A stretch of 64,000 nucleotides of DNA from Phyllobates terribilis (GCF_046119375.1 NW_027362761.1:63488001-63552000), one strand, 5' to 3'; counted from the stretch's first letter, positions 1 to 64,000 are shown. Made by a program: numbers and translations. The notes: generated by a model not told the origin, from the sequence alone.

Positions 1-585
1 AATGGTAACGGAGAGAAAAGCTGAAAAACTTTAAGAGGAGTATATTGGAAAGTTTGATAACTTTTAGAAGGTCGAGACCAACTTTGTTTATTCGGAATAC
101 CCAATTTAAATAGCGGCTCTGTCATGTATTCAACTTTTTGCTAAAATAGAAGGAAAAAAAAAACCATATTCATTTATTTTTATTTAAAGAGGTTATACAG
201 GACAAATGTATTTTTTTTACTATGGGTCTAAGAACTAACAGGCAGATAGTTATTAACTACCTGCCCGTTGTGCACGGCGCCAATCTCTTCAGGCTCAGAG
301 TAGTCACGGATTGCTCTTGCCGGCAACTTTGCGGCTTCTGCTGATATCACGTCGCTAGAGCAGCTGCTTCTCTTCCACTCTGCTCTGTTGACGGGGTGTG
401 ACTAGCGATGTCATGCTGACTGAAAGCTGGGTCCGAGCTGCGTAACTGCGGGAAGCCGGCTGTCAATTAGGATGACGCCAGCAGTCACGCCCCGTCGACA
501 GATTAGCCCAGAAGAGGAAAAGCTGCTCTATTAACGTTGAGCAGCAATAGCAGGAGCAGTCCATGTAGAGGATTTCTGAAAATAG

Positions 586-1075
586 TTAAAGAGAACTTAT
601 CATCAGGATTACGCATATTTAAAATAAAGGTATAGCCATAATGGCGCTGCTATACTGATTCAATAGATACCTTCGGTGAAGAAATCCACAACTTGTTTGT
701 TGTTTAATCATCATTAGAAGTTAGGGTTTCCTAAGCTTTTGGCGCATTAGGGCGGTACTGTGGTTAGAGTATTTGGCTCCGCCCCGGCCCCTCCGCTACC
801 TCTGGTGTCTGTATCTTCTTCCTGTTTTAAATTTCGCGTCAGTGCCGTCCTAACCGTGGGTGGCACTTGCGGAGATCTCCCGACAGTCTTCAGCAAAATG
901 ATGGTGCATGAGCAGATTGAGCTGAGATCTGCGCAGGTGCCGTCATTTTCCTGAAGACTGCTTAGGAAACCAAAACTTCTAATGATGATTAAACATCAGG
1001 CTGCGGATTTCTTCACTGAAGGTATCTGTTCAATCAGTATAACAGCTCCATTATGGCCATACCTTTATTTTATTA
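586..1075. mobile_element. Palindromic T2/Kolobok-type MITE remnant
   Basis: Starts TTAA-AGAGAAC. Inverted arms ~622-735 and ~960-1070 (AAATAAAGGTATAGCCATAATGG...TTTCCTAAGC / GCTTAGGAAAC...CCATTATGGCCATACCTTTATTT). Right end unclear. Confidence 0.5.
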
Positions 1076-2237
1076 AATAAAAATGAAAACGATTGGGTAT
1101 GTGGCAGTTAGGTCCCTAAAATCAGATCTTGAGGATAGCATGGTACCTACAGACGATGTTTTGATTGTTTATATGCCGCATGTCCAATGCCAAGAAGCGA
1201 TAAATATGTATGTCATTATTTTTCCCTTGTATAGGCATCTATTTCGTGCTTTACTGCCAATGATTTAATCAAATGTAACTTCCAAACATTGTGTAAATCC
1301 AGCCTTGCATAAAGTGGCAACCTTGACATAACATGTCTGGCGGATTCACCTACATATAGAAATGCCGAACAACGCTAAATGGCCTTTATTACCTTAAATA
1401 TCCAGTAGGACTGCATGTAAAATTAAAGGTTAACTGTACCTTCAGGTAAATTTTTAAACCAACTATCCTTTTTGTGTACATGAGGACTAACACTATTTCT
1501 GGTCTTTGCATGACTGATATCATGCATTTTCACTAGTTTAACGTGCTCTCATCATTTATAATTGAGTCTAGCTGCAATTATGTCCCTCATACACATCACA
1601 AGAGTGATGGATTCCGGCTCTTCATATCTTAGCTAACAAACAAAAAAATAAAGTATGCAGCAGAGTAGGTGTAAAGCCAACTCTGGATGAGGTAAAAGAC
1701 TGTCTCCCTCAGGCTCGTCTCACTCTACTCCTCCCCTCTCTATAGACTAACATAGGAGGTGTAACCCGACTCCTCACTGTGCTAGCAGTTCATCTGGTCT
1801 TGAACAAGAGGGATATTAGCTGTTTTTTCAAGAGTGGATGATGAGTCCAAGGAGGTGGGGACTCATAAGTGGAAAAAGATTAAGATTTCTCTGATAAGAT
1901 TACAAAGTTTATGTTTGCCTGTACTAATGATTTATGAAAAATAGAGATCTGTTTTAATCTATTTAAAAAATATGGAGGGGGGGGGGGGGGGGTGCATGCC
2001 TCTAAGGACTTGATCCACCAGTTACCAAGTCAAAAAATAAAGGAGAGTGAGACACAGCACATCAAGTGACATGAACCTTTTATTCACCCATGCATTTCAT
2101 TGGATGTGCTGCTTCACTTTCCATATTTTTTGACTATTGGTGAGTGTAGGATAAAGTCCTTAGAGGCGTGCACCCCCACTTTCAAACTGCCTGTGCTGCT
2201 GCCTTCCCTTTAACTAATCTGTCTTTATTTCAATGTA

Positions 2238-3185
2238 AAACCCCAATTCCCAAAAAGATGGGATTCTTTGTAGAATGTAATGAAAACAAGAATACAATGA
2301 TTTGGAAATCTTTAATAGCAATATTTTATTCACAGCAGAACATAGAACACAGATCAGAAGTTGAAAGTTAGACATTTTTCCATTTCATTTGAAAAAAAAA
2401 AAAAATTTAAAAATTGATGGCAGCAAGACAGCTCAAAAAAGGTGGGACAGGGCCACATCTGCCATTATGCAGCATCCATTCTTCCTTTTACAACAGTCTG
2501 TAAACGTCTGGGAAGTGAGGAGACCAATTGTTGGAGTTTTGCAAGAGTAATATTGTCCTTGGAGGAACAGTTATCCATTTGGGAGTTTTTGCCCAGAGAA
2601 GAATGTGTTGATATATGGTTTCTTCTTTGCATGAAAGAGCTTTAACTTATATTTGTGCATTGCATGGTGATATCAGTTCTGTTTTAAGGTAGTGCCACCT
2701 GAGGGTCCCTTGTGCACATAGATTTCTCCAGAATCTCTTGATATTATGTACTATAGATGGTGGGATATTCAAAGGCTTTGTAATGTTATGTTACGGAACA
2801 TTTTTCTTAAATTGTCCCACAATTTTCAGAGGCAGTTGTTCAGATTCATCAACCTCTGCCCATCTTTGCTTCTGAGAGACTCTGCCTCTCTAACATGTTC
2901 TTTAAATACACAGCATGTGACTTAGTAGAAATTTCACCCTCCAGCTGTTTATTTCACTAGTATCACTTATTCTTCCAGCTTTTTGTTAACCCTATCCCAC
3001 CATTTTTGAGATCCTCAATTTCTAAAGGAGTGAATTTTTTCAAATGAAATGGAGAAAATGTCTAATTTTCAACTTCTGATATGTGTTCTGCTGTGAATTA
3101 AATATGGCTATTAGATTTCCAAATTATTGCATTCTTGTTTATTTACATTTTACATTGCATCCCAACTTTTTGGAATTGGAGGTTG
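2238..3185. mobile_element. Internally deleted Tc1-like element
   Basis: TA-flanked degenerate TIRs (AAACCCCAATTCCCAAAAAGATGGGA / TCCCAACTTTTTGGAATTGGAGGTTG); no ORF. Confidence 0.6.
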
Positions 3186-5607
3186 TATTTTGATCTTTGA
3201 AATATCTTTTCTTCTTAGTTAATGTAAATTTCACAGCAATATTATATAATTTAAACCCACTTCTCCAAATTTATACTCTTACTGTAGAAATATTTAATAA
3301 TTTCACTAGCATCAGAAAAACTAAAATTGTAACATTTCCTGATCATGTTGGGCTGAATATTCAAAATAGTTGAGGCTTTATAACAGCCATGGCTAATGTC
3401 ATAACCGGTTATATTGGAGGTTTGGATTTGTCAGAGTATGGTTTCATCCGGATATGAGACATATTAGCTATAATGTATTTTCAAACACAGCCAGTATTGT
3501 ATTCTTGAATATTCAGTGCTCCAGCTCAGAGACATACATATTTTTGACGTGAAACTAACTTTTTCATTATATCAGCAGGCCCAGCTCCAGGTTTTTGTGG
3601 GCCCTCAGTGAAAGAGTCTCGGGGGCCCCTTTAACACATACCAAGATTCATGATACACAGATACGGTACAACACAGGGTCCAGCCTGTCCCCTCATCCTT
3701 CACACATGCAGACATGCACACACACACAGTACGCAGACATGCACACACACACAGTACGCAGACATGCACACACACACAGTACGCAGACATGCACACTACG
3801 CAGACATGCACACACATACACACAGTACGCAGACATGCACACACATACACCACGCGGTACACAGACATGCGCACGCGCGGTGAGAAAGCTGGGAACAAGC
3901 CTCACTCACCTCCCCCCTTGTCTCCCGTCCAGCTCTTCCGGTATGTAGCTGCAGTACACAGACATGCATGCACACAATACGCACGCACACAATGCGCGGT
4001 GCGCAGATATGCGCACACGCGCTGGGGCAGCTGGCAACAAGCCTCACTCACCTCCCCCCGACATGTCTCCCGTCCAGTTCCTCTGGCATGTAGCTGTGGA
4101 GGGCACGCTGCTTGATGGCCGTCACTTAAACAGATATGGCCAGGCGCAGTGCACTGGGCTTCTGTGTCTGCTAGTAATGATGCGGCCCGGCCACGTCATT
4201 TTAAGCCGACACAACCGCACAGTGCACTGAGCGCGGCCATTAGTGATGAGCAAGTGTGCTCAGATAAGGGGTTAAAAAATAGGGGAAAAATAGGTTAGAG
4301 TTGCAGCAGCTGCATGTCGCGCGTCTGTTCGACAGCCGCAACACATACATGGATTGCCTAACAAACAGGCAATCCATGCATGTGTTGTGGCTGTCGAAAC
4401 AGACGCGTGACATGCTGCTGCGGCAACTTGAACCTATTTTTATCGGTCGACCATGACAGCACCACGAGAGAGGGGATCCGCCCATCAAGGACAGGAAACC
4501 TACAGGCTTAAAATGGGCGTCCCTCTCGTTCGCCTCAGTTTGGTTTCCTGTTCTTGATGAAGGGAACCTATTTCCAGCTCGTGGAAAACCGGATGGCGAC
4601 GACTGTCGAGCAGCACCCCTATCTGGGATCTGCAGCTCCAGCGTCTGCTATGTGGGTGCAACCCTATCTGGGAGTGGCACAGCATTCTTGCACCAGATAA
4701 GCAGGGGGTTGCGCCCCTATCTGGGGTGGCAGCCCTTTCATCATCTGCTTCAGCCAGGTTTGCGCCCCTTTCTGTGGAGGAGTCTGCCCCTGGACTGGTC
4801 CGGACTGCGCCCCTATCTGGGGTGGCAGAGCCCACCATCGCTCTGAAGACAGGCGGGTTGCGTGGGATGCCGTCCCCATCGACACCCAGCAGGCTGGATA
4901 TCCGACGCTGCGCCCCGATCCAGGGTAGCAGGCCCGTTGATCTTGGCAGAGCCTACCTGGAGCGGCGGCGACTGGAGCTTCCCGGCGCAAGGCTCGTGCG
5001 GGCGCACACTTCCGCCTCCTCCTGTAAGTTGCAGCCCGATGACGTCACCGTGCGTCGGGGCGATCACGTGACCGGGACCCGGAAGTCCAGTCACGTGCAC
5101 CTAATTGTAAGTGTGGTATTAACCGCGGCGAGGGGGCGCCAAGCGTCCCTGTGCAAAAGAAAAAAAAAAAAAAGGGGGAATGTATTCAATTAAAATCAGG
5201 TGGCTGAGGGGTGGAACAGGTGCTACTTAACTGGCCCAAGCACCACTGTTCAGGGCTTCCCAGCTTCGTTCTCCCTATCATGGAGTCCGATAATGAGCAG
5301 CAGTAGCAGCAAGTTCAGCAGCCGCCATATCCACCATCTCAGCGGCTGTTTGAGGAGCCCCAAAAAGTGCATCGCCCTCGTGTTACTGGTAACGCCCGGT
5401 CCTCAGGAAAGTGAGGTTCAGCGTCTAAGTCCAGTCATCACGGTTCCAGCAAGATGGACGAATCTGCAGCCTCCAGGGACGATCCCCGGGCTGAGAAGGG
5501 TCCTTCCTCCAAATCGGTACCAGCCCTTTTGAGCCACCTGGGTAAGTGATCTTCGAGAAAGTTCACTTAGTGATGGAGTATCCCTTCTCCCCTTCTATTT
5601 TTAATAG

Positions 5608-6860
5608 GGGAAGAAGTGTACCTCCAAGACCAAGCATGTTCAATGTGCATTGTGTAACACCGTCCTTCCCGACTCATATCCCAAAAAATTATGTCAGTCC
5701 TGTATAAATCATACGCTAGCAGAGGAGACCCCTAGCTTGACCTCAGGATTAAAAACCTTGGTCAGGTCTGAAATTGGTAAAATCCTCTCTAAAAAGACTA
5801 AAGTAAAGGTGGATACAGACCAGGAGATCTCCCCAGCCCCTGATGACTCTCTGTCGTCGGCTTATGATTTGGACTCGGACGACTCAGCCTCTTCATCATC
5901 CACTTCCTCAGATAGTGGTGCGGGTCAGCATTGTTTCCCACTTAATGGAGTTGATGGCTTGATTAAAGCAATTCGATCACCCATGGGTATTACAGAGGCC
6001 AGACCAGAAAAATCAGTCCAGGATGTAATGTTCAGGGGGCTGGGACAAAGAAAAAGAAGTTTTCCCTTTAACGATAAAATTCAGGACTTGATACGTAGAG
6101 AATGGAAAAGGCCAGAAAGAAAGGGTGTTTTTCCTCCGTTCTTTAAAAGAAAATACCCCTTTGAAGACTCAGCTTCTTCTTCCTGGGAGAAAGCCCAAAA
6201 AATAGATGTGGCTATATAGCTAAGGCATCTAAGCGATCCTCTCTCCCCTTTGACGATATGGGGGCTCTTAAGGACCCTTTGGATAGGAAAGCTGACACCT
6301 TTCTCTAAGGGACCTGGGAAACGTCTGCGGTGGCCTTAAAGCCAGCGGTTGCCGCTACTTGTACTGCCAGGTCCCTAATGATATGGTTGGACCAACTTGA
6401 ATCCCATTTGAGAAATAACACCCCCAGGAAGGAGATTTTATCAAATATATCACTCCTACAGGGGGCAGCAGTCTTCCTGGCGGATGCCTCGGCGGACTCA
6501 GTCAGATTGGCAGCAAGGTCAGCCGCCATGTCCAACGCAGCCCGTACAGCCTTGTGGCTTAAATGTTGGCCAGGTGATATTCAAGCAAGAACGAGACTCT
6601 GTACTATTCCATGTGAAGGAGAGCATCTTTTTGGGCCTGTTCTGGACGAACTTCTGGATAAAGCCAGTGACAAAAAGAAAAGAAAGGTTTCCCTAGCTTG
6701 TCTGCCCACGCTTATAAACGTCCTTTCCATAGGAGAAGGTTTCTACGAAAAAGACCGCAGAAGGGTCACTAGAAGTGGGAAGACCGCAGACCGAAAGGTA
6801 GAGGGCTCCTATTTGGCTCTTCTCCTTCTAACCGGGGACCCCGGAAACCGAGTCAATGAC
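5608..6860 (+). pseudogene. DIRS1 gag-like ORF1, disrupted
   Basis: CxxC...CxxC (QCALC...LCQSC), then RREWKRPE, KDPLDRKAD and W...W.GD...LC.IP.EG..LFG motifs typical of vertebrate DIRS ORF1. Frameshift at ~6214, TAA at 6306-6308 and a further shift near 6680. Confidence 0.8.
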
Positions 6861-6886
6861 TCGCAGCCCAGGTAGGGGGGAGGCTG

Positions 6887-8725
6887 TTGGGCTTCTTACC
6901 TGCCTGGACAAAAATTTCTGCTAGTAACTGGATCCTTGATCTGGTAGGTTCGGGTCTGAGGTTCACGTTTCGGCAGATTCCTCGTGGGAGATTCATCTTG
7001 ACCCCAAACCGTCCCTCGGCATTAGAGCAGACGGCCCTACAAGTGGAAATCCTGAACGTGGTCCATAAAGCGGTCCTAGTGGAGATCCCGACAGCAGAAA
7101 AGGGGCTAGGATTCTACTCGCCTCTTTTCTTGATTTCTAAGCCTGATGGTTCTTTTAGGTGCATTATTAACCTTAAAGCCCTTAAGTTTTTGTTAGTTCC
7201 CACCTTTAAGATGGAATCCATTAAATCTACAATAAAGTTACTTTTTTCAGGCTGTTACATGGTAGTATTAGATCTAAAAGACGCCTATTACCATGTAGCT
7301 ATACACATGGATTTCCAGAAAGACCTTAGGGTGGCTTTGATCATAGATGGAGAAATTAAGCACTTCCAGATTAGGGCCTTACCGTTCGGTCTGGCCATAG
7401 CCCCCAGGGTATTTACTAAGATTATAGCGGAAGTCATGGCTCATGTCAGGGAACATAATATTTTAATTATCCCTTACCTGGATGATTTCTTAATAGTTGG
7501 AGACTCAGCCTCCCAATGTTATAATCACCTAAAATTAGTATCCTCCATCTTAGAAAGTCTAGGCTGGATCCTAAATCTAGAGAAGTCCAGGGTTGTGCCT
7601 TCAAAAATACAGCAGTTCTTGGGTATTATGCTGGATTCAGACCTTCAAATAGGTTTCCTCCCGGAAGCCAAGAAACAAAAGGTTAAAATCCTGGTAGAGA
7701 AAGCATTATCAAACCCAGTCATGTCCCTTAGAGCTGCGATGTCCTTGTTGGGTACCCTGTCATCTTGCCTTCCCGGGGTTCTGTGGGCACAATACCACTC
7801 CAGGGTTCTACAGTGGGACGTCCTACATAATGAAGTTTTGTTAAATGGGCACTTAGGACGACGAATGTCCTTGTCACCCCAATCACTTGAATCCTTGTGG
7901 TGGTGGGTGAACGAGGCGAACCTGTCACGAGGAGTTCCCTGGGTATTTAGAGTCACTAAAATAATTGCAACAGATGCAAACTCCCGCGGGTGGGGGGTTG
8001 CCCAGGGGTCCTGGTCAGACACGGAAAAGGGCTTTTCCTCCAACGCTAAAGAACTGCTAGCAGTGGATAAAGCAATTAATCATTTCTTGCCTTTCCTTCA
8101 TGATAAAAACGTTAAGATCCTTTCAGATAATAGGATAGCGGTAGCTTACATGAACCATCAGAGGGGTACACGTTCTGGATCACTGATGAGAGTGACGGAT
8201 CGTCTTTTTCAGATTTCGGAATGCCATCTCCTTTCCTTAACGGCTCTCCACATCAAAGGAAAAGAAAACAAAGGCAGACTACTTAAGCTTTTCTATCTGA
8301 GGCAAGGCGAATGGGAACTAAAGCAGGACATTTTTTCCCAAATAGTCCGGAAGTGGGGGCTTCCGGTGGTAGATCTCTTCACAACAAGGCTAAATCGAAA
8401 GACAGAGCTCTTTTGCTCCCTAAATCCCAGAGAAAACCCCCTGGCAGTGGATGCTCTCCAAGTGACTTGGGATTTCAGTCTGGCCTATGCCTTCCCCCCA
8501 CTGAATCTTCTTCCCTTGGTCCTAAGAAAGATCAGAGAGGACAAGGCGAGGGTCCTTCTGGTCACCCCCTTTTGGCCCAGGAGGCCCTGGTTCTCATGCC
8601 TGAGGAACATGTCAATCTCCGATCCTTGGGTCCTGCCCGAAATTCCGGATCTCCTCAGCCAGGGTCCAATAGTTCATCCTCAAGCCCCTGGCTTGACGGT
8701 GTGGAACTTGAGAGGTCTCTGTTAG
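6887..8725 (+). CDS. DIRS1 pol: reverse transcriptase + RNase H + adenine-methyltransferase-like domain
   Basis: 612-aa open frame with LDLKDAYYH, LPFGL, YLDD (RT); TDA, KELLA, SDN (RNase H); VDLF...YAFPP (MT-like). True start is probably just upstream (QVGGRL). Confidence 0.9.
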   Translation: MGFLPAWTKISASNWILDLVGSGLRFTFRQIPRGRFILTPNRPSALEQTALQVEILNVVHKAVLVEIPTAEKGLGFYSPLFLISKPDGSFRCIINLKALKFLLVPTFKMESIKSTIKLLFSGCYMVVLDLKDAYYHVAIHMDFQKDLRVALIIDGEIKHFQIRALPFGLAIAPRVFTKIIAEVMAHVREHNILIIPYLDDFLIVGDSASQCYNHLKLVSSILESLGWILNLEKSRVVPSKIQQFLGIMLDSDLQIGFLPEAKKQKVKILVEKALSNPVMSLRAAMSLLGTLSSCLPGVLWAQYHSRVLQWDVLHNEVLLNGHLGRRMSLSPQSLESLWWWVNEANLSRGVPWVFRVTKIIATDANSRGWGVAQGSWSDTEKGFSSNAKELLAVDKAINHFLPFLHDKNVKILSDNRIAVAYMNHQRGTRSGSLMRVTDRLFQISECHLLSLTALHIKGKENKGRLLKLFYLRQGEWELKQDIFSQIVRKWGLPVVDLFTTRLNRKTELFCSLNPRENPLAVDALQVTWDFSLAYAFPPLNLLPLVLRKIREDKARVLLVTPFWPRRPWFSCLRNMSISDPWVLPEIPDLLSQGPIVHPQAPGLTVWNLRGLC

Positions 8726-9735
8726 AATGCAAAGGATTCTCCCAAAACCTAGTGGCTACATTAATGTGTAGTAGAAAACCTGTCACTACCAGGATTTACG
8801 CCAGAACTTGGAAGAAATTTTTATCGTTCTCTGGTTCTACAGTTGGTGAGGGGGTGCCAATTGGAAAAATCTTAGCGTTTTTACAGAAGGGCCTTGAGGT
8901 GGGGGTGGCAACAAGAACCCTTAAAGTCCAAGTCTCTGCCTTAGGTGCCCTATATAACTGTGACCTGGCAGGAAATGACTGGATTTCTCGCTTTATCAAA
9001 GCTGCGTTTAGATCCAGGCCTGTTATCAAAAGCAATTTAGCACCCTGGGATCTAAATTTAGTTCTCAAAGCATTATTTGGTTCACCCTTTGAATCAATAG
9101 ATTCAGCATCCCTTAAGGCCATCTCCCTTAAAACAGCGCTTCTAATAGCTCCAACACCTGCTAGAAGGATTAGTGACATCCAGGCTCTGTCTTCAGCTTT
9201 ACCTTTCGCTCAGATCCTGGACAATAGAATTATTTTTAAAACCGACCCAGCATATCTCCCTAAAGTAGCTTCCCGTTTCCATAGACTCCAAGAAATAATC
9301 CTACCCTCGTTCTGTCCTAATCCAAGTAACCAAAAAGAGGCAGAATTCCATACCTTAGATGTAAGAAGATGTGTGATTAAGTACCTGTCGGTCACCCAGA
9401 CTTTCAGGAAAGATAGTTCCTTGTTTATCTCCTACCAAGGGGTTAGAAAAGGGCTTAAGGTTGCTAAGTCCACCATAGCTAGGTGGATCACGGAAGCTAT
9501 TACTGTAGCCTATGTCTCCAGCGGGGAGGAAGCGCCACAGGGGTTGAAAGCTCACTCTACCCAAGCGGTGGCGACCTCGTGGGCGGAGAAGACGGGTGTC
9601 TCGATGGAAGACATATGTAAGGCTGCTACCTGGTCTTCTCCATCTACCTTCTATAGGCCCTATAGACTGGTTTTGGGCGTTTCATCTGACCTCACATTTG
9701 GAAGAAGGGTGCTCCAGGCTGTGGTCCCTCCCTAA
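8311..9735 (+). CDS. DIRS1 tyrosine recombinase (probably catalytically inactive); 5' part overlaps pol
   Basis: RRISDI, KTDPAYLPKV, HSTQ (canonical HSTR), WSS..TF..PY. The recombinase-like part begins at ~8720. Confidence 0.85.
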   Translation: MGTKAGHFFPNSPEVGASGGRSLHNKAKSKDRALLLPKSQRKPPGSGCSPSDLGFQSGLCLPPTESSSLGPKKDQRGQGEGPSGHPLLAQEALVLMPEEHVNLRSLGPARNSGSPQPGSNSSSSSPWLDGVELERSLLECKGFSQNLVATLMCSRKPVTTRIYARTWKKFLSFSGSTVGEGVPIGKILAFLQKGLEVGVATRTLKVQVSALGALYNCDLAGNDWISRFIKAAFRSRPVIKSNLAPWDLNLVLKALFGSPFESIDSASLKAISLKTALLIAPTPARRISDIQALSSALPFAQILDNRIIFKTDPAYLPKVASRFHRLQEIILPSFCPNPSNQKEAEFHTLDVRRCVIKYLSVTQTFRKDSSLFISYQGVRKGLKVAKSTIARWITEAITVAYVSSGEEAPQGLKAHSTQAVATSWAEKTGVSMEDICKAATWSSPSTFYRPYRLVLGVSSDLTFGRRVLQAVVPP

Positions 9736-11415
9736 ACGTCTTCATCTCTGCAATTCTCTCGTGGTGCTGTCATGGTCGACCGATAGTCATAAGTTACTTA
9801 CCGGTAACGGGATTTTTCGGCGACCATGACAGCACCCTTATATTCCCTCCCTTCACTTTATAGGAGCACTCCTCGTTTATTAATTATAATTTTCTCAATT
9901 AGTGGTGTTGTATAAAAATATTATTTTCATGACTGTTTACTATGTCTACTAACCTGGTGGTCCTCTCAATGCTCTGTAATCCAAACTGAGGCGAGAGAGA
10001 GGGCCGCCCCTTTTAACCCTGTAGGTTTCCTGTCCTTGGTGGGCGGATCCCCTCTCTCGTGGTGCTGTCATGGTCTCCGAAAAATCTCGTTGCCGGTAAG
10101 TAACTTATGACTTTTAAGCAAGCCGAAGATACTCGATTAGCACCCAAGCATGCTCGGATAACCCCTTAGCCAAGCCCGCTCGCTCATCACTAGCGGCCAT
10201 GTCTGTTTAAGTGACGGCCATCAAGCAGCGGTGAACAACAAACAAGCGGCCATGCACAGCTGCTGGGGGAACGGCCCAGGCCCACTGCCCCCGGACCGGA
10301 AATGGATGCCGACGCGGTGTCCCCGACGGTGAGTGGGTCCCGGCACTTGCCTAGGTGCTGACGCCGGCCTTGTATATAAGGACTATAATGCTGATAATCT
10401 ACATAAAACATGAAATCTCCAGTTAATCTATTAAAGTCACTCTTTTCACAAAGGAAATTTGAAATATAGTTGTATAGAGAAATATATATCTATACCGATT
10501 TATTGCAACTTGTCTGTGACATCAGACGTCATGATATGAAAGGTACCTGTAAATAAGTAAATTAGGTGGTGCCATACATTGAATACACAATTAGCATGCA
10601 TATGTTCATTTGATCCATTAAAAGAAGGGACTAGCTACGACCACATATATGCGATGTGTGGGAGGGGGCCACTGAGTGGTCTTTTTGCACTAATTTTCCT
10701 CCCACACATCCCATATATGTGGTCGTACCTAGTCCCTTCTTTTAAAGGATCAAATAAAGTATTAATAATTTTACATTGTGGAAGCTGGATTTTCTTTACT
10801 TGCAAGTGTGTATCTGGCAGAGATGGTTCTCTGTGCTTCACTTCACGAATCAACTGGGACTATCAAGGGTGAGCTAAAATAACGGTCTTGTTATACATCT
10901 GCATATGTTCATGTCTTCCAAAAACAGTACCAACAAAACAAATTAGATATTATATTTGGCTTTTCATTTTTACCACCAAAAAAGTATTATACAAAAAATG
11001 TGACTCTATATGGCACATATGACTTTGTGATCAATATTATTTCCTGCCTGAGATCTTCTACAACTGGTATTGAGTATCAGTCCTGCAAATAAAATGGCCT
11101 TTGTACTTGTCATCTAGGGTACACGTAAACAACAACAACAACACTAGGATTATGTAGGTTTAATATAGCGAATGATGGGACTCCTGCCAAAATAAATGTA
11201 CGATCATTGTATAAGGGCTTCAGAATAAATAGATTGTATCCAAATTTAGCTGGTCCATTACTATACTTCCTAGACATGGAAAAAGTGCTCATAAGTATCA
11301 TATTTGTTGGTATCCAGCAAATTAAAGATGTTATTAAAGCCTGTAGGTGAATAATGCCGCCAGAAATGTATCATGAAAGGGTAGTAAGAATGCTGCATCT
11401 AACAGACTAGATGTA

Positions 11416-13046
11416 CAGTACAGACCAAAAGTTTGGATACACCTTTTCATTTAAAAATGTTTCTGTATTTTCACGACTATGAAAATTGGACATTCACACT
11501 GAAGGCATCAAAACTATGAATTAACACATGTGGAATTATATACGTAACAAAAAAGTGTGAAACAACTGAAAATATGTCTTATATTCTAGGTTCTTCAAAG
11601 TAGCCACCTTTTGCTTTGATGACTGCTTTGCACACTCTTGGCATTCTCTTGATGAGCTTCAAGAGGTAGTCACCGGAAATGGTTTTCACTTCACAGGTGT
11701 GCCCTGTCAGGTTTAATAAGTGGGATTTCTTGCCTTATAAATGGGGTTGGGACCATCAGTTGTGTTGTGCATAAGTCAGGTGGATACACAGCTGATAGTC
11801 CTACTGAACAGACTGTTAGAATTTGTATTATGGCAAGAAAAAAGCAGCTAAGTAAAGAAAAACGAGTGGCCATCATTACTTTAAGAAATGAAGGTCAGTC
11901 AGTCCGAAAAATTGGGCAAACTTTGAAAAGTGTCCCCAAGTGCAGTTGCAAAAACCATCAAGCGCCACAAAGAAACTGGCTGACATGAGGACCGCCCCAG
12001 GAAAGGAAGACCAAGAGTCACCTCTGCTTCTGAGGATAAGTTTATCCGAGTCACCAGCCACAGAAATCGCAGGTTAACAGCAGCTCAGATTAGAGACCAG
12101 GTCAATGCCACACAGAGTTCTAGCAGCAGACACATCTCTACAACTACTGTTAAGAGGAGACTTTGTGCAGCAGGCCTTCGTGGTAAAATAGCTGCTAGGA
12201 AACCACTGCTAAGGACAGGCAACAAGCAGAAGAGACTTGTTTGGGCTAAAGAACACAAGGAATGGACATTAGACCAGTGGAAATCTGTGCTTTGGTCTGA
12301 TGAGTCCAAATTTGAGATCTTTGGTTCCAACCACCGTGTCTTTGTGCGACGCAGAAAAGGTGAACGGATGGACTCTACATGCCTGGTTCCCACCGTGAAG
12401 CATGGAGGAGGAGGTGTGATGGTGTGGGGGTGCTTTGCTGGTGACACTGTTGGGGATTTATTCAAAATTGAAGGCATACTGAACCAGCATGGCTACCACA
12501 GTATCTTGCAGCGGCATGCTATTCCGTCTGGTTTGTGTTTAGTTGGACCATCATTTATTTTTCAACAGGACAATGACCCCAAACACACCTCCAGGCTGTG
12601 TAAGGGCTATCTGACCAAGAAGGAGAGTGATGGGGTGCTACGCCAGATGACCTGGCCTCCACAGTCACCAGACCTGAACCCAATCGAGATGGTTTGGGGT
12701 GAGCTGGACCGCAGAGTGAAGGCAAAAGGGCCAACAAGTGCTAAGCATCTCTGGGAACTCCTTCAAGATTGTTGGAAGACCATTTCCGGTGACTACCTCT
12801 TGAAGCTCATCAAGAGAATGCCAAGAGTGTGTAAAGCAGTCATCAAAGCAAAAGGTGGCTACTTTGAAGAACCTAGAATATAAGACATATTTTCAGTTGT
12901 TTCACACTTTTTTGTTAAGTATATAATTCCACATGTGTTAATTCATAGTTTTGATGCCTTCAGTGTGAATGTCCAATTTTCATAGTCATGAAAATACAGA
13001 AAAATCTTTAAATGAGAAGGTGTGTCCAAACTTTTGGTCTGTACTG
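11416..13046 (+). mobile_element. Tc1-like DD38E (Intruder-type) element, full length, transposase disrupted
   Basis: TA TSD; 268-bp TIRs starting CAGTACAGACCAAAAG. ORF ATG 11830 to TAA 12883, with a frameshift at ~11927 and TGA at ~11981. 38 residues between QQD and NPIE. Confidence 0.92.
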
Positions 13047-13170
13047 TACTTTGGTAGGTCCTAGTGTCTTCCATCTAATCTAATGTCCTTATCGCAAATA
13101 GCTGATGAGATAGTAATGATGCATTGCTTTCCAGTGGTTACTGAAGTAAAACATGAGCATTTTCTAGTAG

Positions 13171-13348
13171 TCAAAGGATAGTACAGAAGATGCTGCCATT
13201 ATTGTGACAACGTCCTTCCACTCTTGCTGCAAGCCTGGTTGTGACAGTAGCAACCCTCTGACTACTCTGAGTACTGGAGACGCCTCTTGTACATCCTTCA
13301 ATATACGGCCTCGCAGGTGGGTTTTCTAACTTCCATGTAACGTCTGGC
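13171..13348 (-). CDS. FBXO10: F-box only protein 10, last coding exon (ends IFCTIL-stop)
   Basis: ttgcag acceptor; PDVTWKLENPPARP...ARVEGRCHNNGSIFCTIL resembles the recalled vertebrate FBXO10 C-terminus. The phase-2 join with the preceding exon restores K-P. Confidence 0.9.
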
Positions 13349-13657
13349 CTGCAAGAGATAAGAATTTCATGAATAAAACACAATGATGCTCATTCACATA
13401 CTCTACAACTGCTCGGTACCACAGTTAATGCAATAAGTGGAGGATTAAAGTTGTACTCCCATCTCATCATTAGGATATATGCCATATACTTATCAGTTTG
13501 AGCTTGATGTCTAAAAACCCCAACAAATCCGTTGCTTTAACTTTTTTCCCGCACAGTGCTTGGCTAAGAGTATTGCAGTGCTGGTAAAAGTGTGAAACTA
13601 GTAATGCATCCTCTGAATCAAAAAACACATGATCACTTCAGGCACTAGAATACCTAC

Positions 13658-13839
13658 TTTTTCTTGTAAGTGAGCAGCTTGTTATGTTGAACGATGCAGT
13701 CTTCATTGTTAGACACTTGTTGCAAGATGTTTTGTCCGGATTTTCCTTGAAATATGAGGTTTTCCTGTACAAGACTTTTGGTTTGGTCGAGGAGTGCAAT
13801 GCCATAGTCATGAAGAGACTGAATCCTGTTTCTGGTCAC
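13658..13839 (-). CDS. FBXO10: FBXO10 penultimate coding exon
   Basis: tttag acceptor, gtaggt donor; VTRNRIQSLHDYGIALLDQTKSLVQENLIFQGK...LTYKK; 182 nt, phase 0 to 2. Confidence 0.9.
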
Positions 13840-14130
13840 CTAAATATAATATAGAGGCAAACTATTATCTTTACATTAGCATTCAAAATCTGCACACAAA
13901 TATGAGCAGCGGTTCATTTTATGGAACTCCAGTTTGGAGGTGCGTGGGGTAATATATTAAAAACAGCAGAATCTGCTATGAAATTTGTTATCCATGTGTC
14001 TTACCAGCTGAGCTGCAGTGGCATCTATATACTTTACTGGGCAGCACACAAAAAATAGAAAAGACAGAAAAACAGACAGAACCAATGTTTTCTGAACATT
14101 TGATTAAATCCACTGAAGTACTTCTAAATA

Positions 14131-15692
14131 CACTGTGTTCAGAATTATTAGGCAAATGCGTATTTTGATCACTTGATACTTTTTCTACATGTTGTCCTAC
14201 TCCAAGCTGCATAGGCTTGAGAGCCAACTACTAATTAAGTAAATCTGGTGATGTGCATCTCTGTAATGAGGAGGGGTGTTGACTAATGACATCAACACCC
14301 TATATAAGGTGTGCTTAATTATTAGGCAACTTCCTTTCCTTTGGCAAAATGGGTCAGAAGAGAGATTTGACGGGCTCTGAAAAGTCCAAAATTGTGAGAT
14401 GTCTTGTTGAGGGATGCAGCAGTCTTGAAATTTCCAAACTTTTGAAGCGTGATCACGGAACAATCAAGCGTTTCATGGAAAATAGCCAACAAGGTCGCAA
14501 GAAGCGTGTTGGCCAAAAAAGGCACAAAATAACTGCCCATGAATTGAGGAAAATCAAGCGTGAAGCTGCCAAGATGCCATTCGCCACCAGTTTTGCCATA
14601 TTTCAGAGCTGCAACGTTACTGGAGTATCAAAAAGCACAAGGTGTGCGATACTCAGGGACATGGCCAAGGTAAGGAATGCTGAAAAACGACCACCTTTGA
14701 ACAAGAAACCGAAGATAAAAGTTCAAGAATGGTTCAAGAAATATCTTAAGACTGATTTCTCAAAGGTTTTATGGACTGATGAAATGAGAGTGACTCTTGA
14801 TGGGCCAGATGGATGGACCAGAGGCTGGATCAGTAAAGGGCAGAGAGCTCCACTCCGACTCAGAAGCCAGAAAGGTGGAGGTGGGGTCCTGGTATGGGCT
14901 GGTATCATCAAAGATGAACTTGTGGGACCTTTTCGGGTTGAGGATGGAGTGAAGCTCAACTCCCAGACCTACTGCCAGTTTCTGGAAGACAAGTTCTTCA
15001 AGCAGTGGTACAGGAAGAAGTCGGTAACGTTCAAGAAAAACATGATTTTCATGCAGGACAATGCGCCATCACATGCATCCAACTACTCCACAGCGTGGCT
15101 GGCCAGTAAAGGTCTAAAAGAAGAAAAAATAATGACATGGGCCCCTTGTTCACCTGATCTGAACCCCATAGAGAACCTATGGTCCATCATAAAATGTGAG
15201 ATCTACAGGGAGGGAAAACAGTACACCTCTCTATACAGTGTCTGGTAGGCTGTGGTGGCTGCTGCACGCAATGTTGATCGAAAACAGATCAAGCAACTGA
15301 CAGAATCTATGGATGGAAGGCTGTTGAGTGTCATCATAAAGAAAGGTGGCTATATTGATCACTAATTATTTTGGTTTTTGTTTTTGCATGTCAGAAATGT
15401 TTATTTCTAAATTTTGTGCACTGATACTGGTTTACCTGGTGAAAATAAACAAGTGAAATGGGATTATATTTGTTTTTTATTAAGTTGTCTAATAATTCGG
15501 GACAGTAATAGTTACCTGCACAAACAGATATCCTCCTAAGATAGCCAAATCTAAAAAAATCCCACTCCAACTTCCAAAAATATTAAGCTTGGATATTTAT
15601 GAGTCTTTTGGGTTGATTGAGAACATAGTTGTTGATCAACAATAAAAATAATCCTCTAAAATACAATTTGCCTAATAATTCAGAACACAGTG
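14131..15692 (+). mobile_element. Tc1-like DD37E (TRT-type) element, one nonsense codon from intact
   Basis: TA TSD; ~28-bp TIR CACTGTGTTCAGAATTATTAGGCAAAT; 1562 bp. ORF 14349-15365 (338 codons) with TAG at 15246-15248; 37 residues between MQD and NPIE. Confidence 0.88.
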
Positions 15693-15800
15693 TAATGGTA
15701 TAACACATATGAAGCATCCACAAACGTCTGTCTCTATACAGGGGTTTAAAGGACTAACATACACCTGTCCAGGGGTATGGACTGCATTAAGGCATTATAA

Positions 15801-16671
15801 GGCTGTGTGCCCACTATGCGTTTTTTTAAGCATTTCCACAGCGGCAATTCCGCTGCAGAAACGCTTAAAATCCGCATGTGCTGTGCACATGCTGCGGAAA
15901 TTTCCACTGCGGATTATCATTGCGGAAAAATAAGCAGCACTACCAATTATTTTGTGTAATCGCTGCGTTTTTGCCGCCATTGACTTGCACTGAATCGCAT
16001 AATAGCCGTGCACATGCGGATATTAAGCGATTCAATGTGCGGATGGTACCAGGGTTTGGAGAAGAGGAGTCTCTCCTCCAGACGCGGGTACCATAGTAAC
16101 TGTAAAAAAAAAAAAAATAATTAAAATAAAAAATATACCTTCTGATGGTCCCCGGTCTCCTCAGCGATGCGTCCTGGCTTCCCGGCAGCTCGCGATGGTT
16201 TAAAAAGGACCTGCCATGACGTCATTTAGTCATGTGGCGGGTCACGCGACCGCCGACGTCGGCGGTCGCGTGACCCGTCACATGACTAAATGATGTCATG
16301 GCAGGTCCTTTTACACAACCGCGAGACACCGGGAAGACCGGACGCACCGGAGAAAAGACAGGGGGCCATCAGAAGTTAAGTATAATATTTATTTTTTTAC
16401 CATTCTTTTACAGTCCCACTATATAAATCCATGCCATTTGCATGGATTTATATAGTGTGACCAAGTTGTCAAGCACTTTTCCAAGTGATGCTAAAATCGC
16501 TTGGAAAGCGCTTGACAACCCGCATGCGAAATCGCATGATCAAAACGCTTCACATCCGCTTGTCCCTGGCAGGAAAAACGCATGTAAAATCCACATGCGT
16601 TTTTTTTGCCAGGGAGATGCAGAAACACTCAGGAAAATTCCAGAGCATTTCGGCATTGTGGGCACTTAGCC
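15801..16671. mobile_element. PIF/Harbinger-type MITE
   Basis: TAA TSD; TIR GGCTGTGTGCCCAC / GTGGGCACTTAGCC; internal hairpin ~16120-16400; second copy at 22750-23633. Confidence 0.8.
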
Positions 16672-17313
16672 TAAAAGGTGTTTGAAATGGTCCAGTTGGA
16701 CATGCTTGTCTGCACAGTGCAACTTTAGGGCCAATTTAGATGTCAGTGACCCTTCTTAGTCAGTGTCATGCATTTTTTTTTTTTTTTTTTACTCAGAGCT
16801 TGGTCAGTGTATAATTTTTTATCAAAGTTTCATCAATCTCTCTCCAATGAAAAAAAGTGTCTCATAGTAGTCTGTGAAAACAGCATCCTAGTGCTGTCCG
16901 ATAAAGTTGGTGAGCTTGATCCGAGACTTGGATCAAAATTGGACATGTCTCCATGAGTTTGCGCTGACCACTCGGTCTGCAAACAATAAATGTGAACAGA
17001 AAAATAGAGACTCTTCAGACTATATTATAGATCCCCTCCTAATTAAATATGAACCTACAGCAACATAGAGGGAGCATGTGATCATGTATCCAAAAAAGAT
17101 GGTTTATTTAAATTTATAAAATACATAAAGAAAGTCTATATTATAAATATTTTTTATATATACCCTGTGTGGTTATATCACATTTATCTTTTTTGTAGTG
17201 ATCTGCCATCCACTTGGTATCAGATAGAAATCTGCAGGGGAATTTAGCATGTACGCTTAATTAGTTGACTTTTGATATTTATAGGGGTATGAGGTGGCTA
17301 TTTAGCTGATGTA

Positions 17314-18879
17314 CAGTCATGGCCAAAAGTATTGAGAATGAGACAAATAGTAATTTTTCCAAAGTTTACTGCTTCATTTTTTGTAATGGCAATTTGCATA
17401 TACTCCTGAATGTCAAAGAGTGATCAGCTTAACAGCAATTACTGTACTTGCAAAGTCAATATTTGCCCAGAAAATGAACTTTAACCCCCAAAACACATTT
17501 TAACATCATTGCAGTCCTGCCTTAAAAGGAGCAGCTAACATCGTTTTAGTGATTGATCGCCAGCCCTGTCCTCATCAACACCCACACCTGTGTTAATGGA
17601 TCAATCAGTCATGATTAAGTAAGAATGACATCACTGGACACTTTAAAAGGAGGCTGGTTCTTGGTATCATTGTTTCTCTTCAGTTAACCATGGTTGTCTC
17701 TAAAGAAACACGTGCAGCCATCATTGCACTGCACAAAAATGGCCTAACAGGGAAGAGTATCGCAGCTACAAAGATTGCACCTCAGTCAATAATCTATCGC
17801 ATCATCAAGAACTTCAAGGAGAGAGCTTCCATTGTTGTCCAAAAGGCTCCAGGGCGCCCAAGAAAGACCAGCAAGCGCCAGGACCGTATCTTAAAACTGT
17901 TACAGCTGCGGGATCGGACTACCAGCAGTGCCGAGCTTGCTCAGGAATGGCAGCAGGCTGGTGTGAGTGCTTCTGCACGCACTGTGAGACGGAGACTCTT
18001 TGAGCAAGGGCTGGTTTCAAGGAGGGCAGCAAAGAAGCCACTTCTCTCCAGAAAAAACATCAGGGACCGACTGATATTCTGCAAAAGGTACAGGGAGTGG
18101 ACTGCTGAGGACTGGGGCAAAGTCATTTTCTCTGATGAATCCCCTTTTCGATTGTTTGGGACATCTGGAAAACAGCTTATTCGGAGAAGAAGAGGTGAGC
18201 GCTACCACCAGTCTTGTCTCATGCCAACTGTAAAGCATCCTGAAACCATTCATGTGTGGGGTTGCTTCTCAGCCAAGGGAATCGGCTCACTCACCGTCTT
18301 GCCTAAAAACACAGCCATGAATAAAGAATGGTACCAGAATGTCCTCCAAGAGCAACTTCTCCCAACCGTCCAAGAGCAGTTTGGCGCCCAAAAATGCCTT
18401 TTCCAGCATGATGGAGCACCTTGCCATAAAGCAAAGGTGATAACAAAATGGCTCATGGAACAAAACATAGAGATTTTGGGTCCATGGCCTGGAAACTCCC
18501 CAGATCTTAATCCCATTGAGAACTTGTGGTCAATCATCAAGAGACGGGTGGACAAACAAAAACCAACAAATTCTGGCAAAATGCAAGCATTGATTATGCA
18601 AGAATGGACTGCTATCAGTCAGGATTTGGTCCGAAAGTTGATTGAGAGCATGCCAGGGAGAATTACAGAGGTCTTGAAGAAGAAGGGGCAACACTGCAAA
18701 TATTGACTTGCTGCATTATCTCGTTCTGTCAATATAACCTATTGGTACTCATAATATGATTGCAATTATATTTCTGTATGTGATATAAACATCAGACAAA
18801 CACTAATAAAAACCAGAGGCCAGCAGATCATGTGAAAATATAATTTTGGTGTCATTCTCAAAACTTTTGGCCATGACTG
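17314..18879 (+). mobile_element. Tc1-like DD35E (Traveler-type) element, intact
   Basis: TA TSD; 28-bp TIRs CAGTCATGGCCAAAAGT...; 1566 bp. Confidence 0.92.
17690..18706 (+). CDS. Intact DD35E transposase, 338 aa
   Basis: Uninterrupted ORF with HTH region, GRPRK, FSDE, QHDGAPCH and SPDLNPIE; 35 residues between the second D and E. Confidence 0.92.
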   Translation: MVVSKETRAAIIALHKNGLTGKSIAATKIAPQSIIYRIIKNFKERASIVVQKAPGRPRKTSKRQDRILKLLQLRDRTTSSAELAQEWQQAGVSASARTVRRRLFEQGLVSRRAAKKPLLSRKNIRDRLIFCKRYREWTAEDWGKVIFSDESPFRLFGTSGKQLIRRRRGERYHQSCLMPTVKHPETIHVWGCFSAKGIGSLTVLPKNTAMNKEWYQNVLQEQLLPTVQEQFGAQKCLFQHDGAPCHKAKVITKWLMEQNIEILGPWPGNSPDLNPIENLWSIIKRRVDKQKPTNSGKMQALIMQEWTAISQDLVRKLIESMPGRITEVLKKKGQHCKY

Positions 18880-19175
18880 TACATATATGTCCTCCAGCTG
18901 CTGATGTGCTAGTGCACCTACTGCTTGTATACTCACCCTTCTACTTGTTTTTAATGTTTATGTGTATGTCCATTTAACTGAATAAAGGATTTATTTTTAT
19001 TTATGGCTTATTGCTCCCCAAAGATATGATATAATGCTAGGTAATAATCAAAAAATGACCGCACAATATAGATGGTAGAACCCTTAAAGTGTCAATATGA
19101 AGGCTACAATATAGTATTTAAAGAGGGTCCAAAAGAATACCAAATTATTGTAAATAAAAATAACTGCTACATGTA

Positions 19176-19304
19176 CAGAGAGGAAAATAAGTATTTGATA
19201 CAGTGCCGATGCTGCAAGTTTTCCCACCTACAAAGAATTGAGAAGTCTGTAATTTTTGTAGATGGGAAAATCGACAGTTTATCAAATACTTATTTTCCCC
19301 ACTG
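19176..19304. mobile_element. 129-bp Tc1-derived MITE
   Basis: TA-flanked TIRs CAGAGAGGAAAATAAGTATTTGATA / TATCAAATACTTATTTTCCCCACTG. Confidence 0.7.
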
Positions 19305-19538
19305 TATATAGCAAAAACCCTGCAAACAATTATAATGAACAGATATGTTGTATGTATAGTAAGTAGAACTGCCAGCTGATAAATCAAGTTTACACTAATT
19401 ATGGGTTGCTACCAAACAAACTGGCTATATGTGTGTAATAAAGTCAAACACAGGGCTAAGCTAGAGATAACATGAATATATGTAACTACAAATATATTAT
19501 TTACCTTTGGCCATAATCGGAGTGTGGGGCACTGATAC

Positions 19539-19584
19539 ACCTCGATGCGCGTTTCACAGCCGCCTGCGGTTTCATCAGGGCAGT
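19539..19584 (-). ncRNA. Degenerate minimal hammerhead-ribozyme motif, Penelope-like remnant
   Basis: Minus strand reads GCC-CTGATGA-AACCGCAGGCGGCTGT-GAAAC-GCGC-ATC-GAGG. It lies within AT-rich sequence with inverted partners (19041-19081 / 19583-19623; 17040-17100 / 19812-19853). Confidence 0.55.
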
Positions 19585-20508
19585 TCTACCATCCACATTG
19601 TGCAGCCATTTTTTGATTACTACCTGGCATTATATCATATCTTTTTTTTTAATTATTATTATTATTAATTTATTCCATGTTGTGCTTTTTATGTCTTGTT
19701 TCTCATGTTATTTTTCCATTTTTGGATATAAGGAATTTGCTTTTCTTGTATTATATACTGCTATTTTCTTTATGTATATTATAAATTATCTTGTATAAAT
19801 TTCAATATACAATCTTTTTTGGATACATGGTCACATGCTCCCTGTAGGTTCATAATAAACGTGAACAGACCCACAGAAGATAATAGGTATTACTTGTGAA
19901 AACTACGGATAGAACTACAAGAAAAAAAATGATGTCTGAGTCCTTAGACTCTATAAAGTTTACACTACCTATTGGTTGGGTCAGTTTTTTTGTCGCATTT
20001 TGGGTCACGCCTCTTTCATTGAAGAACCACAAACCCTTGCTGCTGACCTAGCCCCCTTGTTGAACAAGTAAGAAAAAGTAAAACAATGTAATGTAAAACA
20101 TTTCTGAATAATCATGTGAGCAATTGCATGGATGAATTTTACAGACACTACATAAGGATGCAGCCTGTATCTGAAGTAGCAATCAGAAGCTACAAATACA
20201 TGTATTCAGAATTCTAAAAGGATATGGAAAACTTTGGTTACAGACACTGCTGTTAGAAGAAGCTCTCTGATGGATTTCACTTTTTATTCATTCTGCATTC
20301 TACAATGCACAGAAATGCATAGAGGATGTAGAAGCCAAACTGTCCAAATTTCTTTATGAAACCCTAATGCAAAAACATATGCCTTTAAGAAAAAATAAAT
20401 AAAAACCGTCCCCCAAACTAAAGGTGTTCACAACGTCTAAAAATCTCAGCAACAACCTATATCGAGTCCAGAATTTAATTGCTTCTCAGAGAACTGGCTG
20501 ATCCCAAG

Positions 20509-20651
20509 TAGTGTTGAGCGAATTTGTTATCTGCGTGACAGCGTGGCAAATCAGGGATGTTCATGGGCGGAGCCGATTTTTTGGCGCGAACAAGCCGGAT
20601 CCCCGAACACGAACCCGAAATTGAAATGCCGAACAAATTCGCTCAACACTA
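20509..20651. mobile_element. 143-bp hAT MITE
   Basis: TAGTGTTGAGCGAATTTGTT / AACAAATTCGCTCAACACTA; perfect 8-bp TSD ATCCCAAG. Confidence 0.9.
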
Positions 20652-20667
20652 ATCCCAAGGACTGTAC

Positions 20668-20978
20668 CTTCATGTCAGCAGTCTGTATGAGCTGTAGGCC
20701 ACAACCACGATTTCCTATGATATCATTCTCTGTGATGGTCCCATCCCCCTTGGAGATAATGCCGTGACTTCTGTTGTCATAAATGCCGTTTCCACGCAAC
20801 TCCACTCTGCAGCCTGTTTCCACGTGGACACCACTCAGTCTGTTGCAAGAGATGCTGTTATTTCCAATGCGTACAAGCTGAGTGCTCTGAAATACTGCCA
20901 CTCCACTGTCATGGTTGGCATGTACGGCATTAGCTATGATATTCAGTGCTTCACTGCTCTTAATGTAGAGCCCCGCAG
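20668..20978 (-). CDS. FBXO10: FBXO10 coding exon, PbH1/parallel beta-helix repeats
   Basis: ttgcag acceptor, gtacag donor; AAGLYIKSSEALNIIANAVHAN...VELRGNGIYDNRSHGIISKGD...TADMK; 311 nt, phase 1 to 0. Confidence 0.92.
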
Positions 20979-21384
20979 CTGCAACAGAGAACAACACCGT
21001 TTACTAAAATTCAGGCAAAAAAGGAGAGAAGAAAATGCAACATTAGAGGCTATTACTGATTATGTCATACTCATGGCAAGTCGCTTTCAATCATGTGTTG
21101 TCCTACAAATAATGTAGTTTTTGTCTCTAGCCCTAGGCTGTGTTTAAAAAAGTGGATATAATTGTATCTCGTCTAGGCAGTGCTCTGTAGACTCTAGACT
21201 GATCAATTGTAGAAAACTACAATTAATTTCATCAGCAGCGCAAATGTACAGGTGTTTAGCTCACATACTGTAGAATTGCCTAAACTGCATATAATAGTAT
21301 TCACTTATCAGGCTGAAACAGGACAGACTGTGCAGGGCTTGCTATATAAAATAGGAAACCCCTTTTAAAGAGGACCTGTAAATA

Positions 21385-22519
21385 CCGTATATACTCGAGT
21401 ATAAGCCAACCCGAATATAAGCCGAGGCACCTAATTTTACCACAAAAAACTGGAAAAACATATTGACTTGAGTATAAGCCTAGGGTGGGAAATGCAGCAG
21501 CTAGTGGTAAATTTCCTCATCCTGGTATGCAATGTCCACTCATCACCAATCCTTGTATGCATTGCCCACTCATCACCATTTCTGGTATGCATGGCCCCCT
21601 CATCACCAATCCTGGTATGCATGGCCCCCTCATCACCAATCCTGGTATGCATGGCCCCCTCATCCCAAACCTGGTATGCATTGCTCCCCTCAACCCAATC
21701 CTGGTATGCATGGCTCCATTCAACCCAATCCTGGTGTGCATGGCCCCCTCATCCTCAATCCTGGTATGCATGGCCCCATCATCCTCAATCCTGGTATGCA
21801 TGGCTCCCCTCAACCCAATCCTGGTGTGCATGGCACCCCTCATCCCCAACCCTGGTGTGCATGGAACCCCTCATCCCCAACCCTGGTGTGCATGGAACCC
21901 CTCATCCCCAACCCTGGTGTGCATGGAACCCCTCATCCCCAACCCTGGTGTGCATGGAACCCCTCATCCCCAACCCTGGTGTGCATGGAACCCCTCATCC
22001 CCAACCCTGGTGTGCATGGAACCCCTCATCCCCAATCCTGGTATGCATGGCCCCCCTATCCTGGTATGCATGGCCCCCCATCACTGCACACATGAAAAAA
22101 ATAAACACTTCTACTCACCTTCCTTCCCTCTGATCCAGCTCTGCATCCTGTTCTGCCAGCAGCTGATCTCAGCATGTGAGCAGATCATGACATCACTGCC
22201 ATGCGCCCTCACACTCTGCTATCAGCTGTGGGGATATTCACTCCTCTCCACGCCGGGACTATGGGCGTGGAGAGGAGTGAATATTCATTCTCCTTAATAG
22301 CGCACACTGTTAGTCGCAGCCACAAGCTTCCTGCTGCGGCTCTGCAATCACGTGTGCAGCCGGCTACCACTACTGCCTGTGCCCCGCTCCACCGCCGCCC
22401 CCCCCCACCAACACTATCCACAGCCGGAATGTAAGTATATACTTGAGTATGAGCCGAGGGGAGCTTTTTCAGCATAAAAAATGTGCTGAAAAAGTCGGCT
22501 TATACACAAGTATATACGG
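21385..22519. mobile_element. Tc2/pogo-like (CCGTA-terminal) MITE carrying a ~30-bp minisatellite
   Basis: TA TSD; CCGTATATACTCGAGTATAAGCC / GGCTTATACACAAGTATATACGG. Confidence 0.8.
21530..22078. repeat. ~30-bp minisatellite (ATCCTGGTATGCATGGCCCCCTCATCCCCA-like)
   Basis: Tandem copies visible directly; source of the long repetitive ORFs here. Confidence 0.9.
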
Positions 22520-22749
22520 TAGCTCAAAATGTGAATAGTTTTTGCTCTTATTTTATTCTTGCTTCTCACAATGATGTGTTTTGTTTTTGTAAATCTGCCA
22601 TATCGCTCCAGAGATGGGGACTTTTTATTTAGTGCCAATTTTTATGGTCTTTAGCAAAAGGGCATGGATTACAGGATTAGTCGGGGGCGTGTCTTTAGGC
22701 TGCTCTGCCTTATTATCCTGTGAGCACCACCCCTTTGTAAAGACCATAA

Positions 22750-23633
22750 GGCTGTGTGCCCACTATGCATTTTTAAAGCATTTCCGCAGCGGCAATTCCG
22801 CTTAAAAAACGCTTGGTAGAAGGCCTGCCATGTCCCCCAATGATAATCCGCATGTGCTGTGCACATGCTGTGGAAATTTCCGCTGCGGATTATCATTGCG
22901 GAAAAATAAGCAGCACTACCAATTATTTTGTGGAAGCGCGGCGTTTTTGCCGCCATTGACTTGCATTGGAATGCATGGAATCCGCATCACTACATCTGCA
23001 GATGCGGAATCCATGTGATTCAATGTGCGGATAGTACCCGGGTTTGGAGAAGAGGAGACTCTCATCCGGACACGGGTACCATAGAACCTGTAAAAAAAGG
23101 AATAAAATAAAAAATATACATTATACTTACCTTCTGATGGCCCCCGGTGTCCTTAGCGATGCGTCTCGGCTTGCCGGCAGCTCGCGATGGTCTGAAAAGG
23201 ACCTGTCATGACGTCATTTAGTCATGTGACGGGTCACGCAACTGCTGACGTCGGCAAGTCCCTTAGTGTACCGCGAGCCGCTGGCAAGCCAGGACGCATC
23301 GGATAAAGACACCGGCGGCCATCAGAAGGTAAGTATATATTTATTTTTTACCATTCTTTCGGTCACACTATATAAATCCATGCCGGTTGCATGGATTTAT
23401 ATAGTGTGACCAAGTTGTCAAGCACTTTCCAAGTGATGCTAAAATCGCCTGGAAAGCGCTTGTCAACCCGCATGCGGAAATGCATGTGAAGAACGCTTCA
23501 CATCTGCATGTCCCTGGCAGGAAAAAAGCATGTACAATCCGCATGTACGATCCGCATGTGTTTTTTCTGCCAGGGAGATGCAGAAACGCTCAGGAAAAAA
23601 TCCGGAGCATTTCTGCATCGTGGGCACATAGCC
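22750..23633. mobile_element. PIF/Harbinger-type MITE, second copy
   Basis: TAA TSD; same TIRs and internal hairpin as 15801-16671; inserted into an older palindromic MITE. Confidence 0.8.
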
Positions 23634-24269
23634 TAAAAATTAGCACCAAATAAAAAAGCCCCTATTTCTGGAAATGTATAGTGGATTTAAAAACAAACAA
23701 ACAAACAAAGGGCCAAAAACTGCCCACTTCTGACCTGTCCTCTTTAAGAGTGTTTGTCTATATTTGTACAGTGACTAGTAACAAGGTAAGGTAGTGTCAA
23801 ATGCTAATGAATTGTTTACTGGCTTATTATCCTGTGGTGTGAGTCTTTCCTATTGGACTACTTTTTAACTTGTACGAGAAATTTTACTAATCCAATCAGG
23901 GCCGGCGTCAGCACCCGGGCAAGTTGCCCGGGCCCTGAGCAGGCAGGGGGGGCCCACTCACCGTCGGGCACCCCGGCGCGCTATGGGACCCGTGAGCGGT
24001 GGTGCCGGTGTCAGCGCCCGCTGCCTCCCGCTGGCTCAGGGCCCCAGCACAATACTTACCTCTCCCCGTGCCTCCGCAGCAGCTCCGGTCTCTTCCGCGG
24101 CTGCTGCACTGTGACATCTCAGGTCAGAGGGTGCGTTGTCGTCTTTCCACCTCGCTCTCTCCTGAGTCGTCACAGCGCAGAGCGGGAAGATGCCGGCGCG
24201 GGTGAGGGGTCCGGAGCAGCGGCAGCAGGTGAGAAGTGAGGTGAGTATTTGATTTTTTATTTTTTTATA

Positions 24270-25030
24270 TATGTATGGAGGCATGGGGCATTATATGGGG
24301 GTGTGACATCCTGCATGGGGCATTATATGGGGGGCGAACAAGTGACCTCCTGAATGGGGCATTATATGGGGAGGGGGAAGGTGACATCCTGCATGGGGCA
24401 TTATATGGGGGGGGGGGGGGGAGGTGACATCCTGCATGGGGCAATTCCTGGGGGGGGGGGGGGGAGAGGTGACATCCTGCATGGAGCATTATATGGGGGG
24501 GGGGGGGGGAGAGGTGACATCCAGCATGGGGCATTATGTGGGGGCCAGTATTCTGTATGGAGCGTTATATGAGGACCAGTATCCTGAATGGAGTGTTATA
24601 TGGGGACCAGTATCTTGTAGGGAGCGTTATATGGGGGCCAGTATTCTGTATGGAGTTTTATGAGGGGGCCAGTATCTTGTATGGAGCGTTATATGGGGAC
24701 CAGTATCCTGTATGGAGCGTCATATGGGGACCAGTATCCTGTATGGAGCGTCATATGGGGACCAGTATCCTGTATGGAGCGTTATATGGGGACCAGTATC
24801 CTGTATGGAGCGTTATATGGGGACCAGTATCTTGTATGGAGCGTTATATGGGGGGCCAGTATTCTGTATGGAGCGTCATATGGGGACCAGTATCCTGTAT
24901 GGAGCGTTATAAGGGGGCCAGTATCCTGTATGGAGCGTTATATGGGGACCAGTATCCTGTATGGAGCGTTATATGGGGTCCATTATTCTGTATGGAGCAA
25001 TATATAGGGCCAATAATGCTGTATGGAGGA
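24270..25030. repeat. G-rich ~30-bp minisatellites (two unit types)
   Basis: GGGGCATTATATGGGGGGG...GTGACATCCTGCAT units followed by ATGGGGACCAGTATCCTGTATGGAGCGTTAT units. Confidence 0.9.
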
Positions 25031-25158
25031 CTATACCTTCCGGTCTGCACTGTGCGCTGCGAGGATTCTCCAGTTTCTGAGCCATTGTAGAATTTGCAAT
25101 AGATATCGCTCATGTAATGTAAGAAGTGAAATCTTTGGCACTGTACTATATATATATA

Positions 25159-26406
25159 CAGTACAGACCAAAAGTTTGGACACACCTTCTCATTTATAGA
25201 TTTTTCTGTATTGTCATGACTATGAAAATTGTACATTCACACTGAAGGCATCAAAACTATGAATTAACATAGGGGTCATTGTCCTGTTGAAAAATAAAGG
25301 ATGGTCCAACTAAACGCAAACCGGACGGAATAGCATGCCGCTGCAAGATGCTGTGGCAGCCATGCTGGTTCAGTATGCCTTCAATTTTGAATAAATCCCC
25401 AACAGTGTCACCAGCAAAGCACCCCCACACCATCACACCTCCTCCTCCATGCTTCATGGTGGGAACCAGGCATGTAGAGTCCATCCGTTCACCTTTTCTG
25501 CATCGCACAAAGACACGGTGGTTGGAACCAAAGATCTCAAATTTGGACTCATCAGACAAAAGCACAGATTTCCACTGGTCTAATGTCCATTCCTTGTGTT
25601 CTTTAGCCCAAACAAGACTCTTCTGCTTGTTGCCTGTCCTTAGCAGAGGTTTCCTAGCAGCTATTTTACCTGCTGAACAAAGTCTCCTCTTAACAGTTGT
25701 TGAAGAGATGTGTGGCATTGACCTGGTCTCTAATCTGAGCTGCTGTTAACCTGCGATTTCTGAGGCTGGTGACTCGGATAAACTTATCCTCAGAAGCAGA
25801 GGTGACTCTTGGTCTTCCTTTCCTGGGGTGGTCCTCATGTGAGCCAATTTCTTTGTAGCGCTTGATGGTTTTTGCAACTGCACTTGGGGACACTTTCAAA
25901 GTTTTTAAAATTTTTTGCACTGACTGACTTTCATTTCTTCAAGTAATGATGGCCACTCGTTTTTCTTTACTTAGCTGCTTTTTTCTTGCCATAATACAAA
26001 TTCTAACAGTCTATTCAGTAGCACTATCAGTTGTGTATCCAACAGACTTCTGCACAACACAACTGATGGCCCCAACTCCATTTATAAGGCAAGAAATCCC
26101 ACTTATTAAACCTGACAGGGCACACCTGTGAAGTGAAAACCATTTCCGGTGACTATCTCTTGAAGATCATCAAGAGAATGCCAAGAGTGTGCAAAGCAGT
26201 CATCAAAGCAAAAGGTGGCTACTTTGAAGAACCTAGAATATAAGACATATTTTCAGTTGTTTCACACTTTTTTGTTAAGTATATAATTCCACATGTGTTA
26301 ATTCATAGTTTTGATGCCTTCAGTGTGAATGTACAATTTTCATAGTCATGAAAATACAGAAAAATCTTTAAATGAGAAGGTGTGTCCAAACTTTTGGTCT
26401 GTACTG
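25159..26406 (-). mobile_element. DD38E Tc1 element, internally deleted copy
   Basis: Same termini as 11416-13046 in a TA run; the C-terminal part of the transposase and part of one TIR are deleted (junction ~25268). Confidence 0.88.
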
Positions 26407-26695
26407 TATATATTTCTCTGCGGTATCTGTGCATCATGAATCGTGGTATGTGTTAAAGGGGCCCACTGAGACTCTTTCGCCCGGGGCCCACAAAAACATG
26501 GAGCCGGCCCTGAATCTAATGGATAGTGCAAGATTTTGTAGTCTCTAAAGTCAGCAAGTCTTACACCACACTTACCTACCATGTAGGATAGAAGAAATAT
26601 TTACCCTTTGCTTACTATACTTTTCAATAAATTGCTCTGAAAAATATGAACAACCGAAAAATCATTTACATTTATCTAGTCTCTTCCCACCTCAC

Positions 26696-26971
26696 CTCCA
26701 TTGTGGTTAATACTGTTGGACTCAACAAGTGCTACATTTATTGGCCTCCGTGATGAGAAGCGATCATCTTCACTATCCAAGTCATTTTCCCAGCTTGCTG
26801 CTTCCCCTTCATCATTAAAATTTTCATGTCCCGCCTGGTTAGCAGGATAGTCGCAGGCATCATCTTTCCGACAGAAAACAGCTACTCCATAAATGCTGTT
26901 GTGACCTATTTGGTTGCTAGTGATGTGAGGAAGGCTCGAAGACATAATCCACACTCCACAGCCTTTATTAC
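26696..26971 (-). CDS. FBXO10: FBXO10 coding exon
   Basis: ttctag acceptor, gtgagg donor; NKGCGVWIMSSSLPHITSNQIGHNSIYGVAVF...RRPINVALVESNSINHNG; 276 nt, phase 1 to 1. Confidence 0.92.
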
Positions 26972-27779
26972 CTAGAAAGCGTTAGAAAAAAAAACCATTT
27001 ACATACACTACATCAACCACAATGAAGATTTTCATATAACTACTGCAATGTAGACTCATTTCTATGTAGTATATAAATGTGTATTTGTGCCTTTATGTAT
27101 CATCCTTTTCACTTACCGTTTATGCTTTTAACATATAGCATCTTTTGCCCTGACCAATAAATGCATAGATATATACATTGTATGTACTGTATCTACTGAA
27201 CAATGTATCCTCAGAGGTCATAACTCGTAATAATACATTTTTATAACCAATTCAACCTCTTAGCGGTTTCATTTGTACTCTTTCTAAATTACCAGCCAGC
27301 CAATATAGCAATTTCTAGTCCGATACCATTTAAAAGAAGATTTCTAAGGCTCAATGCCATTTTCGTCAAGCACCCTTTCTCGACTTCAAGTCATTGTTTT
27401 CCCACTGAAAAGGCACTCTTCTGCCTTCTTACATTACTTCACTCTTGCTCAATTACAACCTTTAAGGTTCTATTCTGGTAATAGGAGGTATGATAATACA
27501 ATGCTAGAACAATTTTCCCGTGTTTTTCTAAACAGCTGCCTCTCTACTAGATGAAACTGTACATTCTGTTTCTGCACCAGCACTTGGGCTCTTTTCATCC
27601 AGGAAATATATTATGGTCATCATTCAACACCATGTGAGGTTTGCTTATCTGGTACAATTAGGCTTGTTCAGGGTGGCAGAGGACAACATAATGCAATCAC
27701 TGTCTAGACAAAACGTAACCGGCTGAGAAGACTGCCTCAATGTTCATTATTCTTGTCTTCTCAGTAAGAAATTGGACAT

Positions 27780-29385
27780 TAACTGTAGAAAAACAACATG
27801 GATCGCACATCTGAAAATCACACATTGATCCAATGCGGCTATCAATTTTTTTTCCAAAACTGAACTGAGGGTTTTAGTTGAACATTCTGATCAGACTGTA
27901 TGAAGCCCACTACCACATCACAGTAAACCTCAGTGGGTCCCTAGCCTAAAAGGTGCGGCGCCATGTGCCAACCGCCGCCGGAACGACAGCACCCATGCTG
28001 CAAGGCAAAGTCCCTATGGCTCCAGGCCACCACACCCCAAGTGTTTTTAAATTAGCAGGAGACTGCAAGAGGGCTTCCGCTTATGTTTTGCTCTCAGCTT
28101 GCAGCCTGAGAACATGTGGAAGGTGAGTTTTTTTTCTACTTGGTGTTAGTGCTGTGTGGCGGCCATTGCTCTTGTGATGGTGTGGTCTGGATCCTTGGCC
28201 TTATAGTATACATGTCAAATTCCAGCCCGTGAGCCAAATCTGGCCCGCAGGGGGGTTACATTTGGCGCATGACACCAGAGCCGCCACCCCTATGTGGGGC
28301 CATTATTCTGTATGGAGGACTATGTGAACGCCATTATACTGTATTGAGGACTATGTGGGGCCTATTATTCTATATGTAGGACTATCGGTGGGGGCCTATT
28401 ATACTGTATGGAGGACTGTGTGAGGCCCATTATTCTGTATGTAATACTATGGGGGGCCCATTATTCTGTATGAAGGACTGTGTGGGGCCATTATTCCGTA
28501 CGGAGGACTATGTGAGGCCCATTATTCCGTATGTAGGACTATGGGGGGCCCATTATTCCGTATGTAGGACTATGGGGGGCCCATTATTCCGTATGTAGGA
28601 CTATGGGGGGCCCATTATTCCGTATGTAGGACTATGGGGGGCCCATTATTCCGTATGTAGGACTATGGGGGGCCCATTATTCCGTATGTAGGACTATGGG
28701 GGGCCCATTATTCCGTATGTAGGACTATGGGGGGCCCATTATTCCGTATGTAGGACTATGGGGGGCCCATTATTCCGTACGTAGGACTATGGGGGCCCAT
28801 TATTCCATATGTAGGACTATGGGGGGCCCATGATTCTGTATGGAGGACTATGCGAGGCCCATTATTCTGTATGGAGGACTATGCGGGGCCCATTATTCTG
28901 TATGGAGGACTATGCGGGACCTATTATTCTGTAAGGAGGACTATGCGGGGCCCATTATTCTGTATGGAGGACAATGCGGGGCCCATTATTCTGTATGGAG
29001 GACTATGTGGGGCCCCTTATACTGTGTACTGGTTGGCCCGCGACTTTCTCCAATTTTTTCATTTTGGCCCTCTGTGTATTTGAGTTGGACATCCCTGCTT
29101 TATAGCATGGGTGCTGTGGAGCACCAGGTGGCTCCCCCTGCTGGTGCGCCATCACTCTGGTGGTGCGCCGTCACTCTGGTGGTGGACGGCACATGTCGCA
29201 GCACATTTTAGGCTAGGGACCCACTGAAATCTTTGCTGTGATATGGTAGTGGGCTTCATACAGTCTGAACAGATTGTTAAACTAAGAACCTCATGTCCAG
29301 TTTTGTAAATTTTTGCCTAGCTGCATTAGATCAATGTATGATTTTCGGATGTACGGCCAGTGTCTTTTTTTCTATAGTTATGAAA
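27780..29385. mobile_element. Old palindromic MITE interrupted by a hAT MITE
   Basis: Inverted arms ~27780-28000 and ~29100-29385 (CAGACTGTATGAAGCCCACTACC / GGTAGTGGGCTTCATACAGTCTG). Confidence 0.55.
28207..29097. mobile_element. hAT (Charlie-like) MITE with 29-30-bp minisatellite
   Basis: Right end GAGTTGGACATCCCTG; TSD CCTTATAG/CTTTATAG; tandem ATGGGGGGCCCATTATTCCGTATGTAGGACT at ~28290-29020. Confidence 0.7.
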
Positions 29386-30439
29386 TATATTTACTGTTGA
29401 TACTGTTACTATGTTTTTTTATTCAAACCAACTGGATATGCAATCTCTTAACAATAATATAATATATAATATTTTGATGTTTAAGATTTACTGGAGACCT
29501 ATCACTCTTGTAATCCCTCCCTACTAGCGGACACCATAACCACTGTAGATGAAGTAGTAATGGGTTAAACAGTCTGCTGTCTATCTATAGGAAACCAAAC
29601 AGCTTCTAATAGTGCTATTGATTTGCTATAAATAAACTGCTAAAATGTCATTTCCTAGAAAAAAAGGTGCTACACAAACATCTAGGCTTAAAAAGAGGTT
29701 CCATATAAAAAACAAAATTATTATGAAATGTGCCTAACATAATAAAAAACACCTTATAAGCTTAAATGGCTCAATTACCCAAAGTGCCTTGATTTTCAGA
29801 TTTCTACTCCTGATTCTTACTGAAATGAGCCAGTTAGACAGCAGTCTTTATATATTTCACAGATGGTGCATTTGTCAGGGCACAGAACAGGGGTGGATGT
29901 CTGGACATTAAGGAATCATGGACAACAAGTACATTAGTAAGTTGTATTAAGGGACCAAGAAGCTGTCTGTCATTTGGAAATGGACAGGCGGGCATACTAT
30001 ACAGCACTTCATATGTAGTGCAATGCATTATGTGAGCGATTTATGGATTGCATGTTCAAGACCCCTTTAAATATTGTTAAAATAATTTTAATAAGTGCAT
30101 AAAAAAATGTATCAGTGAACACTAACAGTGAAAATGAAAAAATGCTAGAATTGCTGTTTCTTTTTTTGCTTATCCTGCCTCCAAAAAACAGTATTAAATT
30201 AATAAAAAAAATAAAACGCTAGCTCCTGGGATGTGCTGACACAGAAACAATTTGTTTTGTCGAAAGCAAAAGTAGTAAAAAACTATATAAATTGGGTATT
30301 GCCATAATAGTACTAAACAGCAGTATAAAGTTCTGCCGAAATTGTTCCCCCCCAAAACATTTTTTTTAAAAATTCCTAGAAGTTCTACAATACATTCATT
30401 ATATGTATTGTATGCGCTTGGTCTGCAATAAACAAGGTC

Positions 30440-30720
30440 AAGCTCATGTGCGTATTTTTTTAGTTACTAAAGATAGAAATAAATTTGGCCAAGCTGGCAG
30501 TTTTCAGCCCAACATATTAATTTGGTTAAGTCAGCTACTAAGGGAATATATCCTGCTGACTTAGTATAACACAGCTTTACGTCAACTGCAAACACGGCTA
30601 AGTACTTCACTTCAAACACTATAGGATTTATAAAACACATTAAATAGCATCGGTCCCATGACAGAACTTCAGAGTGCACTATTAAACCACTTTCTGCACA
30701 TAATCTTTTCAAGAGTTTTC
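30440..30720 (-). pseudogene. CR1/L2-type LINE RT remnant
   Basis: Frameshifted SVMGPMLFNVF, AVFAVDVKLC (cf. FADDTKL) and WAENCQL motifs. Confidence 0.55.
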
Positions 30721-31099
30721 TATCAAAGTATTATCTGGACAAATTAAAGGAAACTAGACAGTAGGTTTTTACATATGGAAAAAGTAGTATGGCTGAATTA
30801 GTGCTTGTCCCTCTAGTACTTATTTTACTTGATGGACCTAGGTTTTTATTCAACCTACATTACTATGTTACTCTCTTATATAGCGCAATCATATTCTGCA
30901 GCGTATTGCAAACACTGTCATCACTGTCCCTATTGGGGCTCACAGTATAAATTCCCTATCAGTAGGTCTTTGGAGTCTGGCAGGAAACCCACATGAACAT
31001 TGGAGAACATGCAATCTCCTTAAGCCCTTTCTGATGTGATCAGTAATAGTACGTCCTTGTGCCCTGGGCCTATTGGGCCAGGGACGTACTATTCTTGTA

Positions 31100-32729
31100 C
31101 AGTACAGACCAAAAGTTTGGACACACCTTCTCATTTAAAGATTTTTCTGTATTTTCATGACTATGAAAATTGTACATTCACACTAAAGGCATCAAAACTA
31201 TGAATTAACACATGTGGAATTATATACTTAACAAAAAAGTGTGAAATAGCTGAAAATATGTCTTATATTCTAGGTTCTTCAAAGTAGCCACCTTTTGCTT
31301 TGATGACTGCTTTACACACTCTTGGCATTCTCTTGATGAGCTTCAAGAGGTAGTCACCGGAAATGGTCTTCCAACAATCTTGAAGGAGTTCCCAGAGATG
31401 CTTAGCACTTGTTGTCCCTTTTGCCTTCACTCTGCGGTCCAGGTCACCCCAAACCATCTCAATTGGGTTCAGGTCTGGTGACTGTGGAGGCCAGGTCATC
31501 TGGCGTAGCACCCCATCACTCTCCTTCTTGGTCAAGTAGCTCTTACACAGCCTGGAGGTGTGTTTGGGGTCATTGTCCTGTTGAAAAGTAAATGATGGTC
31601 CAACTAAATGCAAACCGGATGGAATAGCATGCCGCTGCAAGATGCTGTGGTAGCCATGCAGGTTCAATATGCCTTCAATTTTGAATAAATCCCCAACAGC
31701 GTCACCAGCAAAGCACCCCCACACCATCACACCTCCTCCTCCATGCTTCACGGTGGGAACCAGGCATGTAGACTCCATCCATTCACCTTTTCTGTGTCGC
31801 AGAAAGACACGGTGGTTGGAACCAAAGAACTCAAATTTGGACTCATCAGACAAAAGCACAGATTTCCACTGGTCTAATGTCCATTCCTTGTGTTCTTTAG
31901 CCCAAACAAGTCTCTTCTGCTTGTTGCCTGTCCTTAGCAGTGGTTTCCTAGCAGCTATTTTACCATGAAGGCCGGCTGCACAAAGTCTCCTCTTAACAGT
32001 TGTTGAAGAGATGTGTCTGCTGCTAGAACTCTGTGTGGCATTGAACTGGTCTCTAATCTGAGCTGCTGTTAACCTGAGATTTCTCAGGCTGGTGACTCGG
32101 ATAAACTTATCCTCAGAAGCAGAGGTGACTCTTGGTCTTCCTTTCCTGTGGCGGTCCTCATGTGAGCCAGTTTCTTTGTAGCGCTTGATGGTTTTTGCAA
32201 CTGCACTTGGGGACACTTTCAAAGTTTGCCCAATTTTTCGCACTGACTGACCTTCATTTCTTAAAGTAATGATGGCCACTCATTTTTCTTTACTTAGCTG
32301 CTTTTTTCTTGCCATAATACAAATTCTAACAGTCTATTCAGTAGGACTATCAGCTGTGTATCCACCAGAGTTCTGCACAACACAACTGATGGTCCCAACC
32401 CCACTTATAAGGCAAGAAATCCCACTTATTAAACCTGACAGGGCACACCTGTGAAGTGAAAACCATTTCCGGTGACTACCCCTTGAAGCTCATCAAGAGA
32501 ATGCCAAGAGTGTGCAAAGCAGTCATTAAAGCAAAAGGTGGCTACTTTGAAGGACCTAGAATATAAGACATATTTTCAGTTGTTTCACACTTTTTTGTTA
32601 AGTATATAATTCCACATGTGTTAATTCATAGTTTTGATGCCTTTAGTGTGAATGTACAATTTCCATAGTCAGGAAATTACAGAAAAATCTTTAAATGAGA
32701 AGGTGTGTCCAAACTTTTGGTCTGTACTG
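31100..32729 (-). mobile_element. DD38E Tc1 element, full length; single nonsense codon at codon 12
   Basis: TA TSD. ATG at 32315, TGA at 32280-32282, then 338 open codons to 31263. Confidence 0.92.
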
Positions 32730-34069
32730 TATATCGTGATCGCGCCCGCACACAAGCGGTGCGATGGCCACCGGGTGTTAGCTCACCCGATGCTATGTGC
32801 TGGGACTGGTCCCGCACCGCTCCCAGCACATTAACCGCGATCGAACTTAATCTCAGCATTCCGGGAGCAAGAGGAGGCAAGCGTATTTACCTCTTCTCCG
32901 GCGTACAGCGATGTCTGAGCCGGTTTCCAGTGGTTGTCATGGTGATCTGGATGTCGTCATGACAACATTCGGGTCACCAGACAGCAAGAAGTTACTTTGA
33001 TCATGCGCAGTGCGCGATCAAAGTAACTTCTCCCTCTGCAGCTCTCCTGAGCTATACAGGAGGTCAGAATGTAAAAAGTGAAAGTCCCATAGTGGGACAA
33101 TGTGTAAAAGTAAGAAAAGTGTAAGAGAGTGAAAAAAAAAAATTGTAAAAATATAAAAAAAAAAAAAATGAAATAAAGAATCCAAAAAAATAATATTTAT
33201 GGGTACAGTATTTTTATGAAAAAAACCCCCCCAAAACAATAAAAGTACACATGTGGTATCGCCACGTCGGAACAACCTGACCTATAAAACTGTCCCACTA
33301 TTTAACCCTTTTAGTTAAAAAAATGCAATAAAATGCGACCAAAAAGACGAATGTAAATAAAAATGGTACCGCTGAAAACGTCATCTTGTCCCACAAAAAA
33401 CAAGACGCCATACAGCTCCATCAGCCGAAAACTAAAAAAGTTATACCTCTCAGAATAAAGCGATACAAAAAAAATATTTTCCTATTAAATAGTTTTTATT
33501 GTGTAAAAGCGCCAAAACATAGAAAAACTATATAAATGCGGTACCGCTGTAAACGTACTGACCATAAGAATAACGCTACCTCATCAATTTTACCACACGT
33601 AGAACGGCATAAAAAAAAGCCCAAAAAAACAATTCCTGAATTGTTGGTTTCTGTTTATTCTGCCTCCCAAAAATCTGAGTAGAAAGTGATCTAAAAATGT
33701 CACATGCCCGAAAATGGTACCAATAAAAATGTCAAATTGTCCCGCAAAAAACAAGCCCTTACATGACTGTCGGCCGAAATATGGAGAAATTATAGCTTTC
33801 AAAATTTGCCGATGCAAAAACTAGTCTTTGCAACAAAAAAAAAAAAGCGTCTTTTAGTGTGTGACATCTGTCAGTCATAAAAACCCGATATGAATCTGGT
33901 ATCGCTGTAATCGCACTGACCTGAAGAATAAAGTCGTCTAATCACTTATACCGCACGAGGAACGGCGTAAAAAATAAACTCAGGGGTTAGGGTTGGGCTA
34001 GGGTTAGGATTTTTTCAAAATTAAAGAAAAAAAAGAAAAAAAATTAAAGAAAAAAAAATGACGATGATA

Positions 34070-34359
34070 TGGTTTTGAGCGCAAGTGCTCGCTACTTGAG
34101 TTTGCATCAGGGGGTGCTCGGGTATGCACCCAGTATCACGGGTGCTCGAGTGACATGCTCGAGTCTCTGCCCCATATGCTTCGTGGACAAAAAACCTCGC
34201 GGGGATTGCCTGACATGCACAAGCGTTCCCAGCATGTTCTTTTTTGGGTGTCTAACAACCGTGAAACATGCGGGGCGGGGACTCGAGCACCCGCGATACA
34301 TGGTGCATACCAGAGTATCCGATGCAAACTCAAATAGCGAGCACTTGCGCTCAAGACTA
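34070..34359. mobile_element. Palindromic hAT MITE
   Basis: TTTGAGCGCAAGTGCTCGCTA / TAGCGAGCACTTGCGCTCAAGACTA; TSD not clear. Confidence 0.65.
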
Positions 34360-36049
34360 ATGACAACTTATTCAATATGATGACCTAATGTTATCAAATT
34401 CTGTGTCATACCCCTGGGTTCAAAATGTTCACTATACCCGTTGATAAAATCCTTGAGGGGTGTAGTTTCCAAAATGGTGTTACTCGTGGGGGGTTTCCAC
34501 TGTTTAGGCACATCAGAGGCTCCCCAAATGGTACATGGCGTCTGCTAATTATTCAAGCAAATTTTACATTTAAAAAGTCAAAAGGCGCTCCTTCCCTTCC
34601 GAACCCTGCCACGCACCCAAACAGTAGTTTTCCCCCACATATAGGGTATCAGCTTACTCAGGAGAAATTGCACAACAAATTGCATGGTGCAATTTCTCCT
34701 GTTACCCTTATGAAAATGCAAAATTGGAGGCTGAAAAACATTTTTGTTGGAAAAATGTGAACATTTTATTTTTACGGCTCAATGTTATAAACTTCTGTGA
34801 AGCACCTGGGGGTTCGAGGTGCTCACCACACATCTAGATAAGTTCCCTAGTTTCCAAAATGATGTCACTTGTGGGGGGTTATCACTGTTTAGGCACATCA
34901 GGGGCTCCCCAAACGCAACATGGCATCCGCTAATTATCAAGCAAATTTTACATTCAAAAAGTCAAATGGCACTCCTTCCCTTCCGAACCCTGCCGTGCGC
35001 CGAAACAGTGGTTTTCCCACACATATGGGGTATCAGCGTGCTCAGGAGATATCGCACAACAAATTTTGTGGTCCATTTTTTCCTGATACCCTTGCGAAAA
35101 TAAAAAAATTGGGGTCTAAAGTAACATTTTTGTGAAAAAAAGTTAAATATTAATTTTTTTCTTCCACATTCCAAAAATTCCTGTGAAGCACCTGAAGGGT
35201 TAATAAACTTCTTGAATGTGGTTTTGAGCACCTTGAGGGGTGCAGTTTTTAGAATGGTGTCACTTTGGGGTATTTCTTGTCATAAAGACCCCTCAAAGTC
35301 AGTTGAAATGTGATGTGGTCCCTAAAAAAATGGTTTTGTAAATTTTGTTGGAAAAATGAGAAAATCGCTGGTCAACTTTTAACCCTTATAACTTCCTAAC
35401 AAAAAAAAATGTTGGTTCCAAAATTGTGCTGATGTGAAGTAGACATGTGGGAAATGTTATTTAGTAACTATTTTGTGTGACATATCTCTCGCATTTAAGG
35501 GCATGAACATTCAAAGTTTGAAAATTGCGAAATTTTCAACATTTTCACCAAATTTTCTATTTTTTCACAAATAAACGCAAGGGATATCGAAGAAATTTTA
35601 TCACTAACATGAAGTACAATATGTCACGAAAAAACAATCTCAGAATCAGCGGGATCCGTTGAAGCGTTCCAGAGTAATTACCTCATAAAGTGACAGTGGT
35701 CAGAATCAGGCTCGGTCTGGCCTGGCGGGGCGCCGGGAAATTTCCCGGTGGGCCCCGGGCCCCTTGCAGAGGGAACAAGAGAATAAAAAAAAAATAAAAA
35801 AAAAAAGTGGTCGTGGGCCCTTTAAGGGCGCACGCACTTTCACCGACGCGATGCCCAGGACAGTAGCGGGAGGGGCCTCACCTGGGAGCAGGAGAGCAGG
35901 GGCTGCACTGCAGCGTCACACTCAGCAGACAGGGCCGTACGTCTGCTAAAAGTGACGTCACAGCGCGCCCTGCACTGCAGTCTCCCGCATTAGGGGCGCG
36001 TCTGTACACTGTATGGGCTGGAGATAAGCCAAGGTACTGTAATATTTGT

Positions 36050-39000
36050 GTTTGTATGGATTTTTATGTATATGCTGCCTGCATGTGTGTGTGTACAGTG
36101 TGTGTATATGCCTGTGTGTGTGTGTACAGTGTGTGTATATGCCTGTGTGTGTATATGCCTGCATGTGTGTGTATATGCATGCATGTGTGTGTACAGTGTG
36201 TGTATATGCCTGTTTGTATATGCCTGTGTGTGTACAGTGTGTGTATATGCCTGTGTGTACAGTGTGTGTACAGTGTGTGTATATGCCTGTGTGTGTATAT
36301 GCCTGTGTGTACAGTGTGTGTGTATATGCCTGTGTGTACAGTGTGTGTATATGCCTGTGTGTACAGTGTGTGTATATATGCCTGTGTGTACAGTGTGTGT
36401 ATATGCCTGTATGTGTACAGTGTGTGTATATGCCTGTGTGTGTACAGTATGTGTAGTGTGTGTATATGCCTGTGTGTACAGTGTGTGTATATGCCTGTGT
36501 GTGTACATGCCTGTGTGTACAGTATGTGTACAGTGTGTGTATATGCCTGTGTGTGTACAGTATGTGTACAGTGTGTGTATATGCCTGTGTGTACAGTGTG
36601 TGTATATGCCTGTGTGTGTACAGTATGTGTACAGTGTGTGTATATGCCTGTGTGTATATGCCTGTGTGTGTACAGTGTGTGTATATGCCTGTGTGTATAT
36701 GCCTGTGTGTGTACAGTATGTGCCTGTGTGTGTACAGTGTTTATATGCCTGTGTGTGTGTATATGCCTGTGTGTGTACAGTGTGTATATGCCTGTGTGTG
36801 TGTGTACAGTGTGTGTATATGCCTGTGTGTGTACAGTGTGTGTATATGCCTGTGTGTGTGTACAGTGTGTGTACTGTGTGTGTATATGCCTGTGTGTGTG
36901 TACAGTGTGTGTATATGCCTGTGTGTGTGTACAGTGTGTGTATATGCCTGTGTGTGTACAGTGTGTGTATATGCCTGTGTGTATATGCCTGTGTGTGTGT
37001 ACAGTGTGTGTATATGCCTGTGTGTGTGTAGTGTGTGTATATGCCTGTGTGTATATGCCTGTGTGTGTACAGTGTGTGTATATGCCTGTGTGTACAGTAT
37101 GTGTACAGTGTGTGTATATGCCTGTGTGTACAGTATGTGCCTGTGTGTGTACAGTGTGTATATGCCTGTGTGTACAGTGTGTGTATATGCCTGTGTGTGT
37201 ACAGTGTGTGTATATGCCTGTGTGTATATGCCTGTGTGTGTACAGTATGTGCCTGTGTGTGTAGTGTGTATATGCCTGTGTGTACAGTGTGTGTATATGC
37301 CTGTGTGTGTACAGTGTGTATATGCCTGTGTGTATATGCCTGTGTGTGTACAGTATGTGCCTGTGTGTACAGTGTGTATATGCCTGTGTGTGTACAGTGT
37401 GTATATGCCTGTGTGTGTGTGTACAGTGTGTGTATATGCCTGTGTGTGTACAGTGTGTGTATATGCCTGTGTGTGTACAGTGTGTGTACTGTGTGTGTAT
37501 ATGCCTGTGTGTGTGTACAGTGTGTGTATATGCCTGTGTGTGTACAGTGTGTGTATATGCCTGTGTGTATATGCCTGTGTGTGTGTACTGTGTGTGTATA
37601 TGCCTGTGTGTGTGTACAGTGTGTGTATATGCCTGTGTGTGTGTACAGTGTGTGTATATGCCTGTGTGTGTACAGTGTGTATATGCCTGTGTGTGTGTAC
37701 AGTGTGTGTATATGCCTGTGTGTATATGCCTGTGTGTGTGTACAGTGTGTGTATATGCCTGTGTGTGTACAGTGTGTGTATATGCCTGTGTGTGTACAGT
37801 ATGTGTACAGTGTGTGTATATGCCTGTGTGTATATGCCTGTGTGTACAGTATGTGCCTGTGTGTGTGTACAGTGTGTATATGCCTGTGTGTGTACATTGT
37901 GTGTATATGCCTGTGTGTGTACATTGTGTGTATATGCCTGTGTGTGTACAGTGTGTGTATATGCCTGTGTGTGTACAGTGTGTGTATATGCCTGTGTGTA
38001 CAGTGTGTGTACTGTGTGTGTATATGCCTGTGTGTGTGTACAGTGTGTGTATATGCCTGTGTGTGTATATGCCTGTGTGTGTATATGCCTGTGTGTATAT
38101 GCCTGTGTGTGTGTACAGTGTGTGTATATGCCTGTGTGTGTGTACAGTGTGTGTATATGCCTGTGTGTATATGCCTGTGTGTGTGTACAGTGTGTGTATA
38201 TGCCTGTGTGTGTGTACAGTGTGTGTATATGCCTGTGTGTATATGCCTGTGTGTGTGCAGTGTGTGTATATGCCTGTGTGTATATGCCTGTGTGTGTGTA
38301 CAGTGCGTGTATATGCCTGTGTGTATATGCCTGTGTGTATATGCCTGTGTGTATATGCCTGTGTGTATATGCCTGTGTGTGTATATGCCTGTGTGTGTGT
38401 ACAGTGTGTGTATATGCCTGTGTGTATATGCCTGTGTGTGTGTACAGTGCGTGTATATGCCTGTGTGTATATGCCTGTGTGTATATGCCTGTGTGTATAT
38501 GCCTGTGTGTATATGCCTGTGTGTGTATATGCCTGTGTGTGTATATGCCTGTGTGTGTACAGTGTGTGTATATGCCTGTGTGTGTGTACAGTGTGTGTAT
38601 ATGCCTGTGTGTATATGCCTGTGTGTGTGTACAGTGTGTGTATATGCCTGTGTGTATATGCCTGTGTGTACAGTGTGTGTATATGCCTGTGTGTGTACAG
38701 TATGTGTACAGTGTGTGTATATGCCTGTGTGTATATGCCTGTGTGTACAGTATGTGCCTGTGTGTGTGTACAGTGTGTATATGCCTGTGTGTACAGTGTG
38801 TGTATATGCCTGTGTGTGTACATTGTGTGTATATGCCTGTGTGTGTACATTGTGTGTATATGCCTGTGTGTGTACAGTGTGTGTATATGCCTGTGTGTGT
38901 GTACAGTGTGTGTATATGCCTGTGTGTATATGCCTGTGTGTGTGTACAGTGTGTGTATATGCCTGTGTGTGTGTACAGTGTGTGTATATGCCTGTGTGTA

Positions 39001-39450
39001 TATGCCTGTGTGTGTGCCTGTGTGTGTGCAGTGTGTGTATATGCCTGTGTGTATATGCCTGTGTGTGTGTACAGTGTGTGTATATGCCTGTGTGTGTGCC
39101 TGTGTGTGTACAGTGTGTATGTGCCTGTGTGTGTGTACAGTGTGTGTATACAGTGTGTGTTTATATGCCTGTGTGTGTGTGTATATGCCTGTGCGTGCGT
39201 GTGTGTGTGTATATATGCCTGTGTGTGTGTATATGCCTGTGTGTATATATGCCTGTATGTGTGTGTGTGTGTGTGTGTGTATATGCCTGTATGTGTGCGT
39301 GTGTGTATATGCCTGTGTGTCTATATGCCTGTGTGTGTCCATTGTGTATGCCTGTGTTCTTATGTGTCTTCACACGTGTGTTTGTGCTTCCCTGCGTGTC
39401 TGCATTTCTGTGTGTGCTTGCCTGTGTGTGTACGTGTCCCCATTTCTGTG
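36050..39450. repeat. 3.4-kb compound TG-rich satellite
   Basis: Alternation of (GT)n-ATATGCCT and (GT)n-ACAGT words. Confidence 0.97.
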
Positions 39451-39477
39451 AGTATGTGTATCTGCGTGTGTATATTA

Positions 39478-40321
39478 GGGCTCTTTCACATGTCCTGATA
39501 TTTACAGGACTGGAGATATCCGTGTCCACCTGTGTGTCAGCCGTGTGACACATACTGGCGCTTGGGAATCAGTATACAGTTAGCGCTGTTCCCAAGAGCC
39601 GGGTGCTGAGCGCTGCCCTCATCATAGATCCCTGCAGGCGCTGTGATCAGCAGCAGCGGGGTCAATGATGAGAGTAGTAGTCTACTCCCGCCGTGTCCGT
39701 GTCCAACTATAAAAATAAGAATAAAATAAAAAAATCCTTATACTCACCTCTCCTAAGTGTCACCTGCTGTAATCCGTGCGAGCGCTCACGCCAAGGAGAA
39801 TGACTCCTGCAGCGAGCTTGCTCCAGAGCTGCGCTTAGTGAATGACAGGGCACCGCTTGTTGAGCGCAGCTCCGGAGCCCACTCGCTGCAGGAGACATTC
39901 TCCTCGGCGTGAGCGCTCGCACGGATTACAGTGGGTGACACTTAGTAGAGGTTAGTATAAGGTTTTTTTTATTTTATTCTTTTTACAGTTGGACACAGCT
40001 TGTATAGACTATTACTCTCATCATTGACCCTGCTGGTACTGATCGCAGCGCCTGCAGGGATCTATGATGAGGGCAGCGCTCAGCGCTCTTCCCAAGCACC
40101 GGGTGCTAACTGTCATCAGTGTGCGGGACTTTTTGCGGTCTGGACAGCAGGTAAAAAACAGACATGCCAGCGTGTTTTGCCCACGGACACCACATGGTCT
40201 GTGGAAAGTGGAAACATACTGACATGTGAACATACGCATTCATGTGAATGGGTCTACGTGTGTCAGTGTCTCTGGTATGTGTGGAAACGGTCACAGCATG
40301 TACTGACGTGTGAAAGAGCCC
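39478..40321. mobile_element. PIF/Harbinger-type MITE
   Basis: TTA TSD; GGGCTCTTTCAC / GTGAAAGAGCCC; long internal hairpin centred at ~39840. Confidence 0.8.
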
Positions 40322-41776
40322 TTAGTATGTGTCTGTGTGTGCTTGTTTTTGTGTGTGTAAGCGCGCTTCTGCATGTCTGTGTGCTCTTCCGAAGATTTAT
40401 TATATTTGGAGAGAGATGGGAGAGAAATTCTAGGAGACAGAATGGGGAGATGTGTGAAGAAACAGTATGGTGAACTAGGGGAGGGGTGGGAATGGGTGCG
40501 GGAACAGAATGGGGAAAGGATGTATAAGACAGTATGGAGAGCGGGGGAATAGTGTGAGGAGACAGTATGGAGGGAGAAAAGTGTGAGGTGACACAGCACA
40601 GAGACTAGGTAGTGTGGGGGAAGGTATAGAGATGCGGCAGTATGGGGGAAACAGTGTGAGGGCACAGCAAGGAGGGAACAGTATGCTGAGGAGGGGGAGT
40701 GTGATGAAGGGGCACAGTATAGAGACTGGGCAGTATAGGGGGGACACAGTGTGAGAGGACAGTGTGAAGAGGGGGCCCAGTATGGTAAGGAGAGGACAGT
40801 GTGGAGAGCAGGTACCATAAGAGGGGTAGAGTGTATATCATGTTTTGTGCAGGGAGCATTGTAAGAGTTAGGTTTATTCAGGGGCTCAGTGTAGATATTT
40901 TTATTCAGGAGCATTATAATGACACTGCTATCTTTAAGGGCATCGTGTGGGGATGTGCTGCAGAAGACCGGAGAAGATGGAAGTCTGCAGAGACGAGCTG
41001 TGGATGAGAAAAGTCATCATGGAGACTGGACAAGAGGTAAGATACCTGGATGTAAATGTTCATTTGTGATCCTGCCTGCGTCTTATCAGTACTGTGGTTC
41101 CTGTATGGTCCGCAGTCTGATGATGATGACTGATAACTCCCAGTATCTCTATTGTTAATTACATACTGGGAGTTGTAGGTTTATGTGATACAAAGATATA
41201 TGGGGCTGACCTGACATTACAAATGATGGTGGTTCAGATGATGTATTCATGTACTGATGAGTTTGTGCGCGTCTGCGTGTTTGTGCGCGTCTGCGTGTGT
41301 GTGCGCTTCTGCGTGTGTGTGCGCGTCTACGTATCTGGAATAATATGTATTTTGTAAGATGCGTGTATGTAAGAGTCCATTGTGGTGTGTAATAACATTC
41401 ATATGCTTGAGGCACCTTTACTAAATCTATTAGGACTTGCTCACATGTGTTAGGGAATTCCATTTGTCTTTCCACATTTAGGAACAGACAAGTGAAATTT
41501 GCTAACCTTGTCATAACCATAGGGTTGTACTTGTATGGAGCGGGTTCAGGAGCTGAGCCTGCTCCATACCAGGCAGATGTCGGCTGTGTTACATAGCCGG
41601 TGTCTGCCTGTAACAGCAGTGATCAGAGCTCGCCTTGATTGCTGCTGTTTTGAGTATTTAAGTGCCCTTGTCAATCACTGACAGCGGCATTTAGATAGCA
41701 CGATGGCCGGGGCATGCAGTCACCTGCTCCCTTCAGCCCCCTGTGACGCAGTTGCAGGTTGCTGGTGGGTTGCCAG

Positions 41777-42077
41777 TAGTGCTGAGTGAGCGTGGTCGGA
41801 CAAGGTGTTATCTCAGCATGTTCGGGTGTTATCCAGGTATCTTGTAGTGCTCTGCTAATATGCTCGAGTCCCTGCGGTAACATGTTTTGCGGCGGTAGAC
41901 AGAAGCAACACATGCAGTGATTACCTAACAAACAGGCAATTCCTGCATGTGTTGCGTCTGCCTGCAAAACATGCTACCCTGGGGACTCGAGCATATTAGC
42001 AGAACATTACAAGATACCTGGATAACACCCGAGCATGCTGGGATCACACCTTATCCGACCACGCTCGCTCAGCACTA
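41777..42077. mobile_element. 301-bp palindromic hAT MITE
   Basis: TAGTGCTGAG...CTCAGCACTA; perfect TSD GTTGCCAG; central hairpin resembles that of 4241-10192. Confidence 0.88.
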
Positions 42078-43673
42078 GTTGCCAGGTGCTGCTGCCATGT
42101 TAGTCGTTCAATGAAGCTCAGCCTGGGGTTGGGCTCCATGGAAGTGTCACAATCCAGGTGCCGGACGTTATTGCAGCACGCTCACTTTGTAGTTCGCGGT
42201 GACTGTAATGTCTCCCTCCTTGCACCGACCTTATAACAGGAAGCGAGTGGCGACAGGGAGAATAAAACATAATTTTCTCTGTGTAGCCAACGCTTTTCCA
42301 TTAAGCTGTCTAACCAGGCTTTAAACCCTATTTACCTGCAGATTACCCCTATATCTGCAGATAAATAGCGTTTTTCAAGGTGACAAGTTACCATTAAAGG
42401 GACTCTGGCAGTACGGAATGACTGTTCGAACAAAGTCCTGCCACTCAGTGCTTCACAGCGCGGCCAATCATGTAACTATAGTGCATTATAGAAAAGCATA
42501 ACAAGTAATAAAACCGTTTATGGTGGGCTGTAGTGTGGGCCCCTAGAGTCAGTTCCCCTGGTGGGCCCTGGGCACCCCAGTACGACCCTGGTCAGAATTG
42601 TAAAATTTGGCCCGGTCATTAATGTGCAAACCACCCTCAGGGGTAAAGGGGTTAAAGATGTTGCTATTTGCGGACTTTGAACCAAGGACCCCAGTACTGT
42701 AAAGCAACAGTGCTAACCACTGAGCCATCGTGCTATGGAAAAATTTTACTTTTTTTTATATAGAGATGTAATGTTCCATTCATGAGATATCTAGCATGGA
42801 AGAAATTCTATTAGGCTTGAAGTGCACTTTGAACATGTCAAAGCACCTTGAAAAAGACTGCTTCTTCCATATACACTGACATGCCCCAAAGGCACTTACA
42901 GTCTGATTTGGATATATGGTAGCTTCTATGCTAAATTCTTCATGGCTAACTCATTATAAGGTATCATTTTTAGTGCCCTTTCAGCCAAATAACTACCGTA
43001 TTTTGCGGATTATAAGATGCACCGGACCAAAAGATGGTGGGGTGGAAAATAATATATATATATTTTTTTAAATAAAATGGTGGTGTGTCTTATAGTTTAT
43101 TTTAATGGTAGCTTAACTAGGGGGAAGGGGGGTGGTCTGCCTACGTGTGTGTATAGCCCAAGACCTGTCAATCCAGGGCAGAGGCGGGGACAAGCCATCT
43201 CAGTCCCTGGTGATTTTTAAATAATGTTGTTCTCTGAAATGCGTTTCAGAGTCACACATACCAGGCTGAGTTTATACAGCCATTGCCTGATTCACACTGC
43301 CCTCGGATAGGGCAGCATGTATCAGGTTCACTTTAATATTTTTACAACATTTTTGGTTTCAGATATATTTATCACTAGATATTTTGAGTACAAGAATTTA
43401 AAATGCTTTGTAGAGTGACTAGCGTGTATGTGGTGAGGACGTGTCTCCGGAGAGCTCCCGCTGCCCTCATCCTGTAAGGCACAGCCTGAGGCACAATTTC
43501 GAGGAGAAATGACTGGAGCCCAGTGGATGACTGTTTCTGGAGGCTCGACGAGCCTTTTCTGGGCTGCAACAATGGAGATGACCCGAAGCAGAAAGATCAG
43601 CAGGGAGGATGAAGCGGCGCCATCATACATCCAAGATGGCGCCCACACATTCTGTGGAACAGGGGAACAACAT

Positions 43674-44570
43674 AATGTCCCCAAAAGGATCTAGATTTGT
43701 TGCATTAGTTTAAGAGGAGGATGTCCTTATGGCACAGCATCAAACTCCCAGGTGCACAATAATGTAGAGCCGATTTCCAATCATGCAGAGAGCACCCTTT
43801 GTGAAAAACCCTTAGGGGAACCCCCATCTCTAATGGATGTTTTGAACACTGTTAACAAATGTAATTCCACACTGGCCACGATAAGGCCAGGTAGGCTATG
43901 TTCAGGAGGCAATTCTGTTAGATGCGCAAAAAATGGCGGAGCGCGCAACTGCTGTAGAGGAGAGAGTTAGGGGATGCCCTTCCACCTATCCACAGAGACA
44001 TTCAGAGTCACAAACAAGCAATTGCAGCTTTACTGGCCAAGACTGAGGATCTGGAAAATTGCCAAAGGCGTAACATTATCAGGCTGGTGGGTGTCCCTGA
44101 AGAGGTGGAATGGAGAGATCGGATAGCTTTCTTTGAAAAAGTGTCTGCTAGATACATTCGGCAAAGAGGTCCTCACTCCTCTGTTTGCAGTGGAAAGGAC
44201 CCACAGGGTTCTCATGAGACTCGGCCCAATGGGCAGACCTTCTAGGCCTATCTTGCTTAAAATTCTACATTATTAAGACTGGGATATCATACTGAGGAAG
44301 GCAGAGGAGAAACAGGACATATCACTTGGAGAGCAGAGGGTATCCTATTTTTCAGACTTCTGTGTGTAAGTCCAGCGTAGAAGATCCCTGTACATAGACA
44401 TTAAAAAAGGAATGAGGTCATTTGGGTTGCAATATTCCATGATTTACCCAGCAAAACCGAGTGATTGCGCTGGGTTCCACTTTTTTCTTTAAATCCCCTA
44501 AAGACGTTCTGAAACAGCTGGACTCTCATGAACGGCAGCTCCAACAGGAGGTTCGCAAGCTAAAAGGGGC
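43674..44570 (+). pseudogene. L1-type ORF1 remnant
   Basis: RNIIRLVGVPE, FAVERTHRV, RPILLKILHY and YSMIYPAK motifs, with stops and frameshifts. Confidence 0.75.
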
Positions 44571-44964
44571 TGAATTTATTTAAATTTTTGAGAGCATTGG
44601 TGGCTTGGTGACTTAAAATGTGTGGTGATTAAAGTCTTTCTAATGTGCTTTCTCCCTGACAGGTTCAATGTGAAAGTTGCGAGTAATAGTGTGTTGTGGT
44701 TAATGATGCATATATGCAAGCGATATGATTTATCTTTGCGAATAAGGACAAATTTATAGAGCACACAATCATTATTCAGGTAAAGGACTAGAGTTTAGCG
44801 TCCTACCACAAAAATGAATTAATAGCGCAATATCAAGCGGTGGAGTACTCCAAACACAATATATGAAGGAAAAGAAAAAAATGGAGTAGCAATAAACCAC
44901 CAATAAATATAAAAATTCATAATTTATTGAAAAATATTATTAAAATGATTACCATCAATACATA

Positions 44965-46584
44965 CACTACAGTTCAAAAGTTTGGGGTCATTTAGAAATT
45001 TCATTATTTTTGAAAGAAAAGCACATTTTTTTTTCAATGAAGCTAACATTAAATGAATCAGAAATATACTCTATACATTGTTAATGTGGTAAATGACTAT
45101 TCTAGCTGCAAACGTCTTGTTTTTATTGCAATATCTACATAGGTGTATAGAGGCCCATTTCCAACAACCACCACTCCAGTGTTTTAATGGTACATTGTGT
45201 TTGCTAACTGTGTAAGAAGGCTAATGGATGTTTAGAAAACCCTAGAAAACCTTTGCACAAGTATGTTAGCCCAGCTGAAAATGATTTGGCTGATTTGAGA
45301 AGCTATAAAATTGACCTTCATTTGAGCTAGTTGAGAATCTGGAGCATTACATTTGTTTGTTCTATGAAACTCTCAAAATGGCCAGAAAAAGAGAACTTTC
45401 ATGTGAAACTCGACAGTCTGTTCTTGTTCTTAGAAATGAAGGCTATTCCATGCGAGAAATTGCCAAGAAACTGAAGTTTTCGTACAACGGTGTGTACTAC
45501 TCCCTTCAGAGGAGCGCACAAACAGGCTCTAACCAGAGTAGAAAGAGAAGTGGGAGTCCCCGCTGCACAACTGAGCAACAAGACAAGTACATTAGAGTCT
45601 CTAGTTTGAGAAATTGACGCCTCACAGCTCCTCAACTGGCAGCTTCATTAAATAGTACAAGCAAAACGCCAGTGTCAATGTCTACAGTGAAGAGGCGACT
45701 CCGGGATGCTGGCCTTCAGGGCAAAGTGGCAACAAAAAAGCCATATCTGAGACTGGCCAATAAAAGGAAAAGATTAATATGGGCAAAATAACACAGACAT
45801 TGGACAGAGAAAGGTTTGAAAAAAGTTTTATGGACAGACGAATCAAAGTTTGAGGTGTTTGGATCACACACAAGAACATTTGTGAGACGCAGAACAACTG
45901 AAAAGATGCTGGAAGAGTGCCTGACGCCATCTGTTAAGCATGGTGGAGGTAATGTGATGGTCTGGTGTTGCTTTGGTGCTGGTAAAGTGGGAGATTTGTA
46001 CAAGGTAAATGGGATTTTGAATAAAGAAGGCTATCACTCCATTTTGCAAAGCCATGCCATAACCTGTGGCCAGCGCTTGATTGGAGCCAATTTCATCCTA
46101 CAACAGGACAATGACCCAAAGCACACCTCCAAGTTATGAATGAACTATTTAGAATACAAGCTGCTTGCTTCTTCCCCATCTGTAATGGAGTGGCCAGCGC
46201 AGTCACCAGATCTCAACCCCATTGAGCTGTTGTGGGAGCAGCTTGACCGTATGGTACGCAAAAAGTGCCCATCAAGCCAATCCAACTTGTGGGAGGGGCT
46301 TCAGGAAGCATGGGGTGAAATTTCTCAAGATTACCTCAGCAAATTAACAGCTAGAATGCCAAAGGTCTGCAATGCTGTAATTGCTGTAAAGGGAGCATTC
46401 TTTGACGAAAGCAAAGTTTGAAGGAGAAAATTATTCTTTCAAATAAAAATCATTATTTCTAACCTTGTCAATGTCTGGACTATATTTTCTATTCATTTTG
46501 CAACTCATTTGATAAATAATAGTATGAGTTTTTCATACTTTTTACATAATTGTCTGGGTGACCCCAAACTTTTGAACGGTAGTG
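44965..46584 (+). mobile_element. Second DD38E Tc1 subfamily, full length, transposase pseudogene (45378-46421)
   Basis: TA TSD; TIR CACTACAGTTCAAAAGTTTGGGG; several stops; 38-codon D-E spacing retained. Confidence 0.88.
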
Positions 46585-46649
46585 TAGATATGTCAGATAA
46601 TGAGGAACAAACAGTGGAGAGCGAAAGTTAGATCCAATATTGCAAACTA

Positions 46650-47798
46650 CAGGGTGGACCATTCATATGGATACACCTAAATTAAATGGGAATGGTTGAT
46701 ATCAACTTCCTGTTTGTGGCACATTATTATATGGGAGGGGGAAAACTTTTCCAGATGGGTGGTGACCATGGCGGCAATTTTGAAGGTGGCCATTTTGGAT
46801 CCAATTTTTTTTTTTTCAATGGGAAGAGGGTCATGTGACGCATCAAACTTATTGAGAATTTCATAAGAAAAACAATGGTGTGCTTGGTTTAACGTAACTT
46901 TATTCTTTCATGAGTTTTTTCCAAGTTTATGACCACTTATAAAATGTGTTCAAAGTGCTGCCCATTGTGTTGGATTGTCAATGCAACCCTCTTCTCCCAC
47001 TCTTGACACACTGATAGCAACACCGCAGAAGAAATGCTAGCACATGCTTCCAGTATCCGTTGTTTCAGATGCTGCATATCTCGTATCTTGATGGTATGGT
47101 GTGGTATATGGGGCCATTCTTCATCAATGGAAATCTCAATGCCACTGGATATCTGAAATTGCTACATGATGATGTGTTGCCCTCTTTATGCACTGAAGAT
47201 GGCACGTTCCCTAAGTTTTTCCAACAAGGTCCGAGCATTCCTACATGAATAGTTTCCTGGAAAGTTGATTGGTTGTCGTGGGCCAGTTGAATGGCCACCA
47301 AGGTCTCCTGATCTGACCCCCTTAGACTTTTATCTTTGGGGTCATCTGAAGGCAATTGTCTATGCTGTGAAGATACGACATGTGCAACATCTGAAACAAC
47401 GGATACTGGAAGCATGTGCTAGCATTTCTTCTGTGGTGTTCCCATCAATGTGTCAAAGGTGGGAGAAGAGGGTTGCATTGACAATCCAACACAATGGGCA
47501 GCACTTTGAACACATTTTATAAGTGGTCATAAACTTGTAAAAAACTCATGAAAGAATAAAGTTACGTTAAAACCAAGCACACCATTGTTTTTCTTATGAA
47601 GTTCTAAGTTTGATGTGTTTTCCCATTGAAAAAAATAAAGTTGGATCCAAAATGGCCAACTTCAAAATGGCCGCCATGGTCCCCACCCATCTGGAAAAGT
47701 TTTATCCCTCCCATATACTAATCTGCCACAAACAGGAAGTTGATATCACCAACCATTCCCATTTAATTTAGGTGTATCCATATAAATGGCCCACCCTG
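46650..47798 (+). mobile_element. Internally deleted mariner-like element (DD41D rosa/Visitor-like)
   Basis: TA TSD; ~430-bp TIRs starting CAGGGTGG; C-terminal WPPRSPDLTPLDFYLWG motif. D-D spacing not countable because of the deletion. Confidence 0.75.
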
Positions 47799-47919
47799 TA
47801 TACTGCAATGTGCAGCACCTACACAGCCAGTCTCAACATGACATGTAAAACAGAAAGTACTATAGCCATGAGTATGAGGTGAGGCAGAAGGAGTATTTTA
47901 AAAAATGGTATTGCTTACC

Positions 47920-49868
47920 CATGGTAGCGAGGGATCACTGAAGTGTTCAACTACTGGCCGAATTTTGTATAGACAATCAAAGTTGGGATTGTCTCAGTGA
48001 GGACACTACGCATTATCATTATAATGCAAACATTTTTGGATTGCTGCAAATTGTGTCCTTGTCATGGCCATACGGAATGTGTGCTGTAGAGAATATCAGT
48101 ACTCCAGTATTGCCGAATCTCTGGTTTTCTGACTATGTCCATATGCAGCACAATGCCCCAAAATGTCATCATCTCTGCTGCATTTACAGGGGTCCATCTG
48201 GCGTATGAGGACGTGGGATTTTGGGTGAAAAATTGATGGGCACACAAATTTGTCTGAGCCACGATAAGATTTATTATTTCCTTTCTGAAAAACAATTTGA
48301 TACTGCAGGCCTTACTGAAATTGACTTTTTCAAATTCAATTCCTTAGCGGCCAATGAAATCCAGAATAACAGGCTGATAATTTTTTTGGGGGGATTGTAT
48401 GGGTGCAGCCCATATAGGATCGATTGCTAGATTGAGAAGAGCAAGAGAAATAGAAGAATGTGGGATCTTCCTCACTGTCTGAATCTGTGTCGGAGGCAAG
48501 GAAAGTGTATGACTCCTCTGGTGAATAGCGTCTTCTTGATGAATGGGCCATTTTTATTTTATTTTTCAAATCACTGGGGATGTGTGTGTAAGTGGTGCTT
48601 TTACATGTTTATTGTGTGGGGCTTGTGTAAGGGGTACTATTTATTATCAAAAGTAGAGAGGAAAAAAACCTAGAGAAGAAAAAAAGGAAAAATTTAGAAA
48701 AAACACATAAAAGAAGAAAATTAAAAGAAAAATTAGATGTAGAAAAAGAAAAGTTTGTATAAAATAAATTACAGTGACATTCACTACACTAATGCCCTAT
48801 CTATAAATTTACCTGGTGCCAACTATTCTTTTTTTTTTGCAAAAGAAAACCGTACAACCGTATGTCACCAACACTGCAACGTACGCTCCCCTAATGCGCT
48901 AGTTAAGAAATTATCCAGCGATAATTTTTTTTTTATGCAAAAGAAATAAGGTACCTCTTGCTACCTATAAAATTACTCTGTAAGATTATTTTTTTCTCTG
49001 AAACAAAATCAAACACTGACATCCGCTACTCTAATGCGCTACCTTCACAGATCAGTCACACAGCAGCTAGCAGCACATAGCACAGGAGGCAGCAGACAGA
49101 TCGCAGCACAGGAGATCAGGGGAAAGGAGATCGCAGCACAACGGGATATCACAGGAGGCAGGAGATCACTGCACAGGGGATATAGGAACAAGAGGCACAG
49201 CGCTGCACTGAATCGCAGGGGGGTATCACACTAGCCACCAATGAATCTCTATCCCAGCTACACAGGGGGGATCTCACAAACGCTCTGCACGCCAACACTG
49301 CACAGGGGATATAGGAACAAGAGGCACAGCGCTGCACTGAATCGCAGGGGGGTATCACACTAGCCACCAATGAATCTCTATCCCAGCTACACAGGGGGGA
49401 TCTCACAAACGCTCTGCACGCCAACTCTGAGGTAAAGATGGCTTGCAGAGCAGTGATCGCTATTTTAGATTAACCCCTTTGGCGCTGAATGGTCAGAAAC
49501 TATTGATCAGCCAATCAGCGCCAAAGAGGTTAATCAGGAGAGGTGACATCGTGACCACCCCATTGGTGATTGGTGCTGTGTCAGACAGCACCGATCACAC
49601 CATGTCACTTTTTTTTTTCCAAACTTTATTGTCACATTGCTGTGATTGGCTGGTCAGAACTGACCAGCCAATTACAACGTTCGACGATGTGGGGGGGAGT
49701 GGGTGGTGGTAGAGACCCCTGGGGTGACGTGTAGGGATGGCCTGCTGTTAGAGACAGCAGCTATTTTAGCGCGGTGACCAGAAATACCAGCGTCGTAAAT
49801 ATACTGCGCTTTGAAGGAACACAGCTCCTGCAGCGCCGTGTATATATATGGCGCATGTCTGGAAGGGG
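47920..49868 (-). mobile_element. Truncated piggyBac (PGBD4-like) element
   Basis: TTAA-CCCCTTCC terminus at 49868-49872. Broken transposase fragments (IVAQTN, EMMTFWGIVLHM, RQYWS, DCLYKIRPVVEHF). 129-bp tandem duplication at 49169-49426. Confidence 0.8.
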
Positions 49869-49984
49869 TTAAATGGCAAAAATGCTAAAAGCCTTATGTC
49901 TTTCATGTATAATTCCTTGTTACTAAAAATCCTGGGAAACCCTATGGCTACAGTTAAATCTAGTTGGTGAGAGGCATACGGGAC

Positions 49985-51180
49985 ATATTACTTCAGGAGT
50001 GGGATGATATTTTATAGTCACCAGGGAAAATATTGATAAATACAGCTCAAAGCGGATCCCAAATATTTCTCATACACAGAGTACATAGAACTCCAAAAAG
50101 TACTATACAGGATGGGCCTCAGGACGGATGACTGTTGTCCATGTTGTAGGGAAGATGGTGTAGACTGGGTCCATATGTTCTGGTCCTGCTCCCATTTGGT
50201 TGGGTTGTGGGAGGATGTGGGTAGATTGATTTTTAGGTCTTTAAAATTCAAATATCTCTTAGCCCCAAAGTGTGTGTGTTGAGCTATGTGGTAGACATTG
50301 AGAATTCATTCCCACTACAACTGGCTATAGCTAAAATACTGTATCAAACCAGAAAGTCCATAGCTAAACACTGGTTGGCAAGAACTGCTCTATCAATGGA
50401 AGAGGTTGTGAGCTGCTTAAAGGCGTTGTCCGGTCAAAAGTGATAAGTCTGCACTCTGTGTGACTGCAGCCTTATGAATCCCCCCAGCGCAGGCACTGTG
50501 CTTTGTGGGGATTCGCCGGTATGAGACTCGGTAACCGAGGGTATGTATGTGTTATACATATCCCCGGGCAGAGGGCGTGGCCTCGCTCTCCATACACTTG
50601 TATTGAGGGAGGCCTCGCCTTCTAGTCGGACGTGCCCACTGGCCATCCACATCACTAGACAGGGGCGTTGCCTCGCTCCATACACATGGAAGCTGAATGG
50701 CCTCGGGTATGTATAACGTATACATAGCCTCTGGTCCCGGGTCTCATACCGGCGAATCCTCATAGTGCACATTGCCTGTACACAGAGTGACTGCAGACTT
50801 ATCAGTTTTGACAGGACAATCCCTTTAAATGAGACCATTCTGATGGAAAAAAGATGTACATCAAAAGGGGGGCCATTGCGATATTTGGTAAACAGTGGGG
50901 GGACTGGTTTAAAATGGCCAGCAGTAGTTGAGGAGGTACTTGCAAGAGATGTCATATTTAACTTACTTATCCTTTAATAGTGACCTACTATTTCAGATAT
51001 GAAACACCTTACTGTATGTGGGTTCAGATAGGTGTGAGGGAAGGTTGGGAGGGAATTGGGCATTGTATTCTTGTCATGAACAACGATGTATATAAAACTG
51101 TACTTAATTTCTTGTGATTTTATAAAATGATTATCTTTATCAACCGTTTTGTAAGTTGTAAAAATTTGCTCAATAAAAAT
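49985..51180 (+). pseudogene. L1 ORF2 C-terminus and 3' UTR remnant, interrupted by a MITE
   Basis: FLIHRVHRTP, CPCC...HMFWSC zinc-knuckle region, then AATAAA and an A-rich tail. Confidence 0.7.
50421..50824. mobile_element. T2/Kolobok-type MITE
   Basis: TTAA TSD; AGGCGTTGTCC / GGACAATCCCT; palindromic interior. Confidence 0.8.
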
Positions 51181-51237
51181 ATTTTCATTAAAAAAAATGC
51201 TTTGAAACTTTTTAACTATACTTTTATCAAGATACTA

Positions 51238-52874
<1,637 letters not shown>

Positions 52875-53159
52875 TATTACATTTATTTAAAAATAAATTT
52901 TCCAGCAGACATTACAAATAAAGCAAACTCTAAGGTTGTGTTATGACTAGTGTTGAGCGATACCTTCCGATATCAGGAAATATCGTATCGGATTGGATCG
53001 GGCCGATACCCAAAAAGTATCGGATATCGCCGATTCCGATACCGGAAACCAATGCAAGTCAATGGGACACAAATATCGGAATGAAAATAAACCCTTTCTT
53101 TCCTTGTAGGTTAATTCTACATGAAGGAAAACAACTAAGAATAATGTAGAATGACATGA

Positions 53160-53740
53160 AAAGCCGGCAATTCATCAGCGGCATACACCGGTACCCGACA
53201 ATTTACAACAGAAAGAATAGAGCTTCACACATAGATTAGATAGATAGAAACATGTCAGTCACATATATATGAAGTACAGTGACAGTGTTGCTTACTGTAC
53301 TTGTCATTTAGTGTAAAGGATTTATTAAAAAAAATATTAGTGTTTTCGTGCACCGTCTCTTTAAAAAAGCCGGCCGGCAATTCAGCATCTGTACCCGACA
53401 ATTTATAACAGACAGAATAGAGCTTCACACATAGATTAGATAGATAGAAACATGTCAGTCACATATATAAGAAGTACAGTGACAGTGTTGCTTACAGAAC
53501 TTGTCATTTAGTGTAAAGGATTTATTTAAAAAAATAATAGTGTTTTCATGCACCGTCTCTTTAAGAAAGCCGGCCGGCAATTCAGCAGTGGTACCCGACA
53601 ATTTAGAATAGAAGGAATAGAGAATCACACATAGATTAGATAGATAGAAACATGTCAGTCACATATATATGAAGTACAGTGACAGTGTTGGTTACTGTAC
53701 TTGTCATTTAGTGTTAAAATAAAGGATTTATTTAAAAAAA
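53160..53740. repeat. ~200-bp tandem triplication inside the hAT element
   Basis: GTACCCGACAATTT...ACATAGATTAGATAGATAG...GTCATTTAGTG recurs at ~53191, ~53392 and ~53591. Confidence 0.85.
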
Positions 53741-56700
53741 AATTGGCGTGGGGTTCCCCTTAATTTTAGGCTCTAGCGGAGGTTAAGCAGACAGCTGGGG
53801 CAAATGTTTGAAGCCTGGGAAGGGGGTAATACCCACGGAGCTTCCCAGGCTACTAATATCAGCCCCCAGCTGAATACCTAGCCTTTACTAGCTATTAAAA
53901 TGGGGGACCCCCCCAAAAAAATGACGTGGGGTCCCCCCTAATTTAATAGCTAGCAAAGGCTAGGCAGACAGCTGGGGGCTGATATTAATAGCCCAGGAAG
54001 GGAGCCATGAATATTGGCCCCCTCCCAGGCTAGAAACACCAGCCGTCAGCCGCCCCAGAAATGGCGCATCCATAGGATGCGCCAATTCTGGCACTTAGCC
54101 TCGCTCTTCCACGCTGCCCTGGTGCGGTGGCAGGGGGTAATAGGGTTGGGGTTGATGTCAGCTTATAATGCCAGCTGACATCAAGCCCAGGTTAGTAATG
54201 GAGAGGCGTCTATAAGACACCCCCATTACTAACCCCATAGTCAAAGTTAAAAGAAAACACAAACACCCAGAATAAAGTCCTTTAATTGAAATAAAGACAC
54301 AATTCTTTATTGTTCTAAATTAAACCATACTTACCATCACGCCCATTCCAGCTGAAGCCAACGATCTCCTGCAATAAAAGAAAAATAATAAAGCAACCTC
54401 ATCCTTACCTTTCGATGGTTCCCAGGACAGCTCCAGCTCTGCTACATCGAGATGACAGGCTGGACCGCAGCAGAAAGCTGCCATCCAGCCTGTCATCCCG
54501 CAGACACTGAGAAGGCAGGCATGCTTGCGCTCCTCAGTGTCTCTCTGTGACGTCATCCAGATGAGCCGAGTTCATGTCCAATGAACTCAGCTCACCTCAT
54601 GCACGTCACTGACAGCGTGGGAAAATTCTCCTGCACTCAGCGCTTCAGCGTGAGAATTCTCCCACGCTGTCAGTGACATACATGAGGTGAGGTCATGTCC
54701 AATGAACTCAGCTCACCTCATGCACGTCACTGACAGCGTGGGAAAATTCTCACGCTGAAGTGCTGAGTGCAGGAGAATTTTCCCACGCTGTCAGTGACGT
54801 ACATGAAGTGAGCGGAGTTCATTGGACATGACCTCGGCTCATCTGGATGCCGTCACAGCCAGACACTGAGGAGTGGAAGTATGCCTGCGCTTCTCAGTGT
54901 CTGCGGGATGACAGGATGGATGGCAGCGTTCTGCTGCGGTCCAGCCTGTCATCTCGATGTAGCAGAGCTGAAGCTGTCGTGGGAGCCATGGAAAGGTAAG
55001 GATGAGGTTGCTTTATTATTTTACTTTTATTGCAGGAGATCGTTGGCTTCAGCTGGAATGGGCGTGGTGGTAAGTATGGTTTAATTTAGAACAATAAAGA
55101 ATTGTGTGTTTATTTCAATTAAAGGACTTTTTTCTGGGTGTTGTGTTTTTTTAAATACTTTACTAGAAATTCATGGTGGTCATGTCTAATATTGGCGTGA
55201 CCCCATGAATTTTGGGCTTAGGGCCAGCTGATAATGCCAAGCTGGCCTTAACCCCTTTATTACCCAGTGAGCCACCGCACCAGGGCCCTGGATGAGTTGG
55301 GTACAGCGCCAGAAGATGGCGCTTCTATGAACGCGCCATTTTCTGGGGCGGCTGCGGACTGCAATTTGCAGCGGGGGTGGCCCAGAAAGCTTGGGTCTCC
55401 CTGCGCTGCGGATTCCAGCCCCCAGCTGCCTAGTTGTATCTGGCTGGGCACAAAAATAGGGCGAAGCCCCACGCATTTTTTTTTAAAATTATTTCATGAA
55501 ATTCATGGAATAATTAAGAAAAAAAGGGCTTCCCTATATTGTTGTGTCCAACCAGGTACAAATAGGCAGCTGGTGGTTGGGGGCAGCCCATTCCTGCCTG
55601 CTGTACCTGGCTGGACACAAATATAGTGCGAAGCCCCACGTCAATTTTTTTTTAATTATTTCATGAAATAATTTTTTTAAAAAAGGGCTTCCCTATATTG
55701 TTGTGTCCGGCCAGGTACAAATAGGCAGCTGGTGGTTGGGGGCAGCCTGTTCCTGCCTGCTGTACCTGGCTGGACACAAATATAGGGCGAAGCCCCACGT
55801 CAATTTTTTTTAAAATAAGTCCTTTATTTTAACACTAAATGACATTTGAGGAGTTAATAAAGATGCAGTCCCTAAATTATTATTTATTTTTTAATTAATT
55901 TTTCCCAAAACTTTTGACGTGGGCTTCGCCATATTTTTGTATGCCAGCCAGGTACAGCATCCAGCTTCTATGAACGCGCCATTTTCCGGGGTGGCTGCGC
56001 ACTGCAATTTTCAGCGGGGGGAGGGGGGGGGGCAGAAAGCTTGGGCCTCCCTGCGCTGCAGATTCCATCCCCCAGCTGCCTAGTTGTACCTGGCTGGACA
56101 CAAAAATAGGGAGAAGCTTCACGTATTTTTTTTTTTTAATTATTTCATGAAATTCATGAAATAATTAAGAAAAAAAGGGCTTCCCTATATTGTTGTGTCC
56201 AACCAGGTACAAATAGGCAGCTGGTGGTTGGGGGCAGCCCGTTCCTGCCTGCTGTACCTGGCTGGACACAAATATAGTGCGAAGCCCCACGTCAATTTTT
56301 TTTAAATCATTTCAGGAAATTCATGAAATAATTTAAAAAAATTGATGTGGGGCTTCGCCCTATATTTGTGTCCAGTCAGGTACAGCAGGCAGGAACGGGC
56401 TGCCCCCAACCACCAGCAGCCTATTTGTACCTAGCCGGACACAACAATATAGGGAAGCCCTTTTTTTCTGAATTATTCCATGAATTTCATGAATTTAAAA
56501 AAAAAAAAACGTGGAGCTTCGCCCTATTTTTGTGTCCAGCCAGGTACAACTAGGCAGCTGGGGGCTGGAATCTGCAGCGCAGGGAGGCCCAAGCTTTCTG
56601 GGCCCCACCCGCTGCAAATTGCAGTCCGCAGCCGCCCCGGAAAATGGCGCGTTCATAGAAGCGCCATCTTCTGGCGCTGTACCCAACTCATCCAGGGCCC

Positions 56701-59700
56701 TGATGCGGTGGCTCACTGGGTAATAAAGGGGTTAAGGCCAGCTTGGCATTATCAGCTGGCCCTAAGCCCGAAATTCATGGGGTCACGCCAATATTAGACA
56801 TGACCACCATGAATTTCTAGTAAAGTATTTAAAAAAAACACAAACACCCAGAAAAAAGTCCTTTAATTGAAATAAACACACAATTCTTTATTGTTCTAAA
56901 TTAAACCATACTTACCATCACGCCCATTCCAGCTGAAGCCAACGATCTCCTGCAATAAAAGAAAAATAATAAAGCAACCTCATCCTTACCTTTCCATGGC
57001 TCCCACGACGGCTCCAGCTCTGCTACATCGAGATGACAGGCTGGACCGCAGCAGAACGCTGCCATCCAGCCTGTCATCCCGCAGACACTGAGAAGCGCAG
57101 GCATACTTCCACTCCTCAGTGTCTGGCTGTGACGGCATCCAGATGAGCCGACAATGAACTCGGCTCACCTCATGTACGTCACTGACAGCGTGGGAGAATT
57201 CTCCTGCACTCAGCGCTTCAGCGTGAGAATTTTCCCACGCTGTCAGTGACGTGCATGAGGTGAGGTCATGTCCCATGAACTCGGCGCACCTCATGCACGT
57301 CACTGACAGCGTGGGAGAATTCTCACGCTGAAGCGCTGAGTGCAGGAGAATTTTCCCACGCTGTCAGTGACGTGCATGAGGTGAGCTGAGTTCATTGGAC
57401 ATGACCTCGGCTCATCTGGATGACGTCACAGAAAGACACTGAGGAGCGCAAGCATGCCTGCGCTTCTCAGTGTCCGCGGGATGACAGGCTGGATGGCAGC
57501 GTTCTGCTGCGGTCCAGCCTGTCATCTCGATGTAGCAGAGCTGAAGCTGTCCTGGGAACCATGGAAAGGTAAGGATGAGGTTGCTTTATTATTTTACTTT
57601 TATTGCAGGAGATCGTTGGCTTCAGCTGGAATGGGTGTGGCGGTAAGTATGGTTTAATTTAGAACAATAAAGAATTGTGTCTTTATTTCAATTAAAGGAC
57701 TTTTTTCTGGGTGTTTGTGTTTTTTTTAAATACTTTACTAGAAATTCATGGCGGTCATGTCTAATATTGGCGTGACCCCATGAATTTCGGGCTTAGGGCC
57801 AGCTGATAATGCCAAGCTGGCCTTAACCCCTTTATTACCCAGTGAGCCACCGCACCAGGGCCCTGGATGAGTTGGGTACAGCGCCAGAAGATGGCGCTTC
57901 TATGAACGCGCCATTTTCCGGGGCGGCTGCGGACTGCAATTTGCAGCGGGTGGGACCCAGAAAGCTTGGGTCTCCCTGCGCTGCAGATTCCAGCCCCCAG
58001 CTGCCTAGTTGTACCTGGCTGGACACAAAAATAGGGCGAAGCGCCACACATTTTTTTTTTTAATTATTTCATGAAATTCATGGAATAATTAAGAAAAAAA
58101 GGGCTTCCCTATATTGTTGTGTCCGGCTAGGTACAAATAGGCAGCTGGTGGTTGGGGGCAGCCCGTTCCTGCCTGCTGTACCTGGCTGGACACAATTATA
58201 GGGCGAAGCCCCACATAATTTTTTTTTAATTATTTCATGAATTTCCTGAAATAATTAAAAAAAAATTGACGTGGGGCTTCACACTATATTTGTGTCCAGC
58301 CAGGTACAGCAGGCAGGAACGGGCTGCCCCCAACCACCAGCTGCCTATTTGTACCTAGCCGGACACAACAATATAGGGAAGCCCTTTTTTTCTTAATTAT
58401 TCCATGAATTTCATGAAATAATTAAAAAAAAAAAACGTGGAGCTTCTCCCTATTTTTGTGTCCAGCCAGGTACAACTAGGCAGCTGGGGGATGGAATCTG
58501 CAGCGCAGGGAGGCCCAAGCTTTTTGCCCTCCCCCCCCCCGCTGAAAATTGCAGTCCGCGGCCGCCCCGGAAAATGGCGCGTTCATAGAAGCTGGATGCT
58601 GTACCTGGCTGGCATACAAAAATATGGCGAAGCCCACGTCAAAAGTTTTGGGAAAAATTTATTAAAAAATAAATAATAATTTAGGGACTGCATCTTTATT
58701 AAGTCCTCAAATGTCATTTAGTGTTAAAATAAAGGATTTATTTAAAAAAAAAATGGCGTGGGATCCCCCATAATTTTAGTCTCTAGCGGAGGTTAAGCAG
58801 ACGGCTGGGGCAGATGTTTGAAGCCTGGGAAGGGGGTAAAACCCACGGAGCTTCCCAGGCTACTAATATCAGCCCCCAGCTGAATACCTAGCCTTTACTA
58901 GCTATTAAAATGGGGGACCCCCCAAAAAAAAATGACGTGGGGTCCCCTCTATTTTAATAGCTAGCAAAGGCTAGGCAGACAGCTGGGGGCTGATATTAAT
59001 AGCTCAGGAAGGGTGCCATGAATATTGGCCCCCTCCCAGGCTAGAAACACCAGCCGTCAGCCGCCCCAGAAATGGCGCATCCATAGGATGCGCCAATTCT
59101 GGCACTTAGCCTCGCTCTTCCACGCTGCCCTGGTGCGGTGGCAGGGGGTAATAGTGGTGGGGTTCATGTCAGCGCCAGCTGCCATGAAGCCCAGGTTAGT
59201 AATGATGGCCGTCTATATGACACCCCCATTACTAACCTACAAAGTGTTAAAAAGAAAAAACACACTACACCCAGAAAAAAATAATTTATTTGAAATAAAA
59301 CACCATTTTATTTAATTCTTAGTTTACTAAAAAAAAATAGTTACCTGTCCACGTTCCTGCGCTGATCTCCCATGCACAGCTGTCACATCTGGAGATGGTG
59401 ACAGCTGTGCATGGCTGCTGTAAGCTCACGCTGCCGGGAACACGTCCGCTCCCGGCAGCGGGAGCCACTGACTGAGGTCACCGGAGTGCATTCAGGCAGC
59501 GCAGCTCCGGAGACCTCCTTTACGGCAGTGCTGTACCGTGGGAATTTCTCACGATACAGCAGTGCCGTAAAGGAGCTAACCGGAGCAGCGCTGCCTGAAC
59601 TCCGGTGAACCCTTACGGCCCCGTCATTCTAGCGGCGGCAGCGGTTCAGAGCGGTCACATTCTATGTGGCTGCTCTGAACTGGAGATCTTCGTGGGACAC

Positions 59701-60054
59701 TCGTGGACTACTACGGAGGGGTAAGGATAAGGTTGTGGTTTATTATTTTATATTTTATTACAGGAGATCGATGGCTTCGGGGAATTAGGTGTCTAGGTGA
59801 GTATAGGTGTAGTTTTTTATTTTTTACTTTATTTTAGGTGGCGATCGGCGGGGACAGGTAATGTATGAACTAATTTCTTTTAGGTAACCACTGGCCACCA
59901 ATGACATGTATTTAACATTTATTGGGGCACAGTAGGGCAATTTATATAGCAGGATCAGGCTGATGGGAACTACTGCTCCCATCGAGCTGATCCTGCTGGC
60001 AGGAGTGGACGGGGGACAGACATAGGCCGATGGGAGTAGTAGTGTCACATCGGC

Positions 60055-60188
60055 NNNNNNNNNNNNNNNNNNNNNNNNNNNNNNNNNNNNNNNNNNNNNN
60101 NNNNNNNNNNNNNNNNNNNNNNNNNNNNNNNNNNNNNNNNNNNNNNNNNNNNNNNNNNNNNNNNNNNNNNNNNNNNNNNNNNNNNNNN
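60055..60188. other. Assembly gap (134 N)
   Basis: Run of N. Confidence 1.
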
Positions 60189-61401
60189 AATCATGACGGG
60201 TCGGGAGGTGAGGCTGACCTGTGCGGCCGTGGGAAAGTTGATGTGAGTTCATGCAGTCAAGCATGAACTCACATGAACCCTCTGAGGGCACCGCGGCTAA
60301 TTCAAATGAACAGCTGATCGGCATCACCTGATACCTCAGCTGTTCATTTGAAATAACCGGCGGGAAAGCGCAGCACAGAACGGGAAAGCCGGCGGTGAAG
60401 TCTTTTCACTGCCGGCTTCCCCGCCCGGGTCCTTCGCTCCTTGGTGCTGCGCTCCCCGCCCGGTCCTAATTTACGATCGGGATGGGAGGTGGCGAGGGGA
60501 GCGGAGGATCGGGGTGGGAGGCTGCGGGGAAGCAGTATGGGGCTGCGTGATTGTTTAAAAGCCGGCGGCTTTTTACCGCGCGCCGGCTTTTAAACAATCA
60601 GGAGAATTCTCCCACGCTGGGATGGCATTCTGATGACAAGCTGGATCGCAGCTGAGCGCTGCCATCCAGCTTGTCATCCTTCAGAGACACTGCAGAGCGC
60701 AGGCATTATGGGAACTTCCGATTCCGGTATTCGATATTATAAAAGTATCGGAATTAAGTATCGGAATTCCGATACAGTGAATATCGGCCGATACCCGATA
60801 TTTCAGTATCGGAATGCTCAACACTAGTTATGACATTGTTTTTACATTTATGGGAAAGTGTTTGTTCTCATACGGTGTAGCCATGTCATGATTTTGCGCC
60901 GGCATTTTTCTGTGATTTTGGAGAATCACAGAATGAATACATAACAAATACTTGTGAATTTGCCCTAAGAGCAACAAAAAGCATTGACAGGTTCGCTTGT
61001 GTAAACTAACTTTCATCTGTAGTAACTGCAGCATGCACAGTATTTATATGTACTATAAACCTAAAGTGCCTGCCATCCATTAGTTGCAGCAGCTCATAAT
61101 AACATTAGTAAACATTAAATTAGAAAACTAAAAGACAGGTATGTTTTTAAAGTGTTAGTATGGCAAAATCCCAGTTCAATAAACAGCATAAAAAAATTAA
61201 AAATGTGCAGTTTTTCCAGCACTCCATCATTACATGTAATTGTGAGTACACGCTTAGGGTGCTTTCACCGTTCGGTGGCCCCATTAGGGCTTATGTCCGA
61301 ACCCCACCAGATTCGGATGTATGAGCCGACGGAGCCATAGACTATAATGGTGCTGACAGAGTTGTGCATGATTTTCGGGTCTATACGCTTACTGGAGGCA
61401 G

Positions 61402-62353
61402 TGTCCTGAACGGGCCGCACTCTGCTGGGCCTGTAGTGCATCTGGGATTAGAAGATCTCAGAGATTAGCTAAGTACAAGTCCTCTTTGAACTCTACAGGG
61501 CCATTCATGAGTTACACAGGTTTATGGCTTCCTGTGGTATGGAAGGGGTTAAGAGTTCCTTGTTGTAACTCTGCTGAGTTTTTCTATTGGCTCTTGTGTC
61601 AGCTGATGCTTGTTGGAACTACGCCCCTTTCATTATTTAAATTTGCTACTGACTTTCTCACATGTCAGCTATAGAATTACTATTCTGTTACCGACTGCTC
61701 TGTAGAAGGTGTTCTTGGAGAAACTGTTGTGCTTCTTTGAAGTTTGTGGATTTCCATTTGTTTGTGTGTTTTACCATGTCGGTCTCATTCCCTGTGTCGT
61801 CTTTCCCGTAGCAGTAAGACTAGTATGTCGCACCATTGCTGGCACCCCTGCATGGTATCCCCTTCTCGCTCCATGTAGGGACGCTGGCTTACTCACCACC
61901 CCAGCCCTCAGCGCGGTCCCCCGATGTGCTCCTGCCTCCGGTCACTTCCTGGTATGCACGCCGCACTGTGTCTCGGCGACGTGCCTAGTGTGCACGCTCC
62001 CCTGTTCTTAAAGAAACTGTTGTCTTTCTTTGAAGTTTGTGGATCTCCATTTGTTTGTGTGTTTTTCCATCTGCCTCATTCCCTGTGTTGTCTTTACCGT
62101 AATAGTAAGACTAGTGTCTTACTCTCCTGCACACTAGCCAGGGCATAGGCACATGATGGCGAAAGGGAAGGAAGAGGGCAGGGGAGGGGTGCTAGACACG
62201 TCTAGGGCGATCGGGAGCGCAGGTTTCAGCATAAGGTGAGTGTTGAGGGGTCACCATCTTCCCCCTCTCCTTATCGCAGGGCTTTCCTTTACCAGCTTCC
62301 TCACCCCCTCCTGCTGTGTTGCACACTGGGCATCGCCCTTCCCTGGCATGACA
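61402..62353. mobile_element. Possible solo LTR inserted in a palindromic MITE
   Basis: TG...CA ends (TGTCCTGA...CATGACA); internal ~100-bp duplication; flanks are inverted MITE arms. TSD not confirmed. Confidence 0.45.
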
Positions 62354-62699
62354 GTCGGACACTCAGAAGTAGTAAACTGCATCTTAGTGTGCACCTCCAT
62401 TAGGCATACATGCTCAAAAACGATGCACGGCAGAGCGCACGTTCATTCTGTCAGCATCATTATAGTCTATGGCCCTGTTGGCACATACGTCCAAATCCTG
62501 TTTTGCGGGGGAGTTAGGACATAAGCCACAACGGTGCCACCGAACTCAGAGACACATCAGTCTAATGTTGAATAATGTCTAATCCATGCAACATTTCGAA
62601 AAAAGGTGTCAACTATTATTATTAGCGAAGTGGGCAATGTGTATTCAATCAAGATAGCAAAGGAAGAAGATCTACATGAACAACTACATTAGACACCAA

Positions 62700-63493
62700 G
62701 TACCTCAAATCTACACTTTAAGAATTGCCACCTGAAAGGTTCAGAGATGGTCTTTCAACAAATCGCCAAGTACCAGTGTCATCTTCAACAGTAAAAAGAG
62801 GACTGCTACATAGTGTCTGAGTTGTCTTAATCAAAGTAAATGTACTCAGGAGGAGAGTTTGATGCCTATAGTGGATGTAATAGTTACAGAGTAAAGGTTG
62901 AAAAAAAAAGACAAAATGTTTATCAAGTTCATCCGAAAGGCATGGCGTATAGGCACTGTCACACTGGAGAATTTTGGGTCCACCATGCTTACATGATACT
63001 AGCTGCGGAGTCTGCACTTAAACATTGAGAGATAGAATATCCAAAAAAAAAAAGCACATTAAAGGTAATGGAGTGGCCTACCCAGTCTGCAGACCTTAAT
63101 CCCATAGAAAACTTATGGAGGGAGTTGAAGCTCTGAGTTGCGAAGTGACAGCCTCAATAGCTGAATGATTTAGAGATGATCTGCGAAGAGGAGTGGACCA
63201 AAATTCCTCCTGACATGTGTGCAACCCTCATCATCAACTACAAAAAACATCTGACTGCTGTGCTTGCCAACAAGGGTTTTGCCACCAAGTATTAAGTGTT
63301 GTTTGCCAGAGGAATCAAATACTTATTTCTCACTGCAAAATGCAAATAAATTTATCTAATTTATACAATGTGATTTTCTTGATTTTTTTGGATATTCTAT
63401 CTCTCAATGTTAAAATTAACCTACCCTTAAAATTATAGACTATTCATGTCTTTGTCAGTAGGCAAAATTACAAAAACAGCAAGGGATCAAATA
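62700..63493 (+). pseudogene. Decayed Tc1 transposase C-terminus
   Basis: [19 protein letters not shown]...NKGFATKY-stop at ~63061-63294. Confidence 0.75.
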
Positions 63494-64000
63494 CCGTATA
63501 TACTAGTGTATAAGCCGAGTAACCTAATTTTACCACAAAAAACTTGGAAAACTTATTGACTAGAGTATAAGCCTAGGGTGGGAAATGCAGCAGCTACTGG
63601 TAAATTTCCCCATCCTGGTAAGTATTGGCCCCTCATCCCCCAATCCTGGTATGTATGGCACCCCTCATCCCCCAATCCTGGTATGTATGGCACCCCTCAA
63701 TCCTGGCATATATGGCACCCCTCATCCCCCAATCCTGGTATGTATGGCATCCCTCATCCCCCAATCCTGGTATGTATGGCATCCCTCATCCCCCAATCCT
63801 GGTATGCGTGGCCTCCTCATCCCCTAATCCTGGTATGCGTGGCCCCCTCATCCCCTAATCCCGGTTTGCGTGGCCTCCTCATCCCCTAATCCTGGTATGC
63901 ATGGCCCCATCACAGCACACACACAAAAAAAAAAAAACTTCTTATACTCACCTTCCTTCCTCAGCGCTGCGTCCTGTCTGCCAGCAGCTCATGTCAGCAT
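63494..64000. mobile_element. Tc2/pogo-like MITE with minisatellite (same family as 21385-22519), runs off the window
   Basis: TA-CCGTATATACTAGTGTATAAGCCG; ATCCTGGTATGTATGGCACCCCTCATCCCCC repeats. Confidence 0.8.

What the first reader, a model, noticed from the sequence alone, without database searches (positions are those of the whole stretch)
52948..60826. 7.9-kb protein-free hAT element built as a hairpin of hairpins (foldback-like), apparently moved as one unit
Seen: a perfect GTTATGAC TSD, matching 11-bp TIRs and dense subterminal TATCGG/CCGATA repeats (candidate transposase-binding sites) enclose a 200-bp triplication. They also enclose a ~590-bp self-palindromic module repeated directly (~53700-54290, ~58710-59290), two ~860-bp palindromes, alternating-orientation modules and chains of small hairpins. 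No transposase is visible. It is far larger and more ordered than a MITE and is the best candidate here for an undescribed system: a modular, structure-rich cargo element with splice cassettes on both strands. A 134-N gap limits certainty.
Basis: partly seen in the sequence, partly recalled or inferred. Interest (0 to 1): 0.75.

Follow-up and report, generated by a model that had tools for sequence, protein, structure and literature searches.

The report
Non-coding hAT transposon full of palindromes
This is a real but protein-less "cut-and-paste" (hAT-type) jumping gene, 7.9 kb long, whose inside was built by repeatedly copying its own hairpin-forming DNA forwards and backwards. It is a striking variant of a known kind of element, not a new kind of system.

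Summary
The element (52948-60826) has a perfect 8-bp target duplication, GTTATGAC, which fits the hAT target pattern nTnnnnAn. It has perfect 11-bp inverted ends (TAGTGTTGAGC). Thirteen of the window's 20 TATCGG motifs sit in its two ends. It has no coding capacity.

89% of it is similar or complementary to another part of itself. Features include a 200-bp tandem repeat (2.6 copies), a 0.6-kb module repeated directly, two ~0.9-kb palindromes, a 3.0-kb palindrome (arms 96% alike, 24-nt spacer) and an 11-fold excess of small hairpins.

Shared variants show that the 0.9-kb palindrome existed first and was then copied in inverted orientation. The arms differ mostly at CpG sites, which points to real decay in the genome rather than read error.

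The whole element is not one foldback. The palindromes are internal, and the ends share only the short inverted repeats.

"Moved as one unit" and "splice cassettes" could not be tested.

The scan noted similar 5-6-kb palindromic non-coding hAT elements elsewhere in this genome (s1-193827, s1-217963, s1-196791). I could not check whether they belong to the same family.

Verdict: a new variant of a known kind, of moderate interest.

The parts
52940..52947 (.). Left copy of the 8-bp target site duplication, GTTATGAC
   Evidence: fits nTnnnnAn (PMC10368747)
52948..52958 (+). Left terminal inverted repeat, TAGTGTTGAGC
52959..53085 (.). Left subterminal region with 6 TATCGG/CCGATA repeats (about GTATCGGAAT) in both orientations; CpG observed/expected 1.42. 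Candidate transposase (BED-finger) binding sites.
53189..53714 (+). 200-bp tandem repeat, 2.6 copies, 92% matches
53702..54311 (+). Module P, copy 1 (direct repeat of 58712-59312, 92% identical); contains an imperfect palindrome 53805-54038
54243..55161 (.). 0.92-kb palindrome, unit 1 (B1 54247-54514, hairpin array C1 54515-54888, B2 inverted 54890-55161; centre 54701.5). It is the core of the looser 1.6-kb palindrome 53915-55482.
   Evidence: DNA fold z -63
55146..55484 (+). Module D, copy 1 (copies at 56499-56837, inverted, and 57721-58060, 96-98% identical; old relative at 53915-54243, 65%)
55426..55816 (+). Module E as a 159-bp tandem repeat (2.4 copies). Elsewhere E occurs as inverted pairs (56128-56509 and 58051-58434).
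55794..58762 (.). 3.0-kb palindrome: arms about 1.47 kb, 96.2% identical, 24-nt spacer, centre 57274.5. It holds two 0.7-kb side palindromes (55964-56662 and 57896-58592) and the central 0.90-kb palindrome, unit 2 (56828-57730), which is an inverted copy of unit 1.
58712..59312 (+). Module P, copy 2
59313..60054 (.). Non-duplicated right arm, part 1: a chain of small hairpins, an old ~360-nt imperfect palindrome (59347-59708, centre 59545), and an intron-like cassette (59710-59815) 78% like the one in the B modules
60055..60188 (.). Assembly gap (N); length only estimated; not read or filled
60189..60719 (.). Non-duplicated right arm, part 2: a chain of GC-rich small hairpins. The stretch 60632-60706 is 83-84% like the B/C junction of the internal palindromes.
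60720..60815 (.). Right subterminal region with 7 TATCGG/CCGATA repeats. CpG observed/expected is 1.01 over 60189-60826, the stretch that includes it.
60816..60826 (-). Right terminal inverted repeat (GCTCAACACTA on the + strand)
60827..60834 (.). Right copy of the target site duplication, GTTATGAC

Best explanation
The element is a non-autonomous DNA transposon of the hAT superfamily, with the Ac/hobo/Hermes-type target preference. It inserted into the 8-bp target GTTATGAC, 67 nt past a Tc1-like element.

It encodes nothing. To move, it would need a hAT transposase made elsewhere that binds the GTATCGGAAT-type repeats in its two ~130-bp ends and cuts at the TAGTGTTGAGC termini. This step is inferred.

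Its interior is not captured foreign DNA. It grew from the element's own hairpin-rich sequence by repeated tandem and, above all, inverted duplication over a long time. The layers run from 65-80% identity (old) to 96-98% (recent). A 0.9-kb palindrome formed first and was then copied in inverted orientation. That copy is now the core of a 3-kb palindrome.

The likeliest motor is a newly made strand that snaps back on an existing hairpin, or switches template, while the element is being copied. This could happen in gap repair after excision or at a stalled replication fork. It would explain why larger palindromes share their centres with smaller hairpins and have loops of only 20-30 nt. This mechanism is inferred, not shown.

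The basic modules must have been inside the element when it inserted. Whether the last two or three duplications happened before or after the insertion is open.
For: hAT-type ends.
- 8-bp TSD, an 11-nt TIR beginning TAGTG (the YARNG type), and a TSD with T at position 2 and A at position 7 (pattern from PMC10368747).
- Two further small elements in the window have TAGTG... ends and 8-bp TSDs fitting the same pattern.
- Subterminal repeats are concentrated in both ends. hAT transposases bind such repeats (PMC10368747).

No coding capacity.

Self-derived interior.
- 89% of bases have a partner inside the element, against 12-66% in six control stretches.
- No part matches anything else in the window.
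- Pieces of the unique right arm recur in the palindromic modules at 78-84%.
- There is no internal TIR or TATCGG cluster.

Order of events. Site patterns in the four arms are 10: 3: 0 for 'inverted copy of an existing palindrome': 'direct copy': 'palindromes formed separately'.

Concentric centres and short loops.

Real decay. CpG-context sites differ between the 3-kb arms 4 times as often as other sites, p = 3e-5.

Selection on the ends. They keep their CpGs (observed/expected 1.0-1.4) while the core is depleted like the background (0.35-0.67 against 0.46). This is as expected if the ends were under selection for transposition until recently.
Against: - No second copy, empty site or autonomous partner was seen, so mobility of this architecture as a unit is unproven.
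- The assembly could not be checked with reads. A contig ends 740 nt from the palindromic core.
- The gap's true length is unknown, so something could be hidden in it.
- Nothing in the sequence shows directly which process made the inverted duplications.
Confidence: 0.72

Rival explanations
1. In-situ growth. A much smaller non-autonomous hAT (about 2.9 kb: ends, tandem repeat, one P module, right arm) inserted here. All the large palindromes then arose at this locus by local replication or repair errors, so the 7.9-kb structure never transposed.
For: - The P modules are direct repeats exactly 5,010 nt apart and bracket the whole palindromic core.
- The most recent events left only about 0.8% change per arm. 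At that rate a perfect TSD plus TIR (38 nt) is expected about 73% of the time either way, so the clock does not exclude this (my calculation).
Against: - The older layers would predict 2-6 changes in the 38 nt of TSD plus TIR if they post-dated the insertion, and none is seen. These layers are C hairpin arms 89-90%, P1/P2 92%, unit 1 arms 93% and D0/D 65%.
- Unverified scan notes report multi-copy 5-6-kb palindromic hAT elements in this genome.
Confidence: 0.2
2. Assembly artefact. The palindromic order is a chimera of reads from several family copies, or a foldback-read artefact near a contig end.
For: - A scaffold gap lies 740 nt from the core.
- Long palindromes and high-copy repeats are hard to assemble.
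Against: - The arms differ by 3.8% with a CpG-biased spectrum.
- Arm-specific variants are inherited in a consistent mirrored pattern, 10:3:0.
- Layers of very different age are nested in an orderly way.
- TSD and TIR match across the whole structure and across the gap.
- A foldback artefact would give near-identical arms at the contig end itself.
Confidence: 0.08
3. Selected structure. The hairpins are functional. Either transcripts fold into long double-stranded RNA that feeds small-RNA silencing of the hAT family (as the maize Mu killer locus does for Mutator), or the palindromes extrude and bring the distant ends together so that a 7.9-kb element transposes like a short one.
For: - 87% of the core pairs in a single-strand fold.
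- Hairpins occur at every scale, 11-fold enriched.
- Parts of the palindromes are homologous to the element's own right subterminal arm.
Against: - There is no RNA or small-RNA evidence.
- Rfam gives only sub-threshold generic miRNA-hairpin look-alikes on both strands.
- The arms decay at a neutral-looking, CpG-biased rate.
- No promoter was identified.
Confidence: 0.1
4. Nest of unrelated insertions. The interior is a pile of independent MITEs or other transposons that landed inside a hAT shell, or a double-Ds-like self-insertion.
For: The window is very rich in transposons, and small palindromic hAT MITEs exist nearby.
Against: - No module recurs elsewhere in the 64 kb.
- There are no internal TAGTGTTGAGC ends or TATCGG clusters.
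- I saw no target duplications at the edges of the main palindromes when reading the sequence.
- The modules are related to each other and to the element's own right arm.
Confidence: 0.05

Closest known systems
Non-autonomous hAT elements (maize Ds; hAT-N families and hAT MITEs of animals)
   Same: 8-bp TSD with the nTnnnnAn pattern, a short TIR beginning YARNG, short subterminal repeats in both ends, no transposase, and presumed mobilisation in trans. Interiors remodelled by faulty gap repair are known for Ds (my own knowledge: Rubin and Levy 1997, 'abortive gap repair').
   Different: The size (7.9 kb), and an interior that is 89% self-similar with palindromes nested from 14-nt to 1.5-kb arms. 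I found no paper describing such a hAT in frogs.
Double Ds of maize (one Ds inserted in reverse into another)
   Same: A hAT element that is largely an inverted duplication of itself.
   Different: Double Ds keeps internal TIRs and an internal TSD. Here there is no internal TIR or subterminal motif cluster, so the palindromes did not arise by self-insertion.
Foldback elements (Drosophila FB) and Galileo (P superfamily, long TIRs)
   Same: Large non-coding or mostly non-coding DNA transposons dominated by inverted repeats built of sub-repeats, with modular and variable structure (PMC4168063, PMC3688188).
   Different: In those elements the long inverted repeats are the termini. Here the termini share only 11 nt, the palindromes are internal with several centres, and the flanking 0.6-kb modules are direct repeats. 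The superfamily also differs.
Palindromes formed by snap-back or template-switch synthesis at short inverted repeats (yeast and mammalian palindromic amplification; short template-switch mutations)
   Same: Inverted duplications with very short spacers, centred on pre-existing small hairpins.
   Different: Those cases are described for chromosomal breaks and gene amplification, not as the routine growth mode of a transposon's interior. The link here is inferred.
Mu killer (maize): an inverted duplication of a transposon that silences its family through hairpin RNA
   Same: An inverted duplication of the transposon's own sequence with hairpin potential.
   Different: No evidence of transcription or small RNAs here. 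The duplicated sequence contains no transposase gene.
Palindromic 5-6-kb non-coding hAT elements noted earlier by this scan in the same genome (s1-193827, s1-217963, s1-196791)
   Same: hAT ends, no coding capacity, and nested palindromes several kb long in the same genome. They are reported there as high-copy.
   Different: I could not compare sequences, because look-ups by sequence were blank. This copy is longer, has several palindrome centres and direct flanking modules, and is not one spacer-free hairpin.

Membership tests
hAT superfamily (non-autonomous member) | 8-bp target site duplication | tested here: met
   GTTATGAC on both sides; 0.04 such TSD+TIR pairs expected per shuffled window
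hAT superfamily (non-autonomous member) | Target preference nTnnnnAn (Ac/hobo/Hermes group) | tested here: met
   GTTATGAC, and the two other TAGTG-ended elements in the window (ATCCCAAG, GTTGCCAG), all have T at position 2 and A at position 7. Pattern as stated for Hermes in PMC10368747.
hAT superfamily (non-autonomous member) | Short TIRs (about 10-25 bp) beginning YARNG | tested here: met
   TAGTGTTGAGC, perfect over 11 nt. The YARNG rule is from my own knowledge.
hAT superfamily (non-autonomous member) | Short subterminal repeats in both ends (transposase BED-domain binding sites) | tested here: met
   13 TATCGG copies in the terminal ~135 and ~85 nt, none between. Binding itself was not tested.
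hAT superfamily (non-autonomous member) | A matching autonomous element encoding a hAT transposase (BED finger, RNase-H-like core, hAT dimerisation domain) with the same ends | not testable with these tools
   No hAT transposase in the window. Scan notes mention intact hAT transposases elsewhere in this genome, but their ends are unknown to me.
hAT superfamily (non-autonomous member) | Multiple copies at different sites, each with its own TSD | not testable with these tools
Collection scans were blank or gave one chance bacterial hit.
Foldback elements (FB / Galileo type) | Long terminal inverted repeats that reach the ends of the element | tested here: not met
   The ends share only 11 nt plus short motifs. 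The first 215 nt and the last 120 nt have no partner inside the element. See also the dot plot.
MITE | Small size (under about 800 bp) with TIRs and TSD | tested here: not met
   7,879 bp as assembled
Double-Ds-type composite | Internal copy of the same element with its own TIRs and TSD | tested here: not met
   No internal match to the TIR with up to 3 mismatches in 16 nt, and no internal TATCGG
Pack-type transposon (captured host gene fragments) | Interior homologous to host genes | tested here: inconclusive
   None of the 13 ORF pieces tested has a significant Pfam match. No relative was found for the 105-aa ORF. No tRNA or Rfam family passed its threshold. The host genome itself could not be searched.

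The most novel reading that the evidence does not exclude
The family is a self-reinforcing palindrome builder. Each round of excision and gap repair lets nascent strands snap back on existing hairpins, so a hAT lineage steadily turns its interior into ever longer palindromes and spreads them. That would make hAT activity a main source of long, surprisingly stable palindromes ('foldback DNA') in giant frog genomes. Transcripts of such copies might also give long double-stranded RNA that silences the family.
Probability: 0.15. Interest if true: 0.7.

Novelty: new variant of a known kind. Interest (0 to 1): 0.4.

Why it matters
Palindromes of kilobase length with spacers of only 20-30 nt are usually unstable in cells. 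Here one has persisted in a vertebrate germline long enough for its arms to diverge by about 4% in a CpG-biased way.

If the whole structure is mobile and multi-copy, as scan notes on similar elements in this genome suggest, it offers three things:
- a natural series for studying how vertebrate genomes tolerate, grow and erode long palindromes;
- a test of whether transposon gap repair is a source of palindromes;
- a test of whether internal structure changes how well a long non-autonomous element transposes.

In practice, such elements are likely to break assemblies, as the nearby gap suggests. They also inflate hairpin and miRNA-like predictions: 70 sub-threshold Rfam matches lie in the 10 kb scanned around the element.

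Tried and rejected
There was therefore no check of the assembly, copy number, RNA or small RNA.
2. Collection scans. An internal 23-mer gave 0 hits in metagenome and prokaryote genome contigs. The terminal 20-mer gave 0 hits in genomes and one chance hit in a GC-rich bacterial contig with no hAT features.
3. Earlier findings by sequence or relatives were blank.
4. A protein word search with the 105-aa ORF gave nothing. Pfam on 13 ORF pieces gave nothing significant.
5. Rfam gave only sub-threshold miRNA-type hairpin matches on both strands. I reject these as generic hairpin look-alikes. No tRNA was found.
6. A paralogous empty site for the flanks was not found within the window.
7. The MITE at 20509 and the C modules share GACAGCGTGG. 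I estimate about 0.5 shared 11-mers by chance, so I dropped this as evidence of kinship.
8. Arm-to-arm homogenisation within each 0.9-kb palindrome: 0 supporting sites. The excess of 'private' changes in one arm turned out to be a CACA slippage at the module boundary.
9. Literature. I found no paper on palindromic hAT elements in frogs. The poison-frog genome paper gives only the bulk hAT content.
Full report
**Observation: the ends**

GTTATGAC lies directly outside both termini, at 52940-52947 and 60827-60834. The termini are perfect 11-nt inverted repeats, TAGTGTTGAGC.

I scanned the window for any 8-bp direct repeat flanking an inverted repeat of at least 9 nt. Shuffled windows give 0.04 such pairs. 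In the real window the only hits with non-palindromic target repeats and TAGTG-type ends were these:
- this element;
- a 143-bp MITE at 20509-20651 (TSD ATCCCAAG; the same first 13 terminal bases);
- a 301-bp fully palindromic MITE at 41777-42077 (TSD GTTGCCAG);
- one further pair at 4241/10192, described under "noticed in passing".

All three hAT-type TSDs have T at position 2 and A at position 7. This is the target pattern stated for the hAT transposase Hermes (PMC10368747).

TATCGG/CCGATA occurs 20 times in 64 kb. Thirteen of these lie in 52967-53079 and 60746-60812, and none lies between. The extended motif is about GTATCGGAAT, in both orientations.

**Observation: the interior**

A 200-bp unit is repeated 2.6 times at 53189-53714. 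From 53.7 to 59.3 kb the element is a lattice of direct and inverted repeats:
- Module P, about 0.6 kb, occurs twice in direct orientation, at 53702-54311 and 58712-59312 (92% identical).
- Two palindromes of about 0.9 kb lie at 54243-55161 and 56828-57730.
- One 2,969-nt palindrome lies at 55794-58762. Its arms of about 1.47 kb are 96.2% identical (55 substitutions, 5 indels) around a 24-nt spacer. It contains the second 0.9-kb palindrome at its centre and a 0.7-kb palindrome in each arm.

89% of the element's bases have a partner elsewhere in the element, and 82% have one in inverted sense. Six control stretches of the same length give 12-66%. Small hairpins (arm at least 14 nt, loop up to 20 nt) occur at 3.0 per kb inside and 0.27 per kb outside.

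As single-stranded DNA, the 0.92-kb palindrome folds with z = -63. The two non-duplicated stretches on either side of the gap fold with z = -19 and -15.

The element as a whole is not a hairpin. The first 215 nt and the last 120 nt have no partner inside the element, and the P modules are direct repeats. A minimum-energy fold of 53186-59320 gives three side-by-side hairpin domains with 87% of bases paired.

**The gap**

I did not read or fill the Ns. The matching TSD and TIR on the two sides of the gap show that both sides belong to one insertion, in the given order and orientation. Both flanks have the same hairpin-chain style.

No reading frame is at stake. ORF pieces abutting the gap have no Pfam match. 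The true length of the gap is unknown, so "no transposase" holds only for the letters that were read.

**Coding and RNA**

The longest ORF is 119 aa. All ORFs of 96-119 aa, apart from one that reads through the gap, lie in repeated modules. None of the 13 ORF pieces tested has a significant Pfam match. The 105-aa ORF has no relatives in the word search.

There is no tRNA. Rfam gives only sub-threshold miRNA-precursor look-alikes on both strands, which is what any hairpin gives.

The non-duplicated parts are 52948-53185, 59313-60054 and 60189-60826. They are far too short for a hAT transposase gene.

**Where the interior comes from**

No part of the element matches anything else in the window. 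There is no internal TIR or TATCGG cluster, so self-insertion of the double-Ds kind and nested same-family insertions are excluded.

Instead, the modules are related to each other and to the element's own unique right arm:
- 59710-59815 is about 78% like the intron-like cassette of the B modules.
- 60632-60706, next to the right subterminal repeats, is 83-84% like the B/C junction.
- The right arm itself holds an old 360-nt imperfect palindrome centred at 59545.
- Module D has an old relative inside P, 65% identical.

The interior is therefore self-derived, in layers of very different age: 65-80%, 89-93% and 96-98% identity.

**Order of events**

I aligned the four arms of the two 0.9-kb palindromes. 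Ten sites group the left arm of unit 1 with the right arm of unit 2, and the right arm of unit 1 with the left arm of unit 2. Three sites group left with left. No site groups the two arms of one unit.

So the palindrome already existed, with arms about 3% apart, when it was duplicated. Unit 2 is an inverted copy of unit 1. Each arm has gained about 3 private changes since, roughly 0.8%. There is no sign of arm-to-arm homogenisation in this copy.

**Real sequence or artefact**

Between the 3-kb arms, CpG-context sites are mismatched 12.5% of the time against 3.0% elsewhere (Fisher p = 3e-5). That is the signature of decay in methylated vertebrate DNA, not of read error. Together with the mirrored inheritance of variants, it argues against a foldback-read artefact.

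A chimera of several family copies cannot be excluded without reads.

**Did it move as one unit?**

No other copy could be reached. An internal clock helps only partly.

If the older layers had formed after insertion, 2-6 changes would be expected in the 38 nt of TSD plus TIR, and none is seen. These layers are the C hairpin arms (89-90%), P1/P2 (92%) and D0/D (65%). For the latest events (about 0.8% per lineage), zero changes are expected about 73% of the time either way.

The ends keep their CpGs (observed/expected 1.42 and 1.01). The core is depleted (0.35-0.67), like the background (0.46). This fits ends that were under selection for transposition until recently and an interior that has long drifted.

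My reading is that the modules and the older palindromes were carried in, and that the timing of the last inverted duplications is open.

**Mechanism (inferred)**

Larger palindromes share their centres with smaller hairpins (centres 54701.5, 57274.5, 56318.5 and 58242.5), and the spacers are 20-30 nt and partly self-complementary. This is what snap-back self-priming or template switching of a nascent strand would give.

A cut-and-paste element is re-copied by gap repair each time it excises. That repair is known to remodel Ds interiors (my own knowledge: "abortive gap repair"). Replication-fork switching has been proposed for sequence gain by TIR transposons in animals (PMC8277862). I could not test which process acted here.

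**The "splice cassettes"**

These are alternating GC-rich 20-34-nt and AT-rich GT...AG 26-43-nt stretches, present in both orientations because the B modules are. The intron-like parts are shorter than ordinary vertebrate introns (my own knowledge). No RNA data could be consulted. I treat them as a degenerate repeat, not as evidence of splicing.

**Comparison and novelty**

The element meets every hAT feature that can be tested on a non-autonomous copy. It fails the defining feature of foldback elements (long terminal inverted repeats), of MITEs (small size) and of double Ds (internal ends).

Literature searches found no description of such palindromic hAT elements in frogs. The dyeing poison frog paper reports only that hAT makes up 3.9% of that assembly.

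Notes of this scan describe 5-6-kb palindromic non-coding hAT elements, reported there as high-copy, and intact hAT transposases elsewhere in this genome. I could not verify these or show that they are the same family. The same notes call the genome frog-like. I did not verify that either, although the window's content (Tc1/mariner, a Ty3- or DIRS-like reverse transcriptase, hAT) is compatible.

**Verdict**

This is a real and well-ordered non-coding hAT transposon with a self-built palindromic interior. It is a new variant of a known kind and of moderate interest. The open points are whether it moves as a unit, whether the assembly is correct, and whether the hairpins do anything.

Noticed in passing
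window 20509-20651: A 143-bp hAT-type MITE with TSD ATCCCAAG and TIR TAGTGTTGAGCGAATT. It has the same first 13 terminal bases as the 7.9-kb element but a different interior and different subterminal motifs. This suggests one transposase lineage served several non-autonomous families.
   Followed up: partly
window 41777-42077: A 301-bp hAT-type MITE that is one hairpin over its whole length, with TSD GTTGCCAG and TIR TAGTGCTGAG.
   Followed up: partly
window 4241-10192: An 8-bp repeat GCGGCCAT flanks TAGTGATGA-type inverted ends about 5.95 kb apart. Inverted repeats of about 100 nt lie at 4449-4546 and 9978-10075, and an RVT_1 plus RNase H ORF lies at 6887-8725. It is either a DIRS-like retroelement or a hAT shell with a retroelement nested in it.
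   Followed up: no
window 51233-52880: A Tc1/mariner element with ~220-nt inverted ends (85% alike) and a Sleeping-Beauty-type HTH ORF (51576-52409). It ends 67 nt before the hAT insertion site. Further Tc1-like ORFs lie at 12287-12883, 14349-15248, 17690-18706 (338 aa, apparently intact) and 31263-32279 (minus strand).
   Followed up: partly
window 36086-39338: A 3.2-kb strand-biased TG-rich array (27-nt unit TGTGTGTGTACAGTGTGTGTATATGCC, about 118 copies, 72% matches). GC skew is +0.47 and AT skew is -0.47. It creates spurious ORFs of more than 1,000 aa.
   Followed up: partly
window 53706-53730, 58716-58740, 55812-55850 (inverted), and the ends of the 200-bp units: The junction motif TCATTTAGTGTTAAAATAAAGG contains TAGTGTTAAAA, which matches 8 of the 11 TIR bases. 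It marks the start of module P, the end of each 200-bp unit and the outer edges of the 3-kb palindrome. It may be a chance match or a preferred breakpoint or pseudo-end.
   Followed up: no
window 53702-54311 vs 58712-59312: Transversions outnumber transitions between the two P copies (30 to 17), unlike in the 3-kb palindrome arms (22 to 33). Unexplained.
   Followed up: no
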